In this document: one piece after another, positions 1-64,000 of the stretch
Layout: every line of letters begins with the position of its first letter
Numbering within the stretch: position 1 is the stretch's first letter
Source of the DNA: a phage
Direction: 5' to 3' (one strand)
DNA length: 64,000 nucleotides
Sequence record: PZ386957.1
Notes under the pieces: model-generated
Seen by the model: the letters and a program-made list of their open reading frames with translations, nothing else
Told to the model about the DNA's origin: nothing
The model's database searches: none
Position numbers and translations under genes: made by a program

Positions 1-561
1 ACGGGTGGTTATCTTGCGGATAAAAACGAACAGATCTATAATACTGCAAGGAGCATGTATGCTGGCGCTGACCCGCGAACTAAAAACTATGTTTGGCACT
101 TAACCCCTCGTAGTATTGAAGATCTTCGAAATATACTGATTATCTACGAAACATTTTTAGAATTATCTTATGGTTCAAGTGGTATTTCCAGCACTGCAAA
201 GCAATTGAAAGCCGAAGTTGATGCATGGTATAAAAACACAATTCTTTCTAAGACGGTTCCTGATGGTGCTGATACATCAAACACGGTATTTGAAGGAATT
301 ACTGATTTTTTAACCAACGTAACCACTGTATCGAATCCGACAATTTGGATGATCTCTAATTTTGGTAAAAGATCTACCTATGAAGGAAGAAGCGATATTT
401 TCGGACCCGCTCAAATTACCAGTGTGAGACTTGATAAATCCCCTGATGGTAAATTTAATGGGTTGGCAATTTCTCCTAATTTACCTAGTACCTTTGTTCT
501 GGAAGTATCATTTAGAGAAATTCTTACTCTTTCCCGTGGTACTATATTTGGGAGTCAATAA
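1..561 (+). CDS. 48: baseplate tail-tube junction protein gp48 (5' partial; frame open from window start)
   Basis: Frame is open from position 1 with no stop; sits immediately upstream of a gp54-like ORF as in T4 (48-54-alt). Assignment is positional plus general similarity. Confidence 0.55.
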   Translation, partial: TGGYLADKNEQIYNTARSMYAGADPRTKNYVWHLTPRSIEDLRNILIIYETFLELSYGSSGISSTAKQLKAEVDAWYKNTILSKTVPDGADTSNTVFEGITDFLTNVTTVSNPTIWMISNFGKRSTYEGRSDIFGPAQITSVRLDKSPDGKFNGLAISPNLPSTFVLEVSFREILTLSRGTIFGSQ

Positions 562-1490
562 TGTTTGATTTAAATGATTTCAACGAACAAGCTGCAAACC
601 TTGATTTTCAACGTTCTAACCTATTTTCGGTGGCGTTTGCCACCGTTCCTAGTAGCAAGACGCAACAAGTTTTAGAAAATTTTGGTGGCGCTGTTTACGA
701 CCTTATTCCCGGAACTCTCAATGATGTTTTTGGTATAACTAGCGGTGAATATACCGATGCAGTAACTCATTTGGCTATACAAGGTGTGCGCAAAGTAACA
801 GGTTCCAGTGGCGTTAAAAAGTATTTGTTAGGTGCAATGTCCTCCCGTGTTGTTCAATCTCTATTGGGGCAATTCACTGTAGGTACATATGTCATGGATT
901 GGTTTAATATGGCATATCAAACAAGCGGATTGCTAGTCTATGCAGTGAAAGTGCCGGAAAATAGACTGAGCTATGAAATGGATCGTAACCATAACGCGCC
1001 AAACGTTCGTATTACCGGACGTGATTTCGACCCGCTTGTATTGAGCTTTAGAATGGACGCTAGCGCATCAAATTATAGAGCAATGCAGGATTGGGTTAAC
1101 TCGGTCGAAGATCCCGTTACAGGGCTTCGTGCGCTTCCGGTAGACGTTGAAGCAGATATTCAGGTCAACTTGCATAACCGTATGGGTGTACCTCACACTA
1201 TTATGATGTTTGGTGGTTGTATTCCTGTCGGTGTAAGTGCGCCTGAGTTGAGTTATGAAAATAACAACGAGATTACTACATTCGACGTTACCTTTGCTTA
1301 TCGTACAATGCAAGTTGGTGCGGTGGGTGAACAAGCCGCTAGAGAATGGGTTGAAGATAAGGCCATAAACCTAATTCAAAATACTATTGGTCAAGGTAAG
1401 GATAATTCATTGTCTTCTGCTGGTAGTGCATTATCTAGATTGCAAGGTGTTGGTGGTAGGGTAGTTAATACTATCACCAGATTATTTTAA
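561..1490 (+). CDS. 54: baseplate tail tube initiator gp54
   Basis: 309 aa ORF whose start overlaps the previous stop (ATGA); size and position match T4 gp54 (320 aa), followed by alt as in T4. Confidence 0.6.
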   Translation: MFDLNDFNEQAANLDFQRSNLFSVAFATVPSSKTQQVLENFGGAVYDLIPGTLNDVFGITSGEYTDAVTHLAIQGVRKVTGSSGVKKYLLGAMSSRVVQSLLGQFTVGTYVMDWFNMAYQTSGLLVYAVKVPENRLSYEMDRNHNAPNVRITGRDFDPLVLSFRMDASASNYRAMQDWVNSVEDPVTGLRALPVDVEADIQVNLHNRMGVPHTIMMFGGCIPVGVSAPELSYENNNEITTFDVTFAYRTMQVGAVGEQAAREWVEDKAINLIQNTIGQGKDNSLSSAGSALSRLQGVGGRVVNTITRLF

Positions 1491-1493
1491 TAC

Positions 1494-1521
1494 AAAAAAG
1501 GGGCATAGCGCCCCTTTTATT
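1494..1521 (+). terminator. rho-independent terminator hairpin (GGGGC-atag-GCCCC + T-run), potentially bidirectional
   Basis: aaaaaaGGGGCatagcGCCCCttttatt immediately after the gp54 stop. Confidence 0.7.
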
Positions 1522-2032
1522 ATTTGATTAGATCATCACATTGCTTACGTAGTTTATATTTGTATTCTTTAGAACGTAGCATTTGTACTTTTTCATAATC
1601 TCCTTCCTGAAATGCAGACGAGAGATCATCTTGATATGCTGCCTCCGTTCCAATAACACACATACCAAATTTACGACGTTGATCCGCTTCTTCCATAGCT
1701 TTGCGGTTCATTTCTTCAATTGAATTTTCACGACCATAATAATATTCGTAAATGCGTTTCTTCTCTGCTTCTTTATCGGCTTTAATCTTTGCGATCTGTT
1801 CTGCTGATTCCGGCTGACGGCCTAAACGCTGTAATGCCGCATCTTTCTTTTCAAGATAGTTAATCACGCAATCTTCAACACTATTGAATGGAAAACGTGG
1901 TTCTTGCTGCCATCGTGCACATGAGCGTGCAAACTCTTGTGTATTCTTAGATGCAAGTGCCAGGTCATGCACAGCGCACCCATTAAGCATAGCCACTAAA
2001 GCCGCAAGACCAATCAGTTTAATCATTTTCAT
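1520..2032 (-). CDS. putative lipoprotein
   Basis: N-terminal signal peptide MKMIKLIGLAALVAMLNGC with lipobox-like Cys; 170 aa. Confidence 0.5.
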   Translation of the reverse strand: MKMIKLIGLAALVAMLNGCAVHDLALASKNTQEFARSCARWQQEPRFPFNSVEDCVINYLEKKDAALQRLGRQPESAEQIAKIKADKEAEKKRIYEYYYGRENSIEEMNRKAMEEADQRRKFGMCVIGTEAAYQDDLSSAFQEGDYEKVQMLRSKEYKYKLRKQCDDLIK

Positions 2033-2853
2033 TTAGTCACCTCACCGAAAATTGTAAATTGTCTACGATTCTCATCACCGAAAGATTCTACTACGTCGTT
2101 TACCTTGATGCAAGTCCCACGCGGTAAAATTACTTCACATTCGCAAGGGTTCCATGCAATCGACCCAACAACAAAACCTTTATGATCTTTTACATCAATC
2201 ACCCACGAAACATTACAAGAATGTTGCATCTTTCCGGTCATTGATTCATATCGATTTTCGCAATAAAGGCTAGTGCTATTTGAAAGCCAGCCTCCAAAGA
2301 TGATCGGTGTCATGCTGGTAGATACAAAGTTTTTAAAGGTAAATTCCTTATCTTCAATAATACGCTCTATTGTCTGAATGTCAAGATGTTGACCGCGATA
2401 AAGAGTACCGTTTAACTTTTCGGTTTTATCCATGACACAATCCATCAAATCAACCATTTCTGATATTTCGTCGGTCATGTCTTCTTCCCCTAAGAGAGCA
2501 CCATTTACCCATTCGTAATGCTCGGAGATATAATCGCAGATCGCATCATACTCGGCTGGGGTAAGATTGGTGTGTCCATAATGTTTGAATACACTATCTC
2601 CGAAGTCTTCGGATTGTACTTCGTACATGACATTAATGATCTTCTTGACAAATCCATAATCTTGTGTTTCTCGCTCAAGAAAACGGATAACCTTAACGTA
2701 ATCATCAAAGTTAATATGATCGCTGATCATCTCAGTGATCATGTAACCATTAATACCCTCAATGTCATATGTTTCAATATAATTGTCCATACGTTCCATC
2801 ATGGTTTCGCGTGCTTCTTCTGAAAGACGAAAACCCTGTAATTGTTTGAACAT
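2029..2853 (-). CDS. ADP-ribosyltransferase, Alt-like paralog (R-S-E type)
   Basis: ART triad visible: YRG ... FKNFVSTS ... PCECEVILP; same motifs as the adjacent Alt. Confidence 0.7.
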   Translation of the reverse strand: MFKQLQGFRLSEEARETMMERMDNYIETYDIEGINGYMITEMISDHINFDDYVKVIRFLERETQDYGFVKKIINVMYEVQSEDFGDSVFKHYGHTNLTPAEYDAICDYISEHYEWVNGALLGEEDMTDEISEMVDLMDCVMDKTEKLNGTLYRGQHLDIQTIERIIEDKEFTFKNFVSTSMTPIIFGGWLSNSTSLYCENRYESMTGKMQHSCNVSWVIDVKDHKGFVVGSIAWNPCECEVILPRGTCIKVNDVVESFGDENRRQFTIFGEVTK

Positions 2854-2931
2854 TTTAAACCTCCCATATAACAGAAAACGGGGCTAGTATAAAACTAGTC
2901 CCCGTTTGAGTCAACCATTATTTCTTAAAAA

Positions 2932-4983
2932 TTACATTTTAAATTTATCTGGCATTGCGTCTACAGATACCAGATCAGCAATAAGCTGGCGTAGAGTTGC
3001 TTTGTCTGCTTTCTTGCGTTCTGTCTTAGCTTCGGTAATAAAGCTGGAGAAAGACAGGTCAGAAGCAGGTTTAACAACACCTTCACGGATGAATGCATCA
3101 CCGTCCGCGATCATCTCGCCAGATTCTTGTAATGCTGCCAGTTCATTTTTGGTCATAATATGTGCCTCAATGTAATAAGTTTCTTGTGAATCCGTCGATG
3201 CCGTAGCACGAGTTACCGTATCAAAGGATAACACAACACCGCGAGGAAGTAAAATCTCGCATTCTTTGTAAGCAAATGCTTTGTTACCTACTGGCAATAC
3301 AGGGATGTTTTCCGCGCCAGCAATGGAGAAAGCAACATTAGCGCCACCTTCACCGCGAGATCCAGCCATAGAATCAACACCAGCAACGGCACTAGCCACG
3401 TTTGCATTCCAGCCACCAAAGATATTAGGTGCAAGGGATGTGCTCACATAGTTTTTAAAGTAAAACGCTTTTTGCTTACGTGCAGTTTCCCACATTTGCG
3501 ACCGGAAGTCCATACCACGATACAGAATAGTACCCGGATCAAGTTTAACTCCATAGTTAGCGAAGGCATTATCCAGTGCATCACACATCTTGACCAATTC
3601 TTCTGGATCTGCTACACCTTCAAACTCTTCCAGTTTTCGATCTGTCAGGAAGTTGTTCATGTTAATGTATGCTGCATCGGCGTATTCGCTTAATACAAAA
3701 CCTTCCGCACCTGGTAGGTCAAGATCAATATCTGCCATCATTTCACCCATGTTGCTAGCAATTGCTTCAAACATACCGGAAGCAACATTACGCAGGGCAT
3801 CGGTTTTAATCTGGGTGATATGACTACGCAGCATTTCAGCTTTTATGTCTGCTGGCATAGCCGGATCTACTCGGTCCATTGCAAGGGCAGTGATCTTGTT
3901 TTCGAATACTTCCTCGCTCATGATTTCTTTTAAGCGTTTAATTGATGCCGCGATAACTTCCGCAGACAACGGATCATATTGGTCCTGAACTTTTACCAGT
4001 TCACTTACTGCGTATTTTGCATCGGCTTCGCTTTCAAAGATAGTACGCATAAAGCCATAGCGAGTGATAATATCACTTGTCCAGTCATTCAAAGAACGGG
4101 CGGTTGAACGTTCTAAGGCTTGACGATCGATCAGAGTATTAAACTGTTTCTTCGGTTCCGCTTCGGTAATGTCTTCTTCCGGTTTAAGATTAATTTTTTC
4201 TGGATGATTGACATAATCACCGTTATATGTCGCTTGAGTTTTCAGCATTTCTTCTTTAGTCAAACGAGATTTAGCCGCTACGCGTTGTTCCGCTTCCGCG
4301 TTTCGTTCTTCTTCTGCTGCAAGGCTAGCCGCATATGCTTCATCTTTAGTAAGAGATTCGCCAGTAGCTTTAGATACCCAGCGATCACCTAAATCACTTT
4401 CTACTTTAGTGAACAAGGACTCATCCAGTTTAATCCCTTTAATCTTATCAATCGCCATCCCTCGACGCTTGACAACAACTAAAGCGATCTTTTTGCTGGT
4501 CATTACTTCCTGCTGGAATACTTCAAACTTCGGAGTACGACGCACTAAACGCTCTATAACTCGTTTAACCAGTTCGGTCTTGCCTTTCATACGGGAAACA
4601 TTAAAACGGAACATAACAGCGTCTAATTGAGCTTTACGGGCGGTTTCCATCACCACATCAAAAGCACTTGCCATAACAGCAATCGGGTTATCGCCTAGAC
4701 CATTTTTAAGCTGTACAATTCGACCGCTTTTATTCATCTCACACAGGACCACATGCGCGGTTTTATCACCCACGCGAATAATTTTAGGTGTTTTGTTGGT
4801 GAAGTTGCAAAGACGAACAATCACATCTTTATCGCGTGTCTGTACTGCAAAAAGCTGTTTTGGGTTCTGCTTCGGCTTTAGGCACTGTACAGGGGCAATG
4901 CTACCAAAGTTTTCTTCCTCTTCTGTTAACAGCCATTTCTCAAAAGATTCAATCATTAGATCGTCGATTTCTAAGTTAAACAT
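2932..4983 (-). CDS. alt: ADP-ribosyltransferase Alt (packaged, modifies host RNA polymerase)
   Basis: 683 aa (T4 Alt 682 aa); C-terminal ART motifs YRGMDF / YVSTSL / KECEILLP; located after gene 54 as in T4. Confidence 0.85.
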   Translation of the reverse strand: MFNLEIDDLMIESFEKWLLTEEEENFGSIAPVQCLKPKQNPKQLFAVQTRDKDVIVRLCNFTNKTPKIIRVGDKTAHVVLCEMNKSGRIVQLKNGLGDNPIAVMASAFDVVMETARKAQLDAVMFRFNVSRMKGKTELVKRVIERLVRRTPKFEVFQQEVMTSKKIALVVVKRRGMAIDKIKGIKLDESLFTKVESDLGDRWVSKATGESLTKDEAYAASLAAEEERNAEAEQRVAAKSRLTKEEMLKTQATYNGDYVNHPEKINLKPEEDITEAEPKKQFNTLIDRQALERSTARSLNDWTSDIITRYGFMRTIFESEADAKYAVSELVKVQDQYDPLSAEVIAASIKRLKEIMSEEVFENKITALAMDRVDPAMPADIKAEMLRSHITQIKTDALRNVASGMFEAIASNMGEMMADIDLDLPGAEGFVLSEYADAAYINMNNFLTDRKLEEFEGVADPEELVKMCDALDNAFANYGVKLDPGTILYRGMDFRSQMWETARKQKAFYFKNYVSTSLAPNIFGGWNANVASAVAGVDSMAGSRGEGGANVAFSIAGAENIPVLPVGNKAFAYKECEILLPRGVVLSFDTVTRATASTDSQETYYIEAHIMTKNELAALQESGEMIADGDAFIREGVVKPASDLSFSSFITEAKTERKKADKATLRQLIADLVSVDAMPDKFKM

Positions 4984-5047
4984 TTTATATCCTCTAGTTG
5001 ATAACCTATAAACCTATATTTATGAAAAAGGGGCTTTACGCCCCATT

Positions 5048-5225
5048 AAAACATCTTAGAAATTAATTCTGCTTTGATTTCGCAGAGAACATCTAAAGAT
5101 TTCTCGTCACCTGCTTTTGCTGCTTCTGCTTGCATTTTTGAAATGGCTTCGAGGTCGGTGCAATTATAAGCCGCCTGAACTTTAGCGATTGCGATGATTG
5201 CAGATTCGATTGTTAAGTGTTTCAT
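5048..5225 (-). CDS. small hypothetical protein (~58 aa, below ORF-track cutoff)
   Basis: ATG at 5225 preceded by a consensus early promoter (TTGACA-17-TATAAT); hand-translated MKHLTIESAIIAIAKVQAAYN...; followed by a hairpin terminator near 5026-5046. Confidence 0.3.
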
Positions 5226-5257
5226 GTTTGATTCTCCTTTCGTTTCGGTATGTGTGC

Positions 5258-5286
5258 ATTATAGGGGATCGGTGATCCCCTGTCAA
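5258..5286 (-). promoter_or_regulatory. sigma70-type early promoter with palindromic spacer (TTGACA-GGGGATCaccGATCCCC-TATAAT)
   Basis: Perfect -35 and -10 hexamers separated by a 17-nt spacer that is an inverted repeat containing two GATC sites. Confidence 0.75.
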
Positions 5287-5293
5287 CAACTTT

Positions 5294-5848
5294 TTAGTTA
5301 TTTTTTAATTGCTCATCTTGCAATAATGCAATCACATGCTGGCGATGTTCTTCCGATTGAGGCACACCGAAAAAGTTTGTTTTGTAGAAATATTCTAATC
5401 GATCTTCTCGTGTGCTCTCTTCCATCATGATAGCTGGTAGACCAAGATTGCGAAAACGTCGCTTTTCTGCTGGCGTAAAATCGCTGTAATACAACATAGA
5501 ATCATCATTACCAGCAATGCTAAACTCATCCTTCATGAAAGAGAATATTGCGTTTAAACGCTGTTTACCGTCCACGATTTCGATCTCATAGCGAGAGCCA
5601 TCATCAATCTTAGCCATTGCGATAGCGCCTACCGGAAAATCATTAATAAGGTTTTCGACAAACATGCGTTTGTTTTCTGTATTCCATACCAACTCACGCT
5701 GATAATCTGGGTTCATGTTGATATAGCCATCTTCTAACCATGCCTCATAGACAGAGATGACAAAGTTTTTAGTATTGGTATAGTAACGGCGTTTAGGCGT
5801 TAAACGGTTCATATTATAGTCTCCTGAATGGATCATCACGTAGGTCAA
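5294..5848 (-). CDS. DUF262 / ParB-like NTPase-nuclease domain protein
   Basis: Motifs NPDYQRELVW ... FPVGAIAMAKIDDGSRYEIEIVDGKQRL match the ParB/Srx-fold DUF262 signature (DGQQR-type). Confidence 0.55.
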   Translation of the reverse strand: MTYVMIHSGDYNMNRLTPKRRYYTNTKNFVISVYEAWLEDGYINMNPDYQRELVWNTENKRMFVENLINDFPVGAIAMAKIDDGSRYEIEIVDGKQRLNAIFSFMKDEFSIAGNDDSMLYYSDFTPAEKRRFRNLGLPAIMMEESTREDRLEYFYKTNFFGVPQSEEHRQHVIALLQDEQLKNN

Positions 5849-6146
5849 TATCTTTTAAGAACTCATCCCATGAATGCCGGATATTGTTCTTAGTTCTCCA
5901 GATAAGAGCAGGAATCGAACGCTCTCCCATCTGGAAGTAAGGATCATATGATCCATATGCCCAATATGCTACTACAATTCCACAATCAGCGCAATAGTAT
6001 TCTATTTCACTTGCTGGCGACCAAAGACCATCAATATGATCGGTGATCTTGCTTTCGATGTTATGGCTATGACAATCAGGGCAACGGATGCAATGACCTT
6101 GTTTATCGTAATTTGACGTTAGCGAATACTTGAATAATCTCATCAT
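5814..6146 (-). CDS. small zinc-finger protein
   Basis: CIRCPDCHSH ... CADCG cysteine pairs; 110 aa. Confidence 0.4.
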   Translation of the reverse strand: MMRLFKYSLTSNYDKQGHCIRCPDCHSHNIESKITDHIDGLWSPASEIEYYCADCGIVVAYWAYGSYDPYFQMGERSIPALIWRTKNNIRHSWDEFLKDIDLRDDPFRRL

Positions 6147-6859
6147 AGATCCTTATTGGCTTCAAATACTGCCTTTGCAAATCCGCGCGGGGTAAGTGAC
6201 CGGATAGTCTTTGTTCTGGTTCCTTTCCCGCCTAGCTTAGAATGCTGTTTACTGTACCCTTTCTCAATTGGTATCGGTTTCTTTTCTGGCATTATAAAGC
6301 CTTGTCCAGTCCATAGGCAAGTCTTTTTAGGATACATGTCACGGGCGGCGATATAATCAGGGAAGGTCGGATGTATATCATCTTCCGGTAAATATCCGCC
6401 ATATTCCCACGGGTGGAACATATAATCGGGTTTACGCCACATGCTAGAGATAACGCTTACAGGATTCTCTATCATGTAGGGAACGCCCAACCATTCGCCC
6501 AAATAAGCCGATATTTTCGCTGTTTGTACATCTCTGTGTTGAATGAGTGGACCTAGAGTTTTTCTCTTACGTTCAAAGTGTGCAGCACCACTAACCGCTA
6601 AATTTGAACAGCTAGGAAATGCAAAAATCATATCCGGTTTGCCCCATTCAAGATCCATTGCTCTTTCTAGCCAATCCAAATCAATCCAGGTGTTTACATA
6701 GGTAATGTTTGGATGCTCAAATCGGGTATTATACTTTTTGTATGTACCGTGGTCGCCATCGTCAGCATTAAAGCAGATCACCTTATGACCTGCTTTAGCC
6801 CATTCTAGCCCCATTATCCCCGATCCGTCAAAGTTGCAGAATATTAATTTTTGTTTCAC
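6143..6859 (-). CDS. minimal C5-cytosine methyltransferase-like protein (no obvious target-recognition domain)
   Basis: Motif I-like FCNFDGSGIMG, motif IV-like FPSCSNLAVSG (P-S-C instead of P-C-Q), motif VI-like MIENPVSV, with canonical spacing; only 238 aa. Confidence 0.4.
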   Translation of the reverse strand: MKQKLIFCNFDGSGIMGLEWAKAGHKVICFNADDGDHGTYKKYNTRFEHPNITYVNTWIDLDWLERAMDLEWGKPDMIFAFPSCSNLAVSGAAHFERKRKTLGPLIQHRDVQTAKISAYLGEWLGVPYMIENPVSVISSMWRKPDYMFHPWEYGGYLPEDDIHPTFPDYIAARDMYPKKTCLWTGQGFIMPEKKPIPIEKGYSKQHSKLGGKGTRTKTIRSLTPRGFAKAVFEANKDL

Positions 6860-7107
6860 GCTGCCCCCATTGGTTTGATAGTAACAGAATCTAAAAGACC
6901 TTTGTTAGCCAGTTCGCGGCAAGTTTTCAGATCCGCAACTTCCCAGCCAGCCGCAATCAGATTATCGATGAGGCTGTTAGCAACGTATTCGCTCATGAAA
7001 GAGCACTGTTTGCCGATGGTGTAGCGTACACGCTGTAATTTAAGTTTACGGAAGCCTTTAACGTTCAGGTCTTTAGCGATTTTCTTTGCGGTTTCGATGT
7101 TAGCCAT
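6856..7107 (-). CDS. hypothetical early protein
   Basis: 83 aa ORF with SD and upstream early promoter cassette (palindromic spacer). Confidence 0.45.
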   Translation of the reverse strand: MANIETAKKIAKDLNVKGFRKLKLQRVRYTIGKQCSFMSEYVANSLIDNLIAAGWEVADLKTCRELANKGLLDSVTIKPMGAA

Positions 7108-7147
7108 TGTTTGATTCTCCTAAGTGGTATCTCGTCTTGATGTGTGT

Positions 7148-7176
7148 ATTATAGGGGATCTCCCGATCCCCGTCAA
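7148..7176 (-). promoter_or_regulatory. early promoter with palindromic spacer (TTGACG-GGGGATCgggaGATCCCC-TATAAT)
   Basis: Same architecture, upstream of ORF 6856..7107. Confidence 0.7.
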
Positions 7177-7190
7177 CAACTTTTTTAAAA

Positions 7191-7472
7191 TTATTCGTGA
7201 TTAGTTTCGATGTTATACATTTTGCACCAGTTCAGCCAATCACCCAGATCCTGATAGTTGATGCTTTTATCTGCTGCCATCGTTTTTGTCTTGATACCCA
7301 TATGTGCGTTATGAGTAACCATTTTTACAGTGAACTCAATTTTATCGCCTTTGGCCTTAACATCAACCAGTTTGGTCCACTGGCTACCAGCGCCGCGAAT
7401 GTTCATACCAACGATGTTTCCGATGTATGCTTCTTTGTTTTTCAGGATTTCGGTTGCTTTGATGAATTTCAT
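7191..7472 (-). CDS. hypothetical early protein
   Basis: 93 aa ORF preceded by promoter cassette. Confidence 0.45.
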   Translation of the reverse strand: MKFIKATEILKNKEAYIGNIVGMNIRGAGSQWTKLVDVKAKGDKIEFTVKMVTHNAHMGIKTKTMAADKSINYQDLGDWLNWCKMYNIETNHE

Positions 7473-7542
7473 TTTTGATTCTCCAGTTCGTTTCGGTATG
7501 GGTGTATTATGCTATGTTCTTACTTTGGTGTCAACAACTTTT

Positions 7543-7812
7543 TTAGATATTTTCAGAAATAAATTTTAAAACTTGACGTAAATGTTTCTCATCTTTGATA
7601 GTCGCCGGAAGTTCTTCTTTTACTTCCTGTGCAAGATAGATATTGCCGTTCCAAGTGAAAGATCCGTCTTCGTTTACGCGGTAGCTGAACATCCACTCGC
7701 AATCATTTTCGACTTCATAAACACACAGAAGGGTGTAATCATTAAAGTTATTGATTTCAAGGTCGAGGCCGTGACGTTTTGCAAAGTTGGTAGTGGTTTT
7801 AGTCAATGCCAT
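7543..7812 (-). CDS. hypothetical early protein
   Basis: 89 aa ORF preceded by promoter cassette. Confidence 0.45.
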   Translation of the reverse strand: MALTKTTTNFAKRHGLDLEINNFNDYTLLCVYEVENDCEWMFSYRVNEDGSFTWNGNIYLAQEVKEELPATIKDEKHLRQVLKFISENI

Positions 7813-7910
7813 TGTTTGATTCTCCTAAGTAGTATCTCGTTTCGATGGGTGTATTATGATATAGGCGTGATCTGGTGTCAACAACTTTTTTAAAATTTAG
7901 GCAATAAAAA

Positions 7911-7928
7911 GCCGACACTAAGGTCGGC
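7911..7928 (-). terminator. hairpin terminator GCCGACactaaGGTCGGC (repeated copy 1)
   Basis: Identical hairpin and flanks recur at 8411..8428; T-run follows on the - strand. Confidence 0.6.
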
Positions 7929-7933
7929 ACATT

Positions 7934-8251
7934 TTAAAAATTCTTGCTATATATGCAAGCCTCATAATCTAGAGGATGACCGCCAATCCTACCAGGCTTA
8001 ATATTCCAACCGCATCGATATTTGCTGACCATGCTAACCGTTTCGGTTCTTAGAGCATTTCTTTGCAAATCATACCCCCTAAATTCTTGTCTATAAGGAC
8101 AGTCCGCTTTGCAAGTTGGCGGTTCTACGTCATTTAGCGGGTCAGAAGCAGTTGGCTTTATTATCAATTCTTTGTTTGCAATAATCATAAGCACATCCCA
8201 TTGAAGGCAATTTAACATCTTCGCAATAAGTGTTGAATCCGTCAAATACAA
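7934..8251 (-). CDS. hypothetical protein (start uncertain; overlaps next ORF)
   Basis: 105 aa ORF overlapping 8142..8336 in another frame; several Cys residues. Confidence 0.3.
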   Translation of the reverse strand: MYLTDSTLIAKMLNCLQWDVLMIIANKELIIKPTASDPLNDVEPPTCKADCPYRQEFRGYDLQRNALRTETVSMVSKYRCGWNIKPGRIGGHPLDYEACIYSKNF

Positions 8252-8336
8252 TCACTTCGTATTTGACTCCATCGGCGATAGCTTTTACTTTATACCATCC
8301 ATGCTTGTATAAAATCTTCATCTTTATTTCCCTCAA
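8142..8336 (-). CDS. hypothetical small protein
   Basis: 64 aa; SD GAGGGA upstream of ATG and promoter cassette directly upstream. Confidence 0.4.
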   Translation of the reverse strand: MREIKMKILYKHGWYKVKAIADGVKYEVIVFDGFNTYCEDVKLPSMGCAYDYCKQRIDNKANCF

Positions 8337-8354
8337 TCTCGTTTCGATGGGTGT

Positions 8355-8383
8355 ATTATGCTATACACAGGATCTAGTGTCAA
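8355..8383 (-). promoter_or_regulatory. early promoter (TTGACA-17-CATAAT), representative of the non-palindromic cassette
   Basis: Conserved block gtgtattatgctatac...tgtcaacaacttttt recurs at more than 15 sites in the window. Confidence 0.65.
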
Positions 8384-8410
8384 CAACTTTTTAAAATTTT
8401 ATGCAATAAA

Positions 8411-8428
8411 AAGCCGACACTAAGGTCG
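8411..8428 (-). terminator. hairpin terminator GCCGACactaaGGTCGGC (repeated copy 2)
   Basis: Duplicate of 7911..7928 including the flanking aataaaaa tract. Confidence 0.6.
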
Positions 8429-8438
8429 GCTAATAAAA

Positions 8439-8747
8439 TCATTTAGACAAATAATCATTCTGTGCAATCCGGTCAGCATGTTCCGGCGTTACGTCAATCG
8501 CAATCACTTTAACGCGTGCTTTCTTGCGACCTGGGTTTTCTCGTAACCAGTGCTCATGACCGTGAACATTTTTATACTGCGATGCTTCTTCGAAGGTACG
8601 GATCGGACCTGGGTAATCAGCGTAAAGGATCTCTAGATCTTCGGTGATGTAAAAATATACATCGTAATTGCTGTTCTCTAGCTTAAGCAGAGACTTTCGG
8701 AACATTGGGAGATTTTCGCGGGTAAATTCAAAGATATTATCTTTCAT
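8439..8747 (-). CDS. H-x-H-W family small protein (paralog 1 of 6)
   Basis: ...HGHEHWL...VIAIDVTPEHADR; shares motif layout with five neighbouring ORFs. Confidence 0.5.
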   Translation of the reverse strand: MKDNIFEFTRENLPMFRKSLLKLENSNYDVYFYITEDLEILYADYPGPIRTFEEASQYKNVHGHEHWLRENPGRKKARVKVIAIDVTPEHADRIAQNDYLSK

Positions 8748-8797
8748 AGTATTATCCTCAATAGTTGGATGAAAAGGGGGCTTAACGCCCCCATATA

Positions 8798-9085
8798 TTA
8801 AAACAGCCCTTCCTGTACACCGTAGTAGAGTTCGTCACTGATAATTTCATTAATGCGACGGTGTGCATATTCCTGATTTGCGAAGTTGTCAGCAAGTTCT
8901 ACTTTAGTTTCGCCGTCATGAGTCCATTTAGTGATAACTTTACCATCTGCAAATTTGAAGTTGAACTCTTTAGCTACTGCATCGCGTACCAGACGTGCAA
9001 ACTTGTTGTTACGGATTGCATTATCGGTTTCGTGTGCAGCGTGAGCAAATTTGTTAACTTTCAGCGTGATAGTGATGTATGCCAT
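8798..9085 (-). CDS. hypothetical early protein
   Basis: 95 aa ORF with SD, preceded by promoter cassette. Confidence 0.45.
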   Translation of the reverse strand: MAYITITLKVNKFAHAAHETDNAIRNNKFARLVRDAVAKEFNFKFADGKVITKWTHDGETKVELADNFANQEYAHRRINEIISDELYYGVQEGLF

Positions 9086-9166
9086 AATTTGATTCTCCTA
9101 GTTAGAAAGTGTATCTCGTTTCGATGGGTGTATTATGCTATACACCCGATCTTATGTCAACACTTT

Positions 9167-9460
9167 TTATAAAATAATTTTTTGATATTTTTCTATGATG
9201 TTTGTGTAGGTCACGTCAACCGCTAGCACCGTTGCTTCGAATCCACCGTTTAACCAATGGCTATGATCATGGTCGTGAAAGAAACCTAGACCAGTACGAA
9301 GACCTTCTTTATATTCTGCGCGTACATTCAGTTTGTCGTCGATAAACAGATAAAACCATGAATTTTTACTAGGATTGATGATACAACCTTTCAGATTAGG
9401 GAGAATATCACGACTAAGAATAAACTTATCACCTACTTTGAACATAATATTAGTCCTCAC
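9167..9460 (-). CDS. H-x-H-W family small protein (paralog 2)
   Basis: ...HDHDHSHWL...VLAVDVT... Confidence 0.5.
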   Translation of the reverse strand: MRTNIMFKVGDKFILSRDILPNLKGCIINPSKNSWFYLFIDDKLNVRAEYKEGLRTGLGFFHDHDHSHWLNGGFEATVLAVDVTYTNIIEKYQKIIL

Positions 9461-9770
9461 TTATAAGGTCAAACCAATTGTTTTTCGCATAATGCTTAAT
9501 GCGTGCTTGATCTGCTTCCGATGGTGATAGATTCCATGCAACCACTACAACTTCTGACGCATCGTCATCCGTTTCTGATACCCAATGATTGTGATTCATA
9601 CAGTTATTTGCTATCGAGTGAGCAAATGATTTCATCACTGGAGACGTATAATCATAGTAACGGATTTTCAGATTTTCATCAACGTACAAATAGATCGTAT
9701 AAGGTTTATATTCAGTAACCAGTAACAGACAGTTACGCAATTCTGGGAAAATATTTTTAGTTAATTTCAT
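9450..9770 (-). CDS. H-x-H-W family small protein (paralog 3, divergent)
   Basis: ...NHNHWVSE...VVVVAWNLSPSEADQ... Confidence 0.45.
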   Translation of the reverse strand: MKLTKNIFPELRNCLLLVTEYKPYTIYLYVDENLKIRYYDYTSPVMKSFAHSIANNCMNHNHWVSETDDDASEVVVVAWNLSPSEADQARIKHYAKNNWFDLISED

Positions 9771-9984
9771 ATTCTAGTTCTCCGTAATACACGGTAATCC
9801 ATTTTTCTTCATACTTTGTATCTTTCCAACACACAATCCCGTTTACTGTGCAATCTTTGGAATTGACGAATGATTCATATTGTTCTGCATCTTCCATCAT
9901 TGCATGAGCGGTCTTTTCATCGAATATATCGCAGATCGCTTTATATGCTCGATAATCTTTAAATTTGCTCATAATTAAGACCAC
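9757..9984 (-). CDS. hypothetical small protein, tandem duplicate A
   Basis: MSKFKDYRAYKAICDIF...; near-identical N-terminus to the next ORF. Confidence 0.45.
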   Translation of the reverse strand: MVLIMSKFKDYRAYKAICDIFDEKTAHAMMEDAEQYESFVNSKDCTVNGIVCWKDTKYEEKWITVYYGELEYEIN

Positions 9985-10184
9985 TCAAGAGTTTTTGAAA
10001 ACACATCTATCCATTGTTGAGTATATGCGGTTTCTTTCCATGATACAATACCAGTCGAATAATGGTTTTTGTTTCCAGAAAAGGACGGGCATTTTGAGGC
10101 ATCTTCCATCATCTTTTCGGCGAACTCTGGTTCGTATACTCGCAAGATCTGTTGATATGCTTTATAATCTTTAAATTTGCTCAT
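9975..10184 (-). CDS. hypothetical small protein, tandem duplicate B
   Basis: MSKFKDYKAYQQILRVY...MMEDA...; paralog of 9757..9984. Confidence 0.45.
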   Translation of the reverse strand: MSKFKDYKAYQQILRVYEPEFAEKMMEDASKCPSFSGNKNHYSTGIVSWKETAYTQQWIDVFSKTLEWS

Positions 10185-10449
10185 AATTGTTAACTACCTT
10201 ATCAGCTTCTTTTATTGTTTTTACATCAACTGCGATAATCCGTAAAGGTTCGTCGAAGGTCCACCAATGATCGTGAATATCGGCTTGTGATTTATCACCA
10301 AAGGAATCACGAATATCATTTTTACATTTATAGCCAATGTGACCTTCATAGTCAACATAAAGGTAATTATCGAAAATCGGCGTTTTTAAGATCATACCGA
10401 AAAATCTTTCTTTGTGTGTCTTATCCAGTGTTGCAGTAATTCTCATCAT
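10171..10449 (-). CDS. H-x-H-W family small protein (paralog 4)
   Basis: ...DIHDHWW...IIAVDVKTIKEADK... Confidence 0.5.
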   Translation of the reverse strand: MMRITATLDKTHKERFFGMILKTPIFDNYLYVDYEGHIGYKCKNDIRDSFGDKSQADIHDHWWTFDEPLRIIAVDVKTIKEADKVVNNYEQI

Positions 10450-10705
10450 AATATATTCCTCTTAGAAAGGGATGGTCATTTCTTGAGCTTGTACATTCTC
10501 GTTAGGATTAAACTTCATCCAACCGATATTGTCTACCAGCATATGCACATTTTTATCATATCCTACGTGAGTAGTCAACACTAAATGTGTTTTACCTTCA
10601 ACGATGATTTCCATGTACTTCTGAACTTCGATAGCTTTCATTTTGATTCTCCGTTTGTTGTCTTGATGGGAGTATCTTACTACTCCCTTTAATCATTGTC
10701 AACTA

Positions 10706-10873
10706 TTATTTGTTAATTTCCGGTGCGTTGCTCGGATAGTAACCTTCTTTAACACCCAGATATTTCGCAACCATTCCGGTGATCTTCTGTGCTACTACGA
10801 TATCGAATTTCAGGTAGTCTTCACCGTGGTTTGCTACAATGTATGCTTCGCATTCTGCTTTAGTCTGGAACAT
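10706..10873 (-). CDS. hypothetical small protein (start trimmed to internal Met)
   Basis: The ORF-track N-terminus (MHTYQRDIGES) is a translation of the conserved promoter/leader; the likely start is MFQTK after the SD. Confidence 0.35.
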   Translation of the reverse strand: MFQTKAECEAYIVANHGEDYLKFDIVVAQKITGMVAKYLGVKEGYYPSNAPEINK

Positions 10874-10907
10874 TTTTGATTCTCCTATATCTCGTTGGTA
10901 TGTGTGC

Positions 10908-10936
10908 ATTATAGGGGATCACCGATCCCCTGTCAA
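10908..10936 (-). promoter_or_regulatory. early promoter with palindromic spacer (TTGACA-GGGGATCggtGATCCCC-TATAAT)
   Basis: Upstream of ORF 10706..10873. Confidence 0.7.
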
Positions 10937-10943
10937 CAACTTT

Positions 10944-11252
10944 TTATTCTTCATCTTCAACTTTATCTTTATATGCGTATTTCATAAATTTGTCTGCTAC
11001 TTTGTCGGCCTTTTCTGGTTTGACGTCTGACGCCAGGACAATGGCTAGATCGGTTTCGTCGTTCCCACCATACCAGTGATTATGTGTGTCGTTTTCATCA
11101 ATATAGAATTTATCACCTTCGTAAGTTCGAGCAAATACATCTAAATTCCCATCGATGTAAAAGATCCAATCTTCGTAAAGAATAACCGTATTAGCAAGGT
11201 TCTTGTTGCCTTCAACGAAAGGTTCGGTTACAAACAAATTGGTACGTTCCAT
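10944..11252 (-). CDS. H-x-H-W family small protein (paralog 5)
   Basis: ...NDTHNHWYGG...AIVLASDVKPEKADK... Confidence 0.5.
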   Translation of the reverse strand: MERTNLFVTEPFVEGNKNLANTVILYEDWIFYIDGNLDVFARTYEGDKFYIDENDTHNHWYGGNDETDLAIVLASDVKPEKADKVADKFMKYAYKDKVEDEE

Positions 11253-11308
11253 AATATTATCCTCAAATTATGGGAGAGTATTACCCTCCCAATGATTGTT
11301 ATATTACA

Positions 11309-11629
11309 TTACACAAAATGGCGTGTCAATGCTTCTTTTGCTGTTCCGCTAAGACTTTCGATCTCGCCTGGCATAACATCAACTGCCAGAACTTCTACAA
11401 CATCCTCGGACCATAACCAGTGAGTATGACCTTTGTAGAACTTGATAACCAGACTACCTTCCTCGTCCCATTTAACGCTATCGCTAGCCCACCACACATC
11501 ACCGTCGATAAAGTTGATGTAAAGTACGCTACGCCACATAGAATTAGTTACTTTTAGGACCGCGCCTTTCATCTCTTCCACGGTGTGGTCTTCCATTTTG
11601 AAGACCTCGCCTACCTGAACTTTTGCCAT
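11309..11629 (-). CDS. H-x-H-W family small protein (paralog 6)
   Basis: ...KGHTHWLWSED...VLAVDVMPGE... Confidence 0.5.
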   Translation of the reverse strand: MAKVQVGEVFKMEDHTVEEMKGAVLKVTNSMWRSVLYINFIDGDVWWASDSVKWDEEGSLVIKFYKGHTHWLWSEDVVEVLAVDVMPGEIESLSGTAKEALTRHFV

Positions 11630-11646
11630 TTAGTCACCTCTCTTTA

Positions 11647-11826
11647 TTACATAACAATCACGCCAGCCGTTGAAAGTTGATGTTTCAGTTGAGCATTTTC
11701 TGCTACCGTCAAATCAATGATTTCTTGTGACGCTGCAATCATATAACCATTGGTGATATTGTTTTGCATCAGTTCAATGGTTTCTTCGTTGTAGCGGATT
11801 TTAGCGATGATTTCGTTGAAGTTCAT
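11647..11826 (-). CDS. hypothetical small protein (start trimmed to internal Met)
   Basis: The ORF-track N-terminus (HTYRNELGES) is promoter-leader read-through; the likely start is MNFNEI after SD AGGAGAA. Confidence 0.35.
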   Translation of the reverse strand: MNFNEIIAKIRYNEETIELMQNNITNGYMIAASQEIIDLTVAENAQLKHQLSTAGVIVM

Positions 11827-11860
11827 AATTGATTCTCCTAGTTCGTTTCGGTATGTGTGT

Positions 11861-11889
11861 AGTATAGGGGATCGGTGATCCCCTGTCAA
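11861..11889 (-). promoter_or_regulatory. early promoter with palindromic spacer (TTGACA-GGGGATCaccGATCCCC-TATACT)
   Basis: Upstream of ORF 11647..11826. Confidence 0.7.
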
Positions 11890-11902
11890 CAACTTTTTTG
11901 AA

Positions 11903-12379
11903 TTATTTTTCTTGATGCTCGCGCTCATACTTTTCGAAATAAAATTCTACTGGCTGGTCGTGGATTGACAGTAAGCCAAAGCGTTTAGCCGCGCGTAATC
12001 CCATGTTACGTTGAATGTACTTCTGGAAGTTCTCGCGTATACACTTACGCCAGTATTCTAAGCCCATACAGCTTTTATAAAGATTGCATTGCACACACGA
12101 CGGATTCATGTTATCAAGTATATCATGTTCCGGTTTATGCATTCCTACAACCTTATACTTCCACGATCCATCATCATTACGGGAAATTCGTCCATTTTCA
12201 TCATAGACTACTTTTGAGCGTCGCAATACTGGTTTGATGTGGTCTGCGTGCCAGCGATCCCCTAGTTCCTCGCCACAATAGGCACAACGTCCACCGTATT
12301 TCATTTTCAGGATCTGGCGTTGCTCTTTCTTTGACAATTTTTTAGGTTTAGGGGCTTTCGCCCCTTCATTATCACACAT
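11903..12379 (-). CDS. HNH endonuclease-like zinc-binding protein
   Basis: CAYCGEEL...HADHIKP...CVQCNLYK, a classical HNH beta-beta-alpha-metal motif; overlaps the ligase stop. Confidence 0.6.
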   Translation of the reverse strand: MCDNEGAKAPKPKKLSKKEQRQILKMKYGGRCAYCGEELGDRWHADHIKPVLRRSKVVYDENGRISRNDDGSWKYKVVGMHKPEHDILDNMNPSCVQCNLYKSCMGLEYWRKCIRENFQKYIQRNMGLRAAKRFGLLSIHDQPVEFYFEKYEREHQEK

Positions 12380-13874
12380 CGAATACCTCTTTTACTGTAT
12401 TTGCAGTTGTCTTATCGTAGCGAATACGTTTGATGATTGGGAGAAATAACGAGAACTCCGGTTCATCTTCTTTACGTGACTTGCTGCGAATATACCCGTT
12501 ACATGTCATCTCAATGACTTTTCCAATCAGGTTATGACGATCAGACCATAGCATTTCTCGGTCTAGTTCATTTCGACGGTCAAACGGAATCACACGTTCA
12601 ATACCATCATCACCTTTTTCGGTTGTAGTGTCGGTTAATCCCGATCCGGTATTAGTCATCATTCGTCCACACGCACTACGGACAGTAAAACCGCCTACCT
12701 TATTAGGATCTTTACTATGCGGATATACATCAACAATTTCCGCATCGAAGTCAATCACTTCTTTAAATTTGACCTGATCTTTACTGCGACGATCTTCAAA
12801 TACGCCATGTAAATTTTTAAGGATAATGCCTTCTAAGCCCATGTTTACATAGCGATGATATACTTCGCGAGCTTCATCGATATTGTTAACTACAGTATTT
12901 TCGATTATCTGAACACGAGGATCGTTGAGTTCGTCAACAATCTGTTTTAGTTCTTCGAATCGATCTTTATATTGCTTCGTTGCTTTCTCATTTCCGTAGT
13001 ACACATCACGGTCGATAACATCCCAGACAGTGTAAACAATACACTGGGCTTCTTCTTTTGGAATAGTTCCTTTCAGTGATTTGTTGAGGATACCATTTCC
13101 GGTCTGACGATCTGCAACAACGGATTCTTTAACCGCTTCCGCTACTGGCGTTAATGGCATTTCCTCTTCTTCAAATATCCATGACAGAGTACCATCATAA
13201 ACGCTCTCAACGAAGTTCTGTGCTGGTGTTTGCGAAAGGGTAGGCATATATACCAATTCGCCATCTAGAACAATTCCACGGCCTCGTAGACGCTCTAAAA
13301 CAGCAAACAAATCATCAAGCCCCTGATAGGTATTGCCTGAACGGGTATAGATTGCTAATGTTTCCCCGTCAATGTCAGCCATCCCACGAGCGCCATCACT
13401 TTTAAGTTGTGCATACGCCGGATATTTGATATTAGCAATAGTCTTATCAGAATATGACGATGCAAGGTGACATGGTTGCTGAGGAATCAGTTTCTTCCAT
13501 ACCTTGTTTGCGGTAGTAGCGGAACAACCGCACTCCAGATCACGATTCAGGACCATCATTGCAACTTTAGCATCATCTTCTGACAAGCAAGTCAGAGTAT
13601 CGGTAACTAGCTGTAATGCAGCATTGCCAGTTACTTGACGCGTGGCAAGTTTATTTTTAAAGACCTGTAATGCACCGGATAAAGACAATACAGATGAATA
13701 ACGAGAAGGTTTATCGTATTTCTTTACGCCAAACGTAACCTGTTTGCAATATGCCAGATAAAAGCATTCTTTCAGCGTTTCATTGCTTGCAGATTCTTTC
13801 AGAATCTTTTCTTTCAGCGATGTTTTGTCCGTTGCCGAAAGCTGATTAATGATATTAAGAATTGACATTTTCAC
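12372..13874 (-). CDS. 30: ATP-dependent DNA ligase gp30
   Basis: 500 aa (T4 gp30 487 aa); adenylation motif KSDGARG (KxDG). Confidence 0.85.
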   Translation of the reverse strand: MKMSILNIINQLSATDKTSLKEKILKESASNETLKECFYLAYCKQVTFGVKKYDKPSRYSSVLSLSGALQVFKNKLATRQVTGNAALQLVTDTLTCLSEDDAKVAMMVLNRDLECGCSATTANKVWKKLIPQQPCHLASSYSDKTIANIKYPAYAQLKSDGARGMADIDGETLAIYTRSGNTYQGLDDLFAVLERLRGRGIVLDGELVYMPTLSQTPAQNFVESVYDGTLSWIFEEEEMPLTPVAEAVKESVVADRQTGNGILNKSLKGTIPKEEAQCIVYTVWDVIDRDVYYGNEKATKQYKDRFEELKQIVDELNDPRVQIIENTVVNNIDEAREVYHRYVNMGLEGIILKNLHGVFEDRRSKDQVKFKEVIDFDAEIVDVYPHSKDPNKVGGFTVRSACGRMMTNTGSGLTDTTTEKGDDGIERVIPFDRRNELDREMLWSDRHNLIGKVIEMTCNGYIRSKSRKEDEPEFSLFLPIIKRIRYDKTTANTVKEVFDV

Positions 13875-14334
13875 CTCGTTTTGTTAAACGTTCACGAATA
13901 TCATTGAGGATACTACAAAATTCTGATTCAGTCAATATAGTCTTTAATGGATCTGTTCCACCTATACTGTGACGCAATTTCTTATTTCCTGTAGCAAGCA
14001 ATGCTTTACAAAAATCTGGGTTATTCCGTGCCATCGTAACAAATGCCAGATGTACCAGTCTGTAATAATGCTCACTCATTCGATGAATCGGGCGACCCTG
14101 AAAATATAACATGTGATTCTCTATCTTTTCAGTCCTTCCGGTTCTTTTTGCTTTGCCACCGTGCATCAAAAAGATTTCTCTTTGTCTCTGAGGGTTCTTA
14201 AATCTTAACCCCTGTAAAAATCCTTCTGTGCTGTTAATATCGCAACCAAATAGACGGAATGGTCTTTTATTGAAATTACTCAACTCACCCGATGGATAAG
14301 GTCCACCAGCATAGATATCAATTTCAGAAGTCAT
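13855..14334 (-). CDS. NADAR (YbiA-like, DUF1768) domain protein
   Basis: LSNFNKRP ... STEGFLQGLRF ... ALLATGNKKL resemble the YbiA/NADAR motifs; 159 aa. Confidence 0.5.
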   Translation of the reverse strand: MTSEIDIYAGGPYPSGELSNFNKRPFRLFGCDINSTEGFLQGLRFKNPQRQREIFLMHGGKAKRTGRTEKIENHMLYFQGRPIHRMSEHYYRLVHLAFVTMARNNPDFCKALLATGNKKLRHSIGGTDPLKTILTESEFCSILNDIRERLTKRGENVNS

Positions 14335-14570
14335 TGAAACTAATCTCGCTAATCAGAGAGAACGGATCATAATCGTCATGAGGAATATCGATAGTAATCG
14401 AATGAGGATTTACCCATACACCAAACTGGTCTTCTTCGGTGAATACTTCGGTATGAATTTCGTGGATGTTTACATTCATAGTTTTCATAATAAAAATTCC
14501 TTAATAATCAATAACTTACAAAATCATATAGCCAAAATATAGGCGGGATTATTTCCCGCCGTTTAAATCA

Positions 14571-14894
14571 TTAACCGTAAACTACCACAATATTCTGTTT
14601 GTGCGTTACAGTCCATTTCAGGTCGATCTCTTCTTCCTTCTTAACGCCGTTAATAACGTCTGGATGAGGAACTTTATTAAGTTTGCCATGAGGAAGCAGT
14701 ACAATTTTACCCAGCAATTCTTTATCTACATTCTCGCCAATATCAATGATTTTACCTACTAGCGGAATCTCACCCATAGTGCGCTTTTGCTCAATGATAA
14801 TACCCATAGAGCTTTTAACTTCGGTTCCTGCGCTTTCTGCTTTAGCTTCGATAATTACATAATCACCAAGTGCTTTAGGAGTTTTAACGGTCAT
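14571..14894 (-). CDS. 31: co-chaperonin gp31 (GroES-like)
   Basis: 107 aa (T4 gp31 111 aa) with a GroES-like mobile-loop region; located between 30 and cd as in T4. Confidence 0.7.
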   Translation of the reverse strand: MTVKTPKALGDYVIIEAKAESAGTEVKSSMGIIIEQKRTMGEIPLVGKIIDIGENVDKELLGKIVLLPHGKLNKVPHPDVINGVKKEEEIDLKWTVTHKQNIVVVYG

Positions 14895-14935
14895 AATTTT
14901 ATTACCTCTTCAAATCAATACAGTTTAATGATGAA

Positions 14936-15256
14936 TTATTTATAAATTTCGACGATCTGCGCTGGAGCCAATCCGTCTACGTGAATCAGTGTATCAAGCC
15001 CGAAGCTACGAAAACCTTCAACTGCAATTTCATATACTGGCAAAGATGTTTCTGATTCTTTACGCGGTTTTTCAACATTCGGAACTAACCATTTTTCGTA
15101 TGTTTCAAATGGCATCAATGCTGGATCGCGAGTAGCAATCATATCTCGGACAGTACCATCTTTCTTAGTAAACTGTAAAGCGTGAGTACCTACCGAAAAC
15201 ATTTTCTTTAGTGCTTCACGAAGTACGATATTATCAATTTGTTCAATCATTATCAA
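14936..15256 (-). CDS. hypothetical protein
   Basis: 106 aa ORF between cd and 31. Confidence 0.4.
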   Translation of the reverse strand: MIMIEQIDNIVLREALKKMFSVGTHALQFTKKDGTVRDMIATRDPALMPFETYEKWLVPNVEKPRKESETSLPVYEIAVEGFRSFGLDTLIHVDGLAPAQIVEIYK

Positions 15257-15770
15257 TACCCTTCAAATCAGTCAATAATGCTTTTGGAATACGCGTAACC
15301 GTAATGTCGGCTTTATACAAAATATCAGCCCAATCACGCCCACCATTTCGGTCGTATGTATCGCAATAGTATAGATGTTTAATGCCACTGTTTGCAATTG
15401 CTTTAGCGCAATCTGGGCATGGTGAAGCAGTACACCACATACTAGCGCCTTCAATCGATACACCGCTACGGGCAGCAAACAAAATAGCATTTAATTCAGC
15501 GTGGATCTCGTTTTTATGCGACCATGCGCTATGTTCCGGTCGTTTTGCTGGGATCATGTTGCCGTCATCATCCAGCCATCCGCTTTTATGTGCATGACAG
15601 CTACAGTTTTCTTGCCCTGCTGGAGTGCCATTAAATCCGGTAGAAATGATTCGCCCGTCTTTTTCAATCAGTGCGCCTACCTTCCACGAAACACATTTAG
15701 AGTTCTTTGCGATCAGATAGGCGATCTGCATGTAAGTTTGTGATAACATAATATAATCCTCACTTATCAT
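15243..15770 (-). CDS. cd: dCMP deaminase
   Basis: Zinc-binding deaminase motifs HAELNAI and PCPDCAKAI; 175 aa. Confidence 0.85.
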   Translation of the reverse strand: MISEDYIMLSQTYMQIAYLIAKNSKCVSWKVGALIEKDGRIISTGFNGTPAGQENCSCHAHKSGWLDDDGNMIPAKRPEHSAWSHKNEIHAELNAILFAARSGVSIEGASMWCTASPCPDCAKAIANSGIKHLYYCDTYDRNGGRDWADILYKADITVTRIPKALLTDLKGIDND

Positions 15771-15974
15771 TTAACCGTATACGCGAAAGTATTCTACGGA
15801 CCCGTCGCTATACTGTTTTACATTGAATGTATTCACACCATGATTATTGCTCATGATGACATATACACTACGACGTTCATCGCTAAACGGCATAACTGGT
15901 GCTGGTTCAATCTCAACATTAAAACCACGTTTAGCAAGTGCTTCGCCTAATTGCTTGATTTTATCGGTAAACAT
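15771..15974 (-). CDS. hypothetical protein
   Basis: 67 aa ORF tightly packed between cd and pseT. Confidence 0.4.
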   Translation of the reverse strand: MFTDKIKQLGEALAKRGFNVEIEPAPVMPFSDERRSVYVIMSNNHGVNTFNVKQYSDGSVEYFRVYG

Positions 15975-16852
15975 TAAAAGTCTCCGTAGTTAACCTGAAA
16001 ACATTCTACACCGATTGCGCGGTACATGTCAACCACTTGATCACGGTCATCTACTGCCAAAACAACATGATAACGCGGTGCAATTTCAGAGAAGAAAATC
16101 TCTTTCTTAACTTCATGGTCCGGTCGGCGATCATTAGTTTCACGCTGAAAGTGATCACTAGGTTCGATCCCTTGTTCACGCAACCATTGCAGCGTATCTT
16201 CTTCGCAAATGTCCTCACGTCCAGAACATGTAATGATCCGATAACCATTATCACGATACAGTTTAAGCATTTCGATAACCTGCGGACGTGGTTTATCTTC
16301 TTTGACCTTTGTCCAGTCAAAAGGATGACGATCGCCCTTATCCGCTAATGTCCCATCAATATCAAAGATCACTGCTTTCGGCAGCATGGTATTCGGTTTG
16401 TATACTTCTTGACCCATATATTCCTGCATCAGATAAAATTGGTTGCGCAGATTGGAAAGCGGAATTGCTTTCTCTCCACGATAGAAATTACGTTTCTTTA
16501 GTGTCTCAAATGATTCATTGAATACTTGTTCAGTATACACTGCGTCAAATTCTTTTGCAAGTTCTTTATAGAACACTCGATGTTTTTCTTTCAGGTTAGT
16601 ATCAGAGATAATGATACTTAATCCGCGTGATAGAGTCTCGCGAGCAATCATTCTCTGTACAGACTCTACCAGCTTTTCTTTTTCTTTAGTGTATTTGTAT
16701 TTCAGAAGCGAATCAACACCAAACAACATAAGACGCAGGTCATCACGATTTACATTACGATAATTACTAAACCGTTTACACGTTTCCATCGCCCAGGTGG
16801 ATTTACCGGACCCAGAACAACCAACGGTTAAAATCACTTCACATTTCGACAT
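15974..16852 (-). CDS. pseT: polynucleotide 5'-kinase / 3'-phosphatase
   Basis: N-terminal P-loop GCSGSGKST (kinase) and HAD-type DIDGTLA (phosphatase); 292 aa (T4 PseT 301 aa). Confidence 0.85.
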   Translation of the reverse strand: MSKCEVILTVGCSGSGKSTWAMETCKRFSNYRNVNRDDLRLMLFGVDSLLKYKYTKEKEKLVESVQRMIARETLSRGLSIIISDTNLKEKHRVFYKELAKEFDAVYTEQVFNESFETLKKRNFYRGEKAIPLSNLRNQFYLMQEYMGQEVYKPNTMLPKAVIFDIDGTLADKGDRHPFDWTKVKEDKPRPQVIEMLKLYRDNGYRIITCSGREDICEEDTLQWLREQGIEPSDHFQRETNDRRPDHEVKKEIFFSEIAPRYHVVLAVDDRDQVVDMYRAIGVECFQVNYGDF

Positions 16853-17319
16853 TATTTCTCCTTCGGTTTACACCGTTCCTCGTTAAGTTCTTTTCGATAA
16901 TAACACATGATCATCTTACTTTCAAGTGTATATCTCTTAATATCCGCTAGCCATATTCTGAACTTTTGGGAATCTTCCCAACTCATCATGACCATTGCTT
17001 TTCCTCGTATTGTATCCACTTTCAGATCAATGTCAACTGGTTCTACTGGTGCTGGTAATACCGGATGCATTGCCGGATCTGCTGTATAGTGAGGAAGTGA
17101 ACATGAAGACAGAAGAAGCACTAACGGAATAGCAAATGAATGGATGATAGCAATTTTAACTCCTTTCTGAGTATTGCGAAAAATGTAATACACTATCCGT
17201 AAAGCAACGACCATTAGGAATAACGCACATACCCCGACCCCCAATTTCTCCGCAAGGTTAAATCCTTGTATCTCGCTGAATGATGGAAGACCATTCCATA
17301 GATCACTAAGAAAGTTCAT
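16852..17319 (-). CDS. membrane/lipoprotein, possible o-spanin-containing ORF (pseT.2-like position)
   Basis: Hydrophobic segment followed by lipobox-like LLLSSCS; adjacent to the putative i-spanin and to pseT, as for T4 spanins. Confidence 0.35.
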   Translation of the reverse strand: MNFLSDLWNGLPSFSEIQGFNLAEKLGVGVCALFLMVVALRIVYYIFRNTQKGVKIAIIHSFAIPLVLLLSSCSLPHYTADPAMHPVLPAPVEPVDIDLKVDTIRGKAMVMMSWEDSQKFRIWLADIKRYTLESKMIMCYYRKELNEERCKPKEK

Positions 17320-17639
17320 TGTGTGATCTCCTTAATCTCTTTGGTAAATTCTTTAAATGATTCATTGAGTTTAGGTTCTACCAACTTAGGTTTCTTTGCG
17401 ACAATATCACCCCTTACAGCGTCTTTAATCGCCTGATTTTGTTCCGATACAAAATTACTTCTGATATCGTTTATTTCTTTCTGTAAGCCGTCTAAAACCT
17501 TTAATTTTTCATTAGTCTGTTTACGGTATTCTGTGAACTCCTGATTCAGTCGTTCTACCTCCTGTTTATTTTCCCACCACATATTTCCCATGAAGCCTAA
17601 AATCAAAGACACCAAAACCACATAAACGATTTTTATCAT
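17316..17639 (-). CDS. membrane-anchored coiled-coil protein, possible i-spanin (pseT.3-like position)
   Basis: N-terminal TM segment MIKIVYVVLVSLILGFMGNMWW followed by charged coiled-coil sequence. Confidence 0.4.
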   Translation of the reverse strand: MIKIVYVVLVSLILGFMGNMWWENKQEVERLNQEFTEYRKQTNEKLKVLDGLQKEINDIRSNFVSEQNQAIKDAVRGDIVAKKPKLVEPKLNESFKEFTKEIKEITQ

Positions 17640-17681
17640 AGTACCCCCAACGACAAAAGGCGGGGCAAGCCCCGCTTATTA

Positions 17682-26853: not shown

Positions 26854-28086
26854 TTATACTGCCATCGGTGCTGGAATCGCTGGATGGCTTTGATAGTTGA
26901 GTATCTTAAAGTCTTTCGGAGTCTTTGTCAATACCTCATCTAAAGATTTAAATTCCGGTAGTTCAATTGTTGGTTTATCGAACGGAACACGTTTTAATTG
27001 CTCCATTGATTGTTCAAAGTGGTTTTTGTAAATGTGGCAATCGCCTACACTCATAACCAATTCACCAACTTCTAACCCGCAAATCTGGGCGATAATATGC
27101 GTTAACAGTGCATAGCTCGCAATGTTAAAAGACGCGCCTAAAAATAAATCTTGGCTGCGTTGCCACCACATACAAGACAGCTTACCATTATCTACATAGA
27201 ATTGCACCATCGGATGACATACGCCTAATACAGCATTATGTGTTCCTTGTACGTTCCATGAATCCATTACAATGCGACGACTATACGGATCATTCTTGAT
27301 TAAGTCAATCACGTTTTGTAACTGGTCTTCCCAAATCTTCGGGCGATAGACATATTCTTCATCGTCTTTGGTGCTCGATGTGTCTACGTCCATACTAGCA
27401 AAGATCGTGGTATCTGGTGCTAAAATATCCCCACCAAGATAATCACCATCAAGCAGATAACCGAAATAACCATCATCTACCCATTCCTGGAATCCCCACA
27501 AGCAATATGCATCATTAACAAAATTAGATTGAGTCTTCCAGTGGTCTGCTACTAAGAATAGATTATATTCAGAATCAAACTCTTCATAACGCATACCACG
27601 CCAGATAGCACATAAACGGCTTTCTGTTTCATTGGTTGGCGTAAAGTCTTCTACCCACGGGTGCTTAAATGTATGCGTGTATTTGCTTTTAACGCGCTTA
27701 ATTTTGATTTCACCGTATGGGTGAATCGGTTTGCGTCGCCATGCCATACCATACATATTACCAACATTATAACCGTTGAATCGTAGCGGATTCTTTTCTT
27801 TCATATCAAGACAGTTACCGCGCCAAATATCAAAGGCTTCTTCATCGAATTTACCGCGTGTGATTTCCTGCAATCGACGGCGGTCAAGTGATCCTTCCAT
27901 AAACCATAGCAATTCGCCAATTACAGAGGCTGTAGCCATCTTTTTAGTAGTCAGTAATGGGAAACCCTTGCTTAAATCAATTCGCATCTCTGCGCCGAAT
28001 TTAGAGAGCGTACCGACCCCCGTGCGGTCTTCACGAGGCCAGCCATTATCAAGAACATCACGCAACAGTTTCAAATATTCTTTCAT
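26854..28086 (-). CDS. td: thymidylate synthase (ThyA-type) with a large internal insertion; no intron
   Basis: ThyA motifs ...DRTGVGT..., catalytic VCHPMVQFYV, FNIASYALL; 410 aa, about 120 aa longer than typical ThyA. Confidence 0.8.
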   Translation of the reverse strand: MKEYLKLLRDVLDNGWPREDRTGVGTLSKFGAEMRIDLSKGFPLLTTKKMATASVIGELLWFMEGSLDRRRLQEITRGKFDEEAFDIWRGNCLDMKEKNPLRFNGYNVGNMYGMAWRRKPIHPYGEIKIKRVKSKYTHTFKHPWVEDFTPTNETESRLCAIWRGMRYEEFDSEYNLFLVADHWKTQSNFVNDAYCLWGFQEWVDDGYFGYLLDGDYLGGDILAPDTTIFASMDVDTSSTKDDEEYVYRPKIWEDQLQNVIDLIKNDPYSRRIVMDSWNVQGTHNAVLGVCHPMVQFYVDNGKLSCMWWQRSQDLFLGASFNIASYALLTHIIAQICGLEVGELVMSVGDCHIYKNHFEQSMEQLKRVPFDKPTIELPEFKSLDEVLTKTPKDFKILNYQSHPAIPAPMAV

Positions 28087-28345
28087 CCCACTTCACCTTT
28101 TTCTTATTGATTGCTTTCTTACGCAGTTTTGCTACTGTCTCGTCAATGTTGATAAAGACAACACCCGGATCGAATTCTGTAACTGGTCTTTCTATATCAC
28201 TGTTTTCCTGCACCGGAAGCCATGATGCTTTCGCTTCATCATAGAGATATTGTAAACCGTAATAATCTACGGATACTGCGTAGTTTTCACTGGTAGCCGA
28301 CCATAATTGAATAATGCTGATTTTCATTATTGTTCCCGTCCGCAA
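28058..28345 (-). CDS. hypothetical protein
   Basis: 95 aa ORF overlapping the td start. Confidence 0.35.
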   Translation of the reverse strand: MRTGTIMKISIIQLWSATSENYAVSVDYYGLQYLYDEAKASWLPVQENSDIERPVTEFDPGVVFINIDETVAKLRKKAINKKKVKWDERIFETVA

Positions 28346-28420
28346 TGTTTACAACGTCCACCGATAAACAGTAACACTTCACCGCAATGCTTGCACTCAT
28401 AATCTGTCAGAATTTTCATG

Positions 28421-29020
28421 TTACGCCTTCTTACGTTCTAAAATTTGTTCGCTGATCAGGTAATCATCAAGGAAGTAATTATGTTCTTCTTTTGTTGCAA
28501 AGTCAAAATATAATTCATGAATCATTTCCTTAGAGATACCAACATCATATTCAAACGGATCATTAATCCCTGCTCGTTGAACATATGTTAACACAATACG
28601 ATCCGCAAAGTCAACTGCTTTTTCAATCAGGGAAGGTCCACCGATAACACTTACCAAACCTTGCGTTTTCTCTAGGACTTTTAATAAATCCTTCAATTCA
28701 TTATCATTAGTAATCGCGGTATACACATCAGGTTGGTCGCCATTTTTTGTTTTCGGTGCTGGATTGCTTGTATCGGTGCTAACAACCACATTCAAACGTC
28801 CCCAAAGTGCTTTAGGCAGACTTTCAAAGGTATTACGTCCCATTACTACCGCAGCAAAATCAACCTCGCCAATAGTGCGAATTTTAAAGTTTTCCATATC
28901 CTTTTTGATTGGACGACCCCACGGTAAACCGCCTTTAAAACCAAAAGCCCAATTTTCATCCGACATTTTAGTGTCACCAATCGCAAATACACATTGAATC
29001 ATAATATAATCTCCTGTCAA
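28421..29020 (-). CDS. frd: dihydrofolate reductase
   Basis: DHFR-like N-terminus ...FAIGD... and GGPSLIE-type cofactor region; 199 aa (T4 Frd 193 aa); adjacent to td. Confidence 0.75.
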   Translation of the reverse strand: MTGDYIMIQCVFAIGDTKMSDENWAFGFKGGLPWGRPIKKDMENFKIRTIGEVDFAAVVMGRNTFESLPKALWGRLNVVVSTDTSNPAPKTKNGDQPDVYTAITNDNELKDLLKVLEKTQGLVSVIGGPSLIEKAVDFADRIVLTYVQRAGINDPFEYDVGISKEMIHELYFDFATKEEHNYFLDDYLISEQILERKKA

Positions 29021-29346
29021 ATCAGTTTAAAGAAGTTTTCGTTTACATTTTCTTCGTTAATTTCTGTTTTAAACACTGTGCCATCATCAGGGCAGACATA
29101 ATAGCGTTCTGAATAGTCACGATACTTTTTCAGTAGACTGACACCAACATTAACACCATTTTCCCAGAAACGGAAGATAATTTTATCGGCAGTGTAACGA
29201 TAATCACTTTGAATCAGGCTACCATCACCGCGACGAGACTCATAAATCGTAATACAATTGCGGTTGGCTGTATTAAGACATTCCTCGATAGTACCACAAG
29301 ACAGAATTTCGATTGATCCGTTAACTTCTTGTTCTACAGTCCACAT
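29017..29346 (-). CDS. hypothetical protein (start trimmed to internal Met)
   Basis: SD GTGAGGA precedes the internal ATG (MWTVEQ...); the ORF-track N-terminus is leader read-through. Confidence 0.4.
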   Translation of the reverse strand: MWTVEQEVNGSIEILSCGTIEECLNTANRNCITIYESRRGDGSLIQSDYRYTADKIIFRFWENGVNVGVSLLKKYRDYSERYYVCPDDGTVFKTEINEENVNENFFKLI

Positions 29347-29393
29347 AATGTAATCCTCACTTTGTTTCGATGTATGCATTATACAATACTATG

Positions 29394-30830
29394 TTACTTT
29401 GTCAACTCTTTTTCAAAAGATTTTACGATATACATGATGGTGCTCAATTCGGACGGTGCTACTGTCTCTGTGTAGCCATCCGGCATATCTTCTTTTGAGA
29501 TATAGGAAGTTTTACCTTTCATCGCTTCCTTGATTTTGTTCTCTAAGTCTAAGATCTTTTGTCCGTCTTGTAAAGTCAATTCATAAAAGATCTCGTGGTC
29601 GAACTTAGAAACGCGAGATTGTTGTCTCATCCTTTTGACCGCATCTTTATTTGTAATTCCAAATTTAACACCAACAAAAGAATTTTTGTATATTAATTTT
29701 TGTACATATAAACACCCACTTATAACAGTAGAATAACCAGATTTTGCGCAATTTGGACACCTGTGCCCATGAGAGACAAACTTATTATATGTGCTTTGAT
29801 ATAAGTGGTTATTTGGACACATGAATTCGATTTTCGTCTTCATCACCCCAATATATTTTCCACCAACAAACCTCAAAAATTTATGTTCTTTTGCAACAGA
29901 TTTTATTTCATCAACTACTGCTTCTTCTGTTTTTAAAGTCACCCCTTGACAAATCGCACATTTACTTCCTTTGATTAAAGAAGAAAATGACACAATATAA
30001 TCATGACCTTTTTCACATCTCATATTAAGTTTTGTTGTTACACCTTTATATTTTCCGCCAACAAAACCCAAAAAAGTATAAGACCCTTTTTTCTTGATGA
30101 TTTCTTTTATCGCTTCATTTTCGTTTCGACGAATTCCACCATAGCAAAACTCGCAGCGACATTTTTTGATGACGTTGGATACTTTTCTGTTATAGATGTG
30201 ACCTTCTTTACACATTAAAGATACTAATAAATCGGATGTAACCTTATCTTTATTGTTTTCTACACACAATACTGTATCATTCGTCGAAGTTGCCAATCGA
30301 TTTAATAATTCTTTTTCTTGTATTCTTTTTTCCTTACCGATTTTATTGTAGAAGCATTTAGCACATTTACGTCCACTTATATATGAAATATATGACGTTT
30401 CATATATATGTCCTCGGTCACACATAACACGAAGTTTCGTTTTTGTAGATCCTATATATTTTCCACCAACAAATTCAATAAATTTATAGTCGGTTCTTTT
30501 ATCTATGTTATTTCTAGCTTTATGTTCACTAATAGGATTCCTGTTTGAATTCGCGCATCGCAAGCATCTTTTTCCTTGAGATAAAGATGTTATTGTCGTT
30601 TCGTATAAGTGTCCATTTGAGCACGTTAATGAAATTTTAGTTTTACTACCCTTCCAATCATCAATAAACCCGTTAAACGTATAATTGTTATCTTCGCACA
30701 TTTTAATGATCATTTGTTCATATTCTTTCGGTGATTTAGCCAGCCCATGCAGCTTTTTTACTTGTGCGTCTTTATAAAAATAAGTTTTCATCATTTTATC
30801 CTCCGTTGTTTCGATGTGTGTATTATACAT
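29394..30830 (-). CDS. five tandem Cys4 zinc-ribbon repeats plus C-terminal T5orf172/GIY-YIG-like domain protein
   Basis: Five repeats of ~FxGGKYxGxxTK...CxxGHxY...GxxCxxC, then GCLYVQKL...VGVKFGITNKDAVKR...DGYTETV. Confidence 0.5.
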   Translation of the reverse strand: MYNTHIETTEDKMMKTYFYKDAQVKKLHGLAKSPKEYEQMIIKMCEDNNYTFNGFIDDWKGSKTKISLTCSNGHLYETTITSLSQGKRCLRCANSNRNPISEHKARNNIDKRTDYKFIEFVGGKYIGSTKTKLRVMCDRGHIYETSYISYISGRKCAKCFYNKIGKEKRIQEKELLNRLATSTNDTVLCVENNKDKVTSDLLVSLMCKEGHIYNRKVSNVIKKCRCEFCYGGIRRNENEAIKEIIKKKGSYTFLGFVGGKYKGVTTKLNMRCEKGHDYIVSFSSLIKGSKCAICQGVTLKTEEAVVDEIKSVAKEHKFLRFVGGKYIGVMKTKIEFMCPNNHLYQSTYNKFVSHGHRCPNCAKSGYSTVISGCLYVQKLIYKNSFVGVKFGITNKDAVKRMRQQSRVSKFDHEIFYELTLQDGQKILDLENKIKEAMKGKTSYISKEDMPDGYTETVAPSELSTIMYIVKSFEKELTK

Positions 30831-30881
30831 TACCGTATCAGCATGTCAACACTTTTTTATAAATTTTTAGGCAATAAAAAA

Positions 30882-30899
30882 GCCTCCCCGAAGGGAGGC
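30882..30899 (-). terminator. rho-independent terminator downstream of gene 32
   Basis: GCCTCCC-cgaa-GGGAGGC hairpin with adjacent T-run on the - strand. Confidence 0.65.
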
Positions 30900-30910
30900 C
30901 GTAAAATTCA

Positions 30911-31879
30911 TTAAAGATTCAGGAGAGAATCAAGATCATCAAGATCAGAAGCGGAAGAAGTACCGCCACTCAGGTCCAGAGATGCCATCAGATCATCAGC
31001 GGAAGAATCTGACGCCGTGCTAGCTGCGGTAATACCAGAATCGAATGCATTTAAAGCAGCGTCAAAATCATCAAGCTGGCTGTTAATAGCTGCCGCAGCA
31101 CCAGAAGCCGAAGCACCAGCTACCAGACTTACACCTTTAACTTTCTTAAATTTAGCATCCAGTTCCTCAAAAGATTTAAACTGGTCTTTTGCTACGATAA
31201 CATCAATATCTACCATGTTTTCGAACAGATATTTCTGGAATGCTTCATCTTCGATGTTCGGAATCGCTGATTGCTGCATGAAACGTGAATCATCGTAGTT
31301 CAGGAATTTATCTACTTTCTTAGCTTTCAGAAGGAAGTTAGCGCCTTCGAACGGACATACGATGTTTACAGGTTTTTCGCCCAATTCCGTGTTTACGTTG
31401 CTCATTGCCAGAATCTTGTCATAAATTTTCTTACCGAAGCGGAATTTAAATACTTTACCTTCGTTTTCCGGCGCTTTCGGATCTTTCATTACCAGAATGT
31501 TTGCGAAGTAAGAAGATTTACGCTTAACATCTTGATATTCTTTATTGTTGGTGTTGTACAGGTCATTTTCGCTAATGTATTTGCACACAGGGCAAGAATC
31601 AAAATCACCGTGGGTGCTAGGGCAGTTTTCCCAATAATACTTACCATTTACTTTGAAAGAATGGTTTACAAGGTTGATGATCGGTAAACCGTCTTCGGTG
31701 CGTGCTGGAAGAAAACGAATCACCGCTTCACCGTTACCCGCCGCGTCAGTTTTAATCTTCCACTCTTTCGGATCTTCTTTGGAGAAGCCGTTGCTACCTT
31801 TCAGTGCTGCCAGTTGAGCTTGCAGTTTGGAAGAATCTTGACGACGAAAAATGTTCATAATTATACCTCTTTTATACAT
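30911..31879 (-). CDS. 32: single-stranded DNA-binding protein gp32
   Basis: Zn-binding region [27 protein letters not shown]; acidic Ser/Asp-rich C-terminus; 322 aa. Confidence 0.85.
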
Positions 31880-31924
31880 TAACTATTAATTTGCTAGATT
31901 ATTATACAGATTTAAATTTACTTG

Positions 31925-32605
31925 TCAACTATTTGTTTCGGCTTTTAATTGAGATATTTCTTTACACTCTTTAACTACTTTAACAAATAATGCTCTTGCT
32001 TTTGCGGCGTCAATAACAAGTAGTTTCTTGTACGCCTTCATTTTAACACTGTAAGTTTGCCAAATCAAGTCTTTGGCTACCTTGTCGTGTTCGTCGATTA
32101 TATTTAGAAAGCTATCTAACAACATAAACGACTCAAACGATATAATCCGATTTTGCAGTAGTTTAAAAATACCGCTTGTTTCGGTTGCGGGATTATATGT
32201 AATTAGCTCTTTAAGAGTAACCCCGCGTTTCTCTGAGAAGTATACCAGACTTTTAATGTCATCGTCAAATCGTGTTGCAGCATCAGTGATCTTACCGATA
32301 TACTCCATGTAAAATCCGTATGCGTCAACATCAGTGATTTCACCTACCCATGCATCGGTATTAGCTACCAGATTGCTTAGGAATAGGAAGTATAATTCTC
32401 TTAGATTGTACTTATCCGCTAATTTCGCGAAATAATACTTATCTCTGCGTTTATTGAATGCGGCATCAGACAACCGCATCCTCCAATTATATTTTACGCA
32501 ATCATAACGCCCGTTCATATGAGCTTTCATCATGCAATATAACATATACACAGATTTAGCATTAACTCGCATATCTGGATCTGGAGGAAGACGGTTTCTG
32601 ATCAT
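31925..32605 (-). CDS. 59: helicase loader gp59
   Basis: 226 aa with strings recalled from T4 gp59 (KSVY.LY.M...HMNG.YD..KYNW.MR.SDAA..KRRDKY, FISNLVAN.DAW). Confidence 0.75.
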   Translation of the reverse strand: MIRNRLPPDPDMRVNAKSVYMLYCMMKAHMNGRYDCVKYNWRMRLSDAAFNKRRDKYYFAKLADKYNLRELYFLFLSNLVANTDAWVGEITDVDAYGFYMEYIGKITDAATRFDDDIKSLVYFSEKRGVTLKELITYNPATETSGIFKLLQNRIISFESFMLLDSFLNIIDEHDKVAKDLIWQTYSVKMKAYKKLLVIDAAKARALFVKVVKECKEISQLKAETNS

Positions 32606-32614
32606 ACATACCCC

Positions 32615-32884
32615 TTAAATATCGAGAGTGTTGGTCGGTTCGTCGATCACTCCCTTCCTGAGCGTTCTATTTACTATACATTCTTGTGTGATCTTGTCAA
32701 TAATGGACACCGGAATATATTTCTGATAGTGACCATATTCTATAGAGTTTTCCTCTACAAACTGCGTTGTTGCTTCAAGATAAGTCAATCCCTCTTCAAC
32801 AACCAGTTTTTCGATTGCAAGACCGTTTGCTGTTTTGTTCGCGGCTTTTACCGCATGTTCATTAAGCATTGAACACCCGATCAT
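32615..32884 (-). CDS. 33: putative late transcription co-activator gp33 (positional)
   Basis: 89 aa ORF between dsbA and 59, as in T4; no diagnostic motif. Confidence 0.35.
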   Translation of the reverse strand: MIGCSMLNEHAVKAANKTANGLAIEKLVVEEGLTYLEATTQFVEENSIEYGHYQKYIPVSIIDKITQECIVNRTLRKGVIDEPTNTLDI

Positions 32885-33137
32885 AGAGTTCTACCGCCTC
32901 GTCGCGTTCTTCTTCGAATTGTTCGCGCTGCTGCTGGTGATACAGCTTAAACAGGATACCCCACATTTTACCGTCTACGCCCAATTCTTCTTTGGCGCGT
33001 TTCTTGATTTCCTTGATCTTATCGCCGTAGGCTTCTTGAATGGTTTTCTGATCGCTGGCTTCTTTAATCAGTTGTGCCAGGGTATTGCCGTGAATAGACT
33101 CGTCGAATACTACTTTATCTGCTTTTTGTTCAGTCAT
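32862..33137 (-). CDS. dsbA: dsDNA-binding protein DsbA (positional)
   Basis: 91 aa, helical and charged; position matches T4 dsbA. Confidence 0.45.
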   Translation of the reverse strand: MTEQKADKVVFDESIHGNTLAQLIKEASDQKTIQEAYGDKIKEIKKRAKEELGVDGKMWGILFKLYHQQQREQFEEERDEAVELYDRVFNA

Positions 33138-33141
33138 AATA

Positions 33142-33744
33142 TTAACCCTCTTTACTAATTAATTGAAAACCACGTTCAGCTTTAGAAATCGTGCTAGGTT
33201 GTAAATCAGCGTTCACATATTCTAGCATCATTTCTCTGATAATGTCAAGTGCTTTTTCGTCACCTGATTTTAATTCGAACTCAAGTTCATAATGAGTATT
33301 AACAGCATCGAATTCACCATATACATCTCCATAGTAGAAATTGTCTTTGCACATTTCTACTATACCATATCCAACATCAAGTGTAAACACCCTGCGATTT
33401 GTCATTACTTGCAATCGCGGTAAAACATTATTGGAGTTTATGTCTAGACCATCAACAAACTTATCAAAATCAGAAAATGTTGAAAATGTAATTTCTTCTC
33501 GGTTGAATAACCCAGATTCACTACCACCAAACTTGACCATGATCAATTCTTTTTCAACGTCAAGTCGTGCGTAAATTCCTTTACGTCGTAGTGCTAGGTC
33601 ATCGGTGTCATAATAAAATTCGTTTTTGGTGTAGGCATTTCTGCTTACAATATGATAACCATCACACATTGCTACCCACGCATCTAATATAGAATCTTCA
33701 CCATCACATGAGCTTGCGTAGTATTTTAATTCAAGTTCTTTCAT
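33142..33744 (-). CDS. CYTH-like (triphosphate tunnel metalloenzyme / class IV adenylyl cyclase-like) domain protein
   Basis: N-terminal ExExK-type strand MKELELKYY, C-terminal YELEFELK, ~200 aa, consistent with a CYTH fold; an extra gene between rnh and dsbA relative to T4. Confidence 0.45.
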   Translation of the reverse strand: MKELELKYYASSCDGEDSILDAWVAMCDGYHIVSRNAYTKNEFYYDTDDLALRRKGIYARLDVEKELIMVKFGGSESGLFNREEITFSTFSDFDKFVDGLDINSNNVLPRLQVMTNRRVFTLDVGYGIVEMCKDNFYYGDVYGEFDAVNTHYELEFELKSGDEKALDIIREMMLEYVNADLQPSTISKAERGFQLISKEG

Positions 33745-33754
33745 ATGTCAACCC

Positions 33755-34702
33755 TTAGAATTCCCCTATTTTCTGCAACATTTTAACTAACGCATTTGTT
33801 ACAAAATAGTTATAAATTTTACCGCGTGGTGCTGGTTTAGATTTTTCCCATGACTCCAGAATCTGATTCTGGATATTGTCTGGGATCTCGTCAAAGTCAA
33901 TCAACTGACGGTTTTCATCAAATCGGCGTGCTTCTTCCTCTGTCATCAAAGACTTAGGATCTTCGGCATCGAAAATTTGCTCTAACCATTTGGTCGCAAC
34001 TGGTTTAGCTCGTTCACCTTCCAATCGAGAGATAATAAAATCACTACGGCACTTGACAGAAGCTACACCGTCTTTTGCGTCACCCTTAACACATTTTACC
34101 ATAAGGTCTTTGTACGGGCTACCATATTTGCATTTCTTCCATGCTTTTTGTACTGGTGCCCACTGCTTCACATTTTTGTATTTGTGTAACTGAGTGTAGT
34201 CACCGTCGCCGGAGTTAATAAGAACTTGACGTCCTTCAATAGAAAACTTTTTAGTTAATACAGCGATTATATCATCAGCTTCAACTTTGTCAACCTTAAT
34301 AACGTGATAAGGCATGTTTTCTTTAAACTCTTCGGTGATCTTATTGATCGCAGCAAAGATCATATCCCAATCACGCGGATCTGCGTCTCGCTTTTCCTTA
34401 CGGTTGCGCTTGTAATAAGGTGCAATATCGCGTCGCCAGTAACCTTTGCTCGAATCAAATGCAAGTACCGTAATCGGGTATTGCTCTTTGAATTTTGTCA
34501 TATTATAACGCATGGTGTCAAGGATAAGATGACGGATCATGCCTTCACTAATAGGATCTTCCGGTTTAAAGGTATGCGAGATAGTAGCAATCATAAGCTG
34601 TGACATATCAATCAAATGCACACCTTCCGGCAGTTTATCTTCTGGATCATCAAAAAAATCATTAAGTGTAGCGGTAGTTTTTGTAAACGGGTTATACGTC
34701 AT
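33755..34702 (-). CDS. rnh: RNase H / 5'-3' flap exonuclease
   Basis: 315 aa (T4 RNase H 305 aa); FEN-like acidic clusters; located upstream of the 34 region. Confidence 0.75.
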   Translation of the reverse strand: MTYNPFTKTTATLNDFFDDPEDKLPEGVHLIDMSQLMIATISHTFKPEDPISEGMIRHLILDTMRYNMTKFKEQYPITVLAFDSSKGYWRRDIAPYYKRNRKEKRDADPRDWDMIFAAINKITEEFKENMPYHVIKVDKVEADDIIAVLTKKFSIEGRQVLINSGDGDYTQLHKYKNVKQWAPVQKAWKKCKYGSPYKDLMVKCVKGDAKDGVASVKCRSDFIISRLEGERAKPVATKWLEQIFDAEDPKSLMTEEEARRFDENRQLIDFDEIPDNIQNQILESWEKSKPAPRGKIYNYFVTNALVKMLQKIGEF

Positions 34703-34704
34703 AA

Positions 34705-34890
34705 TTAAGTTCTCTCCACTCTCACAACAACATATTCGCCAAACGAGCTAGATACTTCACGGTCATATCCGTACTTCTCCATAACTCGCAGAATTGCATT
34801 GTTTAATTCAGCACGAAAATAATTGTAATCCTTATCGGGGATTCTGTCAACTATCCATTTTGCACCATCTGACAAATCAACTTTAACCAT
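34705..34890 (-). CDS. hypothetical small protein
   Basis: 61 aa ORF. Confidence 0.3.
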   Translation of the reverse strand: MVKVDLSDGAKWIVDRIPDKDYNYFRAELNNAILRVMEKYGYDREVSSSFGEYVVVRVERT

Positions 34891-34925
34891 ATTATCACCC
34901 TCTTATTATTTGTCAAGTCTCATTT

Positions 34926-34933
34926 TATAAATA
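34926..34933 (+). promoter_or_regulatory. T4-type late promoter (TATAAATA) for gene 34
   Basis: tttTATAAATAat about 30 nt upstream of the gp34 start. Confidence 0.6.
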
Positions 34934-34961
34934 ATCTCATACTATAACAGGAGATCATATA

Positions 34962-37900
34962 ATGGCAGATTTACTAAGTCAACATTTTAAGGCCACATTT
35001 GGCTTTGATGCTGGTAATGAAAAGGTCGTCAATGTAGCATTGGCTGATAAGAACACTCTCACCGATGCCGTTAACGTTGAATTTTTCAATTACCATAACG
35101 GTATTACGCAGTATGACACAACTCGCGGTTATGATCAATACGGTACTGCAATTTATCAAAACCGTCCTTACTATGCAAAGGAAAACATCGCGAAGCCAGC
35201 GGGAGAATTTGATCCGACTAAATGGCAAGCACTGCGTACTGATCCGCGTTGGGATTACATTGCAGCGACTTCCGGCGATACTCCCCTAAAGTCTGGTGAT
35301 TATATCGCTGCGGATTGCCAATTTGCAAACTTAACATTCTCCATGCCTACTAAGCCAGCCGAAGGCGATACTATAACAGTAAAAGATATCGGTGGCAAGT
35401 GCGGTGTAAACGAATTGTCGTTCCTCGCATCTGGTCATGAGTTCTATCATAATGGCACAGTATACAATAGAAAATGGTATTGCACAACTCCTTATTCGAT
35501 GATGTATTTCATCTTTGCTCGTGGACGTTGGCATGTATACCAGACTGGAACAGAGCCGCGCGGGGTATATGCACAGCCAGCTATTGATCCAATCCAGATG
35601 CAAAACGGAGATCAGGTATTCCGTCGCAGTTCATTAGGTAATATTGTATTGAAATTACCTAAGTTTGCAAATAACGGTGATATCATCAATACCACGGACC
35701 TGGATGGATTGACCGCAACAAATCACGTTACCATCAAGACACACGAAGGAGCGCCGGACCATTCTATTGGTGCAGTCGGTGTAAAAGAGATTGTAGGCAA
35801 ACGTAGTGGTCACGGTGTATTCATCTTTGATATTACTGAAAACTTATGGCGTGTTTGGGATGGTGATCAGTCTGTACGCTTAACGCCTATCGCATCGGAT
35901 ACCCGCTTGCTGCCTAACACGTATGTCGCTGTATTCGGTGATCGCAATGTCACTTTAACATTGCCTACTAACGTAGAGATCGGGGATCGTATTCAGGTCG
36001 CATTACAATACATGCACGGTACACAAACTTGCAAGATTGTAACGTCTGGGGCAGATACCAAAATTTTAATGCAGAAAAACATGCTGCAATTCCCTAAACG
36101 CAGCGAATATCCGTTTAATGGATCTGATACGTGGAAGGAAGTAACAGAGTTATCTTTCAGTGCTGCAACTGATTATGTTCCGTATCTGGAGTTCTCTTAT
36201 TCAGAAGGTGATGACGGTAAAAAACACTGGTTAGTAGCACATGCTCATCCTATCGTAGAACGGGTAGATCCGACTCGTAAAGATCGTGTGGGTGTAATTG
36301 CGCTGGCTACTCAAGACGAAACCAATAAAAACCATGAGCAGAATCCGAGCGACGAAGTAGCTGTTACCCCTCGTGTGTTGGCTAATAAAACCGCAACCGA
36401 AACACGACGCGGTATTGCAAGAATTGCTACGCAAGCAGAAACGCATCAAAATACTGGTTCTAACTTCCTTGATGATGTTATCGTTACACCTAAAAAATTA
36501 AATGATTGTGTTGCTACTGAATCACGTCGTGGTGTGCTGGAAATTGCAACGCAAGCAGAGACTAACGAAGGTTTAGACGATACCCGCGCTATTACTCCTA
36601 AGAAATTAGAAGAACGTCGCGCGAGTGAAACGTTGGCAGGGATTGCGGAAATTATTACGGCTGGCGGTAACGCTGCGGCAGTTCGTGGTCAAGCTGGTTC
36701 CGGTATCTACGATATCAATGACCATGCTAAAATCGTTACTCCCCATAACCTGAATGAAGTTAAAGCGACAGAAACATCTCGCGGTGTAGGTTATCTGGCA
36801 ACTGACGCAGAAGTACAGGGAGCGACCGAAGCAACACCGCAAGATGCATTGTTAATCACTACCCGTACTTTGACTAAGCGTATTGCAACAGAAACGCGCA
36901 CGGGGATCGCGGAAATCGCTACTCAAGCAGAAACCAATCAGGGGCAGCTTGATACCCATATTGTTACGCCGTTAAAACTCAATAACCGTCGTGCAACCGA
37001 AACGCTACATGGTCTAGCAGAAATCGCAACTCAGGTTGAATTTGACACAGGTCGAGATGATGCTCGCATTTCTACCCCATTGAAGATTAAAACCTTCTTT
37101 GAGAATGCACAGCGTTTGAAAGTAGATCCTACTCAGGGGCTTAACCTTACTGGCGATTTGTGGCAAGGTATTACTATTCGCGGTCTGGATGCTGACGAAG
37201 CAACTAAAGGCGTTGCTAAAGTCGCTACTGTCCAGTTAACCGACGCTGGTACTGATGATACCACAATCATTACGCCGAAGAAATTACAAGGTAAAAAAGC
37301 CACTGAAGTTAAAGAAGGTATTATTCGTGTTGGTACTCAAGCCGAAACCGTAGCAGGTATACTGGATGATGTGGCAGTATCGCCGAAGAACTTCAAATAT
37401 GTTGTTCAGGTTGATGACACATGGAAAGCAACGGAAGCGCGTCGCGGTTTTCTGAAAGTATCTACAAAAGAAAACTGTTTTGTTGGTAATGACCTTGCTG
37501 GTTCCACTCAAGCAATTGATCAATATCTGCATGATGGAATCGCAGTTACCCCGCGTGGTTTAAACTATGCACTGGCTAACTTCTTACCTAAAATGGCAAC
37601 CGCTCAGAATAGTTTGAAATTAGGCAACGTAGAAGCCGCTAAATGGGCGCGTAGAGACGTTGATCAGACTATCGAGGCCAATTACACGTTTAAGAAAAAT
37701 ATCAACGTGGAGGGTGATTTAGAGTGCTTAAAATCAGGTACGTTTGAAACACTGTATGTAACCAAAAATTCAACTGACGAGGCGAGCACCGGAAATCTGG
37801 TATTAGGTATCCGTGGTCAAAATGGTCATACCGGAATTGCATTGCATGGCACAACCGGAGATATTGAGAACTCATGGGCTATGCTCGTAGGCGGTACTGG

Positions 37901-38693
37901 TACTGGACAAATTACCAGCCCAACTGCAATTGCTTTCGGTGCGATTAGTGATATAGGGGCAATTGACCATTATGCATTCGCGGTAGAACGTAATGGTGAT
38001 GCGGCAGCATATCAGGACTTTATCGCAGGTCGTAACCTGTATGCTAAACAAGGTGGATTGTACATCGTCGATCACGAAAACGCAGCCATGACTTACTCAG
38101 GCGGTATTCTACATATTGGTCACGGTAAAGTCAATATTAAAGCTGGTTATCAGGAATTGACTACCGAAATCGCCGGACAAAAATATCAAATTGTCCATAA
38201 AGGAAACGCCGACGATGTTCTTGATCGTCAATTCGTCAAGAATGCTGGTGATACTATGGTCGGTAAACTGATTATGGACAATGCCGCAATTGTTTCTGTT
38301 AAGCATGAAGCTAGCGCAGCGACCGCCCCAGCCGTAGGTAATATCGGTTTCTGGAATATGCGCGTTACTACTCCATCAATCCGTGATTCTTATCCTGAAA
38401 AGAAAAACGGTACTTTGATGCAATGGGGTACTGATGCCGATGGTCTTACTCAGATGTGGTCGCCTGATGGTACACACAAACATTATATCCGTTCCGGTAC
38501 TGGTGGTCAATGGTCTGCGTGGGGTGAAATCTACACCAAACAGAACAAGCCTACCGCGCAGGAAATCGGTGCAATGGTTGCTGATGGCGGTTTAACCAAC
38601 TCTATGACCGTTCGAGATTGGGTTAAAATTGGTAACGTGAAAATCGTTGCAAATAACCTTACCCGGACAGTTGATTTTATTTGGGAAGATTAA
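34962..38693 (+). CDS. 34: long tail fibre proximal subunit gp34
   Basis: 1243 aa (T4 gp34 1289 aa); multiple ~35-aa ATETRRGIAEIATQAET...TPKKL repeats; late promoter upstream. Confidence 0.85.
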   Translation: MADLLSQHFKATFGFDAGNEKVVNVALADKNTLTDAVNVEFFNYHNGITQYDTTRGYDQYGTAIYQNRPYYAKENIAKPAGEFDPTKWQALRTDPRWDYIAATSGDTPLKSGDYIAADCQFANLTFSMPTKPAEGDTITVKDIGGKCGVNELSFLASGHEFYHNGTVYNRKWYCTTPYSMMYFIFARGRWHVYQTGTEPRGVYAQPAIDPIQMQNGDQVFRRSSLGNIVLKLPKFANNGDIINTTDLDGLTATNHVTIKTHEGAPDHSIGAVGVKEIVGKRSGHGVFIFDITENLWRVWDGDQSVRLTPIASDTRLLPNTYVAVFGDRNVTLTLPTNVEIGDRIQVALQYMHGTQTCKIVTSGADTKILMQKNMLQFPKRSEYPFNGSDTWKEVTELSFSAATDYVPYLEFSYSEGDDGKKHWLVAHAHPIVERVDPTRKDRVGVIALATQDETNKNHEQNPSDEVAVTPRVLANKTATETRRGIARIATQAETHQNTGSNFLDDVIVTPKKLNDCVATESRRGVLEIATQAETNEGLDDTRAITPKKLEERRASETLAGIAEIITAGGNAAAVRGQAGSGIYDINDHAKIVTPHNLNEVKATETSRGVGYLATDAEVQGATEATPQDALLITTRTLTKRIATETRTGIAEIATQAETNQGQLDTHIVTPLKLNNRRATETLHGLAEIATQVEFDTGRDDARISTPLKIKTFFENAQRLKVDPTQGLNLTGDLWQGITIRGLDADEATKGVAKVATVQLTDAGTDDTTIITPKKLQGKKATEVKEGIIRVGTQAETVAGILDDVAVSPKNFKYVVQVDDTWKATEARRGFLKVSTKENCFVGNDLAGSTQAIDQYLHDGIAVTPRGLNYALANFLPKMATAQNSLKLGNVEAAKWARRDVDQTIEANYTFKKNINVEGDLECLKSGTFETLYVTKNSTDEASTGNLVLGIRGQNGHTGIALHGTTGDIENSWAMLVGGTGTGQITSPTAIAFGAISDIGAIDHYAFAVERNGDAAAYQDFIAGRNLYAKQGGLYIVDHENAAMTYSGGILHIGHGKVNIKAGYQELTTEIAGQKYQIVHKGNADDVLDRQFVKNAGDTMVGKLIMDNAAIVSVKHEASAATAPAVGNIGFWNMRVTTPSIRDSYPEKKNGTLMQWGTDADGLTQMWSPDGTHKHYIRSGTGGQWSAWGEIYTKQNKPTAQEIGAMVADGGLTNSMTVRDWVKIGNVKIVANNLTRTVDFIWED
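36350..37480 (+). repeat. tandem in-frame coding repeats within gp34
   Basis: At least nine copies of an A-T-E-T-x-x-G-[IV]-A-E-I-A-T-Q-A-E-T...T-P-K-K-L unit. Confidence 0.6.
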
Positions 38694-38698
38694 TTTAA

Positions 38699-38716
38699 GG
38701 GGGCTTTGCCCCCTTT
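38699..38716 (+). terminator. hairpin after gene 34
   Basis: GGGGGCtttGCCCCC followed by T-containing tract. Confidence 0.5.
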
Positions 38717-38725
38717 GGAGTTATT

Positions 38726-39865
38726 ATGTCAGAAGAAATCGAATTGCGCAATACAGGAATTAAATTTGCACATTTTGATCAAGATTCCGTAACATTTAAC
38801 AGCATATCAGAAAACAACTCTGTGATGTATAAGCTGGAAGTGCGCGGATCTAATAGTGATTCGACTAAACCAGCAAGGATCAGATTCAATGGCGTAGAGA
38901 TTACTGGCACTGGCTATCAAGTCGGTTTGAATTTTAAAGTGTTGACTCCAACCGGACAACTCCACGAAGAAAAGATATTCTATGGACGTGGTGCAGCCTT
39001 AGCAATGCGCGATTATCTCAATACCCTGAAAGGGGATTATATCATCGCAATGGCCTCGCATGGTAAATTGACACCTGATCCAGTAAATGATGAAATATTC
39101 AATCGATTAGGATCAGTATCATATCCAAATCATATTCTATTACAACAAATGCCGCAAGTTAGTTATGCAGCAATCTATTCTACTAAAATGGGTAAAGTCG
39201 TTTGTGAAGGTATGCAAGCATCACACGGAGAAGGGCAAGATTCATCTATACAAATAGAGAAAGTCTATGATACAATAGATGATTTGGCAATTACCGGAAT
39301 CCCTCAACGATTCTTAGATTATCCAGTGGAATATGTTAGCGAAGACGCAGAACACTTTGAATTAGTACAATGGCCTAAAAACGAAATATCCGCGCCTATG
39401 ACAGACTTTAATATCAAGGCAGGAGATAAGCTATCTATTTCATTTGAGCTATTCAGAGATGATGCAGCGGCTTCTGCTGGCGTGACCGCAAGGTTCTTCC
39501 ACAATTATTTTCTGGAAGGAACTTATAAAACTGGTGTACGTTACAATGCAACAAAACGCGATCAGTGGGAAAGGTTTGATGCGGTGTATACTGTACCGGA
39601 AGGAGTTGATAGTGTAGTAACTGGCTGTATCCGGTATCCAACTAACTCCAGTGAAGGGATTGTTAAGGTGCGCAATATTCTGATTACCCAGATTAGCGGA
39701 GTAGTCAAAACCGATGGTCCTACTTCCTTTGGTGTTAACGGTGTTAGAACTACAAGCATTCAAGATAACGGTGACTTCACTAATCCGGTTATGAGTCTGC
39801 TTAAATTACCGCGAGACAACAAACATCTTACTTCCAATAACTTTAAAGAATTTGATGTTGATTAA
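38726..39865 (+). CDS. 35: long tail fibre hinge connector gp35
   Basis: 379 aa (T4 gp35 372 aa); positional. Confidence 0.65.
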   Translation: MSEEIELRNTGIKFAHFDQDSVTFNSISENNSVMYKLEVRGSNSDSTKPARIRFNGVEITGTGYQVGLNFKVLTPTGQLHEEKIFYGRGAALAMRDYLNTLKGDYIIAMASHGKLTPDPVNDEIFNRLGSVSYPNHILLQQMPQVSYAAIYSTKMGKVVCEGMQASHGEGQDSSIQIEKVYDTIDDLAITGIPQRFLDYPVEYVSEDAEHFELVQWPKNEISAPMTDFNIKAGDKLSISFELFRDDAAASAGVTARFFHNYFLEGTYKTGVRYNATKRDQWERFDAVYTVPEGVDSVVTGCIRYPTNSSEGIVKVRNILITQISGVVKTDGPTSFGVNGVRTTSIQDNGDFTNPVMSLLKLPRDNKHLTSNNFKEFDVD

Positions 39866-39870
39866 CCAAA

Positions 39871-39897
39871 AAGCCGATCCTTGTGGTCGGCTTAATT
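39871..39897 (+). terminator. rho-independent terminator after gene 35
   Basis: GCCGATCcttgtGGTCGGC hairpin + ttaattttt. Confidence 0.7.
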
Positions 39898-40030
39898 TTT
39901 ATGGGAATGGTTAAAACTTAACCAAAACGGTGATCTTTATTATCCTGAAAGATACACGTTTGATTAATAATTAATCATCAAACAAATAGTGCCTCCGGCA
40001 CTCGCGAAGCGATAATTTTTTACTTAATTT

Positions 40031-40038
40031 TATAAATA
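40031..40038 (+). promoter_or_regulatory. T4-type late promoter (TATAAATA) for gene 36
   Basis: tttTATAAATActcag about 33 nt upstream of the ATG. Confidence 0.6.
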
Positions 40039-40070
40039 CTCAGTATTATAACTAGATTTGAGGAAATCTT

Positions 40071-41561
40071 ATGGCAGATTTGAAACATGGATCTACAGTT
40101 GGTGGATCACCGATTTGGACTCAAGGTAACTTGACAATCCAACCAGCGGGAGATCAACTATTCTATAAAGGTCATAAAATATACACTGCTTCCGACCGAC
40201 CTTCTGCTGGTGATGTTGATTCGGTTAGTGCTACCGAAGGTGGTACATTTCAAAGACCAGTTCATTTCAATGAAGGATTGAGTGTAGGTAGCGCATCGGC
40301 AGGTGAGACAAAAAAGAACGGATTATTCCCCGGTCAAAGCGATGCTGCTAATTTTGACGGTGTAAGTTGGGGTTTGCATTCATGGAAGTCAATTGGCTTT
40401 GTAAATGCCCGTGATGGCGTTATAATGGCATATATTGACACAACCACAGGTGATTTTAATACTAAAGGTTCCATTAATGGTGTAAACGTCAAAGACTCAG
40501 GTCAACGCGTCTATAGTCCGGTTAATAAGCCGACAAATAATGATTTGGATTTAGTTTCTCGTCGCGGTGATACTCTCACCGGAACTTATAATCTAAACAC
40601 TGTTACCGTTAAATTGTCTGTTGATTCTAAATTGGTGGCGAGAGATCGTGATTTAATTAACTTTGATGCAAGCAAGATTTATTATGGGAATACCGTAGAT
40701 TCTTTGGTATTCCGTAGTAAAGCAGAGCCATTAATTTATGTTAATGGTAAAGAAGGTAAATTCTATCACACCAATAATAAACCGACTAAGGCCGACGTTG
40801 GTCTAGGTAATGTCACCAATGATGCACAGGTTAAGCGTGCCGGTGATATCATGGAAGGTAATTTGCAAGCGCCTAGAATGTTGGCTACAAATGATCCGGC
40901 TGGTCCTAATGAACTAGTTAGATTAAGCTATTTTGAGAAAAAATCAATGGTAGCCAATCCAACGATCATCGGTACTGCTGATTGGAATACACTTATTGAC
41001 CGTGGTATCTATCGTGTAGAGAATGCTGGTTCTGGTACTAATATACCCTCAGATAGTTATTACTATGGGGTGTTAATGATCTATCGACCAGAAGATGCAA
41101 CGGGAACTCGTCGAATTGTTCAAGTTTATTACCCAGAGTCGATTAATCATCCGGTTTGTTGGCGTTCTTGTTCTGGTACTTCGTGGACTGCATGGAACTA
41201 TGTAGATCACCGTAAATTGGCTGATGCTCGCTATGTTAATGTTACTGGCGATAAGATGTCTGGTGCTTTATCTGTTCCTGCTGGGAATGGTGTTCGTACT
41301 ATAAGCACTAACTATAACGGTGATAACTATTACGTTGGTCTTAATAGCTTAGACGGCGTTGCTATGATCGAGCGGGTGAGCGACCTTAAGGCAAAAGAGC
41401 GTTTAGGTATTACTCATGATTCTAAGATTGTATTTGTTCGTTCTAAGAACAACACACAAACACAAGAAACATTAGAATTATATCATGAAGGCCATAAACC
41501 TACTCCTGCCGAAGTTGGCGCTGTTCCGCTTAACGCAGTAATTGATTTCGGTACTTTCTAA
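40071..41561 (+). CDS. 36: long tail fibre distal connector gp36 (enlarged)
   Basis: 496 aa; MADL N-terminus shared with 34 and 37; positional. Confidence 0.55.
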   Translation: MADLKHGSTVGGSPIWTQGNLTIQPAGDQLFYKGHKIYTASDRPSAGDVDSVSATEGGTFQRPVHFNEGLSVGSASAGETKKNGLFPGQSDAANFDGVSWGLHSWKSIGFVNARDGVIMAYIDTTTGDFNTKGSINGVNVKDSGQRVYSPVNKPTNNDLDLVSRRGDTLTGTYNLNTVTVKLSVDSKLVARDRDLINFDASKIYYGNTVDSLVFRSKAEPLIYVNGKEGKFYHTNNKPTKADVGLGNVTNDAQVKRAGDIMEGNLQAPRMLATNDPAGPNELVRLSYFEKKSMVANPTIIGTADWNTLIDRGIYRVENAGSGTNIPSDSYYYGVLMIYRPEDATGTRRIVQVYYPESINHPVCWRSCSGTSWTAWNYVDHRKLADARYVNVTGDKMSGALSVPAGNGVRTISTNYNGDNYYVGLNSLDGVAMIERVSDLKAKERLGITHDSKIVFVRSKNNTQTQETLELYHEGHKPTPAEVGAVPLNAVIDFGTF

Positions 41562-41563
41562 TT

Positions 41564-41590
41564 TTAGCGGGGATTCTTTCCCCGCTTTTT
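41564..41590 (+). terminator. rho-independent terminator after gene 36
   Basis: GCGGGGAttctttCCCCGC + ttttt. Confidence 0.65.
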
Positions 41591-41632
41591 CTAAATAATA
41601 CTATTCTAATAACTGTTTAAGGATTTTATAAA

Positions 41633-44389
41633 ATGGCAGATTTAAGCAGAATCCAATTTAAACGCACTAGCACAGCCGGACGTAAACCTGATGCGAATAT
41701 TCTAACTCCGGGTGAACTTGCTATTAACCTAGCGGATCGAGAACTATATACAAAAGATGATGACAATAATGTAATTACTTTGGGACACTTTCGCGGTGAA
41801 TTGCCAACTGATGCAAATTTAGATAATTATGGACCTACTGGTAAGTTTACTGGTATTTGGTCTAAAGCAACTTCAACCAACGCTCAGCCAACACATAAAT
41901 TCCCAGAAGATAATGCTGTGGGTGTATTGGAAGTATTTGCCGCTGGACAATTTGCCGGAACTCAGCGTTATACTGTTCGGTCTGGTAACGTCTATATTCG
42001 TTCCTTATCTGCTAAATGGAATGGTGTAGATGGTCCGTGGGGTGCGTGGAGGAATATTCAAACTGGTACACGACCACTATCAACCACATTGGACTTGAAT
42101 ACTTTAGGTGATGCATCTCATTTTGGTTTATGGAGGAATAGTTCAAGTTCTATTGCATCATTTTCTCGAAATTACCCAGAAGAAGGCGGTCTCGCGCAAG
42201 GTCTTTTAGAAATTTATGAAGGCGGTAACTATTCGCGCACACAGCGTTATACTACACGTATGGGTGTTGTGTATGTTCGTTGTCTTGCTGGTGCATGGGA
42301 TTCAGAAGCACCGAATTGGGGAGCGTGGCAACAAGTTGGTAACGTGACACCAGCGACTTTCTATGACGGAGACCTTAATAATTTTCGTTCTCCTGGTTTA
42401 TATAATATTTTAGGCACTGATGCCGTTATTAACTGTCCTACAGGGGAAGGGCTACCAGCCGTTATTGTTGGTTTATTGGAAGTTAAACAACGTGCTTCTG
42501 GTGGTGCAATTTTCCAAAAATTCACTACTGCCGGAACGGGAACTACTACCCGTGGACGTATTTTCGAACGTGCGATGACCAATAATATTTGGGGTGCATG
42601 GAACGAAGTATATACGTCTTATTCTCTGCCAATTACTTTGGGTATGGGTGGTGTTAAAACTCAGTTAACCGCGCTTGACTGGCAAACTTTCGATTTTGTT
42701 CCTGGTGCTATGTATAGCGTACCGTTGAACAAGATGACCAATATACCAGCAAATATGGATTGGGGAACTATTGATGGAAACCTAGTAATGCTGGCAGTAG
42801 GTCCGAGCGAGCATACCGGAACAGGTCGCACCGTTCAGGTTTGGCGTGGTACTGTAAGTCAAGCGAACTACCGTTATTTTGTCGTTCGTGTCGCCGGTAA
42901 TCCAGGAAACAGGACTAACACTTGTCGCCGTGTTGTTGTGGAAGATGGTCGCCATACATGGACAGCACAACAAGATTTTAATGGTGCTGTTAACTTCGGT
43001 AGCTCAACAACGTTTAAATCAACTACGACATTTAATACAGAAGTTAAATTCCGCTCATCTAACGCATTTCGTATGTATGGTGGTAACTTCGGTGCATTCA
43101 TGCGCAATGACGGTGAAAGTCTTTATATTCTTTCCACCAACGAAAATGATCAAGATGGAAACTTTAACACCAATAGACCTTTCCGATATCAATTGAAAAC
43201 TGGCGATGTTACTCTTGGTGGAACTAGCGGTGCTAACGCTTTAGTATTAAAAGGTGGTTCTCTTGCTGCTACCTTTGGTGGTGACATTAACTTGAGTAAA
43301 GGATATTTGACGTTTGAGGCTGGGCGATTATATTCTCGCGATTACTTCCGGTTTAACCATTGGGGTGATAGTAATAATGCGCGTGATAACATTATTCAGT
43401 TAGAAGATAGTCAAGGAGCACATTTTTCTACTGAACGTCAAATGTCAAACGGTGCAATTAAAACTAAATTCTTTGGACAAGTTGAGTCGAATGGACGGTT
43501 AACAATCAATGCACCAGGTGATGCTATTGTATTATCAACAACTGCTGGTAATTCTTTGCATATTCGCGGTGACGTAGGCGGGAATAATAACTGGTATATT
43601 GGTAAGGGTGGTGCTGATAATTCGCTAGCATTTTATAGCTATGCTACTCAGGCGGCAGTACATATCACAAACAACGGTGAGATTGCGTTAAACCCGCAAA
43701 ATACCGCAGTGGTTAACGTTAACCGCGACCGTGTGCATATCAATGGAACAGGTTGGGTTGCCCGACATTCCGGCGCATGGGTTGGCCAATGGAGAGAAGA
43801 AGCACCATTATTCGTTGATCACGGTAACGTTGGAGAGGATAGCTATTATCCGATTTTGAAAGGAAAAAGCAACATCACGAATCAAGGATATACTACTGCC
43901 GTAGATTTTGGTATACGTCGTGTTCCTAGCAAATGGGGTCAAGCAATTATTCGAGTTGCTTCTGCGGAGGCTTCACCTGATGCTGGTCATCCTCAAGCTG
44001 TATTTGAATTTCATCATGACGGATTATTTTATTCGCCAGGTAACGGTAATTTTAACGATGTGTATATTCGTTCTGATTCTCGTCTTAAGATCAATAAAGA
44101 AGAATTGGAAGATGGTGCAGTTGAAAAGGTATGTAGACTGAAAGTTTATACCTACGATAAAGTTAAGTCTATTAAAGATCGTAGTGTTATTAAACGTGAA
44201 GTTGGTGTTCTTGCTCAAGATCTTGAAAAAGAATTGCCCGAAGCTGTATCTAAAGTTGAAGTTGATGGATCTGATGTTCTGACAATTTCTAACTCTGCTG
44301 TGAATGCTCTTTTAATTAAGGCTATTCAGGAAATGAGCGAAGAATTGAAAGCCGTTAAAGCTGAACTAGCGGAACTTAAAAAGAATTAA
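41633..44389 (+). CDS. 37: long tail fibre distal subunit gp37 with C-terminal intramolecular chaperone / autoprotease domain
   Basis: 918 aa; C-terminus ...IRSDSRLKINKEEL...LAQDLEKELPEAV... resembles S74-type self-cleaving chaperone domains; no gene 38 follows. Confidence 0.7.
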   Translation: MADLSRIQFKRTSTAGRKPDANILTPGELAINLADRELYTKDDDNNVITLGHFRGELPTDANLDNYGPTGKFTGIWSKATSTNAQPTHKFPEDNAVGVLEVFAAGQFAGTQRYTVRSGNVYIRSLSAKWNGVDGPWGAWRNIQTGTRPLSTTLDLNTLGDASHFGLWRNSSSSIASFSRNYPEEGGLAQGLLEIYEGGNYSRTQRYTTRMGVVYVRCLAGAWDSEAPNWGAWQQVGNVTPATFYDGDLNNFRSPGLYNILGTDAVINCPTGEGLPAVIVGLLEVKQRASGGAIFQKFTTAGTGTTTRGRIFERAMTNNIWGAWNEVYTSYSLPITLGMGGVKTQLTALDWQTFDFVPGAMYSVPLNKMTNIPANMDWGTIDGNLVMLAVGPSEHTGTGRTVQVWRGTVSQANYRYFVVRVAGNPGNRTNTCRRVVVEDGRHTWTAQQDFNGAVNFGSSTTFKSTTTFNTEVKFRSSNAFRMYGGNFGAFMRNDGESLYILSTNENDQDGNFNTNRPFRYQLKTGDVTLGGTSGANALVLKGGSLAATFGGDINLSKGYLTFEAGRLYSRDYFRFNHWGDSNNARDNIIQLEDSQGAHFSTERQMSNGAIKTKFFGQVESNGRLTINAPGDAIVLSTTAGNSLHIRGDVGGNNNWYIGKGGADNSLAFYSYATQAAVHITNNGEIALNPQNTAVVNVNRDRVHINGTGWVARHSGAWVGQWREEAPLFVDHGNVGEDSYYPILKGKSNITNQGYTTAVDFGIRRVPSKWGQAIIRVASAEASPDAGHPQAVFEFHHDGLFYSPGNGNFNDVYIRSDSRLKINKEELEDGAVEKVCRLKVYTYDKVKSIKDRSVIKREVGVLAQDLEKELPEAVSKVEVDGSDVLTISNSAVNALLIKAIQEMSEELKAVKAELAELKKN

Positions 44390-44431
44390 GGAAAACTCCC
44401 AGGGAAGGGAAACTACTAAGGAGAAACGGCT

Positions 44432-44671
44432 ATGGTCTATAATATCGTCATTGGTGCCTTGTCTAGTTTCGGAATGAAACTATTATCAAAGTTAATTAGT
44501 GAAAAGATGCTCACTAAAATTTTCTTCTATTGCGCTCGTCGTCTTGCGGCATATACCAATACGCCAATTGATGATCGTTTCGTGGAAGAACTTTATAAGG
44601 AGTTTAATAAAGATCAGTCAGAAGATAGCAACGAGCAGAATAAAACGGGTGACAGTCAAGTACCTAAATAA
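44432..44671 (+). CDS. hypothetical small protein
   Basis: 79 aa ORF between 37 and t. Confidence 0.35.
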   Translation: MVYNIVIGALSSFGMKLLSKLISEKMLTKIFFYCARRLAAYTNTPIDDRFVEELYKEFNKDQSEDSNEQNKTGDSQVPK

Positions 44672-44705
44672 TGGTACACTGTCATAGTTATTTTTAGGGC
44701 ATTAT

Positions 44706-45362
44706 ATGCAAGTTTCTGAAAAAGAGAAAGACTTTGCTATCTCAAATGTCCTGCGCGCTATTTTCACAACTAAAAGCACGGAGTTGCTCGTACTTCGTGT
44801 TTTTGCTGCCGTTGTGTTGTCTATATTAGCATTTGTCGTTTATAGCAAAAACGAGTTGTTTGCGCTTTATAAAGAAACTCGTTATGAGACTTATGCTCAC
44901 GTTCTCCAGGTAGAAAAAGACCGCAATTTTGATAATGCAGCACAGGAGCAGTTACAGATAGTTCATGTGTCGGCAGATGCCGATTTTTCTGCTGTTTTTA
45001 GCTTTCGTCCAAAAAACCTAAACTATTTCGTTGATTTGGTGGCATATGAAGGAAAGCTACCGCATACAATCGATGAAAAGAATTTAGGCGGATTCCCTAT
45101 CAATAAAACGAGTGAAGAATATCGTAGGCATCTTTTAGGTAAATCCTATTTTACCGATAAAGATTTCCAGTATATTCCGTCGAGGGAGAAAAAATTAGAG
45201 AATATCGATATAGGATTCATGTATTCTTGTCCTATATTCAATCTCGATAATGTCTATTCTGGTAGTATCGCCATTGCATGGAAGAATAAACCAGATATTG
45301 ACATTGAGAATTTAGATACTCTTTGTAGTCAATCTGCCAGAATCCTCGGAAGGATTAGATAA
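44706..45362 (+). CDS. t: holin T
   Basis: 218 aa, same length as T4 T; single N-proximal TMD; strings recalled from T4 T (EQLQIVHVS, FSAVFSFRPKNLNYFVDL, C-terminal ARILGR). Confidence 0.85.
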   Translation: MQVSEKEKDFAISNVLRAIFTTKSTELLVLRVFAAVVLSILAFVVYSKNELFALYKETRYETYAHVLQVEKDRNFDNAAQEQLQIVHVSADADFSAVFSFRPKNLNYFVDLVAYEGKLPHTIDEKNLGGFPINKTSEEYRRHLLGKSYFTDKDFQYIPSREKKLENIDIGFMYSCPIFNLDNVYSGSIAIAWKNKPDIDIENLDTLCSQSARILGRIR

Positions 45363-45368
45363 ATTAAA

Positions 45369-45395
45369 GGGGGAGCCTTTCGGCCTCCCCTTCTT
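45369..45395 (+). terminator. bidirectional rho-independent terminator after t
   Basis: GGGGGAGCCtttcGGCCTCCCC hairpin flanked by A-run and T-run. Confidence 0.7.
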
Positions 45396-45397
45396 TT

Positions 45398-45646
45398 TTA
45401 GTGACGCATAGAAGCGCCTGAATCGCATTTTGACGCAGTATGATGAAAACATGTGGCGTACCAGTCATCGGCTTGTTTGTCCTCGTCAGAGAACGCATAA
45501 TTTCGTTGTATGCCGTTTTCTACTTTGACCAGTGCAATAGCTGTTTCTGGAAGATCAATCAATCGGACAAAATCACCATCTTCCCACTCTACACGAGCAA
45601 TATCATAACCCATCTCAAAATATGCAATCGCTTGTTCTAATTTCAT
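45398..45646 (-). CDS. hypothetical small protein
   Basis: 82 aa ORF. Confidence 0.35.
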   Translation of the reverse strand: MKLEQAIAYFEMGYDIARVEWEDGDFVRLIDLPETAIALVKVENGIQRNYAFSDEDKQADDWYATCFHHTASKCDSGASMRH

Positions 45647-45975
45647 TCTGGAAACTTCCCGTAAATGTTCTCTGCCAACATACGCGCATCGCTAATGATA
45701 TCTTTCATGCTATGACCGTAGTGTTCAGCCATTGAGTTGATACAATCAACAAATAAATTATAACGGCGACGGTTTAAGATTTCTTCTCTGTTATAGTTTT
45801 CATACTTGACGGTCGAGTGTGCTTTCTCGATTGCCTTAATCGCTATATTGACTTCATTAATAATGGTTTTAGCATTATATGCGCCACGACGGATCAGGAT
45901 ATTTGTCAATTCTCTTGCAATATCTTGCAATTCTTCATATTCATGTTCAAACATAATCAACCTCTCAAAATACAA
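45643..45975 (-). CDS. hypothetical protein
   Basis: 110 aa ORF. Confidence 0.4.
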   Translation of the reverse strand: MYFERLIMFEHEYEELQDIARELTNILIRRGAYNAKTIINEVNIAIKAIEKAHSTVKYENYNREEILNRRRYNLFVDCINSMAEHYGHSMKDIISDARMLAENIYGKFPE

Positions 45976-45978
45976 TCC

Positions 45979-46311
45979 TTACAGATGAAAACCTGTTACG
46001 ATCACCGCATCGATCATACCGCTAGGGATAAACGGTTCGCCCTCTTTTATTTCAACTTTGAATTGATGCCATTTTGCTAATGCTTCTTCCGGTACACCCA
46101 GCGATTCGGCGTCTGCTTTAGTTTCATCCATAATCCAACTAGGCTGCATGAGGGCATAGTTTACATAGTCCATTTCTGGGGTCATGTCATCAATGTTAAT
46201 ATATTTGCAGTTGACGCGTTTCAGAATTTCAAATTCTTTATCGTCAACCTGTACCATATACAATTCAGTAGTTTCTGGAATCAGTTCCCATACAATCAGT
46301 ACATTTTTCAT
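45979..46311 (-). CDS. hypothetical protein
   Basis: 110 aa ORF. Confidence 0.4.
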   Translation of the reverse strand: MKNVLIVWELIPETTELYMVQVDDKEFEILKRVNCKYINIDDMTPEMDYVNYALMQPSWIMDETKADAESLGVPEEALAKWHQFKVEIKEGEPFIPSGMIDAVIVTGFHL

Positions 46312-46319
46312 AGTTCACC

Positions 46320-46688
46320 TCACTTAACAAAGATTTTCTTTAATGCTTTCAGGATCGTTGCTTCCGGCGCTTCTTCCGGTGGAGGAAGCAATTCTACCAC
46401 TTCCTCTTCCAACTCGATATAGTCTACCAGATATTCTACATAAAATGCAAGTGCTTCCATGAAATTAAATGCTACATCCGATTCACCGCACGCACCAACA
46501 TGCATTGTATAAACATCGCTGCGATCAAGTTTGTGGATACTGCCTAGATAGTTTCGGTTATACCAAACTTCCCACACTTTCAGTTTTCCGGTTTTGGTTG
46601 CTGTTTTATAGTCGGTTTCGTAGTGGTGCAATTGACGTTGCAGGTCATTGATAATAACACATTTTTCGTAATTGTTTTGAATTTCCAT
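46320..46688 (-). CDS. hypothetical protein
   Basis: 122 aa ORF. Confidence 0.4.
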   Translation of the reverse strand: MEIQNNYEKCVIINDLQRQLHHYETDYKTATKTGKLKVWEVWYNRNYLGSIHKLDRSDVYTMHVGACGESDVAFNFMEALAFYVEYLVDYIELEEEVVELLPPPEEAPEATILKALKKIFVK

Positions 46689-46698
46689 GATGTAATCC

Positions 46699-46890
46699 TC
46701 ACTTATCGTTAAGAAGTTCTAAAACTTTCTGTCGTACTTTGTCAATATTAGTTGATTCAAAAACTGTACGGTATCCCCAGCTTTGACCGTATGATCGCGA
46801 GCAATCCCCATATCCCCATTGTTCAACCTGATAGTATTCAAGGAATGGGTGTTGCCGAACTATGATACCATCACGATTAAAAATTACCAT
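46699..46890 (-). CDS. hypothetical small protein
   Basis: 63 aa ORF. Confidence 0.3.
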   Translation of the reverse strand: MVIFNRDGIIVRQHPFLEYYQVEQWGYGDCSRSYGQSWGYRTVFESTNIDKVRQKVLELLNDK

Positions 46891-46912
46891 AATATAATCC
46901 TCATGTCAAAAC

Positions 46913-47206
46913 TTATCTTCGGTTGTAATTCTGCCACTTTCGGTAATACTGCTTGTAAACCTGTTTTTCGTTTTCGCCATCTTTACTATACATGTTATCT
47001 ACCATCAAGTCAATAAGACCTTCCGGTGTCTGGTAGTTACCCGCTCGGATAAGTTCTTTAATTAAAGTGTCCTGATGATCTTTGTATACTACGTTAATGA
47101 TGGTCTTTTCTGCTTTCTTCGTCCCGATCATCCGGTGATTAGCTTTCATTGCATCCCACCAATCTTTTGTGATCTTCATGCTATTGAATTTCATAGTTAC
47201 TTGCAC
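46913..47206 (-). CDS. hypothetical protein
   Basis: 97 aa ORF. Confidence 0.4.
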   Translation of the reverse strand: MQVTMKFNSMKITKDWWDAMKANHRMIGTKKAEKTIINVVYKDHQDTLIKELIRAGNYQTPEGLIDLMVDNMYSKDGENEKQVYKQYYRKWQNYNRR

Positions 47207-47961
47207 CCGTACTGGTCAATGTATGTTCTTGAATAATTTTTATGTACTTCTAAGCGAATCATATCTTGATTATCACGCCACACATAATATTTTTTGTTAT
47301 CCACTTGACCTTCATATTGCATAGCACCATTCTGATGCGTCACGGTTTTTGTTTTTGCTTTATGTGCGTTATAATTATCACGATACACAAATTCAATAAT
47401 TTCCCCGTCTTTTACTTTAAGTTTAAGTTCACCAGAGTTATAACGAGGATAACCAGGGTCTTTAACTACTTTTGTTTCTACCCCGTCGTGGATTTCCCAT
47501 TCATAGTGAACATCGCATTGTAATGTCATATCGCCTGTAAATCCTTTTGGTTTCTCTTCAACCTTCGGTTCTTCCACTACCTTTTCTTCCTGCTTTGGTT
47601 GTTCTTCAACCTTCACAGAAGTCTCTGAATCGCTCTCTGGCGATGTTTCTTCTTTAGGTAATACATTCATCAAGTTTTGGATTTGAGCGTTATACACAGC
47701 TTCCAGTGGCTGAATCTGCCCGATATTGATCATTGTATCACGAACAGTTTTATTCCAGTTGCGTTGCTCTTGTTTCAGAGACGGATCAATCTTAACAGCC
47801 TTAACATATACTTCATGGAGTTTAGAATCCAGTGCGGAGATTGACTCATTAGCACAAATAAACTTCTCTGATTTGGTAGTAGCCTTAGTGCAATCGAAGG
47901 ACGCAGCATTAGCACCGAAAGCAGTAGCAGAAAGAACTATAGCAGCGATAATGTTTTTCAT
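47197..47961 (-). CDS. secreted/periplasmic protein with DUF1311 (LprI-like) N-domain
   Basis: Signal peptide MKNIIAAIVLSATAFGANA; CTKATTKSEKFICANESISALDSKLHEVY matches the DUF1311 pattern; Glu/Pro/Lys-rich linker. Confidence 0.5.
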   Translation of the reverse strand: MKNIIAAIVLSATAFGANAASFDCTKATTKSEKFICANESISALDSKLHEVYVKAVKIDPSLKQEQRNWNKTVRDTMINIGQIQPLEAVYNAQIQNLMNVLPKEETSPESDSETSVKVEEQPKQEEKVVEEPKVEEKPKGFTGDMTLQCDVHYEWEIHDGVETKVVKDPGYPRYNSGELKLKVKDGEIIEFVYRDNYNAHKAKTKTVTHQNGAMQYEGQVDNKKYYVWRDNQDMIRLEVHKNYSRTYIDQYGCK

Positions 47962-48031
47962 AATATATTCCTCAGTGTTTTGTCTTGATGGGAGTATCTT
48001 ACTACTCCCTTAATCCGGTGTCAACTACTTT

Positions 48032-48250
48032 TTAAATTTCTTCTACAGTAAAGTCTTCAATGTTGTTGTGCTCGGAGAACGTTGCCAGACCAGCATCCCA
48101 CGCATCATCCTCAGAGAAGAATACACCATAACGTTCATATCCTTTAGCGCCTTCAAATTTAACCATTAATTTGTGAGTATGTTTCATTTTGATTCTCCTT
48201 CGTTGTCTTGATGAGTTCATTGTAGGGGATCGGCGATCCCCTGTCAACAA
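48032..48250 (-). CDS. hypothetical small protein
   Basis: 72 aa ORF with promoter cassette upstream. Confidence 0.35.
   Translation of the reverse strand: MLTGDRRSPTMNSSRQRRRIKMKHTHKLMVKFEGAKGYERYGVFFSEDDAWDAGLATFSEHNNIEDFTVEEI
48219..48247 (-). promoter_or_regulatory. early promoter with palindromic spacer (TTGACA-GGGGATCgccGATCCCC-TACAAT)
   Basis: Upstream of ORF 48032..48250. Confidence 0.7.
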
Positions 48251-48257
48251 CTATTTT

Positions 48258-48470
48258 TTAATTTTTACCCGCTAGTGCATTAATACGCATTTTCTGAATA
48301 GCCATGATCTGGCTTACTGCTTCTTCTTTACGTTCTTGTGTGATAACGTGACCAGATTCCGCAAACTCCCCCGCAACATCTTCTACAATCTCGCGAACTT
48401 GAGAACGTCCAAAGATGCGGTTTCCTTCGTAGCTCATAAACTCGGTCACTACTTGCTCAATAGATTTCAT
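48258..48470 (-). CDS. hypothetical small protein
   Basis: 70 aa ORF with promoter (palindromic spacer) upstream. Confidence 0.4.
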   Translation of the reverse strand: MKSIEQVVTEFMSYEGNRIFGRSQVREIVEDVAGEFAESGHVITQERKEEAVSQIMAIQKMRINALAGKN

Positions 48471-48529
48471 GATGATTCTCCTTTCGTTTGGTATGGGAGT
48501 ATCTTACTACCGACGACCTTTGGCGTCAA

Positions 48530-48718
48530 CTAATTTTTATGGAATTTTAAATTATTTTCGACCTTCATCCATTCCGCGTATTCTTGCGCGGCTACTTTCG
48601 GATTTAGTCCGTCTTCGTACATTGCATCAAGTAATTCTTCGTCGGTGGGCTTATACCCTAGATAAGCCGCAACCTGATTTTTCCAAATCTTATACCAGTT
48701 CATATTATCACCAATCAA
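48530..48718 (-). CDS. hypothetical small protein
   Basis: 62 aa ORF. Confidence 0.35.
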   Translation of the reverse strand: MIGDNMNWYKIWKNQVAAYLGYKPTDEELLDAMYEDGLNPKVAAQEYAEWMKVENNLKFHKN

Positions 48719-48980
48719 GAGCGCGTGTCTCTGCGTCTTCCCATGCTTGATTCATTACCGCCGTGAAAACATATTCTAAAGTATCATCTTTCGCAAATCC
48801 AAAGATCTTAGACGGGATATCTTCAATTGCTACTCCAGCAACTTCTGCATTACGCGCTTGGCAATAATGCAACTCTAAGTTATCGAGATAACGACCGCCT
48901 AATTTCTCCATATCATCCCAGCATTTCCAATAGCCTACTTTATCTGCGATTGCTAACACTATGCTGTTTTCGTTGTTCAT
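48708..48980 (-). CDS. hypothetical protein (start trimmed to internal Met)
   Basis: The ORF-track N-terminus (HTYRNELGES) is leader read-through; the likely start is MNNENS. Confidence 0.4.
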   Translation of the reverse strand: MNNENSIVLAIADKVGYWKCWDDMEKLGGRYLDNLELHYCQARNAEVAGVAIEDIPSKIFGFAKDDTLEYVFTAVMNQAWEDAETRALDW

Positions 48981-49094
48981 CTTTGATTCTCCTAGTTCGT
49001 TTCGGTATGTGTGTATTATGCAATGTTGGATTCTGGAAGTCAACAACTTTTTTCAAATAAAAAAGCCGACCACAAGGGTCGGCTCAATAATCAG

Positions 49095-49475
49095 TTACTT
49101 GCTAAATTTCTTTTTAGCTTCATCGACTGCATGAGATGCCAGCACCGCCGCCGCATGTGCACTTTTATCTGTGTTACAGAGAACACCCAGATAAACATCA
49201 CGCCAAAGTTTAATCATCTCATAGATCATATCAATATCATTTTCTTGCTTGTTGGCGATGGTATTCGTCGTTATCTGGTACGGTGACGGCTTAACCTGTG
49301 CTGGATCTGCCATCGGGCTAATCGGTGTCGAATCAGTCATAGGCTTTACTTTAAATACGTCATCATACCACGGTTTAACGGTTGTACCGTACAGTTTATA
49401 AGGATTTTTGTCTGGATCAACCATCCATGTATGATGAATATCTAAACCATTTGAAGTAATGCGTCGCTCAGTCAT
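49095..49475 (-). CDS. hypothetical protein
   Basis: 126 aa ORF followed by a terminator hairpin near 49065-49083. Confidence 0.4.
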   Translation of the reverse strand: MTERRITSNGLDIHHTWMVDPDKNPYKLYGTTVKPWYDDVFKVKPMTDSTPISPMADPAQVKPSPYQITTNTIANKQENDIDMIYEMIKLWRDVYLGVLCNTDKSAHAAAVLASHAVDEAKKKFSK

Positions 49476-49681
49476 GTTTTGCCCCCCTCTGATAATTCTT
49501 TCATCAAATTGTCAATCTTTGCTCGGTGTTCTGGTGTGTTTGTTATCTCTGCTAATTTGTTCAGAGATTCAATGGTGATGCGGTTTGCCTCTTCCATCGT
49601 TTCAACAACCATTGGCACGATCTTTTTATTGTTTAATAAGAAAGCGACATACCCACCAACCGGATAATCTTTCATAATCAC
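49472..49681 (-). CDS. hypothetical small protein
   Basis: 69 aa ORF immediately downstream of gene 52. Confidence 0.35.
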   Translation of the reverse strand: MIMKDYPVGGYVAFLLNNKKIVPMVVETMEEANRITIESLNKLAEITNTPEHRAKIDNLMKELSEGGKT

Positions 49682-51036
49682 CCCTTCAATTCTTTAAGGT
49701 CTTTCTTATACTCTTTCAAAGATGTGGTTTTCATCCAATAATCATATTCCTTATGGTGTTTTTCTGCATCTTTGACCAGTCGATCATATTCTTCTTGCGT
49801 TACGCTGTACAGTGGCATAGAAACGAGTTTATCAGCGTACTGGCGCAGTTTTTCGTGTTCCTTGATGGATTGCATTACCTCGGTCTTTTTCTTTCCCTGT
49901 AACGCGATCTCGCCCTTAATTACGCGATCAATAAATTCGGCTTTAGCCATTGCATAATTGTAGGCTTCGAGTGTCTCCGCTTGCATATGCTCAATTCGTT
50001 TATCGACATACCCTAAACGAATCTCGACAAATCGACGAATTAGGTCGCTTGCTTTCTCGAATACCTCTACTCGTCCACGTTCATTAACAACGACTATATT
50101 TTGTGCGACAAGCTGTGTCAGCTTAAAATCTTTCATGATCTGCTCATGTCGATGATCTTCGTTGTCGCTTTTGAAGTAGTCACGTTTCAGAGTAACTTCA
50201 AACCGAAAACCTTCTTTAGAGCACCGATCATTATATGAGACAATAGCGCCTTTTTCTTCCAGTACATCAAGTACAGCGACATAGCTTTCACGGTCAAACT
50301 TATAGGGAACTTCTGTTATTGTCAGCTTAGTTTTGCCGTTTAGTTCATATGTACCCTCTAGAATAACACCATCTCGGTCATCACGCGGGATAACTTTACC
50401 AGTAAATTTCGGGAATTGAACACTAGGTTCTTTATCCAGTTTTCCGGCTAGTGCTAGCTCTGTGCATTCAATAAGGCTTTCCAGTGAATGCGGTAAAATG
50501 TCAGTTTTATACCCTGTAGCAATACCACTAACACCATTAGCTAATACCATTGGCACAACTGGCAAGTAGAACGCTGGCGGAATATGTTCTAAATCTTCGT
50601 GCTTTGGTGCGCATTCCATATCTTTATAGATTTTAAAGAAGTTTTCATGCACACGAGCGAAGATATAACGTGCTGCACCTGCTTTCTGGACTAAACGCGA
50701 TCCAAAGTTCCCTTGACCGTCAAGCAGTGGAGTATTATTGCTCCACGTATTCGCCATGAGTGATCCTGCTTCTACGGCATTAGTTTCCCCGTGGTGATAA
50801 CCTAACTCAGCGACACCCGATCCAATATCTGCCATCTTACGGAATTTCTTACGGTCGCCTTTACTCTTTTGTAAAGCACATTCCATAACAAAGCGTTGCA
50901 CTGGTTTAAGTCCATCTACTAATTGAGGAATACCGCGTTCCTCTGCGGAATAGATCGCATATTCCTTAGCTTCATTATGTACAATGCTTTCAAGGCTGCG
51001 GTAAGTAACTGATTTATTCATCTTCACCTCATACAC
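49678..51036 (-). CDS. 52: DNA topoisomerase II medium subunit gp52 (GyrA-like)
   Basis: 452 aa (T4 gp52 442 aa); GyrA-like N-terminus GLKPVQRFV...; active-site region ...RYIFAR... Confidence 0.8.
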   Translation of the reverse strand: MYEVKMNKSVTYRSLESIVHNEAKEYAIYSAEERGIPQLVDGLKPVQRFVMECALQKSKGDRKKFRKMADIGSGVAELGYHHGETNAVEAGSLMANTWSNNTPLLDGQGNFGSRLVQKAGAARYIFARVHENFFKIYKDMECAPKHEDLEHIPPAFYLPVVPMVLANGVSGIATGYKTDILPHSLESLIECTELALAGKLDKEPSVQFPKFTGKVIPRDDRDGVILEGTYELNGKTKLTITEVPYKFDRESYVAVLDVLEEKGAIVSYNDRCSKEGFRFEVTLKRDYFKSDNEDHRHEQIMKDFKLTQLVAQNIVVVNERGRVEVFEKASDLIRRFVEIRLGYVDKRIEHMQAETLEAYNYAMAKAEFIDRVIKGEIALQGKKKTEVMQSIKEHEKLRQYADKLVSMPLYSVTQEEYDRLVKDAEKHHKEYDYWMKTTSLKEYKKDLKELKG

Positions 51037-51391
51037 GCTTACAAATCACATTCTTTACTTTATCAGATTTATCAGCCCAATCCAATAGCCATTTTAACGG
51101 AAGGATTGACACAATAAACGGGGCAGCAATCAAAGCAAACATGATACACCGGATAATCAAGAAAACGCAAGTAACAAAGCTAGCGATAGTGATCCCGACA
51201 AAACAAAATACCATAGAAAACAGAGTAATGATATAGAAAGGCCAGAATACCCACTCCCGCATCTTAACGCCTTTGTATTCCCTGAATTGCTTAAAATCTA
51301 CAAACAATTCTCGGATAGACGCATACAGGACCGAAAAATCATCTTTCATTGCTCGAAATGAGCAATCTTCTATTTTGGAATGACCTAGCAT
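51029..51391 (-). CDS. membrane protein
   Basis: Two or more hydrophobic helices (WVFWPFYIITLFSMVFCFVGITIASFVTCVFLII...). Confidence 0.45.
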   Translation of the reverse strand: MLGHSKIEDCSFRAMKDDFSVLYASIRELFVDFKQFREYKGVKMREWVFWPFYIITLFSMVFCFVGITIASFVTCVFLIIRCIMFALIAAPFIVSILPLKWLLDWADKSDKVKNVICKRV

Positions 51392-51393
51392 TA

Positions 51394-51687
51394 TTAACCG
51401 CCTTTCATCATTGATACTGGAATTGTTTTCTGATTTGTGTATAAGTGGCCTACTTCAAATTTTTCCTGAATCACCACAACGTTACAATATCCACTGTCTT
51501 TAAGTTTTCTGATAATGTCTCGCTTTTGTTCGTCGGTGATAGGATTGACGGTTCTCACCAATTCACCGCAAATAATAGCACCATCTTTACAATTACCAGT
51601 AACTTTCATGCTACGACCGTGAACAACAACCACATCACCGTAAATCACATTTTCGTCGTCGTATTTGGTAATAATCGTGACCGTCAT
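51394..51687 (-). CDS. hypothetical protein
   Basis: 97 aa ORF. Confidence 0.4.
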   Translation of the reverse strand: MTVTIITKYDDENVIYGDVVVVHGRSMKVTGNCKDGAIICGELVRTVNPITDEQKRDIIRKLKDSGYCNVVVIQEKFEVGHLYTNQKTIPVSMMKGG

Positions 51688-51732
51688 AATGTATTCCCTC
51701 TAAGAAAGGCCGCGCAAAGCGGCCTATGTTGA

Positions 51733-52050
51733 TTATTGTTCTACAGTATAGCCGTTGTTTTCAAGCCATGCAATAACAATCTTTTCACCAATTTCATCGA
51801 GCATTTCATCAGCGCCATATTCTTTAATGAAAGTCGATGGATCGTTATTGCTTACTACGTGCTGAATAACAACATGTTCAGGGATTGCATCTAGCAGTTC
51901 GCTATGATCATACTCATTAACGATATCTTCAACGGTAACATTATTAGCCAGATCCACATCGTCTAAAGTCACCGTAACGCGTCGAGATGTATATACTACC
52001 TGTTCTACTTCAACATGTGCACTTTCGCAAGTGACCTTCATATCAATCAT
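51733..52050 (-). CDS. hypothetical protein
   Basis: 105 aa acidic ORF. Confidence 0.4.
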   Translation of the reverse strand: MIDMKVTCESAHVEVEQVVYTSRRVTVTLDDVDLANNVTVEDIVNEYDHSELLDAIPEHVVIQHVVSNNDPSTFIKEYGADEMLDEIGEKIVIAWLENNGYTVEQ

Positions 52051-52064
52051 AATTAATTCCTCTA

Positions 52065-53066
52065 TTAGTAATGGCTAAAACCTTCGGTTACATCTTCAAC
52101 CACATAGTAACGATGACAGCGCATTTTGGCATTCGCATAATCTTTCGGGATACTTACAACGTGACGCGGATCAACTTTGCATTTAATGATTCGGCCTCGC
52201 CCACCGCCATAGTGCGGAATATAGTGTTTCGCTGCAACGTGGAGGCCATTAGAGCAAGTACGGTCATCATCTGGGTCCACATCTTTACGTTTCATTTTAA
52301 CCGTTCGTCCTGGGCTATTATCAAACGTATGCGTAAAGAAATCTTTATAATCAACATCAACACGTTTCCATGCATAGAAACAACCGTCTTCCACGATCTC
52401 AATGTCGTTGTGCTCTAAGAAGTCAAACAAACGATCTACAGCCTTACGGCTAGGGTTTTTCTTGCACTTCTCAAAGAAGTTCAGATAGTGCGTATATGGC
52501 TTATTCTCTTTAATCGACTCCACAACTCGACGAGTCAGATTATTATCAAGAACAATATTATGATAATACACAATACCATTTTCGATACGGAAAGCACCGT
52601 GATAATATACTTCAACCGCTTTCTTAATGTCAATCAGCGTAATTGCTTTAATGAAATCATTCTGCTTAACTGCCTCCAGTGCTTCATTAAAGTTAACATG
52701 TGATGGATCAGCAGTATAAACAATGTCACCACATGTAATAGTAATAAATTTAGATGAGGCTATTGCTACGATTTTTGAGGAAGTAGTCACGGGCTTTTTT
52801 GCGCGTTCACCACCTTTTCCTTTACTGGTTTTACGGCGTGTTTTACGGTTTTCTAGTGCCTTGCGACCTTCCGCTACTGCGTCTTTCTGAATCAGTAATA
52901 CACGGGAGGCAGTGCGACGAGATACGCCAAATGCTGCCGCAAGTGCTTCGCGGGTAGTAAACTTACCTTCGCCCCACTGTTTAGCCAGTTTGATTTGTTT
53001 TGCAGAGTCCAGACATTGAACGTTACGGTCAGAGACGGTGATTTTTGCTTTAGTCATATTATTCAT
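52065..53066 (-). CDS. rIIB: rIIB-like membrane-associated protein (positional)
   Basis: 333 aa (T4 rIIB 312 aa) immediately downstream of rIIA; HTH-like N-terminal segment. Confidence 0.55.
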   Translation of the reverse strand: MNNMTKAKITVSDRNVQCLDSAKQIKLAKQWGEGKFTTREALAAAFGVSRRTASRVLLIQKDAVAEGRKALENRKTRRKTSKGKGGERAKKPVTTSSKIVAIASSKFITITCGDIVYTADPSHVNFNEALEAVKQNDFIKAITLIDIKKAVEVYYHGAFRIENGIVYYHNIVLDNNLTRRVVESIKENKPYTHYLNFFEKCKKNPSRKAVDRLFDFLEHNDIEIVEDGCFYAWKRVDVDYKDFFTHTFDNSPGRTVKMKRKDVDPDDDRTCSNGLHVAAKHYIPHYGGGRGRIIKCKVDPRHVVSIPKDYANAKMRCHRYYVVEDVTEGFSHY

Positions 53067-53123
53067 TCCTCTATTAGTTGGGCGACTCTCGCCGCCCGAT
53101 TCACATCATTATACCAGAATTAT

Positions 53124-53260
53124 TTTGCTTCTACAACCTTGCGGATTGTGCGGTCTGATACATTATAGATTCGTGCCAGTTCGCCTTTAGTCAAGCCGCG
53201 AGCGTATTGTTTACGGATGGTTTCTTTCTGGATAGCGGTCAGTTTAGTCATAATATCACC
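53124..53260 (-). CDS. small HTH-like ORF (~45 aa) between rIIA and rIIB
   Basis: Hand-translated MTKLTAIQKETIRKQYARGLTKGELARIYNVSDRTIRKVVEAK; starts 3 nt after the rIIA stop; below ORF-track cutoff. Confidence 0.3.
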
Positions 53261-53262
53261 TC

Positions 53263-55371
53263 TTAAAATTTAACATTCTTAACCAGTTTCATAAAGTCTT
53301 GTGCGCGTTTGTCGTTATGTAGAATACGATACCAGTTATCTACAATATCATACAGTAACGGGCTATTCTCTTTAAACTTCGCACAGACTGCTTTAATTCG
53401 TTCGTTTGCTGCCGTGAATTTTTCATCACAGATCTTTTTAGTTTCTTCGTCCATAATCCAACGAGTACGAAGGAGTAACTTGGAAACCTCTTTATTATAA
53501 TGACGACCGTACAGTCTGTCAATAAATTCTGGAATACAGCGTTCTAATTCATCGTCATGATACAGCATAGTGATCACGCCCAGATATTCGCCATACCCCA
53601 GATGGTTGGTCTTAACCTTCTTAGCCAGACCAGCCAGCTTACCGCGAACAAATTCTAGCGCACATTCCAGTTGTTCGTCAACGAGATATTTTTGTGTCTC
53701 GTTACGGGTAATAATATACTTTGTTACCCCGAAGTAGTCAAGCGCCTTGTGTAAGGTATCTTCATTGTAAATCGATTGACGGCTGCGGCTTTCAAATGCA
53801 TCACCTACACGGAACATATGCAAACCGGACAGTTCGCGGATCTCAGCCGCTTTCATGTGATGGCTGGTTTGGTGCCAATCATCACCAATCTTTTCCATGA
53901 TATACACGTTAGGCAGCTTAGGAGTCGTTTCACGCTGTGTACGCTCGGTCTTCTCCGGCTTAACTGCTTTAGCACGCAGATCATCGGCCTCAGACACTTT
54001 AATCACGGTCATTTCCGATTCATCATAATACTGTTTGATATACTCGAAAGTCTCCATGTGTTTTTCGTTGCTCTGACGGAACACCAGTACTTTTTTATTG
54101 ATGCCGTATTCCTGGACCATGCCGTTAAGAGTCAGTGCACGCAATTTCGGTTTATCGGTATCATCAATTACACACAGAATATCTTCTTTATGAATCCATA
54201 CAAAGTGCGTAATGTTGTATTGACTGCTAACGAAAGCAGGGCGCAATTTGCTGATCGTGTGTCGAGTACGATACAGAGTATACACTTGACCTTCTACGTC
54301 ATTAGGTGAATCTTTACCAGCATTCACAAACTTATTATAGATTTCTACCGGGTCATCCCACTGTCCGATCTTACCCATCTTGCTAATAATATTACGTTGA
54401 GTCGATGAATACTCGCTCATAAATTGCGCAAGTTTACGCTCTGTTTTAATGTTGGCGATCTTCTCTTTAACCTTTTCCAACATCATTTCATTGATTTCTG
54501 CAATGCGTTTTTCGATGTTCGCTTTAGTCTCAATTGACAAGTGAACTTCTTCACGCGATGGCATCAGGTCCAGATCACCTAACTCGAAATTGATGTAAAT
54601 GGTCTGGTGCTGGCGGTTTACAGCTTCTAACCATGTCCCGCGAACATATTCATACGGGATCGGATACTGGATCTTACCCATGATTGCATATACCACGTAG
54701 GAATCGTTATCACGTCCATCACAAACATAATAATTATCAAAGCTAGGGAAATAATTAATTTCGATTGCATTGATATTAGGTTTGTGTTCCCCAAAATGAC
54801 GCAGTACAAATTGCGCTTCTCGATGCCATGTCTGAATGTCTTTTTCTTTCACTGGAATAGTGATTTTCAGACCATTGTCTTCATCGGTCGGTTCGTCGAA
54901 AATCTGCACCATTTTCGGCATAGAGTTTTGCACAAATGCCGTAAAGCCATAAGCGCGACCATTGTAATAGTTTACGATTGTAAAGGTGTCGGTGTAGCTA
55001 TACGCAGATTTCGCACCTAAACCAAAAGATCCAATATAATCATTAGTCTGGTCTTTTGTTGATTCAAAGTAAACCGTAAACAGTTTTTCTAATTCCTTCT
55101 TAGATACAATGCCAGTACCATAGTCACGCACAGAGAAATAAGGTTCAATTGCGGTAGGCAAATGAATATCAAACGGACGATCTAAGGTTCCGGCTTCTTT
55201 GTGAGTGTCGGTAGCATTGCATGAATACTCACGGACGCAAGCACGCTCACAATATTGATAAGTGTTCTTAGAAAGCACCATAAAAGCCTTGCTGCTTGCT
55301 TTCAGAGAAAAATCAACCGCACCGCTCAGATCACTGCCAAATACTTCTTCATTATCAATATGCATTTTCAT
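53263..55371 (-). CDS. rIIA: rIIA protein (GHKL ATPase-like N-domain)
   Basis: 702 aa (T4 rIIA 725 aa); GHKL-like motifs E...N.TD.H, DYGTGI, GSFGLGAKSAY. Confidence 0.75.
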   Translation of the reverse strand: MKMHIDNEEVFGSDLSGAVDFSLKASSKAFMVLSKNTYQYCERACVREYSCNATDTHKEAGTLDRPFDIHLPTAIEPYFSVRDYGTGIVSKKELEKLFTVYFESTKDQTNDYIGSFGLGAKSAYSYTDTFTIVNYYNGRAYGFTAFVQNSMPKMVQIFDEPTDEDNGLKITIPVKEKDIQTWHREAQFVLRHFGEHKPNINAIEINYFPSFDNYYVCDGRDNDSYVVYAIMGKIQYPIPYEYVRGTWLEAVNRQHQTIYINFELGDLDLMPSREEVHLSIETKANIEKRIAEINEMMLEKVKEKIANIKTERKLAQFMSEYSSTQRNIISKMGKIGQWDDPVEIYNKFVNAGKDSPNDVEGQVYTLYRTRHTISKLRPAFVSSQYNITHFVWIHKEDILCVIDDTDKPKLRALTLNGMVQEYGINKKVLVFRQSNEKHMETFEYIKQYYDESEMTVIKVSEADDLRAKAVKPEKTERTQRETTPKLPNVYIMEKIGDDWHQTSHHMKAAEIRELSGLHMFRVGDAFESRSRQSIYNEDTLHKALDYFGVTKYIITRNETQKYLVDEQLECALEFVRGKLAGLAKKVKTNHLGYGEYLGVITMLYHDDELERCIPEFIDRLYGRHYNKEVSKLLLRTRWIMDEETKKICDEKFTAANERIKAVCAKFKENSPLLYDIVDNWYRILHNDKRAQDFMKLVKNVKF

Positions 55372-55385
55372 AATATAATCCTCAA

Positions 55386-55643
55386 TTAATTAAACTCTTC
55401 TTTGTCCATTTCTGCGTAGATTACATCCCACGCCCACAAATCAACAAATGCATTATATGTCACTGTGCAATCGTTGTCAATCACTTCTTTCGCATATTTC
55501 TTGATGTTTTGGTAGGAAATTTGCGAATCAATTTTGTGCTTACGAAGGTGCGCATATTCAAACCTCAAGCATTTCATAAACAAATCCATTGATTTCTTGT
55601 CTCTGTTGTGATGCGAGACCATAAAATCAAAACTTCGATTCAT
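55386..55643 (-). CDS. hypothetical protein
   Basis: 85 aa ORF. Confidence 0.35.
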   Translation of the reverse strand: MNRSFDFMVSHHNRDKKSMDLFMKCLRFEYAHLRKHKIDSQISYQNIKKYAKEVIDNDCTVTYNAFVDLWAWDVIYAEMDKEEFN

Positions 55644-55654
55644 TTTTCTACTCC

Positions 55655-55849
55655 TTATACATTTTCAATCACCCATTGCAGATGGGCTTCTGCGTCAACC
55701 AGTTCAGCGCGGCTTTTCTCTAAGCACTTGCTGTATTCTTTACGTTCCCAATCAGCAATTTCGTTATTCAGGACTTCTTCATAGTAAGCAATTACGCCTT
55801 TCAGGTCTGAAACTTTACGGCTTGCCAGTTCGATGTAATGGTTACGCAT
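55655..55849 (-). CDS. hypothetical small protein
   Basis: 64 aa ORF with promoter cassette upstream. Confidence 0.35.
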   Translation of the reverse strand: MRNHYIELASRKVSDLKGVIAYYEEVLNNEIADWERKEYSKCLEKSRAELVDAEAHLQWVIENV

Positions 55850-55924
55850 TTTGATTCTCCTACTTGGTATCTCGTTTCGATGGGGACATTATGATATATC
55901 CCCGATCCAGTGTCAACAACTTTT

Positions 55925-56305
55925 TTAATCTTTTTTCAGTGCATCCATTACTCGCTCTGCGATCAGTTCTCTTAAGCACTGATAACCATGATATTTGATT
56001 GCAATGTCACGCAGATCATTAACCAGTTCCCGTACTTCATGGTCTTTCAAATCGTCTCTGTATTTCGATTTAACCGTGTCTTTAGGTGGATTGCGGATAA
56101 CCTGAAAACCTTGTTCTGCAATCACTGCGGCTTCTCGTTGGCGTTCATGCTGTACGGTGTTTTTGATCAAATCAGCTTCCATGAACTTTAATACATTAGC
56201 CATCATATTACCTTTCTTACTCATTGTTAAATCCTCATAAAATAAAAGGGAGACTCTCATTATAGAGAATCTCCCTTGTATGTCAAGTGTTATGATTGCA
56301 TCCAA
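55925..56305 (-). CDS. hypothetical protein
   Basis: 126 aa ORF. Confidence 0.4.
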   Translation of the reverse strand: MDAIITLDIQGRFSIMRVSLLFYEDLTMSKKGNMMANVLKFMEADLIKNTVQHERQREAAVIAEQGFQVIRNPPKDTVKSKYRDDLKDHEVRELVNDLRDIAIKYHGYQCLRELIAERVMDALKKD

Positions 56306-56815
56306 TCACGGCGTAAACTTGGATCATCGCCGTAGAGCATATCGAATAGCTCTTTGTAATTTTCTGGTAAAGTGATAATTTCCGTAACTGGTTCGTTAAT
56401 CACCTTGTGATAGTCTGATTCAGTCAAAGATGCCAACCCTTTGATGTATCGAATGTTATAACCTTTGATGTTATCACGGTCGGCTTCAAAGTCGTCAAGG
56501 CTATAGTACCAGCGTACATCATCACCTTTCTTTGGTTCCGCAATGATAATAGGTGTTTTCACAAACTTAATTCTACCTTCCTCGAACATTTCAGGCCAGC
56601 GAGCAAAGAAAGAAATAAGAGACGGTTTAATAGACCCTAAGCCAATAATCTCGATGTAAAGTTAGTTAGCCCGAAGGCTAACCATCGGTATCTGCGTCAG
56701 TCATTATCGCGATGTTTTTATACATTGTCGTTGGAGTCCGACGACGGCGTACATTCGTTTGCGCTTTGTATGCTACCATGTTCACATTCTGTGTGTCGAT
56801 TTTCTTTAATTTCAT
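56290..56815 (-). CDS. 60: DNA topoisomerase II subunit gp60 expressed by programmed translational bypass: join(56815..56681, 56640..56290), ~161 aa
   Basis: 5' segment MKLKKIDTQNVNMVAYKAQTNVRRRRTPTTMYKNIAIMTDADTDG ends at GGT followed by TAG in a hairpin; after a 37-nt gap, GGC-TTA-GGG resumes in the +1 frame as LGSIKPSLISFFARWPEMFEEGRIKFVKTP..., parallel to T4 gp60 as recalled. Confidence 0.7.
56664..56683 (-). promoter_or_regulatory. take-off stem-loop of the bypass element (GGU take-off codon + UAG stop in stem, UUCG tetraloop)
   Basis: mRNA 5'-GGUUAGCC-UUCG-GGCUAACU-3': 7 Watson-Crick pairs plus a G-U; landing codon GGC at 56641..56643 with GAG 6 nt upstream. Confidence 0.65.
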
Positions 56816-57650
56816 CGATATACCTCACTAATTCTTCGTCATTATATGGATTATAACCATCTTTAAATCTGTCAAACATCTTAACGACCGATTTTCTAGG
56901 ACAGCTAAGGTTTAACGCTTTATGACATTTAGCCGCGCCAGTAGCTTTAAATCGATTAGGATCGTAGTTTGACACAAACCAATCATAAATGTCAATCGTG
57001 TGGATAATCGCTTCTTTTGGTGTTAATGGTTGTTTATACCATTTCATGCTACGCATTACAGCAGCACCAGCAAGAGACGCTTTTCTAATTAATTCTTTGT
57101 TGTGTTTGTTTATTCCGTAGAACTCACCTGATAGAACAAGCGGATCATCGACCGCTAATTGTCTACGTTCGCCTTTATCGTTGATATAGATTGTTCTGCC
57201 TTTTGCTTTCTTATTATCAAAGTGTCGGCCTTTATTCAGTCCTACATAAAGATCCTTGTTTTGTTTGTATTCCTCTTTAGAAATTATAACACATTTACCA
57301 TCACTGACGCGTTTAACAGACAAACGACCTACCATCATTTCTTTAGAGAAGTTGGAAACTACTGTTCTATGTTGTTCTCTCGCGAATTGGTACATTGCAC
57401 CTGTCTTATATTTTCCGCTATTTGTCATGCGGTTTAAGGCGTAGTGCATTTTTCTGTTGTTATAAATCTTGGTTAACAGTATATGAGCAAGAAAGTGCTC
57501 TCTATATGTAAACGAAACAAGATTGGAATCGTCATCACTCCCACCCATAGATTTGGGTAGGATGTGATGAACTTCGATACCTTTATCACGAACGAGACCT
57601 CGTAACCGGCCTTTTTCTACTAGTTGGTTATAGATCTTTTGATAATTCAT
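56718..57650 (-). CDS. mobA-like HNH homing endonuclease inserted between topoisomerase genes 39 and 60
   Basis: HNH motif GIEVHHILPKSMGGSDDDSNLVSFTYREHFLAH; 310 aa; 3' end overlaps the gp60 5' segment in another frame. Confidence 0.75.
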   Translation of the reverse strand: MNYQKIYNQLVEKGRLRGLVRDKGIEVHHILPKSMGGSDDDSNLVSFTYREHFLAHILLTKIYNNRKMHYALNRMTNSGKYKTGAMYQFAREQHRTVVSNFSKEMMVGRLSVKRVSDGKCVIISKEEYKQNKDLYVGLNKGRHFDNKKAKGRTIYINDKGERRQLAVDDPLVLSGEFYGINKHNKELIRKASLAGAAVMRSMKWYKQPLTPKEAIIHTIDIYDWFVSNYDPNRFKATGAAKCHKALNLSCPRKSVVKMFDRFKDGYNPYNDEELVRYIDEIKENRHTECEHGSIQSANECTPSSDSNDNV

Positions 57651-59185
57651 AACATTCTCTTAACCTCCACCCATTCACCGTTAATCAATACTTCATCGTT
57701 AATATTAACAATAATTTTCTCACCTTGCAAGTCTAGCTCGAAAAACTCACCATCTACCATTTCTTCGGAGGTGGGAACACCAAACTGTAAACCAGTGATC
57801 GCCATAATGTTAAAAATTTCGGCATTTTTAACAATTGCAGTTTCTGGTTGTCCCCACGTTGTAAGAGTTTTACCTCGCAACGGGAAACCGCCATGTAAAT
57901 CTTGATCACGTACAGAGATCAGATAGTTGATCGCGGAATCACCTTCCGTCAAAAACAGGGTAGTTTCTGCGTCAGTTCCAATAAGGTTAGCTTTAACGTG
58001 TTTTGCTACCTTAGCCCGTTTTGCTGCCTTTGCTGCCTTAGTCGCTGCCGCTTTATCTGCTGCCTCTTTGCGTGCCAATACGACCGCGATAATAGGCATG
58101 ATAATATTTTCTTTCTTCGCAATGACTTTAGCCAGCTTTTTAAAATCCAGATCAATGTGACGCTTGATATCACCAGTAGGGTTAGTCAAACGTTCTTTCG
58201 TCTGGGAATCAAAACGCAAGTTAGGCAATTCACGAACAATCAAAATACAGGTCAAACCAGACTTAACCGCAGCTTTAGTAACATCAACTTTATATTCTTT
58301 CTTGATTCGTTTTACAATTTCCTCACATAGATCATCTGTTACATAGTCTACGTGTGTTCCCCCGTTTTTGGTAAACAGACCATTAGCAAAGGATACTGAT
58401 TTAAAACCTTCACCTTCAACCGCAGGAACTAGAGCAAGTGAAAAGTTTTTATCCTCGATGACAAACGGATCATCATTGTAGAGTTTAGCATACTCTTTGA
58501 ACTTGCTGGTGATTCTCTTTCCGTTAAACTTAAACGTGATTTTAGGAAAGATAACACTCAAAGAATACAGACGGTCACAAATCACATCTGCAATCTCTTG
58601 TGACATAATCATCCCTTCAAAATGATCAAAATCAGGACAAAATGTAACCTTTGTTCCCTTTAATTTTGATGGCTTAGATGACCATGTAATATTTTCCGCA
58701 CCGTTGGTACATTGTACGGTTAATTCATTCTCGCCATCGCACGTTACACCCGTAAACCATGCGGAGAAGTATGCAGTTAACGCGCTGCCGATCCCATTCA
58801 TTCCCATAGTAACGCGGTTGGTATCATCAAAGTTAGATCCGGCTTTAGCTCGTGTCCATGCAGCGACTGGTTGCGGGATCTGTTTTCCTTCCGGTGTCGT
58901 TACGATATGTTGAGGAATACCGCGACCATTATCCGTTACCGATACAATGTTATCTTGAATATCTACGCTGATTACATTAGCAAAATCAAAATTTGTTCGG
59001 ATTGCTTCGTCTACAGAGTTGTCGATGATCTCATCGATGATTTTAACTAGCCCAGGAACATATGATACAGTTGTCCATTTACCATACAGGAATCTATTAT
59101 GTGATTCGTATGTAGTAGACCCGATATACATCGATGGTCTCTTAAGGCAGTGAGCACGATCATCTAAGAGTAAAAATTCACTCAT
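57647..59185 (-). CDS. 39: DNA topoisomerase II large subunit gp39 (GyrB-like ATPase + start of Toprim)
   Basis: 512 aa; GHKL ATPase N-terminus; Toprim glutamate motif LTEGDSA near the C-terminus; the Toprim DxD motif (IMTDADTDG) is in downstream gene 60. Confidence 0.8.
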   Translation of the reverse strand: MSEFLLLDDRAHCLKRPSMYIGSTTYESHNRFLYGKWTTVSYVPGLVKIIDEIIDNSVDEAIRTNFDFANVISVDIQDNIVSVTDNGRGIPQHIVTTPEGKQIPQPVAAWTRAKAGSNFDDTNRVTMGMNGIGSALTAYFSAWFTGVTCDGENELTVQCTNGAENITWSSKPSKLKGTKVTFCPDFDHFEGMIMSQEIADVICDRLYSLSVIFPKITFKFNGKRITSKFKEYAKLYNDDPFVIEDKNFSLALVPAVEGEGFKSVSFANGLFTKNGGTHVDYVTDDLCEEIVKRIKKEYKVDVTKAAVKSGLTCILIVRELPNLRFDSQTKERLTNPTGDIKRHIDLDFKKLAKVIAKKENIIMPIIAVVLARKEAADKAAATKAAKAAKRAKVAKHVKANLIGTDAETTLFLTEGDSAINYLISVRDQDLHGGFPLRGKTLTTWGQPETAIVKNAEIFNIMAITGLQFGVPTSEEMVDGEFFELDLQGEKIIVNINDEVLINGEWVEVKRML

Positions 59186-59284
59186 TATTAAACCTCTTCA
59201 TAACATATCCATAACTTACTGCAACCGACACAAAGACGGCTGCAACAATCATATTAAAAATTGAGTGATTGTCAAGTATATGAC

Positions 59285-59458
59285 TCATGATACGCGAACA
59301 TTTTTATCATAATACCCGCCATTGATACCGCGCGGGGCAGTTAATCCCTGTTTGCATTCTTTACCACATTCAGGGCATTCTGCCTTTTCACGCTCTGAAA
59401 TTTTGCGGATTTTCTGAAACTGACCGTGTTCTTCACAAGAATAATCATATAACGGCAT
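59285..59458 (-). CDS. FmdB-like zinc-ribbon small protein (start trimmed to internal Met)
   Basis: MPLYDYSCEEHG...CPECGK; starts right after the dexA stop. Confidence 0.45.
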   Translation of the reverse strand: MPLYDYSCEEHGQFQKIRKISEREKAECPECGKECKQGLTAPRGINGGYYDKNVRVS

Positions 59459-59459
59459 A

Positions 59460-60128
59460 TTATCCCCTTTGTTTCTTAACTGAATTTGGATCTGGATTTT
59501 CTGGTAGGTCTTCCAGACCCATAGCATAACGTTGTGCATAGATTAGCATAAGAATATCGCGAGCGCAATCATGAATTGCATCATGCGCGATAAATCCGTC
59601 TAGCGTACCCATTGGTAAAGGACATTCACACATACCACGATGCATTAATGTACGCTCAATGGCGGTACGAACATCTCGGATATTCCAGAATCGCACAGGT
59701 TCAAGATTGAACGTCTCACGGGTATTATGAGCACGTCGAATCATATCAACTAGCAACGGAATATCAAAAGCATTACCGCGTGACCACATTACGGATTTAA
59801 CCGGATCTACCCCTATAGACTCACAGAAAGCGTTAAAACGAGCTAATCCGGTGTTGGTTGATACTTCCGTACCATTTGTGATTAATTGCTTTCTCATGCC
59901 TTCTGAGGCGGTATTCTTCCACCATTCAACCACACCATGATCAAACACCCTTACACCTTTCTGGGAAGGAATATCAAATTTTACCAGAAAGGAATTATCA
60001 ACCAGTTCTTTAAAAGTCGGTGGATTGTGCGGATCTTCTTTAAAACCAATTGCAGCCATATTGATTACCGCTCCATCAGGCGGATAACCTAGACTTTCAA
60101 AGTCAATCATTAAATCCACTGGAAGCAT
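59460..60128 (-). CDS. dexA: 3'-5' exonuclease A
   Basis: 222 aa (T4 DexA 227 aa); DEDD-type N-terminal acidic motif MIDFESLG; positional (between 39 and dda). Confidence 0.65.
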   Translation of the reverse strand: MLPVDLMIDFESLGYPPDGAVINMAAIGFKEDPHNPPTFKELVDNSFLVKFDIPSQKGVRVFDHGVVEWWKNTASEGMRKQLITNGTEVSTNTGLARFNAFCESIGVDPVKSVMWSRGNAFDIPLLVDMIRRAHNTRETFNLEPVRFWNIRDVRTAIERTLMHRGMCECPLPMGTLDGFIAHDAIHDCARDILMLIYAQRYAMGLEDLPENPDPNSVKKQRG

Positions 60129-60371
60129 TTAAATATCCTCCGCGATGTGTCGGCATAACTCCAGATCGTTTTTATCCAGAATGAAACCGCTACAATCAAT
60201 AATTCCTTTACCGTAATTATCGGCTAACAGTCGGTCCGTTGCCATGTATGCGCGTACCTTGTTGTTAAAATTCATTACATGTTGTGCATAATCACAATGA
60301 ATCTTTTGACGGTTCCACGCAACAATTGATTGTAGATGTATTACATTAGCCATATCATTAATAACAACCAT
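60129..60371 (-). CDS. hypothetical small protein
   Basis: 80 aa ORF. Confidence 0.35.
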   Translation of the reverse strand: MVVINDMANVIHLQSIVAWNRQKIHCDYAQHVMNFNNKVRAYMATDRLLADNYGKGIIDCSGFILDKNDLELCRHIAEDI

Positions 60372-60372
60372 A

Positions 60373-60555
60373 TCAAAAACCTCGCTTAGTGAAATGTTCG
60401 ATCATTTTATTGATACATGCAGCTTCACTATCGCCGGACACGTTCCAGCCGTATAGACCCCATCTAAAACACATGGTAACAGTTCCATTGTGACGGCTGA
60501 CCGTCACATTATCAAATTCTGGGATACTTCGCATAATCATAATAATATTCCTCAA
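60373..60555 (-). CDS. hypothetical small protein
   Basis: 60 aa ORF. Confidence 0.3.
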   Translation of the reverse strand: MRNIIMIMRSIPEFDNVTVSRHNGTVTMCFRWGLYGWNVSGDSEAACINKMIEHFTKRGF

Positions 60556-61943
60556 ATATAGTCTACACGATACCGCGCACGGGTAACACCGACATATAAT
60601 AACTGCATTGCCAATTCAAAGTCAACATTATCTGTACACATGCAAGGAGTATACAGGAACACGCGGTCTACGCTGATCCCTTGTGACTTATGAATGGTGC
60701 AAGCTGGCAATGCTTTTACATTCAAGAACATACGTTTCATCGTCCAGAAGGAATCCCAATCTGGTTTAAATTTTGGATTCTCTTTCTTCATTTCGCGATA
60801 TTGTCCGGCGACCGTATTCAGATAGATATAGAAAATGTTCTTCTGACGTTGTTCTGTCAGAATGTTGATTTCTACCAAATCTGGTTTATCTGTAGTGATT
60901 CCGACTGCATCTAAACCGACTTTCTGATTTAGGATTTCTTTGTCTTCGTCATCATCGACGCTTTCCACTTTCAGAGTATAGCCTAAAACTGGTTGCGGAT
61001 CTACCCCCGTGCAACGTAATGTAAATTCGCGCGGGATAACCTCTTTAACTCGGATCATCTCACCATTGTTAAAAATAACATTGGGAATCTTCTTCCCGCG
61101 TTCATCTCGCAGATATTCGATCAACGGTTCCTGAGTAACCAGAATTTCATCTACAATCACGGGTTCATCGGTGTTATAAACGCGCTTACGCACAATTTCA
61201 TTGAGTTTTTCGACGCTCTTGTTAGTGTAGGCCAGAATACGGTTTTCCAGCAAGTCTTCCGGCGTTTTAACGGCTTCAAAATAATGCTTCATGAACTCTG
61301 GCAGCGTTGAGCTATGGAATACACCCTCGTTGTCGCACTGCTTTTCGAATACCCATTTACCATTACGGACAGCGGTCGCCACATCAATTATTGGTGCATT
61401 GGATCGTTTAATCTCTGTAAGTTCTACATTCTGGAACTTTTCATCCGTGAAGAAAGGAGAAATTGACGTTGCACCACTCGGATCGACTGGTCGCAACTGG
61501 TGCGGATCTCCTACTGCAATAACCACAATTCGCCCGTTGATACTCTTCATGAGGATATCAAATAGTTTCTTATCGACCATACTCGCTTCATCAACAATGA
61601 TGATCTGCACATCATCAAGTTTAGGAGTATCTTTTTGCTCAAATACTTGAGTGTCTTCATAGTTGGTCGGATTGAGTCGCAGAAGTGCATGTAAGGTAAA
61701 CGCTTGACGGCCTACCGCTTTACTCAAAACCTTTTTAGCCTGGTGGGTAGGTGTTGCCAAAACCACACCAGTTACACCACGGCGGACCATTTCTTGAACA
61801 ATGAATTTCATCATTGCAGTTTTACCAGTACCAGCCGCACCACGGACCGTTGTGTGCTTCTTTTGTTCAATGCGTTTCATTAGAACATCAAAAGCATGTT
61901 TTTGTCCGTCTGTCAACATATCGAAAGTTAATACTCTGCTCAT
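60552..61943 (-). CDS. dda: SF1B DNA helicase Dda
   Basis: Walker A GAAGTGKT; 463 aa (T4 Dda 439 aa); helicase motifs IIVDEASM, C-terminal ...VGVTRAR... Confidence 0.8.
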   Translation of the reverse strand: MSRVLTFDMLTDGQKHAFDVLMKRIEQKKHTTVRGAAGTGKTAMMKFIVQEMVRRGVTGVVLATPTHQAKKVLSKAVGRQAFTLHALLRLNPTNYEDTQVFEQKDTPKLDDVQIIIVDEASMVDKKLFDILMKSINGRIVVIAVGDPHQLRPVDPSGATSISPFFTDEKFQNVELTEIKRSNAPIIDVATAVRNGKWVFEKQCDNEGVFHSSTLPEFMKHYFEAVKTPEDLLENRILAYTNKSVEKLNEIVRKRVYNTDEPVIVDEILVTQEPLIEYLRDERGKKIPNVIFNNGEMIRVKEVIPREFTLRCTGVDPQPVLGYTLKVESVDDDEDKEILNQKVGLDAVGITTDKPDLVEINILTEQRQKNIFYIYLNTVAGQYREMKKENPKFKPDWDSFWTMKRMFLNVKALPACTIHKSQGISVDRVFLYTPCMCTDNVDFELAMQLLYVGVTRARYRVDYI

Positions 61944-62257
61944 TATCCTAAAATCCTCACCTTGCGAACACAGATAGTATTGAGTTCTCGTCGTACCCGT
62001 TCTTTTTCATATTCAGGAATTTTGTATTCTATACCATCCCGAACAATTTCAGAAGACCGGATTATACCAAATTTTCGTTTAGGTACAACCTTGTATTTCG
62101 GTTCACCCGCCAATAGACTCTCACAATAATCTATCTGATCACACATTGACGCTAACGCAGCATCATGTGTTTCGCAAGTTAGGACGCGACCTTTAGCGTC
62201 CACCGAGTATTGAAAGAATCCGTCTTTATCACGATAACATACAGCAAATACATGCAT
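61943..62257 (-). CDS. hypothetical protein
   Basis: 104 aa ORF downstream of dda. Confidence 0.4.
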   Translation of the reverse strand: MHVFAVCYRDKDGFFQYSVDAKGRVLTCETHDAALASMCDQIDYCESLLAGEPKYKVVPKRKFGIIRSSEIVRDGIEYKIPEYEKERVRRELNTICVRKVRILG

Positions 62258-63012
62258 TATAAACCTACCTTCGCTTTCATCAATTCAATCCACGACGCAT
62301 CAATCGGAAGCCCGTATTTCACGCGTTCTTTTTGTGCTGGCGTTAAGTTCTCATACTTAGAAAGAGATTCAATCAAAACGCTGGTATATTTTAGCACGAT
62401 TTCGGTATTGTTTGCAATAGCCTTAAGTTTTTCCTCTTTCTTGTTTATTTCGCTAAGGGCTTGCTTGAGATCTGCGATTTTCTGATAACGTTCCTCCATA
62501 CGGAAGAGAGTATTTTTAATCGCTCTTTCTGCTGCCTCTGCTTTCTCCGGTTCGTTGTGCTTTTTGTGGCGCTCGATTGCTAATTTCTTTTCTTCGATCG
62601 CCATTTCCTGATTCTTAATGCGACTCTCGTTAAGTTCGATCCATTCGATGTACTTCGCACGTAGGGCAATTTCATCATCAGAAAGTTTACCGTTAGTTCC
62701 TAGTTCCTGGATCTCTTTAAGAGATTCGATAGTGTGATTACCACGGAAAGAATTGTATTTCAGTTTAACCGGAATTACGTTGCCATCAACATAGCCCAGA
62801 TTGCAATCAATGCGCTCTAAGGAGAGTCCATCATCACCTTCACCGAAAGCCTCACCGGAATAGGCGCAATGAGTCTGACGGTAAATGTTGCGAACAGTGA
62901 CTAAGCTCATAGAGAAGTCTTTGTTACGACGTGAAGCGCCAGCCATGATAGAGTTCAGACGGAAAACAACCAGCGCCAATTCTTCGTTAGATTTAAAAGC
63001 AAACAGTTTCAT
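62257..63012 (-). CDS. hypothetical protein with degenerate HNH-like motif and C-terminal coiled coil
   Basis: CAYSGEAF...LSLERID...GNVIPV...N.FRGNH; C-terminal heptad-rich region; 251 aa. Confidence 0.35.
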   Translation of the reverse strand: MKLFAFKSNEELALVVFRLNSIMAGASRRNKDFSMSLVTVRNIYRQTHCAYSGEAFGEGDDGLSLERIDCNLGYVDGNVIPVKLKYNSFRGNHTIESLKEIQELGTNGKLSDDEIALRAKYIEWIELNESRIKNQEMAIEEKKLAIERHKKHNEPEKAEAAERAIKNTLFRMEERYQKIADLKQALSEINKKEEKLKAIANNTEIVLKYTSVLIESLSKYENLTPAQKERVKYGLPIDASWIELMKAKVGL

Positions 63013-63073
63013 AATTGATTCTCCTTAGTTGGTATGTGTGTATTATTGTCTATCTGGTTTGTGTTGTCAACAC

Positions 63074-63622
63074 TTAAATTAAAGAAAATTTGTAAATTTC
63101 TATCAGGTCGCCGTTGCACGCGTAAACTTCCTCGATCTCATCTAAGATCATGGTCGTTCCGATCTTGTAAATGCACTCTCGCTCATCCGCTAACATCGCA
63201 TACAGAGACAAACGGGTAGTCGGGTTATCATATTCTTTCGACACCACGCGATCAATAGCATGTTCGTAATAATTCATGCAAGGCTTAGTTGGTTTTATTG
63301 CAATAACCTTCCCGGTTGCATAAACATCTGTTGCAAAGTCTTCTGCTGTTGATTGTAGTGGCGTAAAGCTCATAGGACGCTCTACAACGAAAGAATCACC
63401 CACAATTAAGGTATCCAGCTTACGACCTTCTCTTTTGCTCACACCGCGATACAGGGCTTCGTGGTGCACTAATCTTTCTGTCTTCTCAATAAGTGAATTA
63501 AGGATGTTCATGTCGATGTTATCCTTAGAGTTCATCACTTCATCAATAACATTAAGTTCTTCCGGTGTAAATTGCATAATAAAAAGCCTCCAATCTTTCG
63601 ACTGGAGGCATGATAAAACCAT
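63074..63622 (-). CDS. putative ADP-ribosyltransferase (ModA/ModB-like, positional)
   Basis: 182 aa; ...ALYRGV..., ...PLQSTA... are ART-like; lies after dda where T4 has modA/modB. Confidence 0.4.
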   Translation of the reverse strand: MVLSCLQSKDWRLFIMQFTPEELNVIDEVMNSKDNIDMNILNSLIEKTERLVHHEALYRGVSKREGRKLDTLIVGDSFVVERPMSFTPLQSTAEDFATDVYATGKVIAIKPTKPCMNYYEHAIDRVVSKEYDNPTTRLSLYAMLADERECIYKIGTTMILDEIEEVYACNGDLIEIYKFSLI

Positions 63623-63644
63623 TATAGAGTAGTGTCAACTAATT

Positions 63645-63953
63645 TTAGTAGCCGCGTTCTTGACGGGCGAAATTTTCGGCATTTTTCAGGTAATACAGAA
63701 TAAACAATTCTTTAGCATCAATGCCCAACGGAATCAACTTAGACAAAATGAAATGGAGTGCGTCCACGGCCTCAAATTTCGCCTCAAGTTGGTCTTCTGG
63801 TGACAGTTCGGAGAATTTACGCGCTCGCGCTTCCCCGTGGTTCTTTTTCCATACTTTCCAAACCGCGCTTGCATCTTTACCGTTAGACATTCCACCTAGT
63901 GATGTGTAAAGCTCTCGTGTTTCGTCTGCGATTGCGTCATCCATCAGGCGCAT
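63645..63953 (-). CDS. hypothetical protein (possibly MazG-like helical NTP-pyrophosphatase fold)
   Basis: 102 aa, helical; weak resemblance only. Confidence 0.25.
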   Translation of the reverse strand: MRLMDDAIADETRELYTSLGGMSNGKDASAVWKVWKKNHGEARARKFSELSPEDQLEAKFEAVDALHFILSKLIPLGIDAKELFILYYLKNAENFARQERGY

Positions 63954-64000
63954 CCAATCAAGGATTTCACCACAAGTCTCTAGCTTAGTTGGGTTCGCCA

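Follow-up and report, generated by a model that had tools for sequence, protein, structure and literature searches.

Repeated promoter and stem-loop cassettes of a Krischvirus as probable PeSLs, including copies with palindromic GATC spacers

Described PeSLs and the genomic setting of the window

The hyperplastic stretch from alt to gene 30 is where Arbiol et al. (2010) defined promoter-early stem-loops (PeSLs). Five positional subclasses were distinguished, of which the one whose stem-loop lies between the −35 box and the −10 box was listed among the commonest; the stem typically consists of a polyG and then a polyC tract, and the authors remarked on the GGGG...CCCC stem. For elements of RB49 and phi1, promoter and terminator activity in vivo, mini-circles and crossover points have been published. 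In the published assay, for which dam+ DH5alpha was the host, RB49 PeSL206/205 was a strong promoter (~13,000 Miller units in one wild-type clone), and in the terminator test of one element, the reduction of lacZ by the stem-loop of RB49 PeSL211/210 was similar to that by rrnB T1.

The window analyzed here is a stretch of 64,000 nt of phage DNA (PZ386957.1). It was matched by 59 Krischvirus records at 90–99% identity and, judging by these matches, is that of a Krischvirus, an RB49-like T4-type phage. The region at 5–12 kb is collinear with ORFs 185–212 of RB49 and lies between alt and gene 30. A 65-nt element was confined to 59 of 50,697 phage records, the same 59 Krischvirus records, and was found in 5–8 places in each; in the RefSeq entry of phage GEC-3S, the orthologous element bears a promoter annotation that includes −35 and −10 signals. 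A sequence-only reading of the window had described early promoter cassettes resembling the PeSLs of T4-type plasticity regions. This main reading was correct, and the cassettes are PeSLs of the same genus and of the same genomic region as in the original definition. The probability that they are PeSLs, i.e., regulatory cassettes that recur in RB49-like T4-type coliphages (Krischvirus), with promoter, hairpin and recombination roles, is put at roughly 85%.

The repeat family and the position of its stem-loops

An HMM built from 13 copies was run over the window with nhmmer, and matches with E ≤ 1 were taken as members. Twenty-one members were obtained together with four background matches at E > 5, and all 21 were located on the − strand, which is the coding strand. 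The −35 hexamers start at 5286, 7176, 7534, 7881, 8383, 9160, 10702 (weak), 10936, 11889, 19767, 20048, 20327, 23128, 29405, 30849, 48024, 48247, 48527 (weak), 49043, 55916 and 63070. The earlier observation of more than 20 copies of a ~60-bp − strand block is confirmed, except that two of its sites, 31921 and 63633, are sigma-70-like yet went undetected by nhmmer and were excluded as family members.

The block does contain a near-consensus sigma-70 promoter, and consensus matches were far above chance expectation: the full consensus proposed earlier was exact at three sites and had 3 mismatches at a fourth (0 expected by chance), and AAAAGTTGTTGACA gave 18 matches at ≤2 mismatches (1.2 expected). 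As in described PeSLs, the promoter reads TTGACA-17-(T/C)ATAAT, with AAAAAGTTG 5' of it in most copies; in the sequences listed, a Shine–Dalgarno-like GGAG/GAGG follows ~20–45 nt after the −10 box. Like PeSLs, the copies cluster in hyperplastic parts of a T4-type genome: nine are in the 7-kb alt–gene 30 region, and the rest are near nrd, rIIA and modB, amid small ORFs. The statement that the block flanks nearly every small ORF was too strong, since ~21 − strand ORFs at 5–12 kb face only 9 copies.

Six copies in the window carry the stem in the spacer. Five of them have the palindromic spacer with two GATC sites exactly as the sequence-only reading had reported (none expected by chance), and the sixth, which is GATC-free, was missing from its list. 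These putative PeSLs are:

5238–5297, − strand: PeSL with spacer stem-loop TTGACA-GGGGATCACCGATCCCC-TATAAT; twin-GATC palindrome with 3-nt centre at 5264–5280; upstream of ORF 5046–5225; 8-bp hairpin, centroid −12.8 kcal/mol
7127–7191, − strand: chimeric PeSL TTGACG-GGGATCGGGAGATCCCC-TATAAT; twin-GATC palindrome with 4-nt centre (loop) at 7154–7171
10887–10946, − strand: PeSL with spacer stem-loop GGGGATCGGTGATCCCC; twin-GATC palindrome with 3-nt centre at 10914–10930
11841–11903, − strand: PeSL with spacer stem-loop GGGGATCACCGATCCCC and −10 box TATACT; twin-GATC palindrome with 3-nt centre at 11867–11883
23087–23138, − strand: PeSL with GATC-free palindromic spacer GCGGGGA-GAAA-TCCCCGC at 23106–23123; −16.5 kcal/mol, z −4.6
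48200–48261, − strand: PeSL with spacer stem-loop GGGGATCGCCGATCCCC and −10 box TACAAT; twin-GATC palindrome with 3-nt centre at 48225–48241

The twin-GATC copies share a downstream TATAAT-(G/A)CACACATACC and make up a subfamily in sequence. In all of them, pairing extends to the final position of the −35 hexamer and the initial T of the −10 box, which gives an 8-bp stem; in the 7176 copy, the palindrome itself includes that final hexamer position (TTGACG). When 51 nt were folded, the hairpins of the twin-GATC copies and of 23128 had MFE values between −13.8 and −16.5 kcal/mol, with z from −2.4 to −4.6. The stem-loop had previously been sought in separate upstream terminators; in these copies, the palindromic spacer itself is the stem-loop of the PeSL, which places them in the published subclass with the stem-loop inside the promoter spacer.

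From the −35 box on, copy 10936 is identical to RB49 PeSL206/205 and copy 11889 to PeSL210/209; both share promoter core and 5' leader with the corresponding intergenic regions (206/205 and 210/209) of RB49. In RB49 PeSL211/210, the only strong hairpin is the spacer palindrome GGGGAT-CACGT-ATCCCC, and we infer that the stem-loop tested there as a terminator was a spacer palindrome of this kind.

The remaining members have other stem positions, a separate terminator or no stem:

7486–7547, − strand: PeSL-family promoter without internal stem, spacer CCAAAGTAAGAACATAG; MFE −2 kcal/mol, z 0.17
7833–7928, − strand: 95-nt cassette with intrinsic terminator GCCGACCTTAGTGTCGGC+TTTTT (7911–7928), then promoter (−35 at 7881) without strong internal stem
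8336–8431, − strand: second terminator and promoter cassette (terminator 8412–8431, −35 at 8383), sharing 91% identity with the first
9111–9174, − strand: PeSL, stem GGGTGTAT-AGCATA-ATACACCC across the −10 box
10655–10703, − strand: divergent PeSL, −10 TAAGAT, stem GGGAGTA-GTAAGA-TACTCCC across the −10 box
19723–19778, − strand: PeSL of subfamily AAAGTAGTTGACA, stem GGGGGTA-GTAATA-TACCCCC across the −10 box
20003–20058, − strand: PeSL of the same subfamily as 19723–19778
20281–20341, − strand: PeSL-family promoter, one GATC in the spacer, without strong stem
29362–29409, − strand: divergent PeSL-family promoter, 16-nt spacer
30803–30863, − strand: divergent PeSL-family promoter, 16-nt spacer
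47979–48036, − strand: PeSL, stem GGGAGTA-GTAAGA-TACTCCC across the −10 box
48488–48538, − strand: weak degenerate PeSL-family copy, E=1.0
48995–49057, − strand: PeSL-family promoter (TTGACT) without internal stem
55867–55928, − strand: PeSL, stem GGGGATAT-ATCATA-ATGTCCCC across the −10 box, one T·G wobble
63022–63083, − strand: PeSL-family promoter, −10 AATAAT, without internal stem

At least seven copies have the stem across the −10 box, and this stem was 93% paired with two compensated pairs. When folded, copies with a spacer or −10 stem had MFE values of −12 to −16.5 kcal/mol; a few family members are stemless, and a G-run/C-run stem lies within or beside the promoter, as described for PeSLs. 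The two copies with weak internal stems, 7881 and 8383, each have a separate canonical terminator on the 5' side. The repeated hairpin terminators noted previously are real (7911–7928 and 8412–8431) and belong to the 95-nt terminator and promoter repeat. Because some members (7534, 49043 and 63070) have neither stem nor upstream terminator, the stem is not obligatory. Promoter/hairpin composites that are not homologous to the family were also observed at 2914 and 56286, with a U-run after each.

No spacer palindrome was called in the terminator scan. The tail after the spacer hairpin is UAUAAU and not a U-tract, for which reason a simple scan misses it; a hairpin followed by a U-tract was found in the separate terminators and the composites.

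Indels between the window and RB49 terminate in PeSLs: ORFs 191 and 192 are missing at the 7176 PeSL, and ORFs 210 and 211 upstream of the 11889 PeSL. Copy 7176 corresponds to RB49 PeSL192/191 in promoter core and spacer and to PeSL191/190 in its 3' part, and by this pattern it is a chimeric PeSL. The PeSL class 5' of the same gene differs between phages, and the described association of PeSLs with gain, loss or exchange of neighbouring ORFs holds here. The indels ending inside PeSLs agree with the published shuffling model. The suggestion of a recombination hotspot is supported, given that the literature maps crossovers in the loop and that the indel breakpoints and the 7176 chimera fit this.

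Conservation of pairing in the spacer

Conservation was compared over 219 copies from 20 related genomes. Allele changes per column were 0/38 in the G/C run, 5/36 in the GATC columns and 31/28 in the loops. At orthologous sites, the phages carried GGGGATC..GATCCCC, GGGGAG..CTCCCC, GGGAG..CTCCC or stems with G·T wobbles; loop length was 3–6 nt, and 3-nt loops differed in orientation (flipped) between phages. Since GATC-free stems or G·T wobbles replace the palindrome at the same sites, pairing seems to be under selection, rather than an operator of fixed sequence or the Dam sites, although whole-allele swapping by recombination, instead of independent compensatory changes, may explain much of the stem "covariation". 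Together with the lower conservation of the GATC columns than of the outer G/C run, these replacements speak against both the dimeric-regulator operator and the Dam-sensitive switch proposed earlier.

An operator would be a dyad spacer bound by a dimeric phage or host protein, either a repressor that turns off this subset of early promoters or a recombination protein targeting PeSLs. The perfect dyad has its place precisely between −35 and −10, so that RNA polymerase would be blocked by a bound dimer, dyad and position are constant within the twin-GATC subset, and the outer GGGG/CCCC is invariant. In addition, neither a motA ortholog nor middle promoters were found in RB49, AsiA orthologs were reported only for other phages of the RB49 study, RB49-type phages lack MotA and apparently AsiA, and Arbiol et al. 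speculated on a protein recognising GGGG...CCCC. However, the inner stem sequence varies at orthologous sites, as does loop length, which shifts the half-site spacing, and G·T wobbles preserve the hairpin and disrupt the dyad symmetry of duplex DNA. The spacer stem is missing in more than half of the copies, and other family members have their stem over or after the −10 box. No candidate regulator emerged among the 10 ORFs tested against Pfam, most of which lacked a Pfam domain and none of which had a recognisable sequence-specific DNA-binding domain. An operator is considered unlikely.

A Dam switch, in which the GATC pair would make the promoters methylation-sensitive (for example, active on injected, fully methylated DNA and sequestered by SeqA or altered once replication has left the DNA hemimethylated), draws on the density of the sites: the 21 spacers hold 15 GATC (42 per kb vs 5 per kb window-wide), and 43 of 64 palindromic spacers from 12 genomes hold two. 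RB49 encodes a Dam orthologue, its cytosines are unmodified, and GATC and Dam are mentioned in neither PeSL paper. Because the copies are related by descent, however, the enrichment does not come from independent observations, and GATC counts in the genome as a whole are close to expectation (obs/exp 0.98). Sixteen of the 64 palindromic spacers, orthologous sites included, lack GATC and 5 have one, and the GATC columns are more variable than the G/C run. An early hint of GATC-specific constraint in non-palindromic copies was lost with more genomes (4/12 changes per column in GATC vs 25/44 in the flanks, p=0.22). Classic Dam-regulated promoters have the methylated base inside a hexamer or a regulator binding site; here the GATC sites are in the spacer, outside both hexamers, and are lost or replaced at orthologous sites. 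The 7–8 bp spacing presumably puts the two sites on different helix faces. Such a switch is regarded as highly improbable, and most simply, the two GATC sites belong to the stem allele that is commonest and are not the selected feature.

It is very doubtful that the palindrome is without selected function, as a passenger of one repeat variant that succeeded and spread through duplication and gene conversion. The shared sequence subfamily of the twin-GATC copies and the shift of spacer alleles between sites would agree with this, but stems are invariant where loops vary freely (0/38 and 5/36 vs 31/28) and give way to other stems, not to random sequence. The non-homologous composites in the same genome and the published terminator effect also count against a passenger. 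The GATC content of the stem and the orientation flipping of the 3-nt loops are small additions to the published work.

Proposed mechanism and comparison with known systems

The cassettes separate small early genes, each beginning after a stop codon and preceding the Shine–Dalgarno sequence and ATG of the following gene, with an A-rich upstream element, near-consensus sigma-70 −35/−10 boxes and usually a G-run/C-run stem-loop. As double-stranded DNA, the cassette would be a strong early promoter of the sigma-70 type, read early in infection by unmodified host RNA polymerase. In read-through RNA from the upstream gene, the same sequence would fold into a GC-rich hairpin causing attenuation or termination, by which each ORFan cassette would be transcriptionally insulated; we infer that termination or attenuation is what the spacer hairpin is selected for. 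Because ~60–100 bp are common to tens of direct-repeat copies, phage homologous recombination could delete, insert and swap ORFans, with crossovers frequently in or beside the stem-loop.

The PeSLs of RB49 and phi1 share the A-rich region, consensus −35/−10, GGGG..CCCC stem, Shine–Dalgarno sequence with ATG and ORFan indels, and differ in nothing essential; the phage studied here shows ORFan deletions of its own as well as the chimeric 7176 PeSL. PeSL-like motifs of T4-like myoviruses (Comeau, Arbiol & Krisch 2014; PMC4122927) likewise have an early promoter and stem-loop flanking variable hyperplastic genes. Those of the T-even phages, however, have T4-type early promoters and weaker AT-rich stems and are analogues, not homologues (2010 Discussion). 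Intrinsic (Rho-independent) terminators resemble the cassettes in the intergenic GC-rich hairpin of 7–8 bp and in a published reporter effect comparable to rrnB T1; in contrast, the spacer hairpin is followed by UAUAAU without a U-tract and sits inside a functional promoter. Dam-methylation-sensitive promoters, such as IS10 pIN, have GATC sites inside the promoter. The cassettes share this feature, with Dam methylase from both host and phage, but their GATC sites lie in the spacer and are dispensable at orthologous sites. Finally, morons and integron cassettes, with which Arbiol et al. compared PeSLs, are also single genes with their own promoter and terminator, whereas PeSLs have neither integrase nor an attC-type site and depend on general homologous recombination between repeats.

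Promoter cassettes of the window and their counterparts in RB49

The repeated block described in the sequence-only reading was recovered both by a motif search and by an HMM search. In the window, the full consensus TTGACA-17 nt-YATAAT-ACACCCATCGAAACGAG was matched exactly three times and a fourth time with 3 mismatches (chance expectation, none), and its upstream part, AAAAGTTGTTGACA, was found 18 times with ≤2 mismatches against 1.2 expected. The HMM for the PeSL (promoter-early stem-loop) family was trained on 13 copies; with a membership cut-off of E ≤ 1, 21 family members were obtained, all on the − strand, and four extra background matches had E > 5. A Shine-Dalgarno-like sequence and then ATG followed each family copy among the sequences listed. 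Sites 31921 and 63633, which had been counted as repeats, are sigma-70-like and fall outside the PeSL family, and the statement that nearly every small ORF is flanked by a copy was too strong, given 9 copies for ~21 ORFs in 5–12 kb. The two repeated terminators, near 7911 and 8411, were confirmed, and each belongs to a copy of a 95-nt terminator-plus-promoter repeat.

Five spacers of the form GGGGATC-N3/4-GATCCCC lie exactly where they were first placed, and a sixth palindromic spacer, GATC-free and previously overlooked, was found at 23106–23123 (−) (GCGGGGA-GAAA-TCCCCGC). In other copies an ACACCC... block lies 3′ of the −10 box; it forms the 3′ arm in a further subclass, whose stem spans the −10 box, as in copy 9160 (copies are named by the start of the −35 hexamer), which reads GGGTGTAT-AGCATA-ATACACCC.

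Window positions 5000–12000 showed 90–99% identity to 59 records of RB49-like coliphages (Krischvirus, Straboviridae). Collinearity with RB49 extends through the window, from ~109.5 kb across the record end to ~9.8 kb of RB49, and 5–12 kb corresponds to RB49 ORFs 185–212, flanked by alt and gene 30 (DNA ligase). Separately, a locally divergent structural segment was observed at 1–1370 (baseplate/tail-tube region), with ~79% identity to RB49 versus 92–96% in neighbouring segments. When distribution was assessed in the GenBank phage collection (50,697 records searched), the 65-nt element was limited to the same 59 Krischvirus records; pattern scans of IMG/VR gave only chance matches with a loose pattern and a few patchy Krischvirus fragments with a strict one.

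PeSLs were defined from the comparison of RB49 with phi1, and ~50 motifs per genome were described, mainly in hyperplastic regions and 5′ of ORFans (Arbiol et al. 2010, PMC2839356). PeSL206/205, the element between those RB49 ORFs, gave ~13,000 Miller units from the single wild-type clone obtained, most clones carrying promoter-down mutations (PMC2839356). This element, TTGACA-GGGGATCGGTGATCCCC-TATAAT, is identical to window copy 10936 from the −35 box on, as is RB49 PeSL210/209 to copy 11889; the promoter core and spacer of copy 7176 are those of RB49 PeSL192/191. The main proposal of the first reading, PeSL-like early promoter cassettes, was thus correct. Descriptions of the element and of its palindromic-spacer subclass, with some experimental tests, already exist for the same phage genus. 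As a correct rediscovery of something already published, the finding matters mainly as annotation: PeSL promoters and stem-loops are unannotated in most Krischvirus records checked, and among those inspected only the GEC-3S RefSeq record labels the orthologous element, as a promoter.

Conservation of stems, loops and GATC sites

The window together with the corresponding region of 19 other Krischvirus genomes yielded 219 family copies, all in sense orientation, which were grouped by downstream gene; where orthologous groups could be aligned, changes of allele were counted column by column.

Allele changes/columns in orthologous groups
Outer G/C run: 0/38
GATC columns of palindromic spacers: 5/36
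Loop: 31/28

Constraint thus acts on the stem and not on the loop. The stem at one and the same orthologous site differs from phage to phage.

Stems observed in different phages at the same site
GGGGATC-N3-GATCCCC
GGGGATC-GGGA-GATCCCC
GGGGAT-CACGT-ATCCCC
GGGGAG-GTTAAA-CTCCCC
GGGGAG-GATAA-CTCCCC
G·T-wobble stems (GGGGGTC..GATCCCC)

For the stem that spans the −10 box, pairing was 93% among 15 distinct sequences, and two pairs were compensated (GGGTGTAT/ATACACCC versus GGGGATAT/ATATCCCC); part of the stem covariation may represent whole-allele exchange instead of independent compensation. Automatic stem extension gave spurious C·A "pairs" beyond the core stems. Within the core stems, non-Watson-Crick pairs were G·T on the sense strand in 5–6 contexts, A·C in one and T·C in one; this predominance of G·T leans towards a sense-strand (RNA) hairpin, although the events are few and not decisive.

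These data bear on the suggestion that the palindromic spacer is an operator for a dimeric regulator, which they do not support: orthologous sites differ in half-site sequence and in spacing, wobble pairs destroy the duplex symmetry, the position of the stem relative to the promoter shifts in other PeSL subclasses, and the spacer stem is absent from most copies. Nor was a candidate regulator found among 10 ORFs of the region, because their Pfam matches were limited to GmrSD_N, HNH and a weak zinc ribbon. Three of the early genes in this hyperplastic region form a trio.

Early-gene trio
5294–5830 (−): GmrSD_N (DUF262) protein of ~178 aa in which no nuclease half is recognisable
5814–6146 (−): small zinc-ribbon protein
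6143–6859 (−): 238-aa ORF without a Pfam hit, named DNA (C-5 cytosine) methyltransferase in several records

The two GATC sites of the commonest stem had also suggested a switch in which Dam methylation of the spacer affects the promoters. The spacer GATC could be methylated, because RB49 has a Dam orthologue (at a locus beyond this window) and unmodified cytosines; GATC is not unusual in the window (323 sites, observed/expected 0.98), yet 15 sites fall within the 21 spacers. Such a switch is conceivable but found no support in the comparison, as GATC disappears at orthologous sites while the stem persists, its columns vary more than the outer G/C run, and among palindromic spacers in 12 genomes 16/64 had no GATC and 5/64 had one. 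In 12 genomes GATC appeared ~6-fold more conserved than other spacer columns, seemingly in non-palindromic copies too, but outside stems the effect did not persist in 20 genomes when palindromic and non-palindromic copies were analysed apart, and GATC-specific selection was dropped. In non-palindromic copies of the 20 genomes, GATC (spacer positions 4–7) showed 4/12 versus 25/44 changes per column for its flanks, which was not significant (p = 0.22), and non-family sigma-70-like sites of the window gave no signal (GATC in ~5 of ~35 versus ~2.5 expected, by hand count). Our conclusion is that GATC belongs to the commonest stem allele, without demonstrable selection on GATC itself. GATC, Dam and palindromes go unmentioned in both PeSL papers, and the presence of two Dam sites in the commonest allele, which do not seem to be under selection, is a small novelty.

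An A-to-G change from GATC to GGTC recurs in several independent contexts at orthologous PeSLs (RB49 locus L001, other Krischvirus loci L156, L162 and L164, and others), namely GGGGGTC stems at three sites, TAAGGTC and ACCTGGTC; within stems G·T wobbles result, and a mutational bias at Dam sites may be involved. Over the whole window GGCC is strongly depleted (31 observed versus 68 expected, ratio 0.46), and AGCT (0.66) and GTAC (0.73) are also low, with GATC at expectation; the depletion may be due to avoidance of restriction sites by a phage whose cytosines are unmodified.

Loop orientation and gene shuffling

The twin-GATC palindromes with 3-nt loops in the window are the following.

5264–5280 (−): twin-GATC palindrome, 3-nt loop
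10914–10930 (−): twin-GATC palindrome, 3-nt loop
11867–11883 (−): twin-GATC palindrome, 3-nt loop
48225–48241 (−): twin-GATC palindrome, 3-nt loop

Across the 20 genomes, the 3-nt loops of this class were ACC (19), GGT (18), ATC (7), GCC (2), GGC, ACA and TGT (1 each), so that 6/7 alleles form reverse-complement pairs (ACC/GGT, GCC/GGC, ACA/TGT). At the site 5′ of the MFQTKAE gene (loci L151 and L165 included), the loop is ACC, GGT, ACA (SFHK24) or TGT (Whisky) within identical flanks; therefore, either in-place inversion of the whole palindrome took place repeatedly, or exchange of inverted alleles occurred. In-place inversion, which the two orientations suggest, would be the expected product of template switching at a hairpin (quasi-palindrome mutagenesis). 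The flipped form of the 4-nt loop GGGA was never seen among 23 copies. Loop orientation differs between closely related phages, which hints at hairpin formation in DNA in vivo, and loop flipping is a small new observation.

Compared with RB49, the window lacks ORF185, 189.1, 191+192, 207 and 210+211, which gives five indels in the 5–12 kb region, and those of ORF191+192 and ORF210+211 terminate within PeSLs. Copy 7176 is chimeric, its promoter core and spacer being those of PeSL192/191 and its 3′ part that of PeSL191/190; the same chimera type was found 5′ of ORF185 in G37-3 and JK32, both without ORF186. The cassettes had been called mobile-looking, and the PeSL-bounded indels and the chimeric PeSL agree with this; the mobility is the published PeSL-mediated shuffling, in which the direct repeats undergo general homologous recombination and no transposable element takes part. 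The PeSL cassettes account for early ORFan expression and for how gene gains and losses are patterned among related therapeutic coliphages.

The breakpoints of the ORF185, ORF189.1 and ORF207 indels (window 5045, 6843–6858 and 11250–11271) were not placed in family PeSLs, and that of ORF185 adjoins a terminator at 5030–5044. Local gene duplication in the region is indicated by the adjacent small ORFs at 9757–9984 and 9975–10184 (−), tandem paralogues that both begin MSKFKDY... and are 73% identical over a 90-nt 5′-end stretch.

Arbiol et al. speculated that the "GGGG...CCCC" stem may be bound by a DNA-binding protein during recombination (PMC2839356). It is conceivable, and in our estimate very improbable, that the spacer palindromes are extruded as DNA hairpins or cruciforms and actively processed, with loop flipping as the footprint, and that a phage protein specific for structure or sequence, whose action Dam methylation of the stem GATC might modulate, targets them so that ORFan shuffling preferentially crosses over there; such a protein could also shut off early promoters in RB49-type phages, a T4-type lineage from which MotA is absent and AsiA apparently absent. 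The discovery of a dedicated protein, or of an effect of methylation, would bear on early-promoter shut-off in these phages and on the targeting of modular shuffling.

The hairpin as a putative insulator

The PeSL hairpin would act as a transcriptional insulator. The PeSL211/210 stem-loop of RB49 reduced lacZ to an extent comparable to rrnB T1 (PMC2839356), and the structure tested was presumably the spacer palindrome (GGGGAT-CACGT-ATCCCC), because no other strong hairpin is present in that intergenic region. The weak-stem copies 7881 and 8383 have a canonical terminator just upstream, and at 2914 and 56286 unrelated sequences fold into hairpins with a −10 box inside and a U-run after them; both observations fit an insulating role. 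A simple terminator model is countered by the spacer hairpin being followed by UAUAAU without a U-tract, and by family copies with neither stem nor terminator. Rfam and tRNA searches gave no matches. Four promoter/hairpin composites without sequence homology to the main repeat family were observed.

2868–2914 (−): long stem with the −10 box as loop, U-run after; canonical terminator overlapping a consensus promoter
56236–56286 (−): same arrangement
63585–63638 (−): hairpin 3′ of the −10 box
11262–11329 (−): hairpin 3′ of the −10 box

The composites at 2914, 56286, 63638 and 11329 agree with the other positional subclasses of PeSLs.

Follow-up and report, generated by a model that had tools for sequence, protein, structure and literature searches.

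An early accessory module in a Krischvirus phage probably combines an orphan Dcm-like methyltransferase with a minimal stand-alone DUF262 protein

The Dcm protein of phage K42, a member of the Drexlerviridae, places 5mC on DNA at CCWGG, as shown by LC-MS, and triggers retron Ec86, and its C82A/E128A/K175A/K176A mutant is inactive. Similarly, DNA of Pantoea phage AAS23 displays a Dcm-type restriction pattern. Like the Dcm of K42 and KarlJaspers (Bas06), the Krischvirus protein described below is an orphan, and in neither case do the annotated flanks show an adjoining cognate nuclease gene. DUF262 proteins occur in several defense systems. GmrSD/BrxU and SspE carry an N-terminal DUF262 domain of the ParB/Srx fold, while Menshen NsnA, PD-T4-2 A, and ECOR17 GmrS1 lack a nuclease of their own, measure 360-385 aa by profile length, and adjoin partner genes; for instance, NsnA possesses an additional C-terminal ParBDB DNA-binding domain and adjoins NsnB/NsnC. 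Proteins resembling both kinds are encoded in one operon of the phage DNA described here.

The window, the whole 64-kb stretch of DNA analyzed, was assigned to Krischvirus (RB49-like T4-type phages; nucleotide identity ~93%). Four of its minus-strand genes constitute a single operon flanked by two early promoter cassettes (Table 1) of the PeSL type reported from RB49/phi1 (PMC2839356). The cassette at the operon head includes the inverted repeat GGGGATC..GATCCCC, and the cassette at the other end drives a 59-aa ORF at 5225-5046. The genes are tightly packed: the TGA stop of the 83-aa ORF and the GTG start of the methyltransferase share GTGA, and the methyltransferase stop and the ATG of the zinc-ribbon gene share ATGA. 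The zinc-ribbon protein itself matches Zn_Ribbon_TF weakly, under the Pfam cut-off. The original prediction had started the DUF262 gene at 5848; that TTG falls within the preceding gene and makes the product 12 codons too long, the most likely start being the ATG at 5812, which is preceded by AGGAG and yields 172 aa, matching the RB49 annotation. The methyltransferase gene, earlier placed two genes downstream, lies upstream of the DUF262 gene by direction of transcription.

Table 1. Features of the early operon and its bordering promoters (positions in the window)
Feature	Position	Strand	Evidence and remarks
Early sigma-70-type promoter, PeSL cassette with spacer stem-loop	7148..7176	-	TTGACG-17-TATAAT, promoter scan 11/12; operon head
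83-aa ORF, first gene of the operon	6856..7107	-	ORF list; phrog_14908 match 6e-58
238-aa probable Dcm-like orphan C5-cytosine DNA methyltransferase, RB49p189 orthologue	6143..6859	-	
110-aa four-cysteine zinc-ribbon protein, RB49p188 orthologue	5814..6146	-	phrog_2993 match 1.9e-33
172-aa single-domain DUF262 (ParB/Srx fold) protein, RB49p187 orthologue	5294..5812	-	
Second PeSL early promoter	5258..5286	-	TTGACA-17-TATAAT, 12/12; end of the module

RB49p187, RB49p188, and RB49p189, together with their orthologues in ~57 Krischvirus genomes, show the same order within a PeSL-bounded hyperplastic region adjoining alt. Protein identity to these orthologues is 97-98% for DUF262, 97-99% for the zinc ribbon, and 91-94.5% for the methyltransferase. 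Unlike RB49, the window lacks RB49p185 and RB49p189.1 and carries an FPSC methyltransferase allele. We consider it likely that the region is an early accessory module of unlinked genes, among them an orphan Dcm-like methyltransferase and a minimal stand-alone DUF262 switch. It probably represents one early-transcribed unit with two mobile promoter/stem-loop cassettes as its borders, whose four small genes would each have been acquired independently. Both of these genes are ordinary and were mostly annotated before, and the methyltransferase family has a characterized active member; to this extent they are already known.

The C5-methyltransferase-like motifs originally proposed for the 238-aa ORF are all present in canonical order: FCNFDGSGIMG (motif I), FPSCSNLAVSG (motif IV), and MIENPVSV (motif VI). 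In a profile search, the protein matched PHROG 757, a family present in 1519 phage records, with an E-value of 1e-88 over residues 1-237. Its homologues number 5283, and the 120 listed are all 219-259 aa long, whereas the bacterial enzymes M.HhaI, M.HaeIII, and E. coli Dcm are ~90-230 residues longer than the window protein. The suggested profile checks gave a divided answer, positive with PF03235 for the DUF262 ORF and, with PF00145, negative for the methyltransferase itself (no match at E<=1) and positive for its relatives, 29 of 39 of which matched at E<=1. One of these (P0003) scored 28.5 bits (cut-off, 22), with an alignment over motifs I-IV only; likeness to PF00145 is confined to these motifs, and the window protein stays below threshold. 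Searches of Pfam and NCBIfam returned no match for the 238-aa protein, and direct sequence searches against the PDB yielded nothing useful for either this or the DUF262 protein, so that useful information came only from the family profiles and the structure models. Motif I aligned weakly with that of M.HaeIII in a profile search (E 0.88), and the structure model has the fold of a C5-methyltransferase catalytic domain, its best matches being DNMT3B and bacterial C5-methyltransferases and its top structural matches DNA enzymes.

Among the 39 relatives, G12, S13, and G14 of motif I (FDGSG), Cys84 of motif IV (FPSC), and E131, N132, and P133 of motif VI (ENP, where E-N-V is typical) are invariant, as are R142, K178, and numerous positions between 150 and 225; the protein also has a C-terminal IRSLTPRG helix. 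The claim that the protein has no target-recognition domain (TRD) goes too far, although this part is reduced relative to canonical C5-methyltransferases (PF00145; the DNMT3A/3B catalytic domain). An insert of only ~60 residues (150-213) occupies the usual TRD place between motifs VIII and IX; it is highly conserved, with Y156, L157, P164, I170, D174, Y176, K178, T180, W183, F188, P191, and G210 invariant, and it includes the KK pair, which has been given a role in substrate binding in the K42 study. Among krischviruses, the methyltransferase gene evolves with a dN/dS of 0.04-0.11.

The comparison with K42 Dcm was made through KarlJaspers Dcm (711 bp), which serves as a proxy since the two phages are 95.4% identical and the genes equal in length. 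It belongs to the same family as the window protein (236 vs 238 aa) and shows 55% identity over the full length (E 6e-91). The residues altered in the inactive mutant, C82, E128, K175, and K176, align with the invariant C84, E131, K178, and K179, that is, with the catalytic Cys, the Glu of ENP, and the KK pair. The small or non-canonical substrate once suggested is therefore not needed, since a 55%-identical homologue puts 5mC on DNA. We regard the 238-aa protein as probably a DNA methyltransferase in compact form, whose small putative recognition insert is conserved, its activity being read from this homologue in the literature.

The two proteins also differ. K42 and KarlJaspers are T1-type siphoviruses and the phage described here is a T4-type myovirus; motif IV is FPPC there and FPSC here; and loop 196-207 is of the NPGW type in K42/KarlJaspers and of the GYSKQH type in the window protein, so the recognition site of this subtype may differ from CCWGG. 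A literature search gave nothing specific on methylomes of the GYSKQH subtype. The window contains 28 CCWGG sites (~0.2% of its cytosines), fewer than the 49.6 +/- 6.9 expected, an under-representation that would be less expected were the phage reliably protecting CCWGG. RB49 DNA is cleavable by HpaII and NheI, and TB34 DNA appears canonical by HPLC, with no modified nucleoside by HPLC/MS; together with the small number of sites, these reports fit site-specific rather than global methylation. A further point against our reading is that RB49 is routinely propagated on E. coli B, and the B-derived BL21(DE3) has retron Ec86, which senses K42 Dcm. By analogy, the enzyme would bind AdoMet via FDGSG, Cys84 would attack C6 of a flipped cytosine with the assistance of Glu131, and the compact insert around K178/K179 would read a short site, probably CCWGG or a similar one, as far as specificity can be inferred. 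Phage and host DNA would thus be marked early in infection and shielded from EcoRII-type restriction.

For the second gene, the original assignment to DUF262 was confirmed: the minus-strand ORF contains NPDYQRELVW and EIVDGKQRL, passes the PF03235 threshold (E 5.8e-19; 69.4 bits vs 33.2; profile positions 5-105 of 199), and its model has the ParB/Srx fold. The protein shares with GmrSD/BrxU and SspE the motifs QR..VW, DGxQR, and F..N..G, which appear here as YQR..VW, E..DGKQR, and F...N..GVPQS.EH, the C-terminal one being matched to BrxU through the family profile. In 53 distant relatives, each of the three nucleotide-pocket motifs is invariant. DGKQR is a variant of the gamma-phosphate motif DGQQR of BrxU, for which the literature gives the roles of the corresponding residues; Q84 is invariant, and D81, G82, K83, and R85 are each kept in at least 90% of these relatives. 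The domain presumably binds or hydrolyzes NTP, as suggested by the conserved motifs and the literature on BrxU and SspE. The DUF262 gene has a dN/dS of 0.05-0.14 among krischviruses.

In contrast to GmrSD/BrxU and SspE, the window protein is phage-encoded rather than part of a defense island and has neither a DUF1524/HNH nuclease nor a linker, and its domain measures 172 residues against ~250 in BrxU. The predicted absence of a DUF1524 partner was borne out in the protein itself and in the scanned zinc-ribbon, 83-aa, and 59-aa neighbors, where no ATPase or nuclease domain was found either; thus, the protein is not a GmrSD enzyme, the nuclease domain being neither fused to it nor present in the scanned neighbors. 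RB49 shows the same picture, its flanking genes being annotated as hypothetical. Compared with Menshen NsnA, PD-T4-2 A, and ECOR17 GmrS1, which provide its best PADLOC matches, it is a single-domain protein with no conserved partner, and the NsnA match spans profile positions 47-187 of 385 only, the C-terminal domain being absent. We rejected a truncated GmrSD as its origin because its nearest relatives, 160-185 aa in length, are complete proteins themselves, all seven krischvirus copies compared are 172 aa, and residue 172 is followed by a 69-nt spacer holding a promoter. The relatives number 6279; the family is present in 329 phage records and has thousands of metagenomic relatives. Relatives of 260-290 aa have an N-terminal extension in which no Pfam domain was found. 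Stand-alone DUF262 proteins occur in T4-type phages with unmodified cytosine, such as RB49, in other T4-type phages, such as RB16 and KP27, and in early operons of temperate phages. The 172-aa protein may be a minimal stand-alone ParB/Srx switch that binds or hydrolyzes nucleotides, and it would work at DNA or close to it, jointly with a partner encoded elsewhere rather than adjacently.

The genes do not form one system; they are neighbors only in Krischvirus. The methyltransferase, zinc-ribbon, and DUF262 families differ in their phage distributions and co-occur only in this genus, so a functional link is not supported. A conserved three-gene module was rejected on the basis of these unlike distributions and of unrelated neighborhoods in RB16, KP27, ST64B, a Serratia prophage, a metagenomic prophage-like contig, JenK1, AugustePiccard, and KarlJaspers. 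For instance, tblastn located the zinc-ribbon protein in Krischvirus, Nonagvirus, and Felixounavirus, with no adjoining methyltransferase in JenK1, and in RB16 and KP27 the DUF262 gene is preceded by one that is no homologue of the zinc-ribbon protein. RB16p029, annotated as a “DNA methyltransferase,” was dismissed as a family member, since tblastn with a threshold of 1e-3 gave no match within the first 50 kb of the RB16 genome. Within Krischvirus, hmC/glucosyl-hmC DNA has been reported for SAP, whereas TB34 is unmodified. We rejected these genes as the cause of that difference, since all three proteins are identical in both phages and the sole local difference is a 79-bp duplication of the promoter cassette.

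It is highly improbable that the 238-aa protein fails to function as a DNA methyltransferase here, whether through catalysis impaired by the Pro-to-Ser change preceding the catalytic Cys and the tiny recognition insert, or because its substrate is RNA or a small molecule. Such a reading can draw on the lack of Pfam and NCBIfam matches and on the rarity of the allele: PPC is found in 118 of the 120 listed relatives, and among seven krischvirus copies compared, FPSC occurs only in the window and phiS. However, between these two the gene shows a dS of 0.79 with a dN/dS of 0.039, which indicates strong purifying selection on the FPSC allele. The absence of a modified nucleoside from TB34 DNA also speaks for a non-working enzyme, but bulk HPLC would miss site-specific methylation affecting ~0.2% of cytosines. 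The homologue methylates DNA in vivo, the four key residues are kept, and the best structural matches are DNA enzymes, all of which argue against this reading.

Two alternatives to a stand-alone switch concern the DUF262 protein. It is unlikely to be the sensor half of an exclusion or defense system that detects foreign DNA, perhaps modified, from competing phages, with a nuclease/ATPase partner elsewhere in the phage or host on the model of GmrS1 with GmrSD2 or NsnA with NsnB/C. The PADLOC matches to NsnA (2e-20) and PD-T4-2_A (1e-12) point in this direction but are limited to the DUF262 core, and the DNA-binding domain common to the C-termini of NsnA proteins is missing. ECOR17 requires the nuclease-less GmrS1 together with GmrSD2, according to the literature, yet no conserved nuclease/ATPase neighbor was found in any context examined here. 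In favor of the sensor reading, the family is frequent in Salmonella and Serratia prophages, with one relative in a metagenomic prophage-like region, and some phage records name relatives as DefenseFinder proteins. An anti-defense role, in which a DUF262 mimic poisons or competes with host modification sensors (GmrSD/BrxU, Dazbog, Menshen, SspE) and protects 5mC-marked phage DNA, appears very unlikely. The domain is that of the N-terminal half of BrxU, which reportedly dimerizes via its DUF262 region and also cleaves 5mC DNA, but a structure-based identity of only 17% makes mixed dimers improbable. A review ties the Dazbog DUF262 to methylated-DNA recognition, and the gene shares its early transcript with that of a putative 5mC-forming enzyme; however, ST64B has the DUF262 family and no Dcm-like gene, and no methyltransferase adjoins it in RB16 or KP27. 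Relatives are also found in the early regions of temperate phage genomes, a frequent place for counter-defense genes, while the known GmrSD inhibitors Ip1-3 are described as unrelated injected proteins. The decoy or inhibitor of type IV restriction originally suggested is not supported. Finally, a passive decoy would need no nucleotide pocket, so the invariant motifs are better explained by a working protein that depends on NTP. For a broader proposal, that phage stand-alone DUF262 proteins of ~170 aa form a new nucleotide-dependent counter-defense class against BrxU/GmrSD, Dazbog, Menshen, and SspE, paired in Krischvirus with a writer of the 5mC mark those sensors detect, the case is highly doubtful.

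With both genes present in ~57 sequenced RB49-like phages and mostly annotated, the finding has small value as a discovery, and our preferred reading of a site-specific methyltransferase beside an unlinked DUF262 switch matters mainly in other respects. RB49-type DNA is widely treated as “unmodified,” yet these phages carry an apparently functional, predicted site-specific 5mC methyltransferase, which could affect restriction, sensing of the retron Ec86 type, and 5mC-sensitive type IV enzymes. The rare Pro-to-Ser allele beside the catalytic cysteine, held under purifying selection, offers a cheap test case for whether the Pro-Cys dipeptide is essential. Similarly, the widespread 170-aa stand-alone DUF262 phage family represents a reasonable target for accessory-gene screens.

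Nucleotide searches with 2.3 kb around the finding had matches in 59 phage records (90-95% identity), every one an RB49-like coliphage belonging to Krischvirus (RB49, JSE, Phi1, kaaroe, TB34, SAP, UPWr_E1 and others). Every gene of interest lies on the minus strand, and domain and PHROG searches identify the adjoining 683-aa ORF as the Alt ADP-ribosyltransferase. Beyond the RB49 entries listed in the table, other phage records label the methyltransferase "Dcm" or "putative C-5 cytosine DNA methylase," and one names its DUF262 orthologue "DUF262 domain protein." Neither gene is unusual: both belong to known families and had been annotated before. Two small ORFs of RB49 are missing from the window, RB49p185, located between alt and a 59-aa ORF, and RB49p189.1, located directly upstream of the methyltransferase gene, which is typical indel variation of the hyperplastic region.

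Gene order was read from the minus-strand sequence combined with a promoter scan. Since the ORFs overlap or abut between early-type promoters of the PeSL kind (promoter early stem-loop), the description "early accessory block" in the original prediction is fair; however, the methyltransferase gene, said there to be downstream of the DUF262 gene, is upstream in the direction of transcription, and the DUF262 ORF, given as 184 aa from 5848, most likely encodes 172 aa from a later ATG. Both promoters flanking the block have GGGGATC..GATCCCC as an inverted repeat within the spacer, and the window holds five PeSL-like cassettes, compared with none in shuffled sequences. By their sequence, these match the mobile regulatory PeSL cassettes reported in RB49 and phi1 as mediators of modular gene shuffling in hyperplastic regions (PMC2839356).

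Features of the locus and of the genomes compared with it (window coordinates unless stated)
Feature	Position	Strand	Description	RB49 record
Early-type promoter	7176-7148	minus	TTGACG-17-TATAAT	
83-aa ORF	7107-6856	minus	first ORF after promoter 7176-7148	
Methyltransferase	6859 (GTG start) to 6143	minus	GTGA overlap with stop of 83-aa ORF	RB49p189, "DNA methyltransferase," 238 aa
Four-cysteine zinc-ribbon ORF	6146-5814	minus	ATG overlaps methyltransferase stop (ATGA)	RB49p188, hypothetical, 109 aa
DUF262 ORF	5812 (ATG) to 5294 (stop)	minus	one base past zinc-ribbon ORF, behind AGGAG	RB49p187, hypothetical, 172 aa
Perfect promoter	5286-5258	minus	TTGACA-17-TATAAT, after DUF262 stop	
PeSL-like cassettes	5258-5286, 7148-7176, 10908-10936, 11861-11889, 48219-48247	all minus	GGGGATC-N3/4-GATCCCC between TTGACA and TATAAT	
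79-bp duplication	TB34 locus 1115 / SAP locus 1116-1194; window ~5226-5293		from sequence alignment	
Genes missing from window	RB49 locus 3150-3362, 5244-5489; window ~4984-5045, ~6856-6860			RB49p185, RB49p189.1
Three tandem paralogues, ~100 aa	8439-8747, 9167-9460, 9450-9770	minus	H-x-H-W motif, then V-x-A-x-D/N-(V/L) segment	
Two tandem paralogues, ~70 aa	9757-9984, 9975-10184	minus	start SKFKDY(R/K)AY	
Serratia fonticola prophage genes	prophage sequence 1576-3266		canonical 306-aa C5-methyltransferase (PF00145), then PAPS-reductase-like gene	

The methyltransferase has no Pfam or NCBIfam match and no sequence match in the PDB, but it matches PHROG 757 ("DNA methyltransferase") at 1e-88. 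More than 5000 homologues exist, the 120 listed all measuring 219-259 aa, and the family occurs in 1519 of 50,697 phage records, including Drexlerviridae, Klebsiella T1-like phages, Kagunavirus/Dhillonvirus-type siphoviruses, rV5-like and Seunavirus-like myoviruses, and Campylobacter, Vibrio and Arthrobacter phages. Its assignment as a C5-methyltransferase domain was correct: G12-S13-G14 (motif I), C84 (motif IV) and E131-N132-P133 (motif VI) are invariant in a 39-member alignment, as are R142, a dense set between 150 and 191, and a C-terminal I-R-S-L-x-x-R. The proposed PF00145 profile check gave no match for the window protein itself; 29 of the 39 members show some match (E<=1), the best reaching 28.5 bits against a cut-off of 22, over motifs I-IV only. 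Residues ~150-213 form a short, strongly conserved insert, so the claim that a target-recognition domain is absent was an overstatement. In DNMT3 enzymes the target-recognition domain is small, and this would be in keeping with such a compact architecture.

The family has a characterized member. In a study of retron Ec86, escape mutants were isolated from the Drexlerviridae phage K42 (95.4% identity to KarlJaspers, Bas06), and every one had a disrupted 711-bp "dcm" gene, whose expression was toxic only when the retron was present. LC-MS detected 5mC on the Ec86 msDNA, mutation of the msDNA CCWGG site abolished protection, and the Dcm mutant C82A/E128A/K175A/K176A was inactive. KarlJaspers carries an annotated 711-bp "Dcm-like C5 cytosine methyltransferase" that shares 55% identity with the window protein across its full length (E 6e-91), and its C82, E128, K175 and K176 align with C84, E131, K178 and K179. 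Similarly, the cytosine methyltransferase of Pantoea phage AAS23 yielded no conserved domain by BLASTP and a Dcm-like structure by HHpred, and AAS23 DNA showed a Dcm-type restriction pattern. Given these published results on K42 Dcm and AAS23, the family is a recognized class of orphan DNA methyltransferases of phages with experimental support, and a small-molecule or non-canonical substrate need not be invoked.

The window copy has peculiarities of its own. Its motif IV reads FPSCSN, where 118 of the 120 relatives listed have P-P-C; among the seven krischvirus copies that were compared, the allele recurs only in phiS, which also has the same cluster of changes at residues 99-117. Across residues 83-117, the window and phiS carry FPSCSN and ERKRKTLGPLIQHRDVQTAKI, and the other five copies FPPCTN and ERKKREQGPLIQVHDVRAAKI, which looks like a recombined segment. 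By its substitution rates, the FPSC allele is not decaying (dN/dS 0.039 at dS 0.79 against phiS); the value against RB49 is 0.11. Methyltransferase dS (0.48-0.79) is much above that of the two downstream genes (0.18-0.32). The family has two subtypes at loop 196-207, GYSKQH in the window and NPGW in K42/KarlJaspers, and because of this difference we only infer CCWGG specificity for the window copy. This Dcm/EcoRII site is rarer than expected, with 28 occurrences in the window against 49.6 +/- 6.9 in dinucleotide-preserving shuffles, 100 of 100 of which had at least 28. Since full methylation of 28 sites in 64 kb (40% G+C) would affect only ~0.2% of cytosines, a working site-specific enzyme is compatible with the cleavage of RB49 DNA by HpaII and NheI and with the canonical HPLC/MS composition of TB34 DNA.

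A 2026 paper reported hydroxymethylcytosine (hmC) and glucosylated hmC in Krischvirus SAP, but not in the 99.96%-identical TB34, with no genetic explanation. The two phages encode identical methyltransferase, zinc-ribbon and DUF262 proteins, which were rejected as the cause. Locally, they differ only by a tandem duplication of 79 bp that covers the PeSL promoter and 5' leader and lies after the DUF262 gene, before the next ORF, and by two one-base gaps in the alignment close to the ends of the locus. Both are Durham phages, and by modification profile SAP clusters with seven Tequatrovirus phages from that collection; we would guess that mixed-up samples are no less probable an explanation than a new pathway.

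The zinc-ribbon protein (CxxCxxC ... CxxC), encoded between the two genes and translationally coupled to the methyltransferase, has relatives in phage records of Krischvirus, Nonagvirus and Felixounavirus. Nonagvirus (Queuovirinae) phages modify DNA with 7-deazaguanine, and the JenK1 homologue has no methyltransferase neighbor. Further small ORFs of the region form two sets of tandem paralogues (table).

The DUF262 family occurs in 329 phage records, from T4-type phages (Krischvirus, Pseudotevenvirus RB16 and Lw1, Slopekvirus KP27, and Citrobacter, Cronobacter and Enterobacter phages) to Erwinia phages and temperate phages such as ST64B. All three genes are matched at above 90% only in the 57 Krischvirus records. 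The DUF262 gene is close to nudE in RB16 and KP27, with unrelated small ORFs around it; in ST64B and a metagenomic prophage-like region, it lies in the early-left operon between repressor and integrase; and in Serratia, it lies among phage-type genes. No homologue of the Dcm-like gene exists anywhere in the ST64B genome, and the AugustePiccard and KarlJaspers methyltransferases have no DUF262 or zinc-ribbon neighbor. Because the families differ in phage distribution and sit in unrelated neighborhoods, and the methyltransferase and DUF262 genes are found apart, the genomic evidence does not support a functional link. The Krischvirus arrangement is best explained by accretion of independent accessory genes, which PeSL cassettes would mediate. 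A canonical C5-methyltransferase gene precedes the DUF262 homologue by ~3 kb in the S. fonticola prophage; both share a strand, and several unrelated ORFs separate them. This is a single case, not seen in the other prophage.

The DUF262 domain call likewise held: the protein clearly exceeds the Pfam GmrSD_N threshold, and its structure model (pLDDT 96) matches pNOB8 ParB-N, BrxU (134 residues), PadC, SspE, KorB, sulfiredoxin and viral GmrSD_N proteins in BFVD. A profile built from 53 relatives covers the DUF262 domain of BrxU in three aligned blocks (E 2.5e-9) and also matches DndI-type and SspE proteins. As predicted for a DUF1524 partner, no nuclease domain was found in the protein or in the neighbors scanned, and it thus lacks what defines a GmrSD enzyme. 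An exhaustive HMMER search returned 6279 relatives, the closest being full-length at 160-185 aa, which rejects a truncated GmrSD and points to a genuine minimal single-domain family. Another set of relatives, 260-290 aa long, is extended at the N-terminus, and the extension contains no Pfam domain.

Across the 53 relatives, Y37-Q38-R39..W43, Q84 (in E78..D81-G82-K83-Q84-R85) and N146 are invariant, the rest of the E..DGKQR motif, F142 and G149 are kept in at least 90%, and the PQS.EH tail is conserved; these residues correspond to the DUF262 nucleotide-pocket motifs. In BrxU, hydrolysis needs Q101 and R102 of DGQQR, and nucleotide binding turns the dimer into monomers. Among krischviruses, dN/dS is 0.05-0.14. 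An anti-defense role as a decoy seems very unlikely to us, although BrxU also cuts 5mC DNA, a review ties the DUF262 of Dazbog to methylated-DNA sensing, and one type IV system requires a nuclease-less GmrS1 partner: the strictly conserved nucleotide pocket, a structure-based identity to BrxU of only 17%, and the presence of the gene in phages without the methyltransferase all speak against a passive decoy. A phage-borne sensor or exclusion function is doubtful. The remaining weight falls on a protein that, judging from conservation and its relatives, would be a functional NTP-dependent ParB/Srx protein. The role of this widespread 170-aa stand-alone DUF262 family is the only point of some remaining value.

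Follow-up and report, generated by a model that had tools for sequence, protein, structure and literature searches.

A 159-aa open reading frame beside the ligase gene of an RB49-like E. coli phage is identified by its homology as the Krischvirus (RB49-type) form of adfN, the present name of T4 gene 30.3. Its product, gp30.3, probably acts as an orphan-antitoxin-like counter-defence protein that would remove guanine ADP-ribose placed on phage DNA by the toxin DarT1. The window, as used here, is the whole stretch of DNA that was analysed, 64,000 nucleotides of phage sequence (PZ386957.1). The identity of the gene, its family membership, fold, key-residue conservation, synteny, and selection are established in this analysis; the enzymatic activity and the anti-DarTG1 phenotype have been shown by others, and in T4 only. 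We infer by homology that the same function is carried out by this Krischvirus protein, which is 38% identical to the T4 enzyme and has an arginine at residue 44. In that sense the finding is already known: published work covers the gene and its family, the placing of that family in a superfamily, and what the T4 member does. The 159-aa protein itself, one substitution from RB49 gp30.3, is already in public records.

The gene and its immediate surroundings are as follows, with positions given in the window:

12372..13874, minus strand: gene 30, ATP-dependent DNA ligase, directly downstream of 30.3, co-directional with it and overlapping its stop
13855..14334, minus strand: gene 30.3 homologue, a 159-aa phage-type NADAR (AdfN-like), predicted ADP-ribosylglycohydrolase, with its ATG at 14334 and its stop at 13855
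14324..14488, minus strand: 54-aa ORF (RB49 "31.-1", PHROG 15277), overlapping the start of 30.3 by 11 nt
14542..14560, minus strand: GC-rich terminator-like hairpin with a T-rich run after it, lying between gene 31 and the 54-aa ORF (pattern match only)

The overlap between 30.3 and the start of the ligase gene spans 14-20 nt, and the same adjacency of ligase and 30.3 is found in the relatives L005 and L006. Gene 30.3 is tightly packed with the ligase gene, and the two are probably co-transcribed. Upstream, the 54-aa ORF and 30.3 are co-conserved in relatives, and the hairpin at 14542..14560 is a possible boundary of the block formed by the 54-aa ORF, 30.3, and the ligase gene; such sites are no more numerous in the region than expected from shuffled sequence. 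A scan for sigma-70-like promoters around 30.3 likewise gave no more sites than shuffled sequence, and no promoter is therefore assigned near the gene.

Positions 12000-16000 of the window are 95.6% identical to RB49 and about 60 other Krischvirus genomes. The RB49 record names the gene "30.3", and its protein matches that of the window at 158 of 159 residues, while "hypothetical protein" is the product name given in most of 60 near-identical phage records. Beyond this close group, the gene order rnlA, spanin, pseT, cd, 31.1, 31, 54-aa ORF, 30.3, and ligase is mostly kept in L004 (69% identity) and L005 (61%), with pseT part of the shared order in L004 only. Compared with relatives of 61-69% identity, 30.3 has a dN/dS of ∼0.14-0.15, with dS near saturation; by this codon comparison, a value of ∼0.14 places the gene under purifying selection. 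The 159-aa ORF is a real gene and not a chance reading frame, as its PF08010 score, its homologues (at least 4,471 in a 90%-clustered protein collection), and its dN/dS of ∼0.14 demonstrate.

The family assignment is firm by profile comparison. The protein scores 133.2 bits on the Pfam model PF08010 (Phage_30_3), where the cutoff is 36, in a match that runs from position 2 to position 138 of the 138-position profile, and T4 gp30.3 scores 237.5 bits on the same model. Aligned directly, the two proteins are 38% identical over their full length (E = 2e-30). We place the protein in PF08010, the phage NADAR/gp30.3/AdfN family, on these matches. The corresponding PHROGs match, family 652, carries no function label. 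When T4 small proteins (12 queried: 30.1-30.9, 30.3′, alt.1, and alt.-3) were compared with the window, a counterpart was found for 30.3 alone. Homologues fall into 976 clusters at 50% identity (E up to 1e-3), or 436 at E up to 1e-10, and gp30.3-type proteins are also present in Rhizobium and Acinetobacter phages and in contigs attributed to bacteria. Pfam scans of ten longer family members mostly showed no partner domain and gave no consistent functional clue; the exceptional fusion partners among them are thymidine kinase, a metallophosphoesterase, and LRR. PADLOC defence models matched neither the 159-aa protein nor T4 AdfN, and the absence of a match for the T4 protein makes this result uninformative.

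The earlier note on this DNA, made from the letters and ORF translations, had pointed out YbiA/NADAR-like motifs in the ORF beside the ligase. The protein does contain both, LSNFNKRP as residues 18-25 and ALLATGNKKL as residues 111-120, and alignment of the family with E. coli K-12 YbiA by hhalign (probability 76.6%, E = 2.1e-5, 91 columns) pairs them with the YbiA motifs FSNFAAWP and LLLATAPAKL. This alignment keeps the SNF motif, the Glu, and the Lys/Arg that follows it by seven residues in register, along with the LLATG helix, and it identifies the 159-aa protein as a homologue of YbiA. The note had also proposed a profile match to PF08719 as a check, and here its expectation failed: the protein scores 15.8 bits (E = 0.017), below the gathering threshold of 35.1. 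PF08010 is the right model. As a control, T4 AdfN has no match to PF08719 at E up to 10, and since a proven T4 enzyme lacks any match to it, this profile is unsuitable as a test. In the reciprocal direction YbiA scores 17.4 bits on PF08010, also sub-threshold, and the NCBIfam NADAR model gives a faint sub-threshold match to the 159-aa protein. A profile search of PDB sequences returned YbiA as the sole match (E = 0.058). The DltA ligase, a PDB match from a single-sequence search, was spurious.

The predicted structure has the NADAR fold, a helical core flanked by small sheets, like that of solved NADAR structures, and in the model the protein consists of the core NADAR domain only. Profile alignment and model together assign it to the NADAR superfamily, though not to PF08719 itself. 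The fold and the SNF…E…K motif are common to this protein and YbiA, and E. coli K-12 YbiA is annotated in RefSeq as an N-glycosidase. On that ground the protein might be a YbiA-like N-glycosidase acting on small molecules, for example riboflavin-pathway intermediates, and not on nucleic acids. We regard this as highly improbable: the Glu that defines YbiA is a His here, the PF08719 score is sub-threshold, no riboflavin genes lie near 30.3, and the T4 protein acts on DNA.

A function on nucleic acids is instead what published work on T4 describes. The assignment of gp30.3 proteins to the NADAR superfamily is credited to de Souza and Aravind (2012) in two later papers (PMC11543638; PMC11125620). 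NADARs were then found to hydrolyse guanine-linked ADP-ribose, and their catalytic residues were defined (Schuller et al., 2023; PMC11543638). In vitro, T4 gp30.3 clears DNA of G-ADPr and leaves T-ADPr in place, but in cells that are not infected it fails as an antitoxin (Cihlova et al., 2024; PMC11125620). Gene 30.3 was renamed adfN, for anti-DarT factor NADAR (Johannesman et al., 2025; PMC11825919). Without adfN, T4 and T2 form no plaques on DarTG1 hosts; the same phages were titred beside their parents on hosts without DarTG1, and fail on DarTG1 hosts only. T4 adfN rescues RB69 (PMC11825919). T4 AdfN is fully active only in T-even infections and seems to need a further T-even factor (PMC11825919). 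G-ADPr on RNA has since joined the substrates of the T4 NADAR, while a 2026 summary table lists canonical and YbiA-type NADARs as removing cytidine-ADPr, with phage NADAR not among them. The phages tested experimentally against DarTG1 are all Tevenvirinae, and Krischvirus stands outside that group; a literature search pairing DarTG with Krischvirus or RB49 gave no relevant result.

By analogy with T4, infection of a DarTG1 host would lead the DarT1 toxin to ADP-ribosylate guanine bases of the phage DNA, blocking replication. The gp30.3 protein, as a predicted minimal single-domain NADAR N-glycohydrolase, would bind the ADP-ribose and free guanine N2 from the distal ribose by hydrolysis of the N-glycosidic bond, leaving unmodified DNA and allowing replication to be restored. 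Within the active site, the distal ribose would be held by E37 and the diphosphate by R44, in the usual role of Lys, with H122 as the third active-site residue of the subfamily. The earlier suggestion of a NADAR enzyme that could reverse ADP-ribosylation of nucleic acids, or act against DarT-like host defences, is thus borne out as a candidate function by the NADAR fold, the homology to YbiA, and the correspondence with T4 AdfN. The elements of the protein on which this function would depend are:

14224..14226, minus strand: E37 (codon GAA), aligned with T4 AdfN E36 and YbiA E48 and equivalent to E. coli C7 NADAR E88 and Pn E43
14203..14205, minus strand: R44 (codon AGA), where T4 (K43), C7 (K95), Pn (K50), and YbiA (K55) have the phosphate-binding Lys
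13969..13971, minus strand: H122 (codon CAC), the phage NADAR His replacing the YbiA Glu/DarG1 Asp at the last strand
13879..13929, minus strand: intact C-terminal α-helix, residues 136-152 (secondary structure from the model)

The Glu is the ribose-coordinating catalytic residue (PMC11825919; PMC11543638), and E37 is conserved in 90/90 close homologues and 144/148 cluster representatives. H122 is conserved to a similar degree (90/90 and 145/148), and a His at this point is defined as a mark of the gp30.3 subfamily (PMC11543638; PMC11125620). In the model H122 directly follows a strand at residues 119-121, and the hhalign alignment ends one residue before it, opposite the "KLV" of YbiA that precedes the Glu; the equivalence in space that we propose between H122 and the YbiA Glu/DarG1 Asp rests on alignment and the literature. 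At the C-terminus, the model pLDDT stays above 90 up to about residue 150, and residues 136-150 pair with the 15-residue end of T4 AdfN. These 15 residues, the whole terminal helix, are missing from the RB69 allele, and their loss, in RB69 or from T4 AdfN, reduces function, as do E36A and K43A (PMC11825919).

The Lys expected seven residues after the Glu is absent from the window protein, where R44 takes its place. Across the 148 cluster representatives this position is K in 137, R in 8, and another residue in 3. The arginine is common to RB49, P0001, and the 69%-identical L004, while L005 (61%) and T4 have Lys (AAA and AAG). R44 thus appears in these alignments as a clade-specific K-to-R variant, fixed in the RB49/Krischvirus clade. 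In two of the eight Arg representatives the Glu is lost as well; both of these match the query in two separate stretches. We read R44 as a conservative, tolerated minority variant that selection has kept, and as no ground for excluding the protein from the family. It is the one feature that makes the transfer of function from T4 less than certain.

How much the substitution matters can be judged from related enzymes. The K95R variant of the E. coli C7 NADAR hydrolyses its substrate in vitro and no longer rescues cells from DarT1 in vivo (PMC11543638), and T4 AdfN K43A keeps partial function, giving partial rescue (PMC11825919). Together with the K found in 137 of the 148 representatives, these results raise the improbable alternative that K-to-R has weakened the enzyme, in which case the RB49-type protein would be a poor or non-functional counter-defence and Krischvirus would be sensitive to DarTG1 or reliant on something else. 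However, R is fixed across the RB49 clade and its 69%-identical relative at a dN/dS of ∼0.15, which indicates a maintained function, and it recurs independently in ∼5% of clusters, most of which keep E37 and H122. Arg is still able to bind phosphate, and K95R does hydrolyse in vitro.

A different thought is that K-to-R marks a phage NADAR subclass that is shifted in function, whether in efficiency, in substrate (for example RNA G-ADPr or the product of another guanine-directed ART), or in its need for a partner. This is speculative and we hold it to be unlikely; more remotely still, such an enzyme might also clean the nucleic-acid marks of the phage's uncharacterised Alt-like ART. If a shifted subclass exists, Krischvirus would escape DarTG1 in another way than T-even phages do, or not at all.

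The substitution also bears on a related alternative, in which the protein is an active guanine-ADP-ribose hydrolase whose main target is something other than DarT1-modified DNA, either ADP-ribosylated RNA or DNA hit by another guanine-directed ART toxin. The removal of G-ADPr from RNA by the T4 NADAR fits such a target, and the AdfN authors themselves raise multi-functionality (PMC11825919). The breadth of the family, which spans 976 clusters at 50% identity and, outside T4-like phages, takes in fusion proteins, is in keeping with more than one target, and a clade-specific K-to-R could accompany an altered substrate. We nevertheless give this alternative only a small chance, as loss of DarTG1 resistance is the only known in-vivo phenotype of a family member and the literature yielded no RNA guanine ART defence against T4-like phages. 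The removal of DarT1-made guanine ADP-ribose from phage DNA is the function that we prefer. Beside the question of its transfer stand the features that weigh against carrying T4 results over to this protein: the 38% identity to T4 AdfN, the change of Lys to Arg, and the absence here of T4 30.1, 30.2, and 30.4-30.9.

The earlier note had also seen ADP-ribosyltransferases (ARTs) in the window, namely Alt, an Alt-like paralog, and a Mod-like ART, and Pfam and PHROG matches, along with a comparison with T4 ModB, confirm that all are encoded:

2029..2853, minus strand: short Alt-like ADP-ribosyltransferase, 274 aa (PF03496, E = 4e-15; PHROG 15144)
2932..4983, minus strand: Alt ADP-ribosyltransferase, 683 aa (PF03496; PHROG 802, E = 6e-179; RB49 annotation)
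63074..63622, minus strand: ModA/ModB-like ADP-ribosyltransferase, 182 aa (PHROG 832), adjoining srd as in T4

The Mod-like protein is 33% identical to T4 ModB (E = 1e-10) and 24% identical to ModA (E = 5e-6). The residue that Alt and Mod enzymes modify is arginine. T4 record annotations state that these enzymes modify proteins, and the RB49 note on the short Alt-like protein describes it as "similar to C-terminal part of T4 Alt".

With three ARTs in the same window, one of them a short Alt-like paralog whose target is uncharacterised, gp30.3 could be imagined as an eraser of the phage's own marks, on proteins or on off-target nucleic acids. This was the idea behind the earlier proposal of a phage that carries both writers and an eraser, and it survives only in part. 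The writers are real, but their pairing with gp30.3 is unsupported, and the ADP-ribose that NADARs are reported to act on is linked to guanosine or cytidine of nucleic acids. NADARs are inactive on thymidine and phosphate-end ADP-ribose, and no report was found in the literature of a NADAR tested on arginine-linked protein ADP-ribose. Neither the window analysis nor the literature gave a functional tie between the three ARTs and gp30.3, and the AdfN paper makes no mention of Alt, ModA, or ModB (PMC11825919). T4 and T2 lacking adfN fail on DarTG1 hosts only, gp30.3-type proteins are found in Rhizobium and Acinetobacter phages and in bacteria-attributed contigs (by protein matches alone), and in the window the ART genes lie about 9-50 kb from 30.3, with no operon. 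An eraser of the phage's own ARTs is, on this evidence, very unlikely, and the anti-DarT1 function remains our preferred reading.

For annotation, "AdfN-like NADAR ADP-ribosylglycohydrolase" can replace "hypothetical protein". The natural K-to-R variant is flagged here as well, and because K-to-R split in-vitro activity from in-vivo protection in a related enzyme, RB49-type phages offer a cheap natural test of that residue.

Among known systems, YbiA (PF08719; PDB 2b3w) and the Phytophthora NADAR (PDB 8bau) have a last-strand Glu where the window protein has His, and the PF08719 score of the window protein is sub-threshold. YbiA-type and canonical NADARs remove C-ADPr in the 2026 summary table, where the phage NADAR is not so listed. 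DarG1, the antitoxin of DarTG1 (E. coli C7 NADAR; Geobacter lovleyi NADAR, PDB 8bat), differs further: it has Asp in place of the His, carries extra N-terminal elements, and is encoded beside DarT1, whereas the window protein is the core domain only and its neighbours are the ligase and the 54-aa ORF. The two are 12% identical in structural alignment, and the T4 enzyme is unable to replace DarG1 in uninfected cells (PMC11825919). With no DarT1 neighbour, no Asp, and no N-terminal extension, the 159-aa protein is not a DarG1 antitoxin. The AdfN proteins of Bas32 and Bas60 are, like the T4 protein, phage-encoded NADARs that counter DarTG1 (PMC11825919), yet they were acquired independently, come from different branches of the NADARs, and need no phage infection to work, while the window protein falls in the T4-type cluster.

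From T4 gp30.3/AdfN itself, the window protein differs by Arg at T4 position 43 and by seven extra C-terminal residues. Its gene lies directly against gene 30, since 30.1 and 30.2 are missing, and the internal overlapping ORF 30.3′ of T4 has no counterpart in the window; the phage, known here from sequence, is a Krischvirus outside the Tevenvirinae. The likenesses are membership of PF08010, 38% identity from end to end, a similar size, a core NADAR domain only, the same Glu, the subfamily His, an intact C-terminal helix, and a place near the ligase gene.

The 30.3 gene, which encodes the NADAR-superfamily protein gp30.3, has a small neighbour directly upstream, preceded by a putative termination site:

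14324-14488, minus strand: 54-aa ORF, RB49 '31.-1', PHROG 15277
14542-14560, minus strand: terminator-like hairpin separating the 54-aa ORF from gene 31, GGCGGGAAATAATCCCGCC and then a T-rich tail

The 54-aa ORF and the start of 30.3 share 11 nt, and both the length and the position of this ORF are unchanged in relatives with a gp30.3 of only 61-69% identity. Since an additional phage factor is reportedly necessary for AdfN, the T4 counterpart of gp30.3 (PMC11825919), this small co-conserved neighbour may be of interest. The hairpin is a pattern match only, and such sites are no commoner than expected from shuffled sequence.

Longer architectures of the gp30.3 family are found outside the window, in metagenomic proteins drawn from the 148 cluster representatives of the family. 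Domain scanning of three of these (P0143, P0159, and P0184), which are 465-497 aa in size, places the NADAR domain at the C-terminus, while the ∼320 N-terminal residues are without any Pfam match. Six further representatives are similar in length and layout, as seen in the homologue table. The family also includes fusions to a thymidine kinase (P0192), a metallophosphoesterase (P0187), and an LRR (P0179), as well as proteins with tandem NADAR domains (P0138 and P0141). Some of these long proteins may be fusions created by gene calling.

The window contains at least eight copies of an intergenic cassette of 70-95 nt:

5239-5311, cassette copy
7129-7201, cassette copy
7487-7559, cassette copy
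7834-7928, cassette copy
8336-8430, cassette copy
9113-9207, cassette copy
10889-10961, cassette copy
11842-11914, cassette copy

On the minus (transcribed) strand, each copy carries TTGACA, a 17-nt spacer, and TATAAT or TATACT, and four copies have a hairpin rich in GC inside the spacer, with the sequence GGGGATCACCGATCCCC or a variant of it. The copy at 11889-11861 has a sigma-70 promoter score of 11/12, and cassette copies also match several RB49 intergenic sites. The cassettes are similar to elements of RB49-type phages that combine an early promoter with a stem-loop and have been described under the name "PeSL". A separate pair of 90-nt direct repeats (9887-9976 and 10099-10188) shares 73% identity at a distance of 212 nt. 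These repeats may span the starts of two neighbouring small minus-strand ORFs, which, if so placed, would therefore be paralogues.

Several other genes in the window are of note:

5294-5848, minus strand: 184-aa ORF with a TTG start and a GmrSD_N (DUF262-type) domain
6143-6859: DNA methyltransferase gene, just past the 184-aa ORF
33142-33744, minus strand: protein of 200 aa with a CYTH domain (triphosphate tunnel metalloenzyme family)
11903-12379, 22011-22550, and 56718-57650, all minus strand: three HNH-type endonuclease ORFs

The 184-aa ORF may represent a truncation or one part of a split gene, because its match to PHROG 1583 is confined to the first half of the profile (positions 9-183 of 417). 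The CYTH gene is flanked by a 315-aa ORF (33755-34702) and, on its other side, by the homologue of gene 59 (31925-32605). The HNH-type ORFs are dispersed among core genes and are likely homing endonucleases; the ligase gene ends within the one at 11903-12379, another has an AP2 DNA-binding domain, and the one at 56718-57650 adjoins a 512-aa ORF (57647-59185).

The surroundings of 30.3 (13855-14334) differ from those in T4. The window gene contains no same-strand ORF of at least 40 aa and does not conserve 30.3′, the out-of-frame ORF inside T4 30.3. Likewise, the window holds no counterparts of 30.1, 30.2, or 30.4-30.9, which flank 30.3 in the T4 sequence (5206-8541). In the window, 30.3 immediately adjoins the ligase gene.

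Follow-up and report, generated by a model that had tools for sequence, protein, structure and literature searches.

A Krischvirus thymidylate synthase carries an internal domain that is probably the relic of a homing-endonuclease-type element

INTRODUCTION

What is the large segment that lies within the thymidylate synthase of an RB49-like Krischvirus, and how might it have come to be there? The td gene of this phage, analyzed here in a 64,000-nucleotide stretch of DNA (sequence record PZ386957.1; hereafter the window), is a single unbroken open reading frame on the minus strand (positions 26854–28086) that starts with ATG and encodes 410 amino acids followed by a stop codon. Homing endonucleases are thought to persist in essential genes only by being removed with an intron or intein, or by occupying the spaces between genes. 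The literature searched, on the td genes of RB49 and Krischvirus and on ThyA proteins with in-frame, HNH or endonuclease domains, as well as jumbo-phage reviews, does not mention the insert.

RESULTS

td encodes a thymidylate synthase with intact catalytic residues

The Td protein of the window is 93% identical to P0001 and 92% identical to P0002, a 271-member cluster of 410-amino-acid proteins. Its match to the Pfam profile Thymidylat_synt scores 278.5 bits (cut-off 24.3) and falls into two stretches, the C-terminal of which (amino acids 254–410) corresponds to profile positions 110–266. A local ThyA HMM splits the protein alike, aligning amino acids 1–119 with HMM positions 1–118 and amino acids 253–410 with positions 133–288. 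NCBIfam TIGR03284 is matched at 277 bits, above its equivalog cut-off of 108. These profile results place Td in the ThyA family (PF00303/TIGR03284).

Catalytic residues were assigned by alignment with Escherichia coli ThyA. The N-terminal core (amino acids 1–117; positions 27736–28086, minus strand) holds R21, K48, E58, W88, Y112, W116 and R117, and the C-terminal core (amino acids 254–410; positions 26854–27327, minus strand) holds R270, R271, C290, H291, R310, S311, D313, N321, H351 and Y353. Thus, the catalytic Cys-His pair (C290, H291) is kept, as is the set of dUMP-phosphate arginines and acid/base residues (R21, R270, R271, R310, S311, D313, E58, Y112, H351, Y353). The strings NMYGMAWRR, DLIKNDPYSRR, VCHPMVQFYV and FNIASYALL are all found in the reading frame, and an earlier, sequence-only reading of this locus was right to describe the catalytic motifs as intact.

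Residue N321 sits in FNIASY and is Asn in all three Krischvirus alleles. The equivalent residue of E. coli ThyA, N177, selects dUMP, and dCMP hydroxymethylases have Asp at this position. Because Asn321 is conserved, we dropped dCMP hydroxymethylase as an identity for Td. Upstream of td lies frd (positions 28421–29020, minus strand), an open reading frame for dihydrofolate reductase (DHFR), the enzyme with which true thymidylate synthases are paired in metabolism. The order frd-td-nrdA-nrdB is syntenic with RB49, and DHFR and td are also adjacent at the P0006 and P0029 loci described below. DHFR is required only where dihydrofolate is produced, as it is when methyl transfer is accompanied by folate oxidation, in contrast to hydroxymethylation. 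The td product is probably a working thymidylate synthase that converts dUMP to dTMP and is paired with the adjoining DHFR.

The active-site region of td is divergent. When td is compared with its counterparts in other Krischviruses in 60-nucleotide bins, nucleotide identity is 85–100% up to codon 260, falls to 47–90% over codons 261–360 and recovers to 93–95% at codons 381–400. This divergent recombination cassette (approximately codons 261–380; positions 26947–27306, minus strand) takes in both the codon for the active-site Cys and those for the motif RSxD...N. Its dS relative to RB49 is 1.9, and its best identity in the phage collection is no higher than 79.9%.

The additional residues form an internal insert

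Solved ThyA chains align with Td only at amino acids 1–88 and 254–410, residue 254 of Td being equivalent to E. coli residue 110. The insert was therefore delimited as amino acids 118–253, or 136 residues (positions 27328–27735, minus strand). At this site E. coli ThyA has 10 residues (A100–I109), so that the net excess of Td is ∼126 amino acids, close to the ∼120 extra residues originally proposed. The split of the ThyA match at amino acids 117 and 254 likewise upholds the proposal that Td is a thymidylate synthase whose small domain contains a large internal insertion within a variable surface loop. The possibility that the extra length is a terminal extension or a fusion artifact had also been raised. 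Because ThyA sequence is present on both flanks and the frame is unbroken, the insert is internal, and a frameshift fusion is ruled out.

In the insert-less relatives sampled, the same loop measures 5–33 residues. It is not the loop that holds the 50-amino-acid small-domain insert of Lactobacillus casei: The insert of Td follows directly after WR, whereas that of L. casei lies upstream of YGxQWR. The GC content of the insert (41.2%, versus 40.1% for the window) gives no sign of recent foreign origin.

The insert is predicted to fold as an independent domain

AlphaFold2 models the full Td protein with a pLDDT of 93.4 and a pTM of 0.91. When the insert is modeled alone, these values are 92.3 and 0.85, which answers the question of whether it forms a domain of its own: It is predicted to do so, as a helical bundle with short strands.

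The insert begins with a basic region (net charge of +6 over amino acids 118–146) that includes the strand or strands at amino acids 119–130, KPIHPYGEIKIK (positions 27697–27732, minus strand), assigned as extended throughout by DSSP on the model. A 'PxxPHGxxx(I/V)x(R/K)' motif is common to nearly all insert-bearing ThyAs. At the other end is a strand at amino acids 245–253, YVYRPKIWE (positions 27328–27354, minus strand; also extended by DSSP), after which a ThyA helix starts at D254-Q255. ThyAs that bear the insert conserve the corresponding motif, (Y/V)xRPxIxxDQ. The first strand probably pairs with amino acids 245–253, and would thereby supply one of two strands that connect the insert to the ThyA core.

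Between these ends lies a helical core at amino acids 153–204 (positions 27475–27630, minus strand), with predicted helices at 153–169, 181–184, 186–193 and 199–204. It contains the remnant of a family motif, Y..W..M..RCY ... V..W..F, which here reads LCAIWRGMRYEEF ... VADHWKTQSNF. Residues W162, M165, V179, W183 and F189 are kept, and the R-C-Y positions are now occupied by E168, E169 and F170. A degenerate two-strand motif follows at amino acids 210–231, YLLDGDYLGGDILAPDTTIFAS (positions 27394–27459, minus strand; predicted strands 210–213 and 228–231). This is the counterpart of the invariant LDKD...YSPETCxF...N of the family; Td has Gly214 where the family has Lys, Leu222-Ala223 for Tyr-Ser, Thr227 for Cys and Asp for Asn. 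The former Lys position is G, S, N or C among Krischviruses.

Profiles link the insert to homing-endonuclease-type proteins

The relatives of the insert include free-standing phage proteins of PHROG families 2081, 953 and 374, all named 'HNH endonuclease', for which there is no Pfam or NCBIfam model. The family is not known to have been characterized biochemically. When Krischvirus-type short inserts were compared with the free-standing family by hhalign, the match had a probability of 95% and an E-value of 3.6e-8. Alone, the insert of the window matches PHROG 2081 only at E 0.46, but over profile region 99–192, the same region that long inserts of other ThyAs match at E 1e-20 to 4e-32. These long inserts match the three PHROG families at E 4e-32 to 2e-14, and BLASTP aligns them with free-standing proteins at 43% identity (E 6e-37) and 35% identity (E 4e-23). 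By profile comparison, the insert is thus homologous to an endonuclease-type family of free-standing phage proteins, with the long ThyA inserts as the bridge; for the window copy, the relationship is carried by profiles and a chain of intermediates.

Free-standing proteins that carry AP2, I-HmuI NUMOD-like, NUMOD4+HNH_3 or DUF723 domains are recovered with the insert profile. A Foldseek search of viral models with the insert model yields ThyAs that bear the insert as well as proteins named as homing endonucleases. Several other searches came back empty. Pfam identified no family in the window insert or in the long inserts, even at E up to 10, and NCBIfam identified none in the free-standing relatives. 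Foldseek against the PDB gave no match to the insert model, and no solved structure was matched by sequence. A word-indexed homolog search with the insert alone returned nothing, not even RB49 Td. Since tblastn and profile searches worked, this last result looks like a limit of the index.

The module family shows a gradient of decay

As a scale of decay, we used 20 near-invariant family positions (G-Y-W-M-R-C-Y-V-W-F-L-D-K-D-Y-S-E-T-C-N). Free-standing proteins keep 17–20 of these and long ThyA inserts 13–20 (most 16–20), whereas intermediate ThyA inserts keep 9–11 and Krischvirus-type inserts 6–9. In P0113, a ThyA with a long insert, all 20 are kept. The insert of the window retains nine, having lost G, Y, R, C, Y, K, Y, S, E, C and N, and does not carry the family signature. 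The net charge of the module also differs, being near 0 in the free-standing and long forms versus −12 in the window.

Accompanying DNA-binding or nuclease domains are present in the free-standing proteins and partly in the long ThyA inserts. Both flanking sub-domains are missing from the 136-residue insert of the window, which has neither the N-terminal beta domain nor an AP2, NUMOD-like or HNH_3 domain. These data show a gradient of decay across the module family.

The insert is shared by all Krischviruses examined and by distant ThyAs

The insert is not a peculiarity of this phage. The td product of RB49 is also 410 amino acids long, and all 59 Krischvirus records of the phage collection have the insert, at 89.7–97.8% amino acid identity. 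The insert is therefore genus-wide.

Beyond the genus, 33 aligned ThyAs carry inserts of 127–284 amino acids at one shared position, between WR and DQL. Of the new cluster representatives that match the insert profile, the best 145 were screened with the local ThyA HMM for a split ThyA. Eighty-three are ThyAs, and 78 of the 83 are split at the same HMM positions (∼120–125/130), mostly by 190–305 residues. The sampled set holds at least 89 insert-bearing ThyA clusters, with the module in frame at the same loop. Since ten long non-ThyA proteins with the module have no recognizable host enzyme, ThyA is the only host enzyme seen.

Two comparisons bear on the age of the insertion. The insert-bearing ThyA of P0006 is encoded on a T4-like contig of 169 kb, in which the gene order gp32...frd-td...nrdA-nrdB is also found. 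Its Td is ∼52–55% identical overall to that of the window and has a reduced insert of ∼127 residues, which points to an ancient insertion. The closest pair found of ThyAs with and without the insert (P0029 and P0098) is only 76% identical in the core, too distant to demonstrate recent mobility.

td lacks introns and inteins

The nrdB gene (positions 20848–22011; 387 amino acids), like td, is an unbroken reading frame, and an Rfam search of positions 20000–32000 found no group I intron, its one weak match being to an sRNA elsewhere. The absence of a ribozyme and the unbroken frame conserved at the protein level rule out a group I intron in td. Both genes had been described as intron-free, and the search bears this out. 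An intein in td is also ruled out by the lack of a HINT splicing domain and of splice-junction residues. At E up to 1, Pfam returned only Thymidylat_synt for Td, with no Intein_splicing match. On inspection, the insert starts with RKPIHPYG and ends with YRPKIWE before DQL, and so has no initial Cys, Ser or Thr and no terminal His-Asn followed by a nucleophile. The insert probably stays in the mature enzyme.

Mobile elements do occupy nearby genes, as had been noted: nrdA contains an intein, which is a split intein, together with an HNH gene, and an HNH-AP2 gene lies between nrdA and nrdB. The accompanying claim that mobile-element pressure had fallen on these genes instead of td has to be given up. 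Given the homology between homing-endonuclease-type proteins and the insert of Td, td appears to have been hit as well, by an in-frame insertion that was then retained.

DISCUSSION

Origin and fate of the insert

The explanation that we consider probable is that Td is an active thymidylate synthase that carries what is left, whether domesticated or vestigial, of a mobile element inserted in frame. A homing-endonuclease-type gene would have entered an ancestral phage td in frame, in the loop equivalent to E. coli ThyA residues 100–109. The ancestral element would have comprised an N-terminal beta-rich sub-domain, the 'Y..W..M..RCY...LDKD...YSPETC.F...N' module and a C-terminal NUMOD-like segment. 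The enzyme could have stayed functional without splicing because the loop is tolerant and an apparent two-stranded connector brings both ends of the insert together. In the Krischvirus lineage, both flanking sub-domains would then have been deleted and most signature residues of the module replaced. What remains would be a compact, acidic and aromatic-rich passenger domain that is a permanent part of the polypeptide. The insert thus probably arrived as a mobile element and probably no longer binds or cuts DNA.

Among Krischvirus td genes, the insert is under moderate purifying selection, with a pooled pN/pS of 0.196 that is clearly below neutrality. The passenger domain may be kept under selection at least because its misfolding or imprecise deletion would harm an essential enzyme. 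However, a newly acquired function, as opposed to mere tolerance, could also account for a pN/pS near 0.2 and for retention across deeply diverged phages (the Krischviruses and the P0006 relative). The endonuclease-derived insert would then have been given a new use in Krischvirus and would be under positive functional selection, its acidic, aromatic-rich surface serving for protein contact, for example with the dNTP-synthesizing complex or gp32, or for regulation of the enzyme. The confident predicted fold is consistent with such a use, as are the shift to a charge absent from the ancestral module and the fact that the insert DNA is better conserved within the genus than the active-site cassette. 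Nevertheless, the insert changes ∼8 times faster at nonsynonymous sites than the N-terminal core, whose pooled pN/pS is 0.024, and within Krischvirus it accommodates an indel of 4 residues and varies freely at positions that once belonged to the signature. The constraint could reflect only the need to avoid misfolding inside an essential enzyme. We judge a new use to be rather unlikely, and the relic of a mobile element remains our preferred reading.

Two further explanations dispense with either the mobile ancestry or the decay. If the insert were an ordinary lineage-specific elaboration of the small-domain loop, comparable to those of L. casei and eukaryotic ThyAs, its likeness to endonucleases would be spurious. 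The variable length of this loop among ThyAs and the empty Pfam, NCBIfam and PDB searches are compatible with this idea. It is strongly disfavored and very improbable, given the hhalign match to free-standing proteins, the BLASTP matches of long inserts at the identical site and the unbroken series of intermediates with common flanking junction motifs. Conversely, the insert might still be an active selfish element, either a homing endonuclease within the enzyme or a spliced-out intein or intron. In T4, mobile introns classically target td; the nrdA gene of the same window has its split intein, and the recombination cassette follows directly on the 3′ side of the insert within td. Yet the Lys, Tyr-Ser, Cys and Asn of LDKD...YSPETC...N are all gone from the decayed signature, the Lys position varies within the genus, and no accessory DNA-binding domains are left. 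Considered with the lack of intein-splicing matches, splice-junction residues and group I intron, and with a frame that is open and conserved at the protein level, these losses make an active element extremely improbable.

Comparison with known systems

Several known systems resemble the proposed relic. Like the td insert, inteins with a nested homing endonuclease, such as the nrdA intein of the window, place endonuclease-type sequence in frame in a conserved enzyme of nucleotide metabolism, at a fixed site common to many lineages, with degenerate or shortened versions beside full-length ones. Unlike them, the td insert has no means of splicing and is predicted to be a permanent domain of the enzyme. 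The T4 td intron with I-TevI and the Bacillus thyA intron with I-BmoI also place a mobile endonuclease gene inside a thymidylate synthase gene. These introns are removed by RNA splicing, lie in the region coding for the active site and encode GIY-YIG enzymes, whereas the td insert lacks a ribozyme, lies in the loop after the WR motif and is translated within the enzyme.

The free-standing PHROG 2081, 953 and 374 proteins have a homologous module, and the long ThyA inserts reproduce the N-domain and module of members such as P0122 and P0124. In contrast, the window copy is enzyme-embedded, reduced to the module and largely stripped of its signature. The 50-residue insert of L. casei and the inserts of eukaryotic ThyAs likewise add residues to the small domain and leave catalysis intact, and the eukaryotic '8-residue insert' lies in the same loop as that of Td. 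These are short helical elaborations with no homology to mobile elements, whereas the td insert is a 136-residue autonomous domain.

Implications

Proteins of this kind are inconsistently annotated. The td genes of Brandy and Cognac and the corresponding gene of phiKp_21 are labeled 'hypothetical protein', and a ThyA-like gene of Vibrio phage D181 is labeled 'HNH endonuclease'. To our knowledge, td is the only gene of the thymidylate synthase superfamily in Krischvirus. The cytosine-modification pathway of Krischvirus is reported to be unknown, with no homologs of 5hmdCMP or 5hodCMP synthases (PMC13390438). For both reasons, the architecture of td and its variable active-site cassette merit direct study.

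The long-insert relatives, which include gp517 of Asteriusvirus UE-S1, BEH88035 of Alcyoneusvirus phiKp_21 and members of ∼80 metagenomic clusters, invite a tentative proposal that we regard as possible but doubtful. They may represent an undescribed selfish element, a complete homing endonuclease held in frame in ThyA as an unspliced, permanent domain of the enzyme. Such an element might use the ThyA homodimer to pair two nuclease modules and might spread by cutting insert-less td genes at the site coding for the loop. The Krischvirus insert would then be the fossil end-state of a cycle of invasion, decay and persistence.

In at least 89 ThyA clusters, homing-endonuclease-type sequence thus appears to be translated within the same loop of a conserved enzyme, and every stage between a near-intact and a fossil form is represented. 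Should the long forms prove active, they would constitute a third way for homing-endonuclease elements to inhabit genes, and ThyA would offer a naturally occurring case of a drug-target enzyme that accommodates a large inserted domain.

Identity of the td product

The td ORF (26854..28086, minus strand) is a single continuous frame of 410 aa beginning MKEYLKLL, with a DHFR gene (28421..29020) just upstream. The sequence-only reading described the product as a ThyA with extra internal residues, and this is confirmed by three comparisons in which ThyA similarity flanks the insert. Pfam Thymidylat_synt matches in two stretches (278.5 bits), the C-terminal one pairing aa 254-410 with profile positions 110-266. 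Solved ThyA chains align only with aa 1-88 and 254-410, placing residue 254 at E. coli residue 110, and a local ThyA HMM made from insert-less relatives matches aa 1-119 (HMM 1-118) and aa 253-410 (HMM 133-288). The extra segment is therefore internal rather than a terminal extension, and comprises 136 residues (aa 118-253) bounded by conserved YGMAW116-R117 and D254-Q255-L. In an alignment with E. coli ThyA (264 residues), 10 residues stand at this position. The Lactobacillus casei small-domain insert precedes the YGxQWR motif, whereas the window insert lies one loop further downstream, as judged from solved-chain coordinates and textbook knowledge.

The catalytic motifs are intact, as had been claimed: R21, K48, E58, Y112, R270/R271, C290, H291, R310, S311, D313, N321, H351 and Y353 are all kept. 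The protein also passes the NCBI thymidylate synthase equivalog model (277 bits versus a cut-off of 108). Neither td nor nrdB (20848..22011) is interrupted, and no group I intron is detected by Rfam in 20000-32000; the two genes thus lack introns, in agreement with the sequence-only reading.

Td is not proposed here as a cytosine-modification enzyme, because its Asn is of the dUMP type. To our knowledge, td is the only thymidylate-synthase-superfamily gene in Krischvirus. Cytosine modification through an unknown pathway has been reported in some Krischviruses, and the genus is reported to lack 5hmdCMP- and 5hodCMP-synthase homologues; the cytosines of Krischvirus SAP are fully modified, and none are modified in TB34, which is 99.96% identical (PMC13390438).

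AlphaFold2 models the whole Td with a pLDDT of 93.4 and a pTM of 0.91. Within the insert, strands are predicted at aa 119-130 and 245-253, helices within aa 153-204, and short strands at 210-213 and 228-231. The two outer strands may pair, and we take them to link the insert with the ThyA core. The sequence-only reading had suggested an AlphaFold model as a way to recognize an independent domain. Modeled alone with its own alignment, the insert reaches a pLDDT of 92.3 and a pTM of 0.85, and is thus predicted to be still a real domain. A Foldseek search of PDB with this model gave no match; among viral models, it found insert-bearing ThyAs, uncharacterized phage proteins and several named homing endonucleases.

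Distribution of the insert

The td DNA matches 59 phage records over its full length (88.7-89.9% identity). Those checked by taxonomy belong to the genus Krischvirus (RB49-like, Straboviridae), and the other organism names are consistent with this. By tblastn, the insert alone is present in the same 59 records (89.7-97.8% amino-acid identity). It is a feature of the whole genus, publicly available ever since RB49 was sequenced and usually annotated simply as thymidylate synthase. RB49 td is likewise 1233 nt, with the gene order frd-td-nrdA-nrdB found in the window.

The tblastn search also gave weak matches in two further kinds of gene: a ‘thymidylate synthase’ of 517 aa, present in two jumbo phages, UE-S1 (Asteriusvirus) and phiKp_21 (Alcyoneusvirus), and a CDS of Vibrio phage D181 (2141-3574 of OZ196140.1) that is annotated ‘HNH endonuclease’. 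Translation of the D181 CDS gives a ThyA-family protein of 477 aa, in which the same loop holds an insert of 196 aa. Because this protein has YPVAFR at the YGxxWR motif, it may differ in chemistry from standard thymidylate synthase.

Whole Td as a query recovered ∼30 ThyA clusters (401-613 aa). In a 33-sequence ThyA alignment, every insert (127-284 residues) lies at one position, between WR and DQL, and the junctions share a start, PxxPHG...(I/V)xR, and an end, (V/Y)xRPxIxIDQ. Long inserts consist of a beta-rich N-terminal segment (...Y.V.GK....VV.F..TGS........IKD...P.V.GVGYLG), a core module (LY..W..M..RCY......Y..V.VC.RW..F.NF..D...L.GF.E.VDSGY...LDKDY.G...YSP.TC.F.....N) and a C-terminal segment of ∼60 residues. 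Compared with these, the Krischvirus insert has just a degraded core module left. Several module-less ThyA relatives among P0044, P0055, P0057, P0087, P0098 and P0106 have unusually long loops of 32-33 residues at the same site, which may be what lost inserts left behind, or plain loop variation.

Relationship to homing-endonuclease-type proteins

Long ThyA inserts match PHROG 2081, 953 and 374, all labeled ‘HNH endonuclease’, with E values of 4e-32 to 2e-14. The window insert matches PHROG 2081 with an E of only 0.46, yet in the same profile region. A search with a profile built from 25 inserts yields proteins of 170-450 aa that are free-standing, with no ThyA domain, and in which the module occurs beside AP2, I-HmuI NUMOD-like, DUF723 or NUMOD4+HNH_3 domains. 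By BLASTP, long inserts align with free-standing proteins over 158 residues in one case (43% identity, E 6e-37) and over 180 residues in another (35% identity, E 4e-23), each time across the N-terminal segment and the module. Profile-profile comparison of Krischvirus-type short inserts alone with free-standing proteins alone gave a probability of 95% and an E of 3.6e-8.

In a search of 1.84 billion cluster representatives, 16,619 proteins match the insert profile at E ≤1e-3 and 4,005 at E ≤1e-10; the module is represented by no Pfam or NCBIfam model. Among the best 145 new representatives, 83 are ThyAs, and in 78 of these the ThyA match is interrupted at identical HMM coordinates, in most cases by 190-305 residues. 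In all, at least 89 insert-bearing ThyA clusters were collected. No other host enzyme was recognized in ten long non-ThyA matches. The profile, BLASTP and cluster-search matches thus place the module in a very large family of phage proteins of the homing-endonuclease type, with insertion into ThyA as a recurrent, derived architecture. Because two relatives carrying the module also have a separate HNH_3 domain, the ancestral module could have been either a nuclease or a DNA-binding accessory. The long-insert forms may be active selfish elements.

Decay, constraint and age of the Krischvirus copy

Fifteen free-standing proteins share a signature of 20 near-invariant positions (G-Y-W-M-R-C-Y-V-W-F-L-D-K-D-Y-S-E-T-C-N), of which free-standing proteins keep 17-20, long ThyA inserts 13-20 (most 16-20), intermediate inserts 9-11 and Krischvirus-type inserts 6-9 (nine in the window). 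The window insert has E168-E169-F170 in place of the R-C-Y triplet and Gly214 in place of the LDKD Lys, a position that other Krischviruses fill with S, N or C. Leu222-Ala223 replaces Tyr-Ser, Thr227 replaces Cys, and an Asp replaces the final Asn. The net charge of the module is −12, versus ∼0 in free-standing and long forms, and the sole basic part of the insert is the N-terminal strand region (aa 118-146, net +6). From these replacements and the charge change, we argue that the Krischvirus copy probably no longer does the ancestral module's job with DNA.

Across seven Krischvirus td genes, pooled pN/pS is 0.024 for the N-terminal core (aa 1-117), 0.196 for the insert (aa 118-253) and 0.105 for the C-terminal core (aa 351-410). 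The insert is constrained, but ∼8-fold less than the N-terminal core, and a four-residue indel is tolerated in it. P0006, a ThyA ∼52-55% identical overall to the window Td, has a reduced insert of ∼127 residues and comes from a 169-kb T4-like contig with the gene order of the window; the reduced form is therefore older than the genus. When the ThyA core columns are used for a neighbor-joining tree, the majority of insert-bearing proteins fall in a basal grade, and P0113, P0026, P0029, P0050 and P0037 are scattered with weak support among insert-less ThyAs. The closest presence/absence pair is P0029 and P0098 (76% core identity). This patchy distribution fits repeated gain or loss, without demonstrating recent mobility.

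The active-site cassette and neighboring loci

Compared in 60-nt bins with other Krischvirus td genes, the window td has 85-100% identity as far as codon 260, 47-90% between codons 261 and 360, and 93-95% from codon 381 to 400. The active-site-coding part of td, at codons ∼261-380 (26947-27306), is a swapped cassette with a breakpoint ∼7 codons past the insert. At least three allele classes exist (window/P0001 type, P0001 being a related protein; RB49 type; JSE/KFS-EC type), dS is saturated, and no sequence in the phage collection exceeds 79.9% identity to the window allele. Divergence is greatest in the bin of codons 301-320 (RSxD), roughly the region targeted by T4-type td introns and the endonucleases they carry.

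The earlier claims of mobile elements in nrdA and at the nrdA-nrdB junction are borne out. RB49 nrdA is a single 747-aa ORF, whereas the window gene is split across three (23141-26788, all minus): the NrdA N-part with an intein N-half (CLSGETMV..., 25181-26788), a separate HNH endonuclease in another frame (24171-25145), and the intein C-half (...FANDILVHNC) with the NrdA C-part (23141-24178). This split-intein arrangement would require trans-splicing. Between nrdA and nrdB, where RB49 has three small hypothetical ORFs, lies a 179-aa HNH_3 + AP2 endonuclease gene (22011-22550, minus).

A 478-aa protein (29394-30830, minus; RB49p240, annotated ‘endonuclease’) has four CapR/treble-clef zinc-ribbon repeats; judged by eye, the free-standing protein P0174 has similar ones ahead of its td-insert-type module. 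A weak Rfam STnc100 sRNA match at the 5′ end of gene 32 (30870-30944, minus; 23.7 bits versus a gathering score of 47, E 0.09) is probably due to chance.

Origin of the insert

The best-supported explanation is an active thymidylate synthase in which the relic of an in-frame insertion would be permanently embedded. A homing-endonuclease-type gene would have entered td in frame, at a surface loop where the enzyme could tolerate it, and would now survive as a compact passenger domain. The main rival is that the relic has acquired a new role, at which its charge shift and long retention hint. Other readings are disfavored: an intron by the uninterrupted ORF and the Rfam result for 20000-32000, an intein by the absence of a Pfam splicing-domain match in td and of splice-junction residues, a frameshift fusion by ThyA sequence on both flanks within one ORF, and plain loop elaboration by homology to the free-standing family.

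The observation of the sequence-only reading is confirmed overall, and its interpretation is right in part. Literature consulted through full-text searches and targeted reading, with incomplete coverage, yielded no mention of the insert. The feature joins two known kinds of component, a ThyA enzyme and a domain derived from a homing endonuclease. Its interest is moderate for the window itself, and greater for the family of long-insert relatives to which it points.
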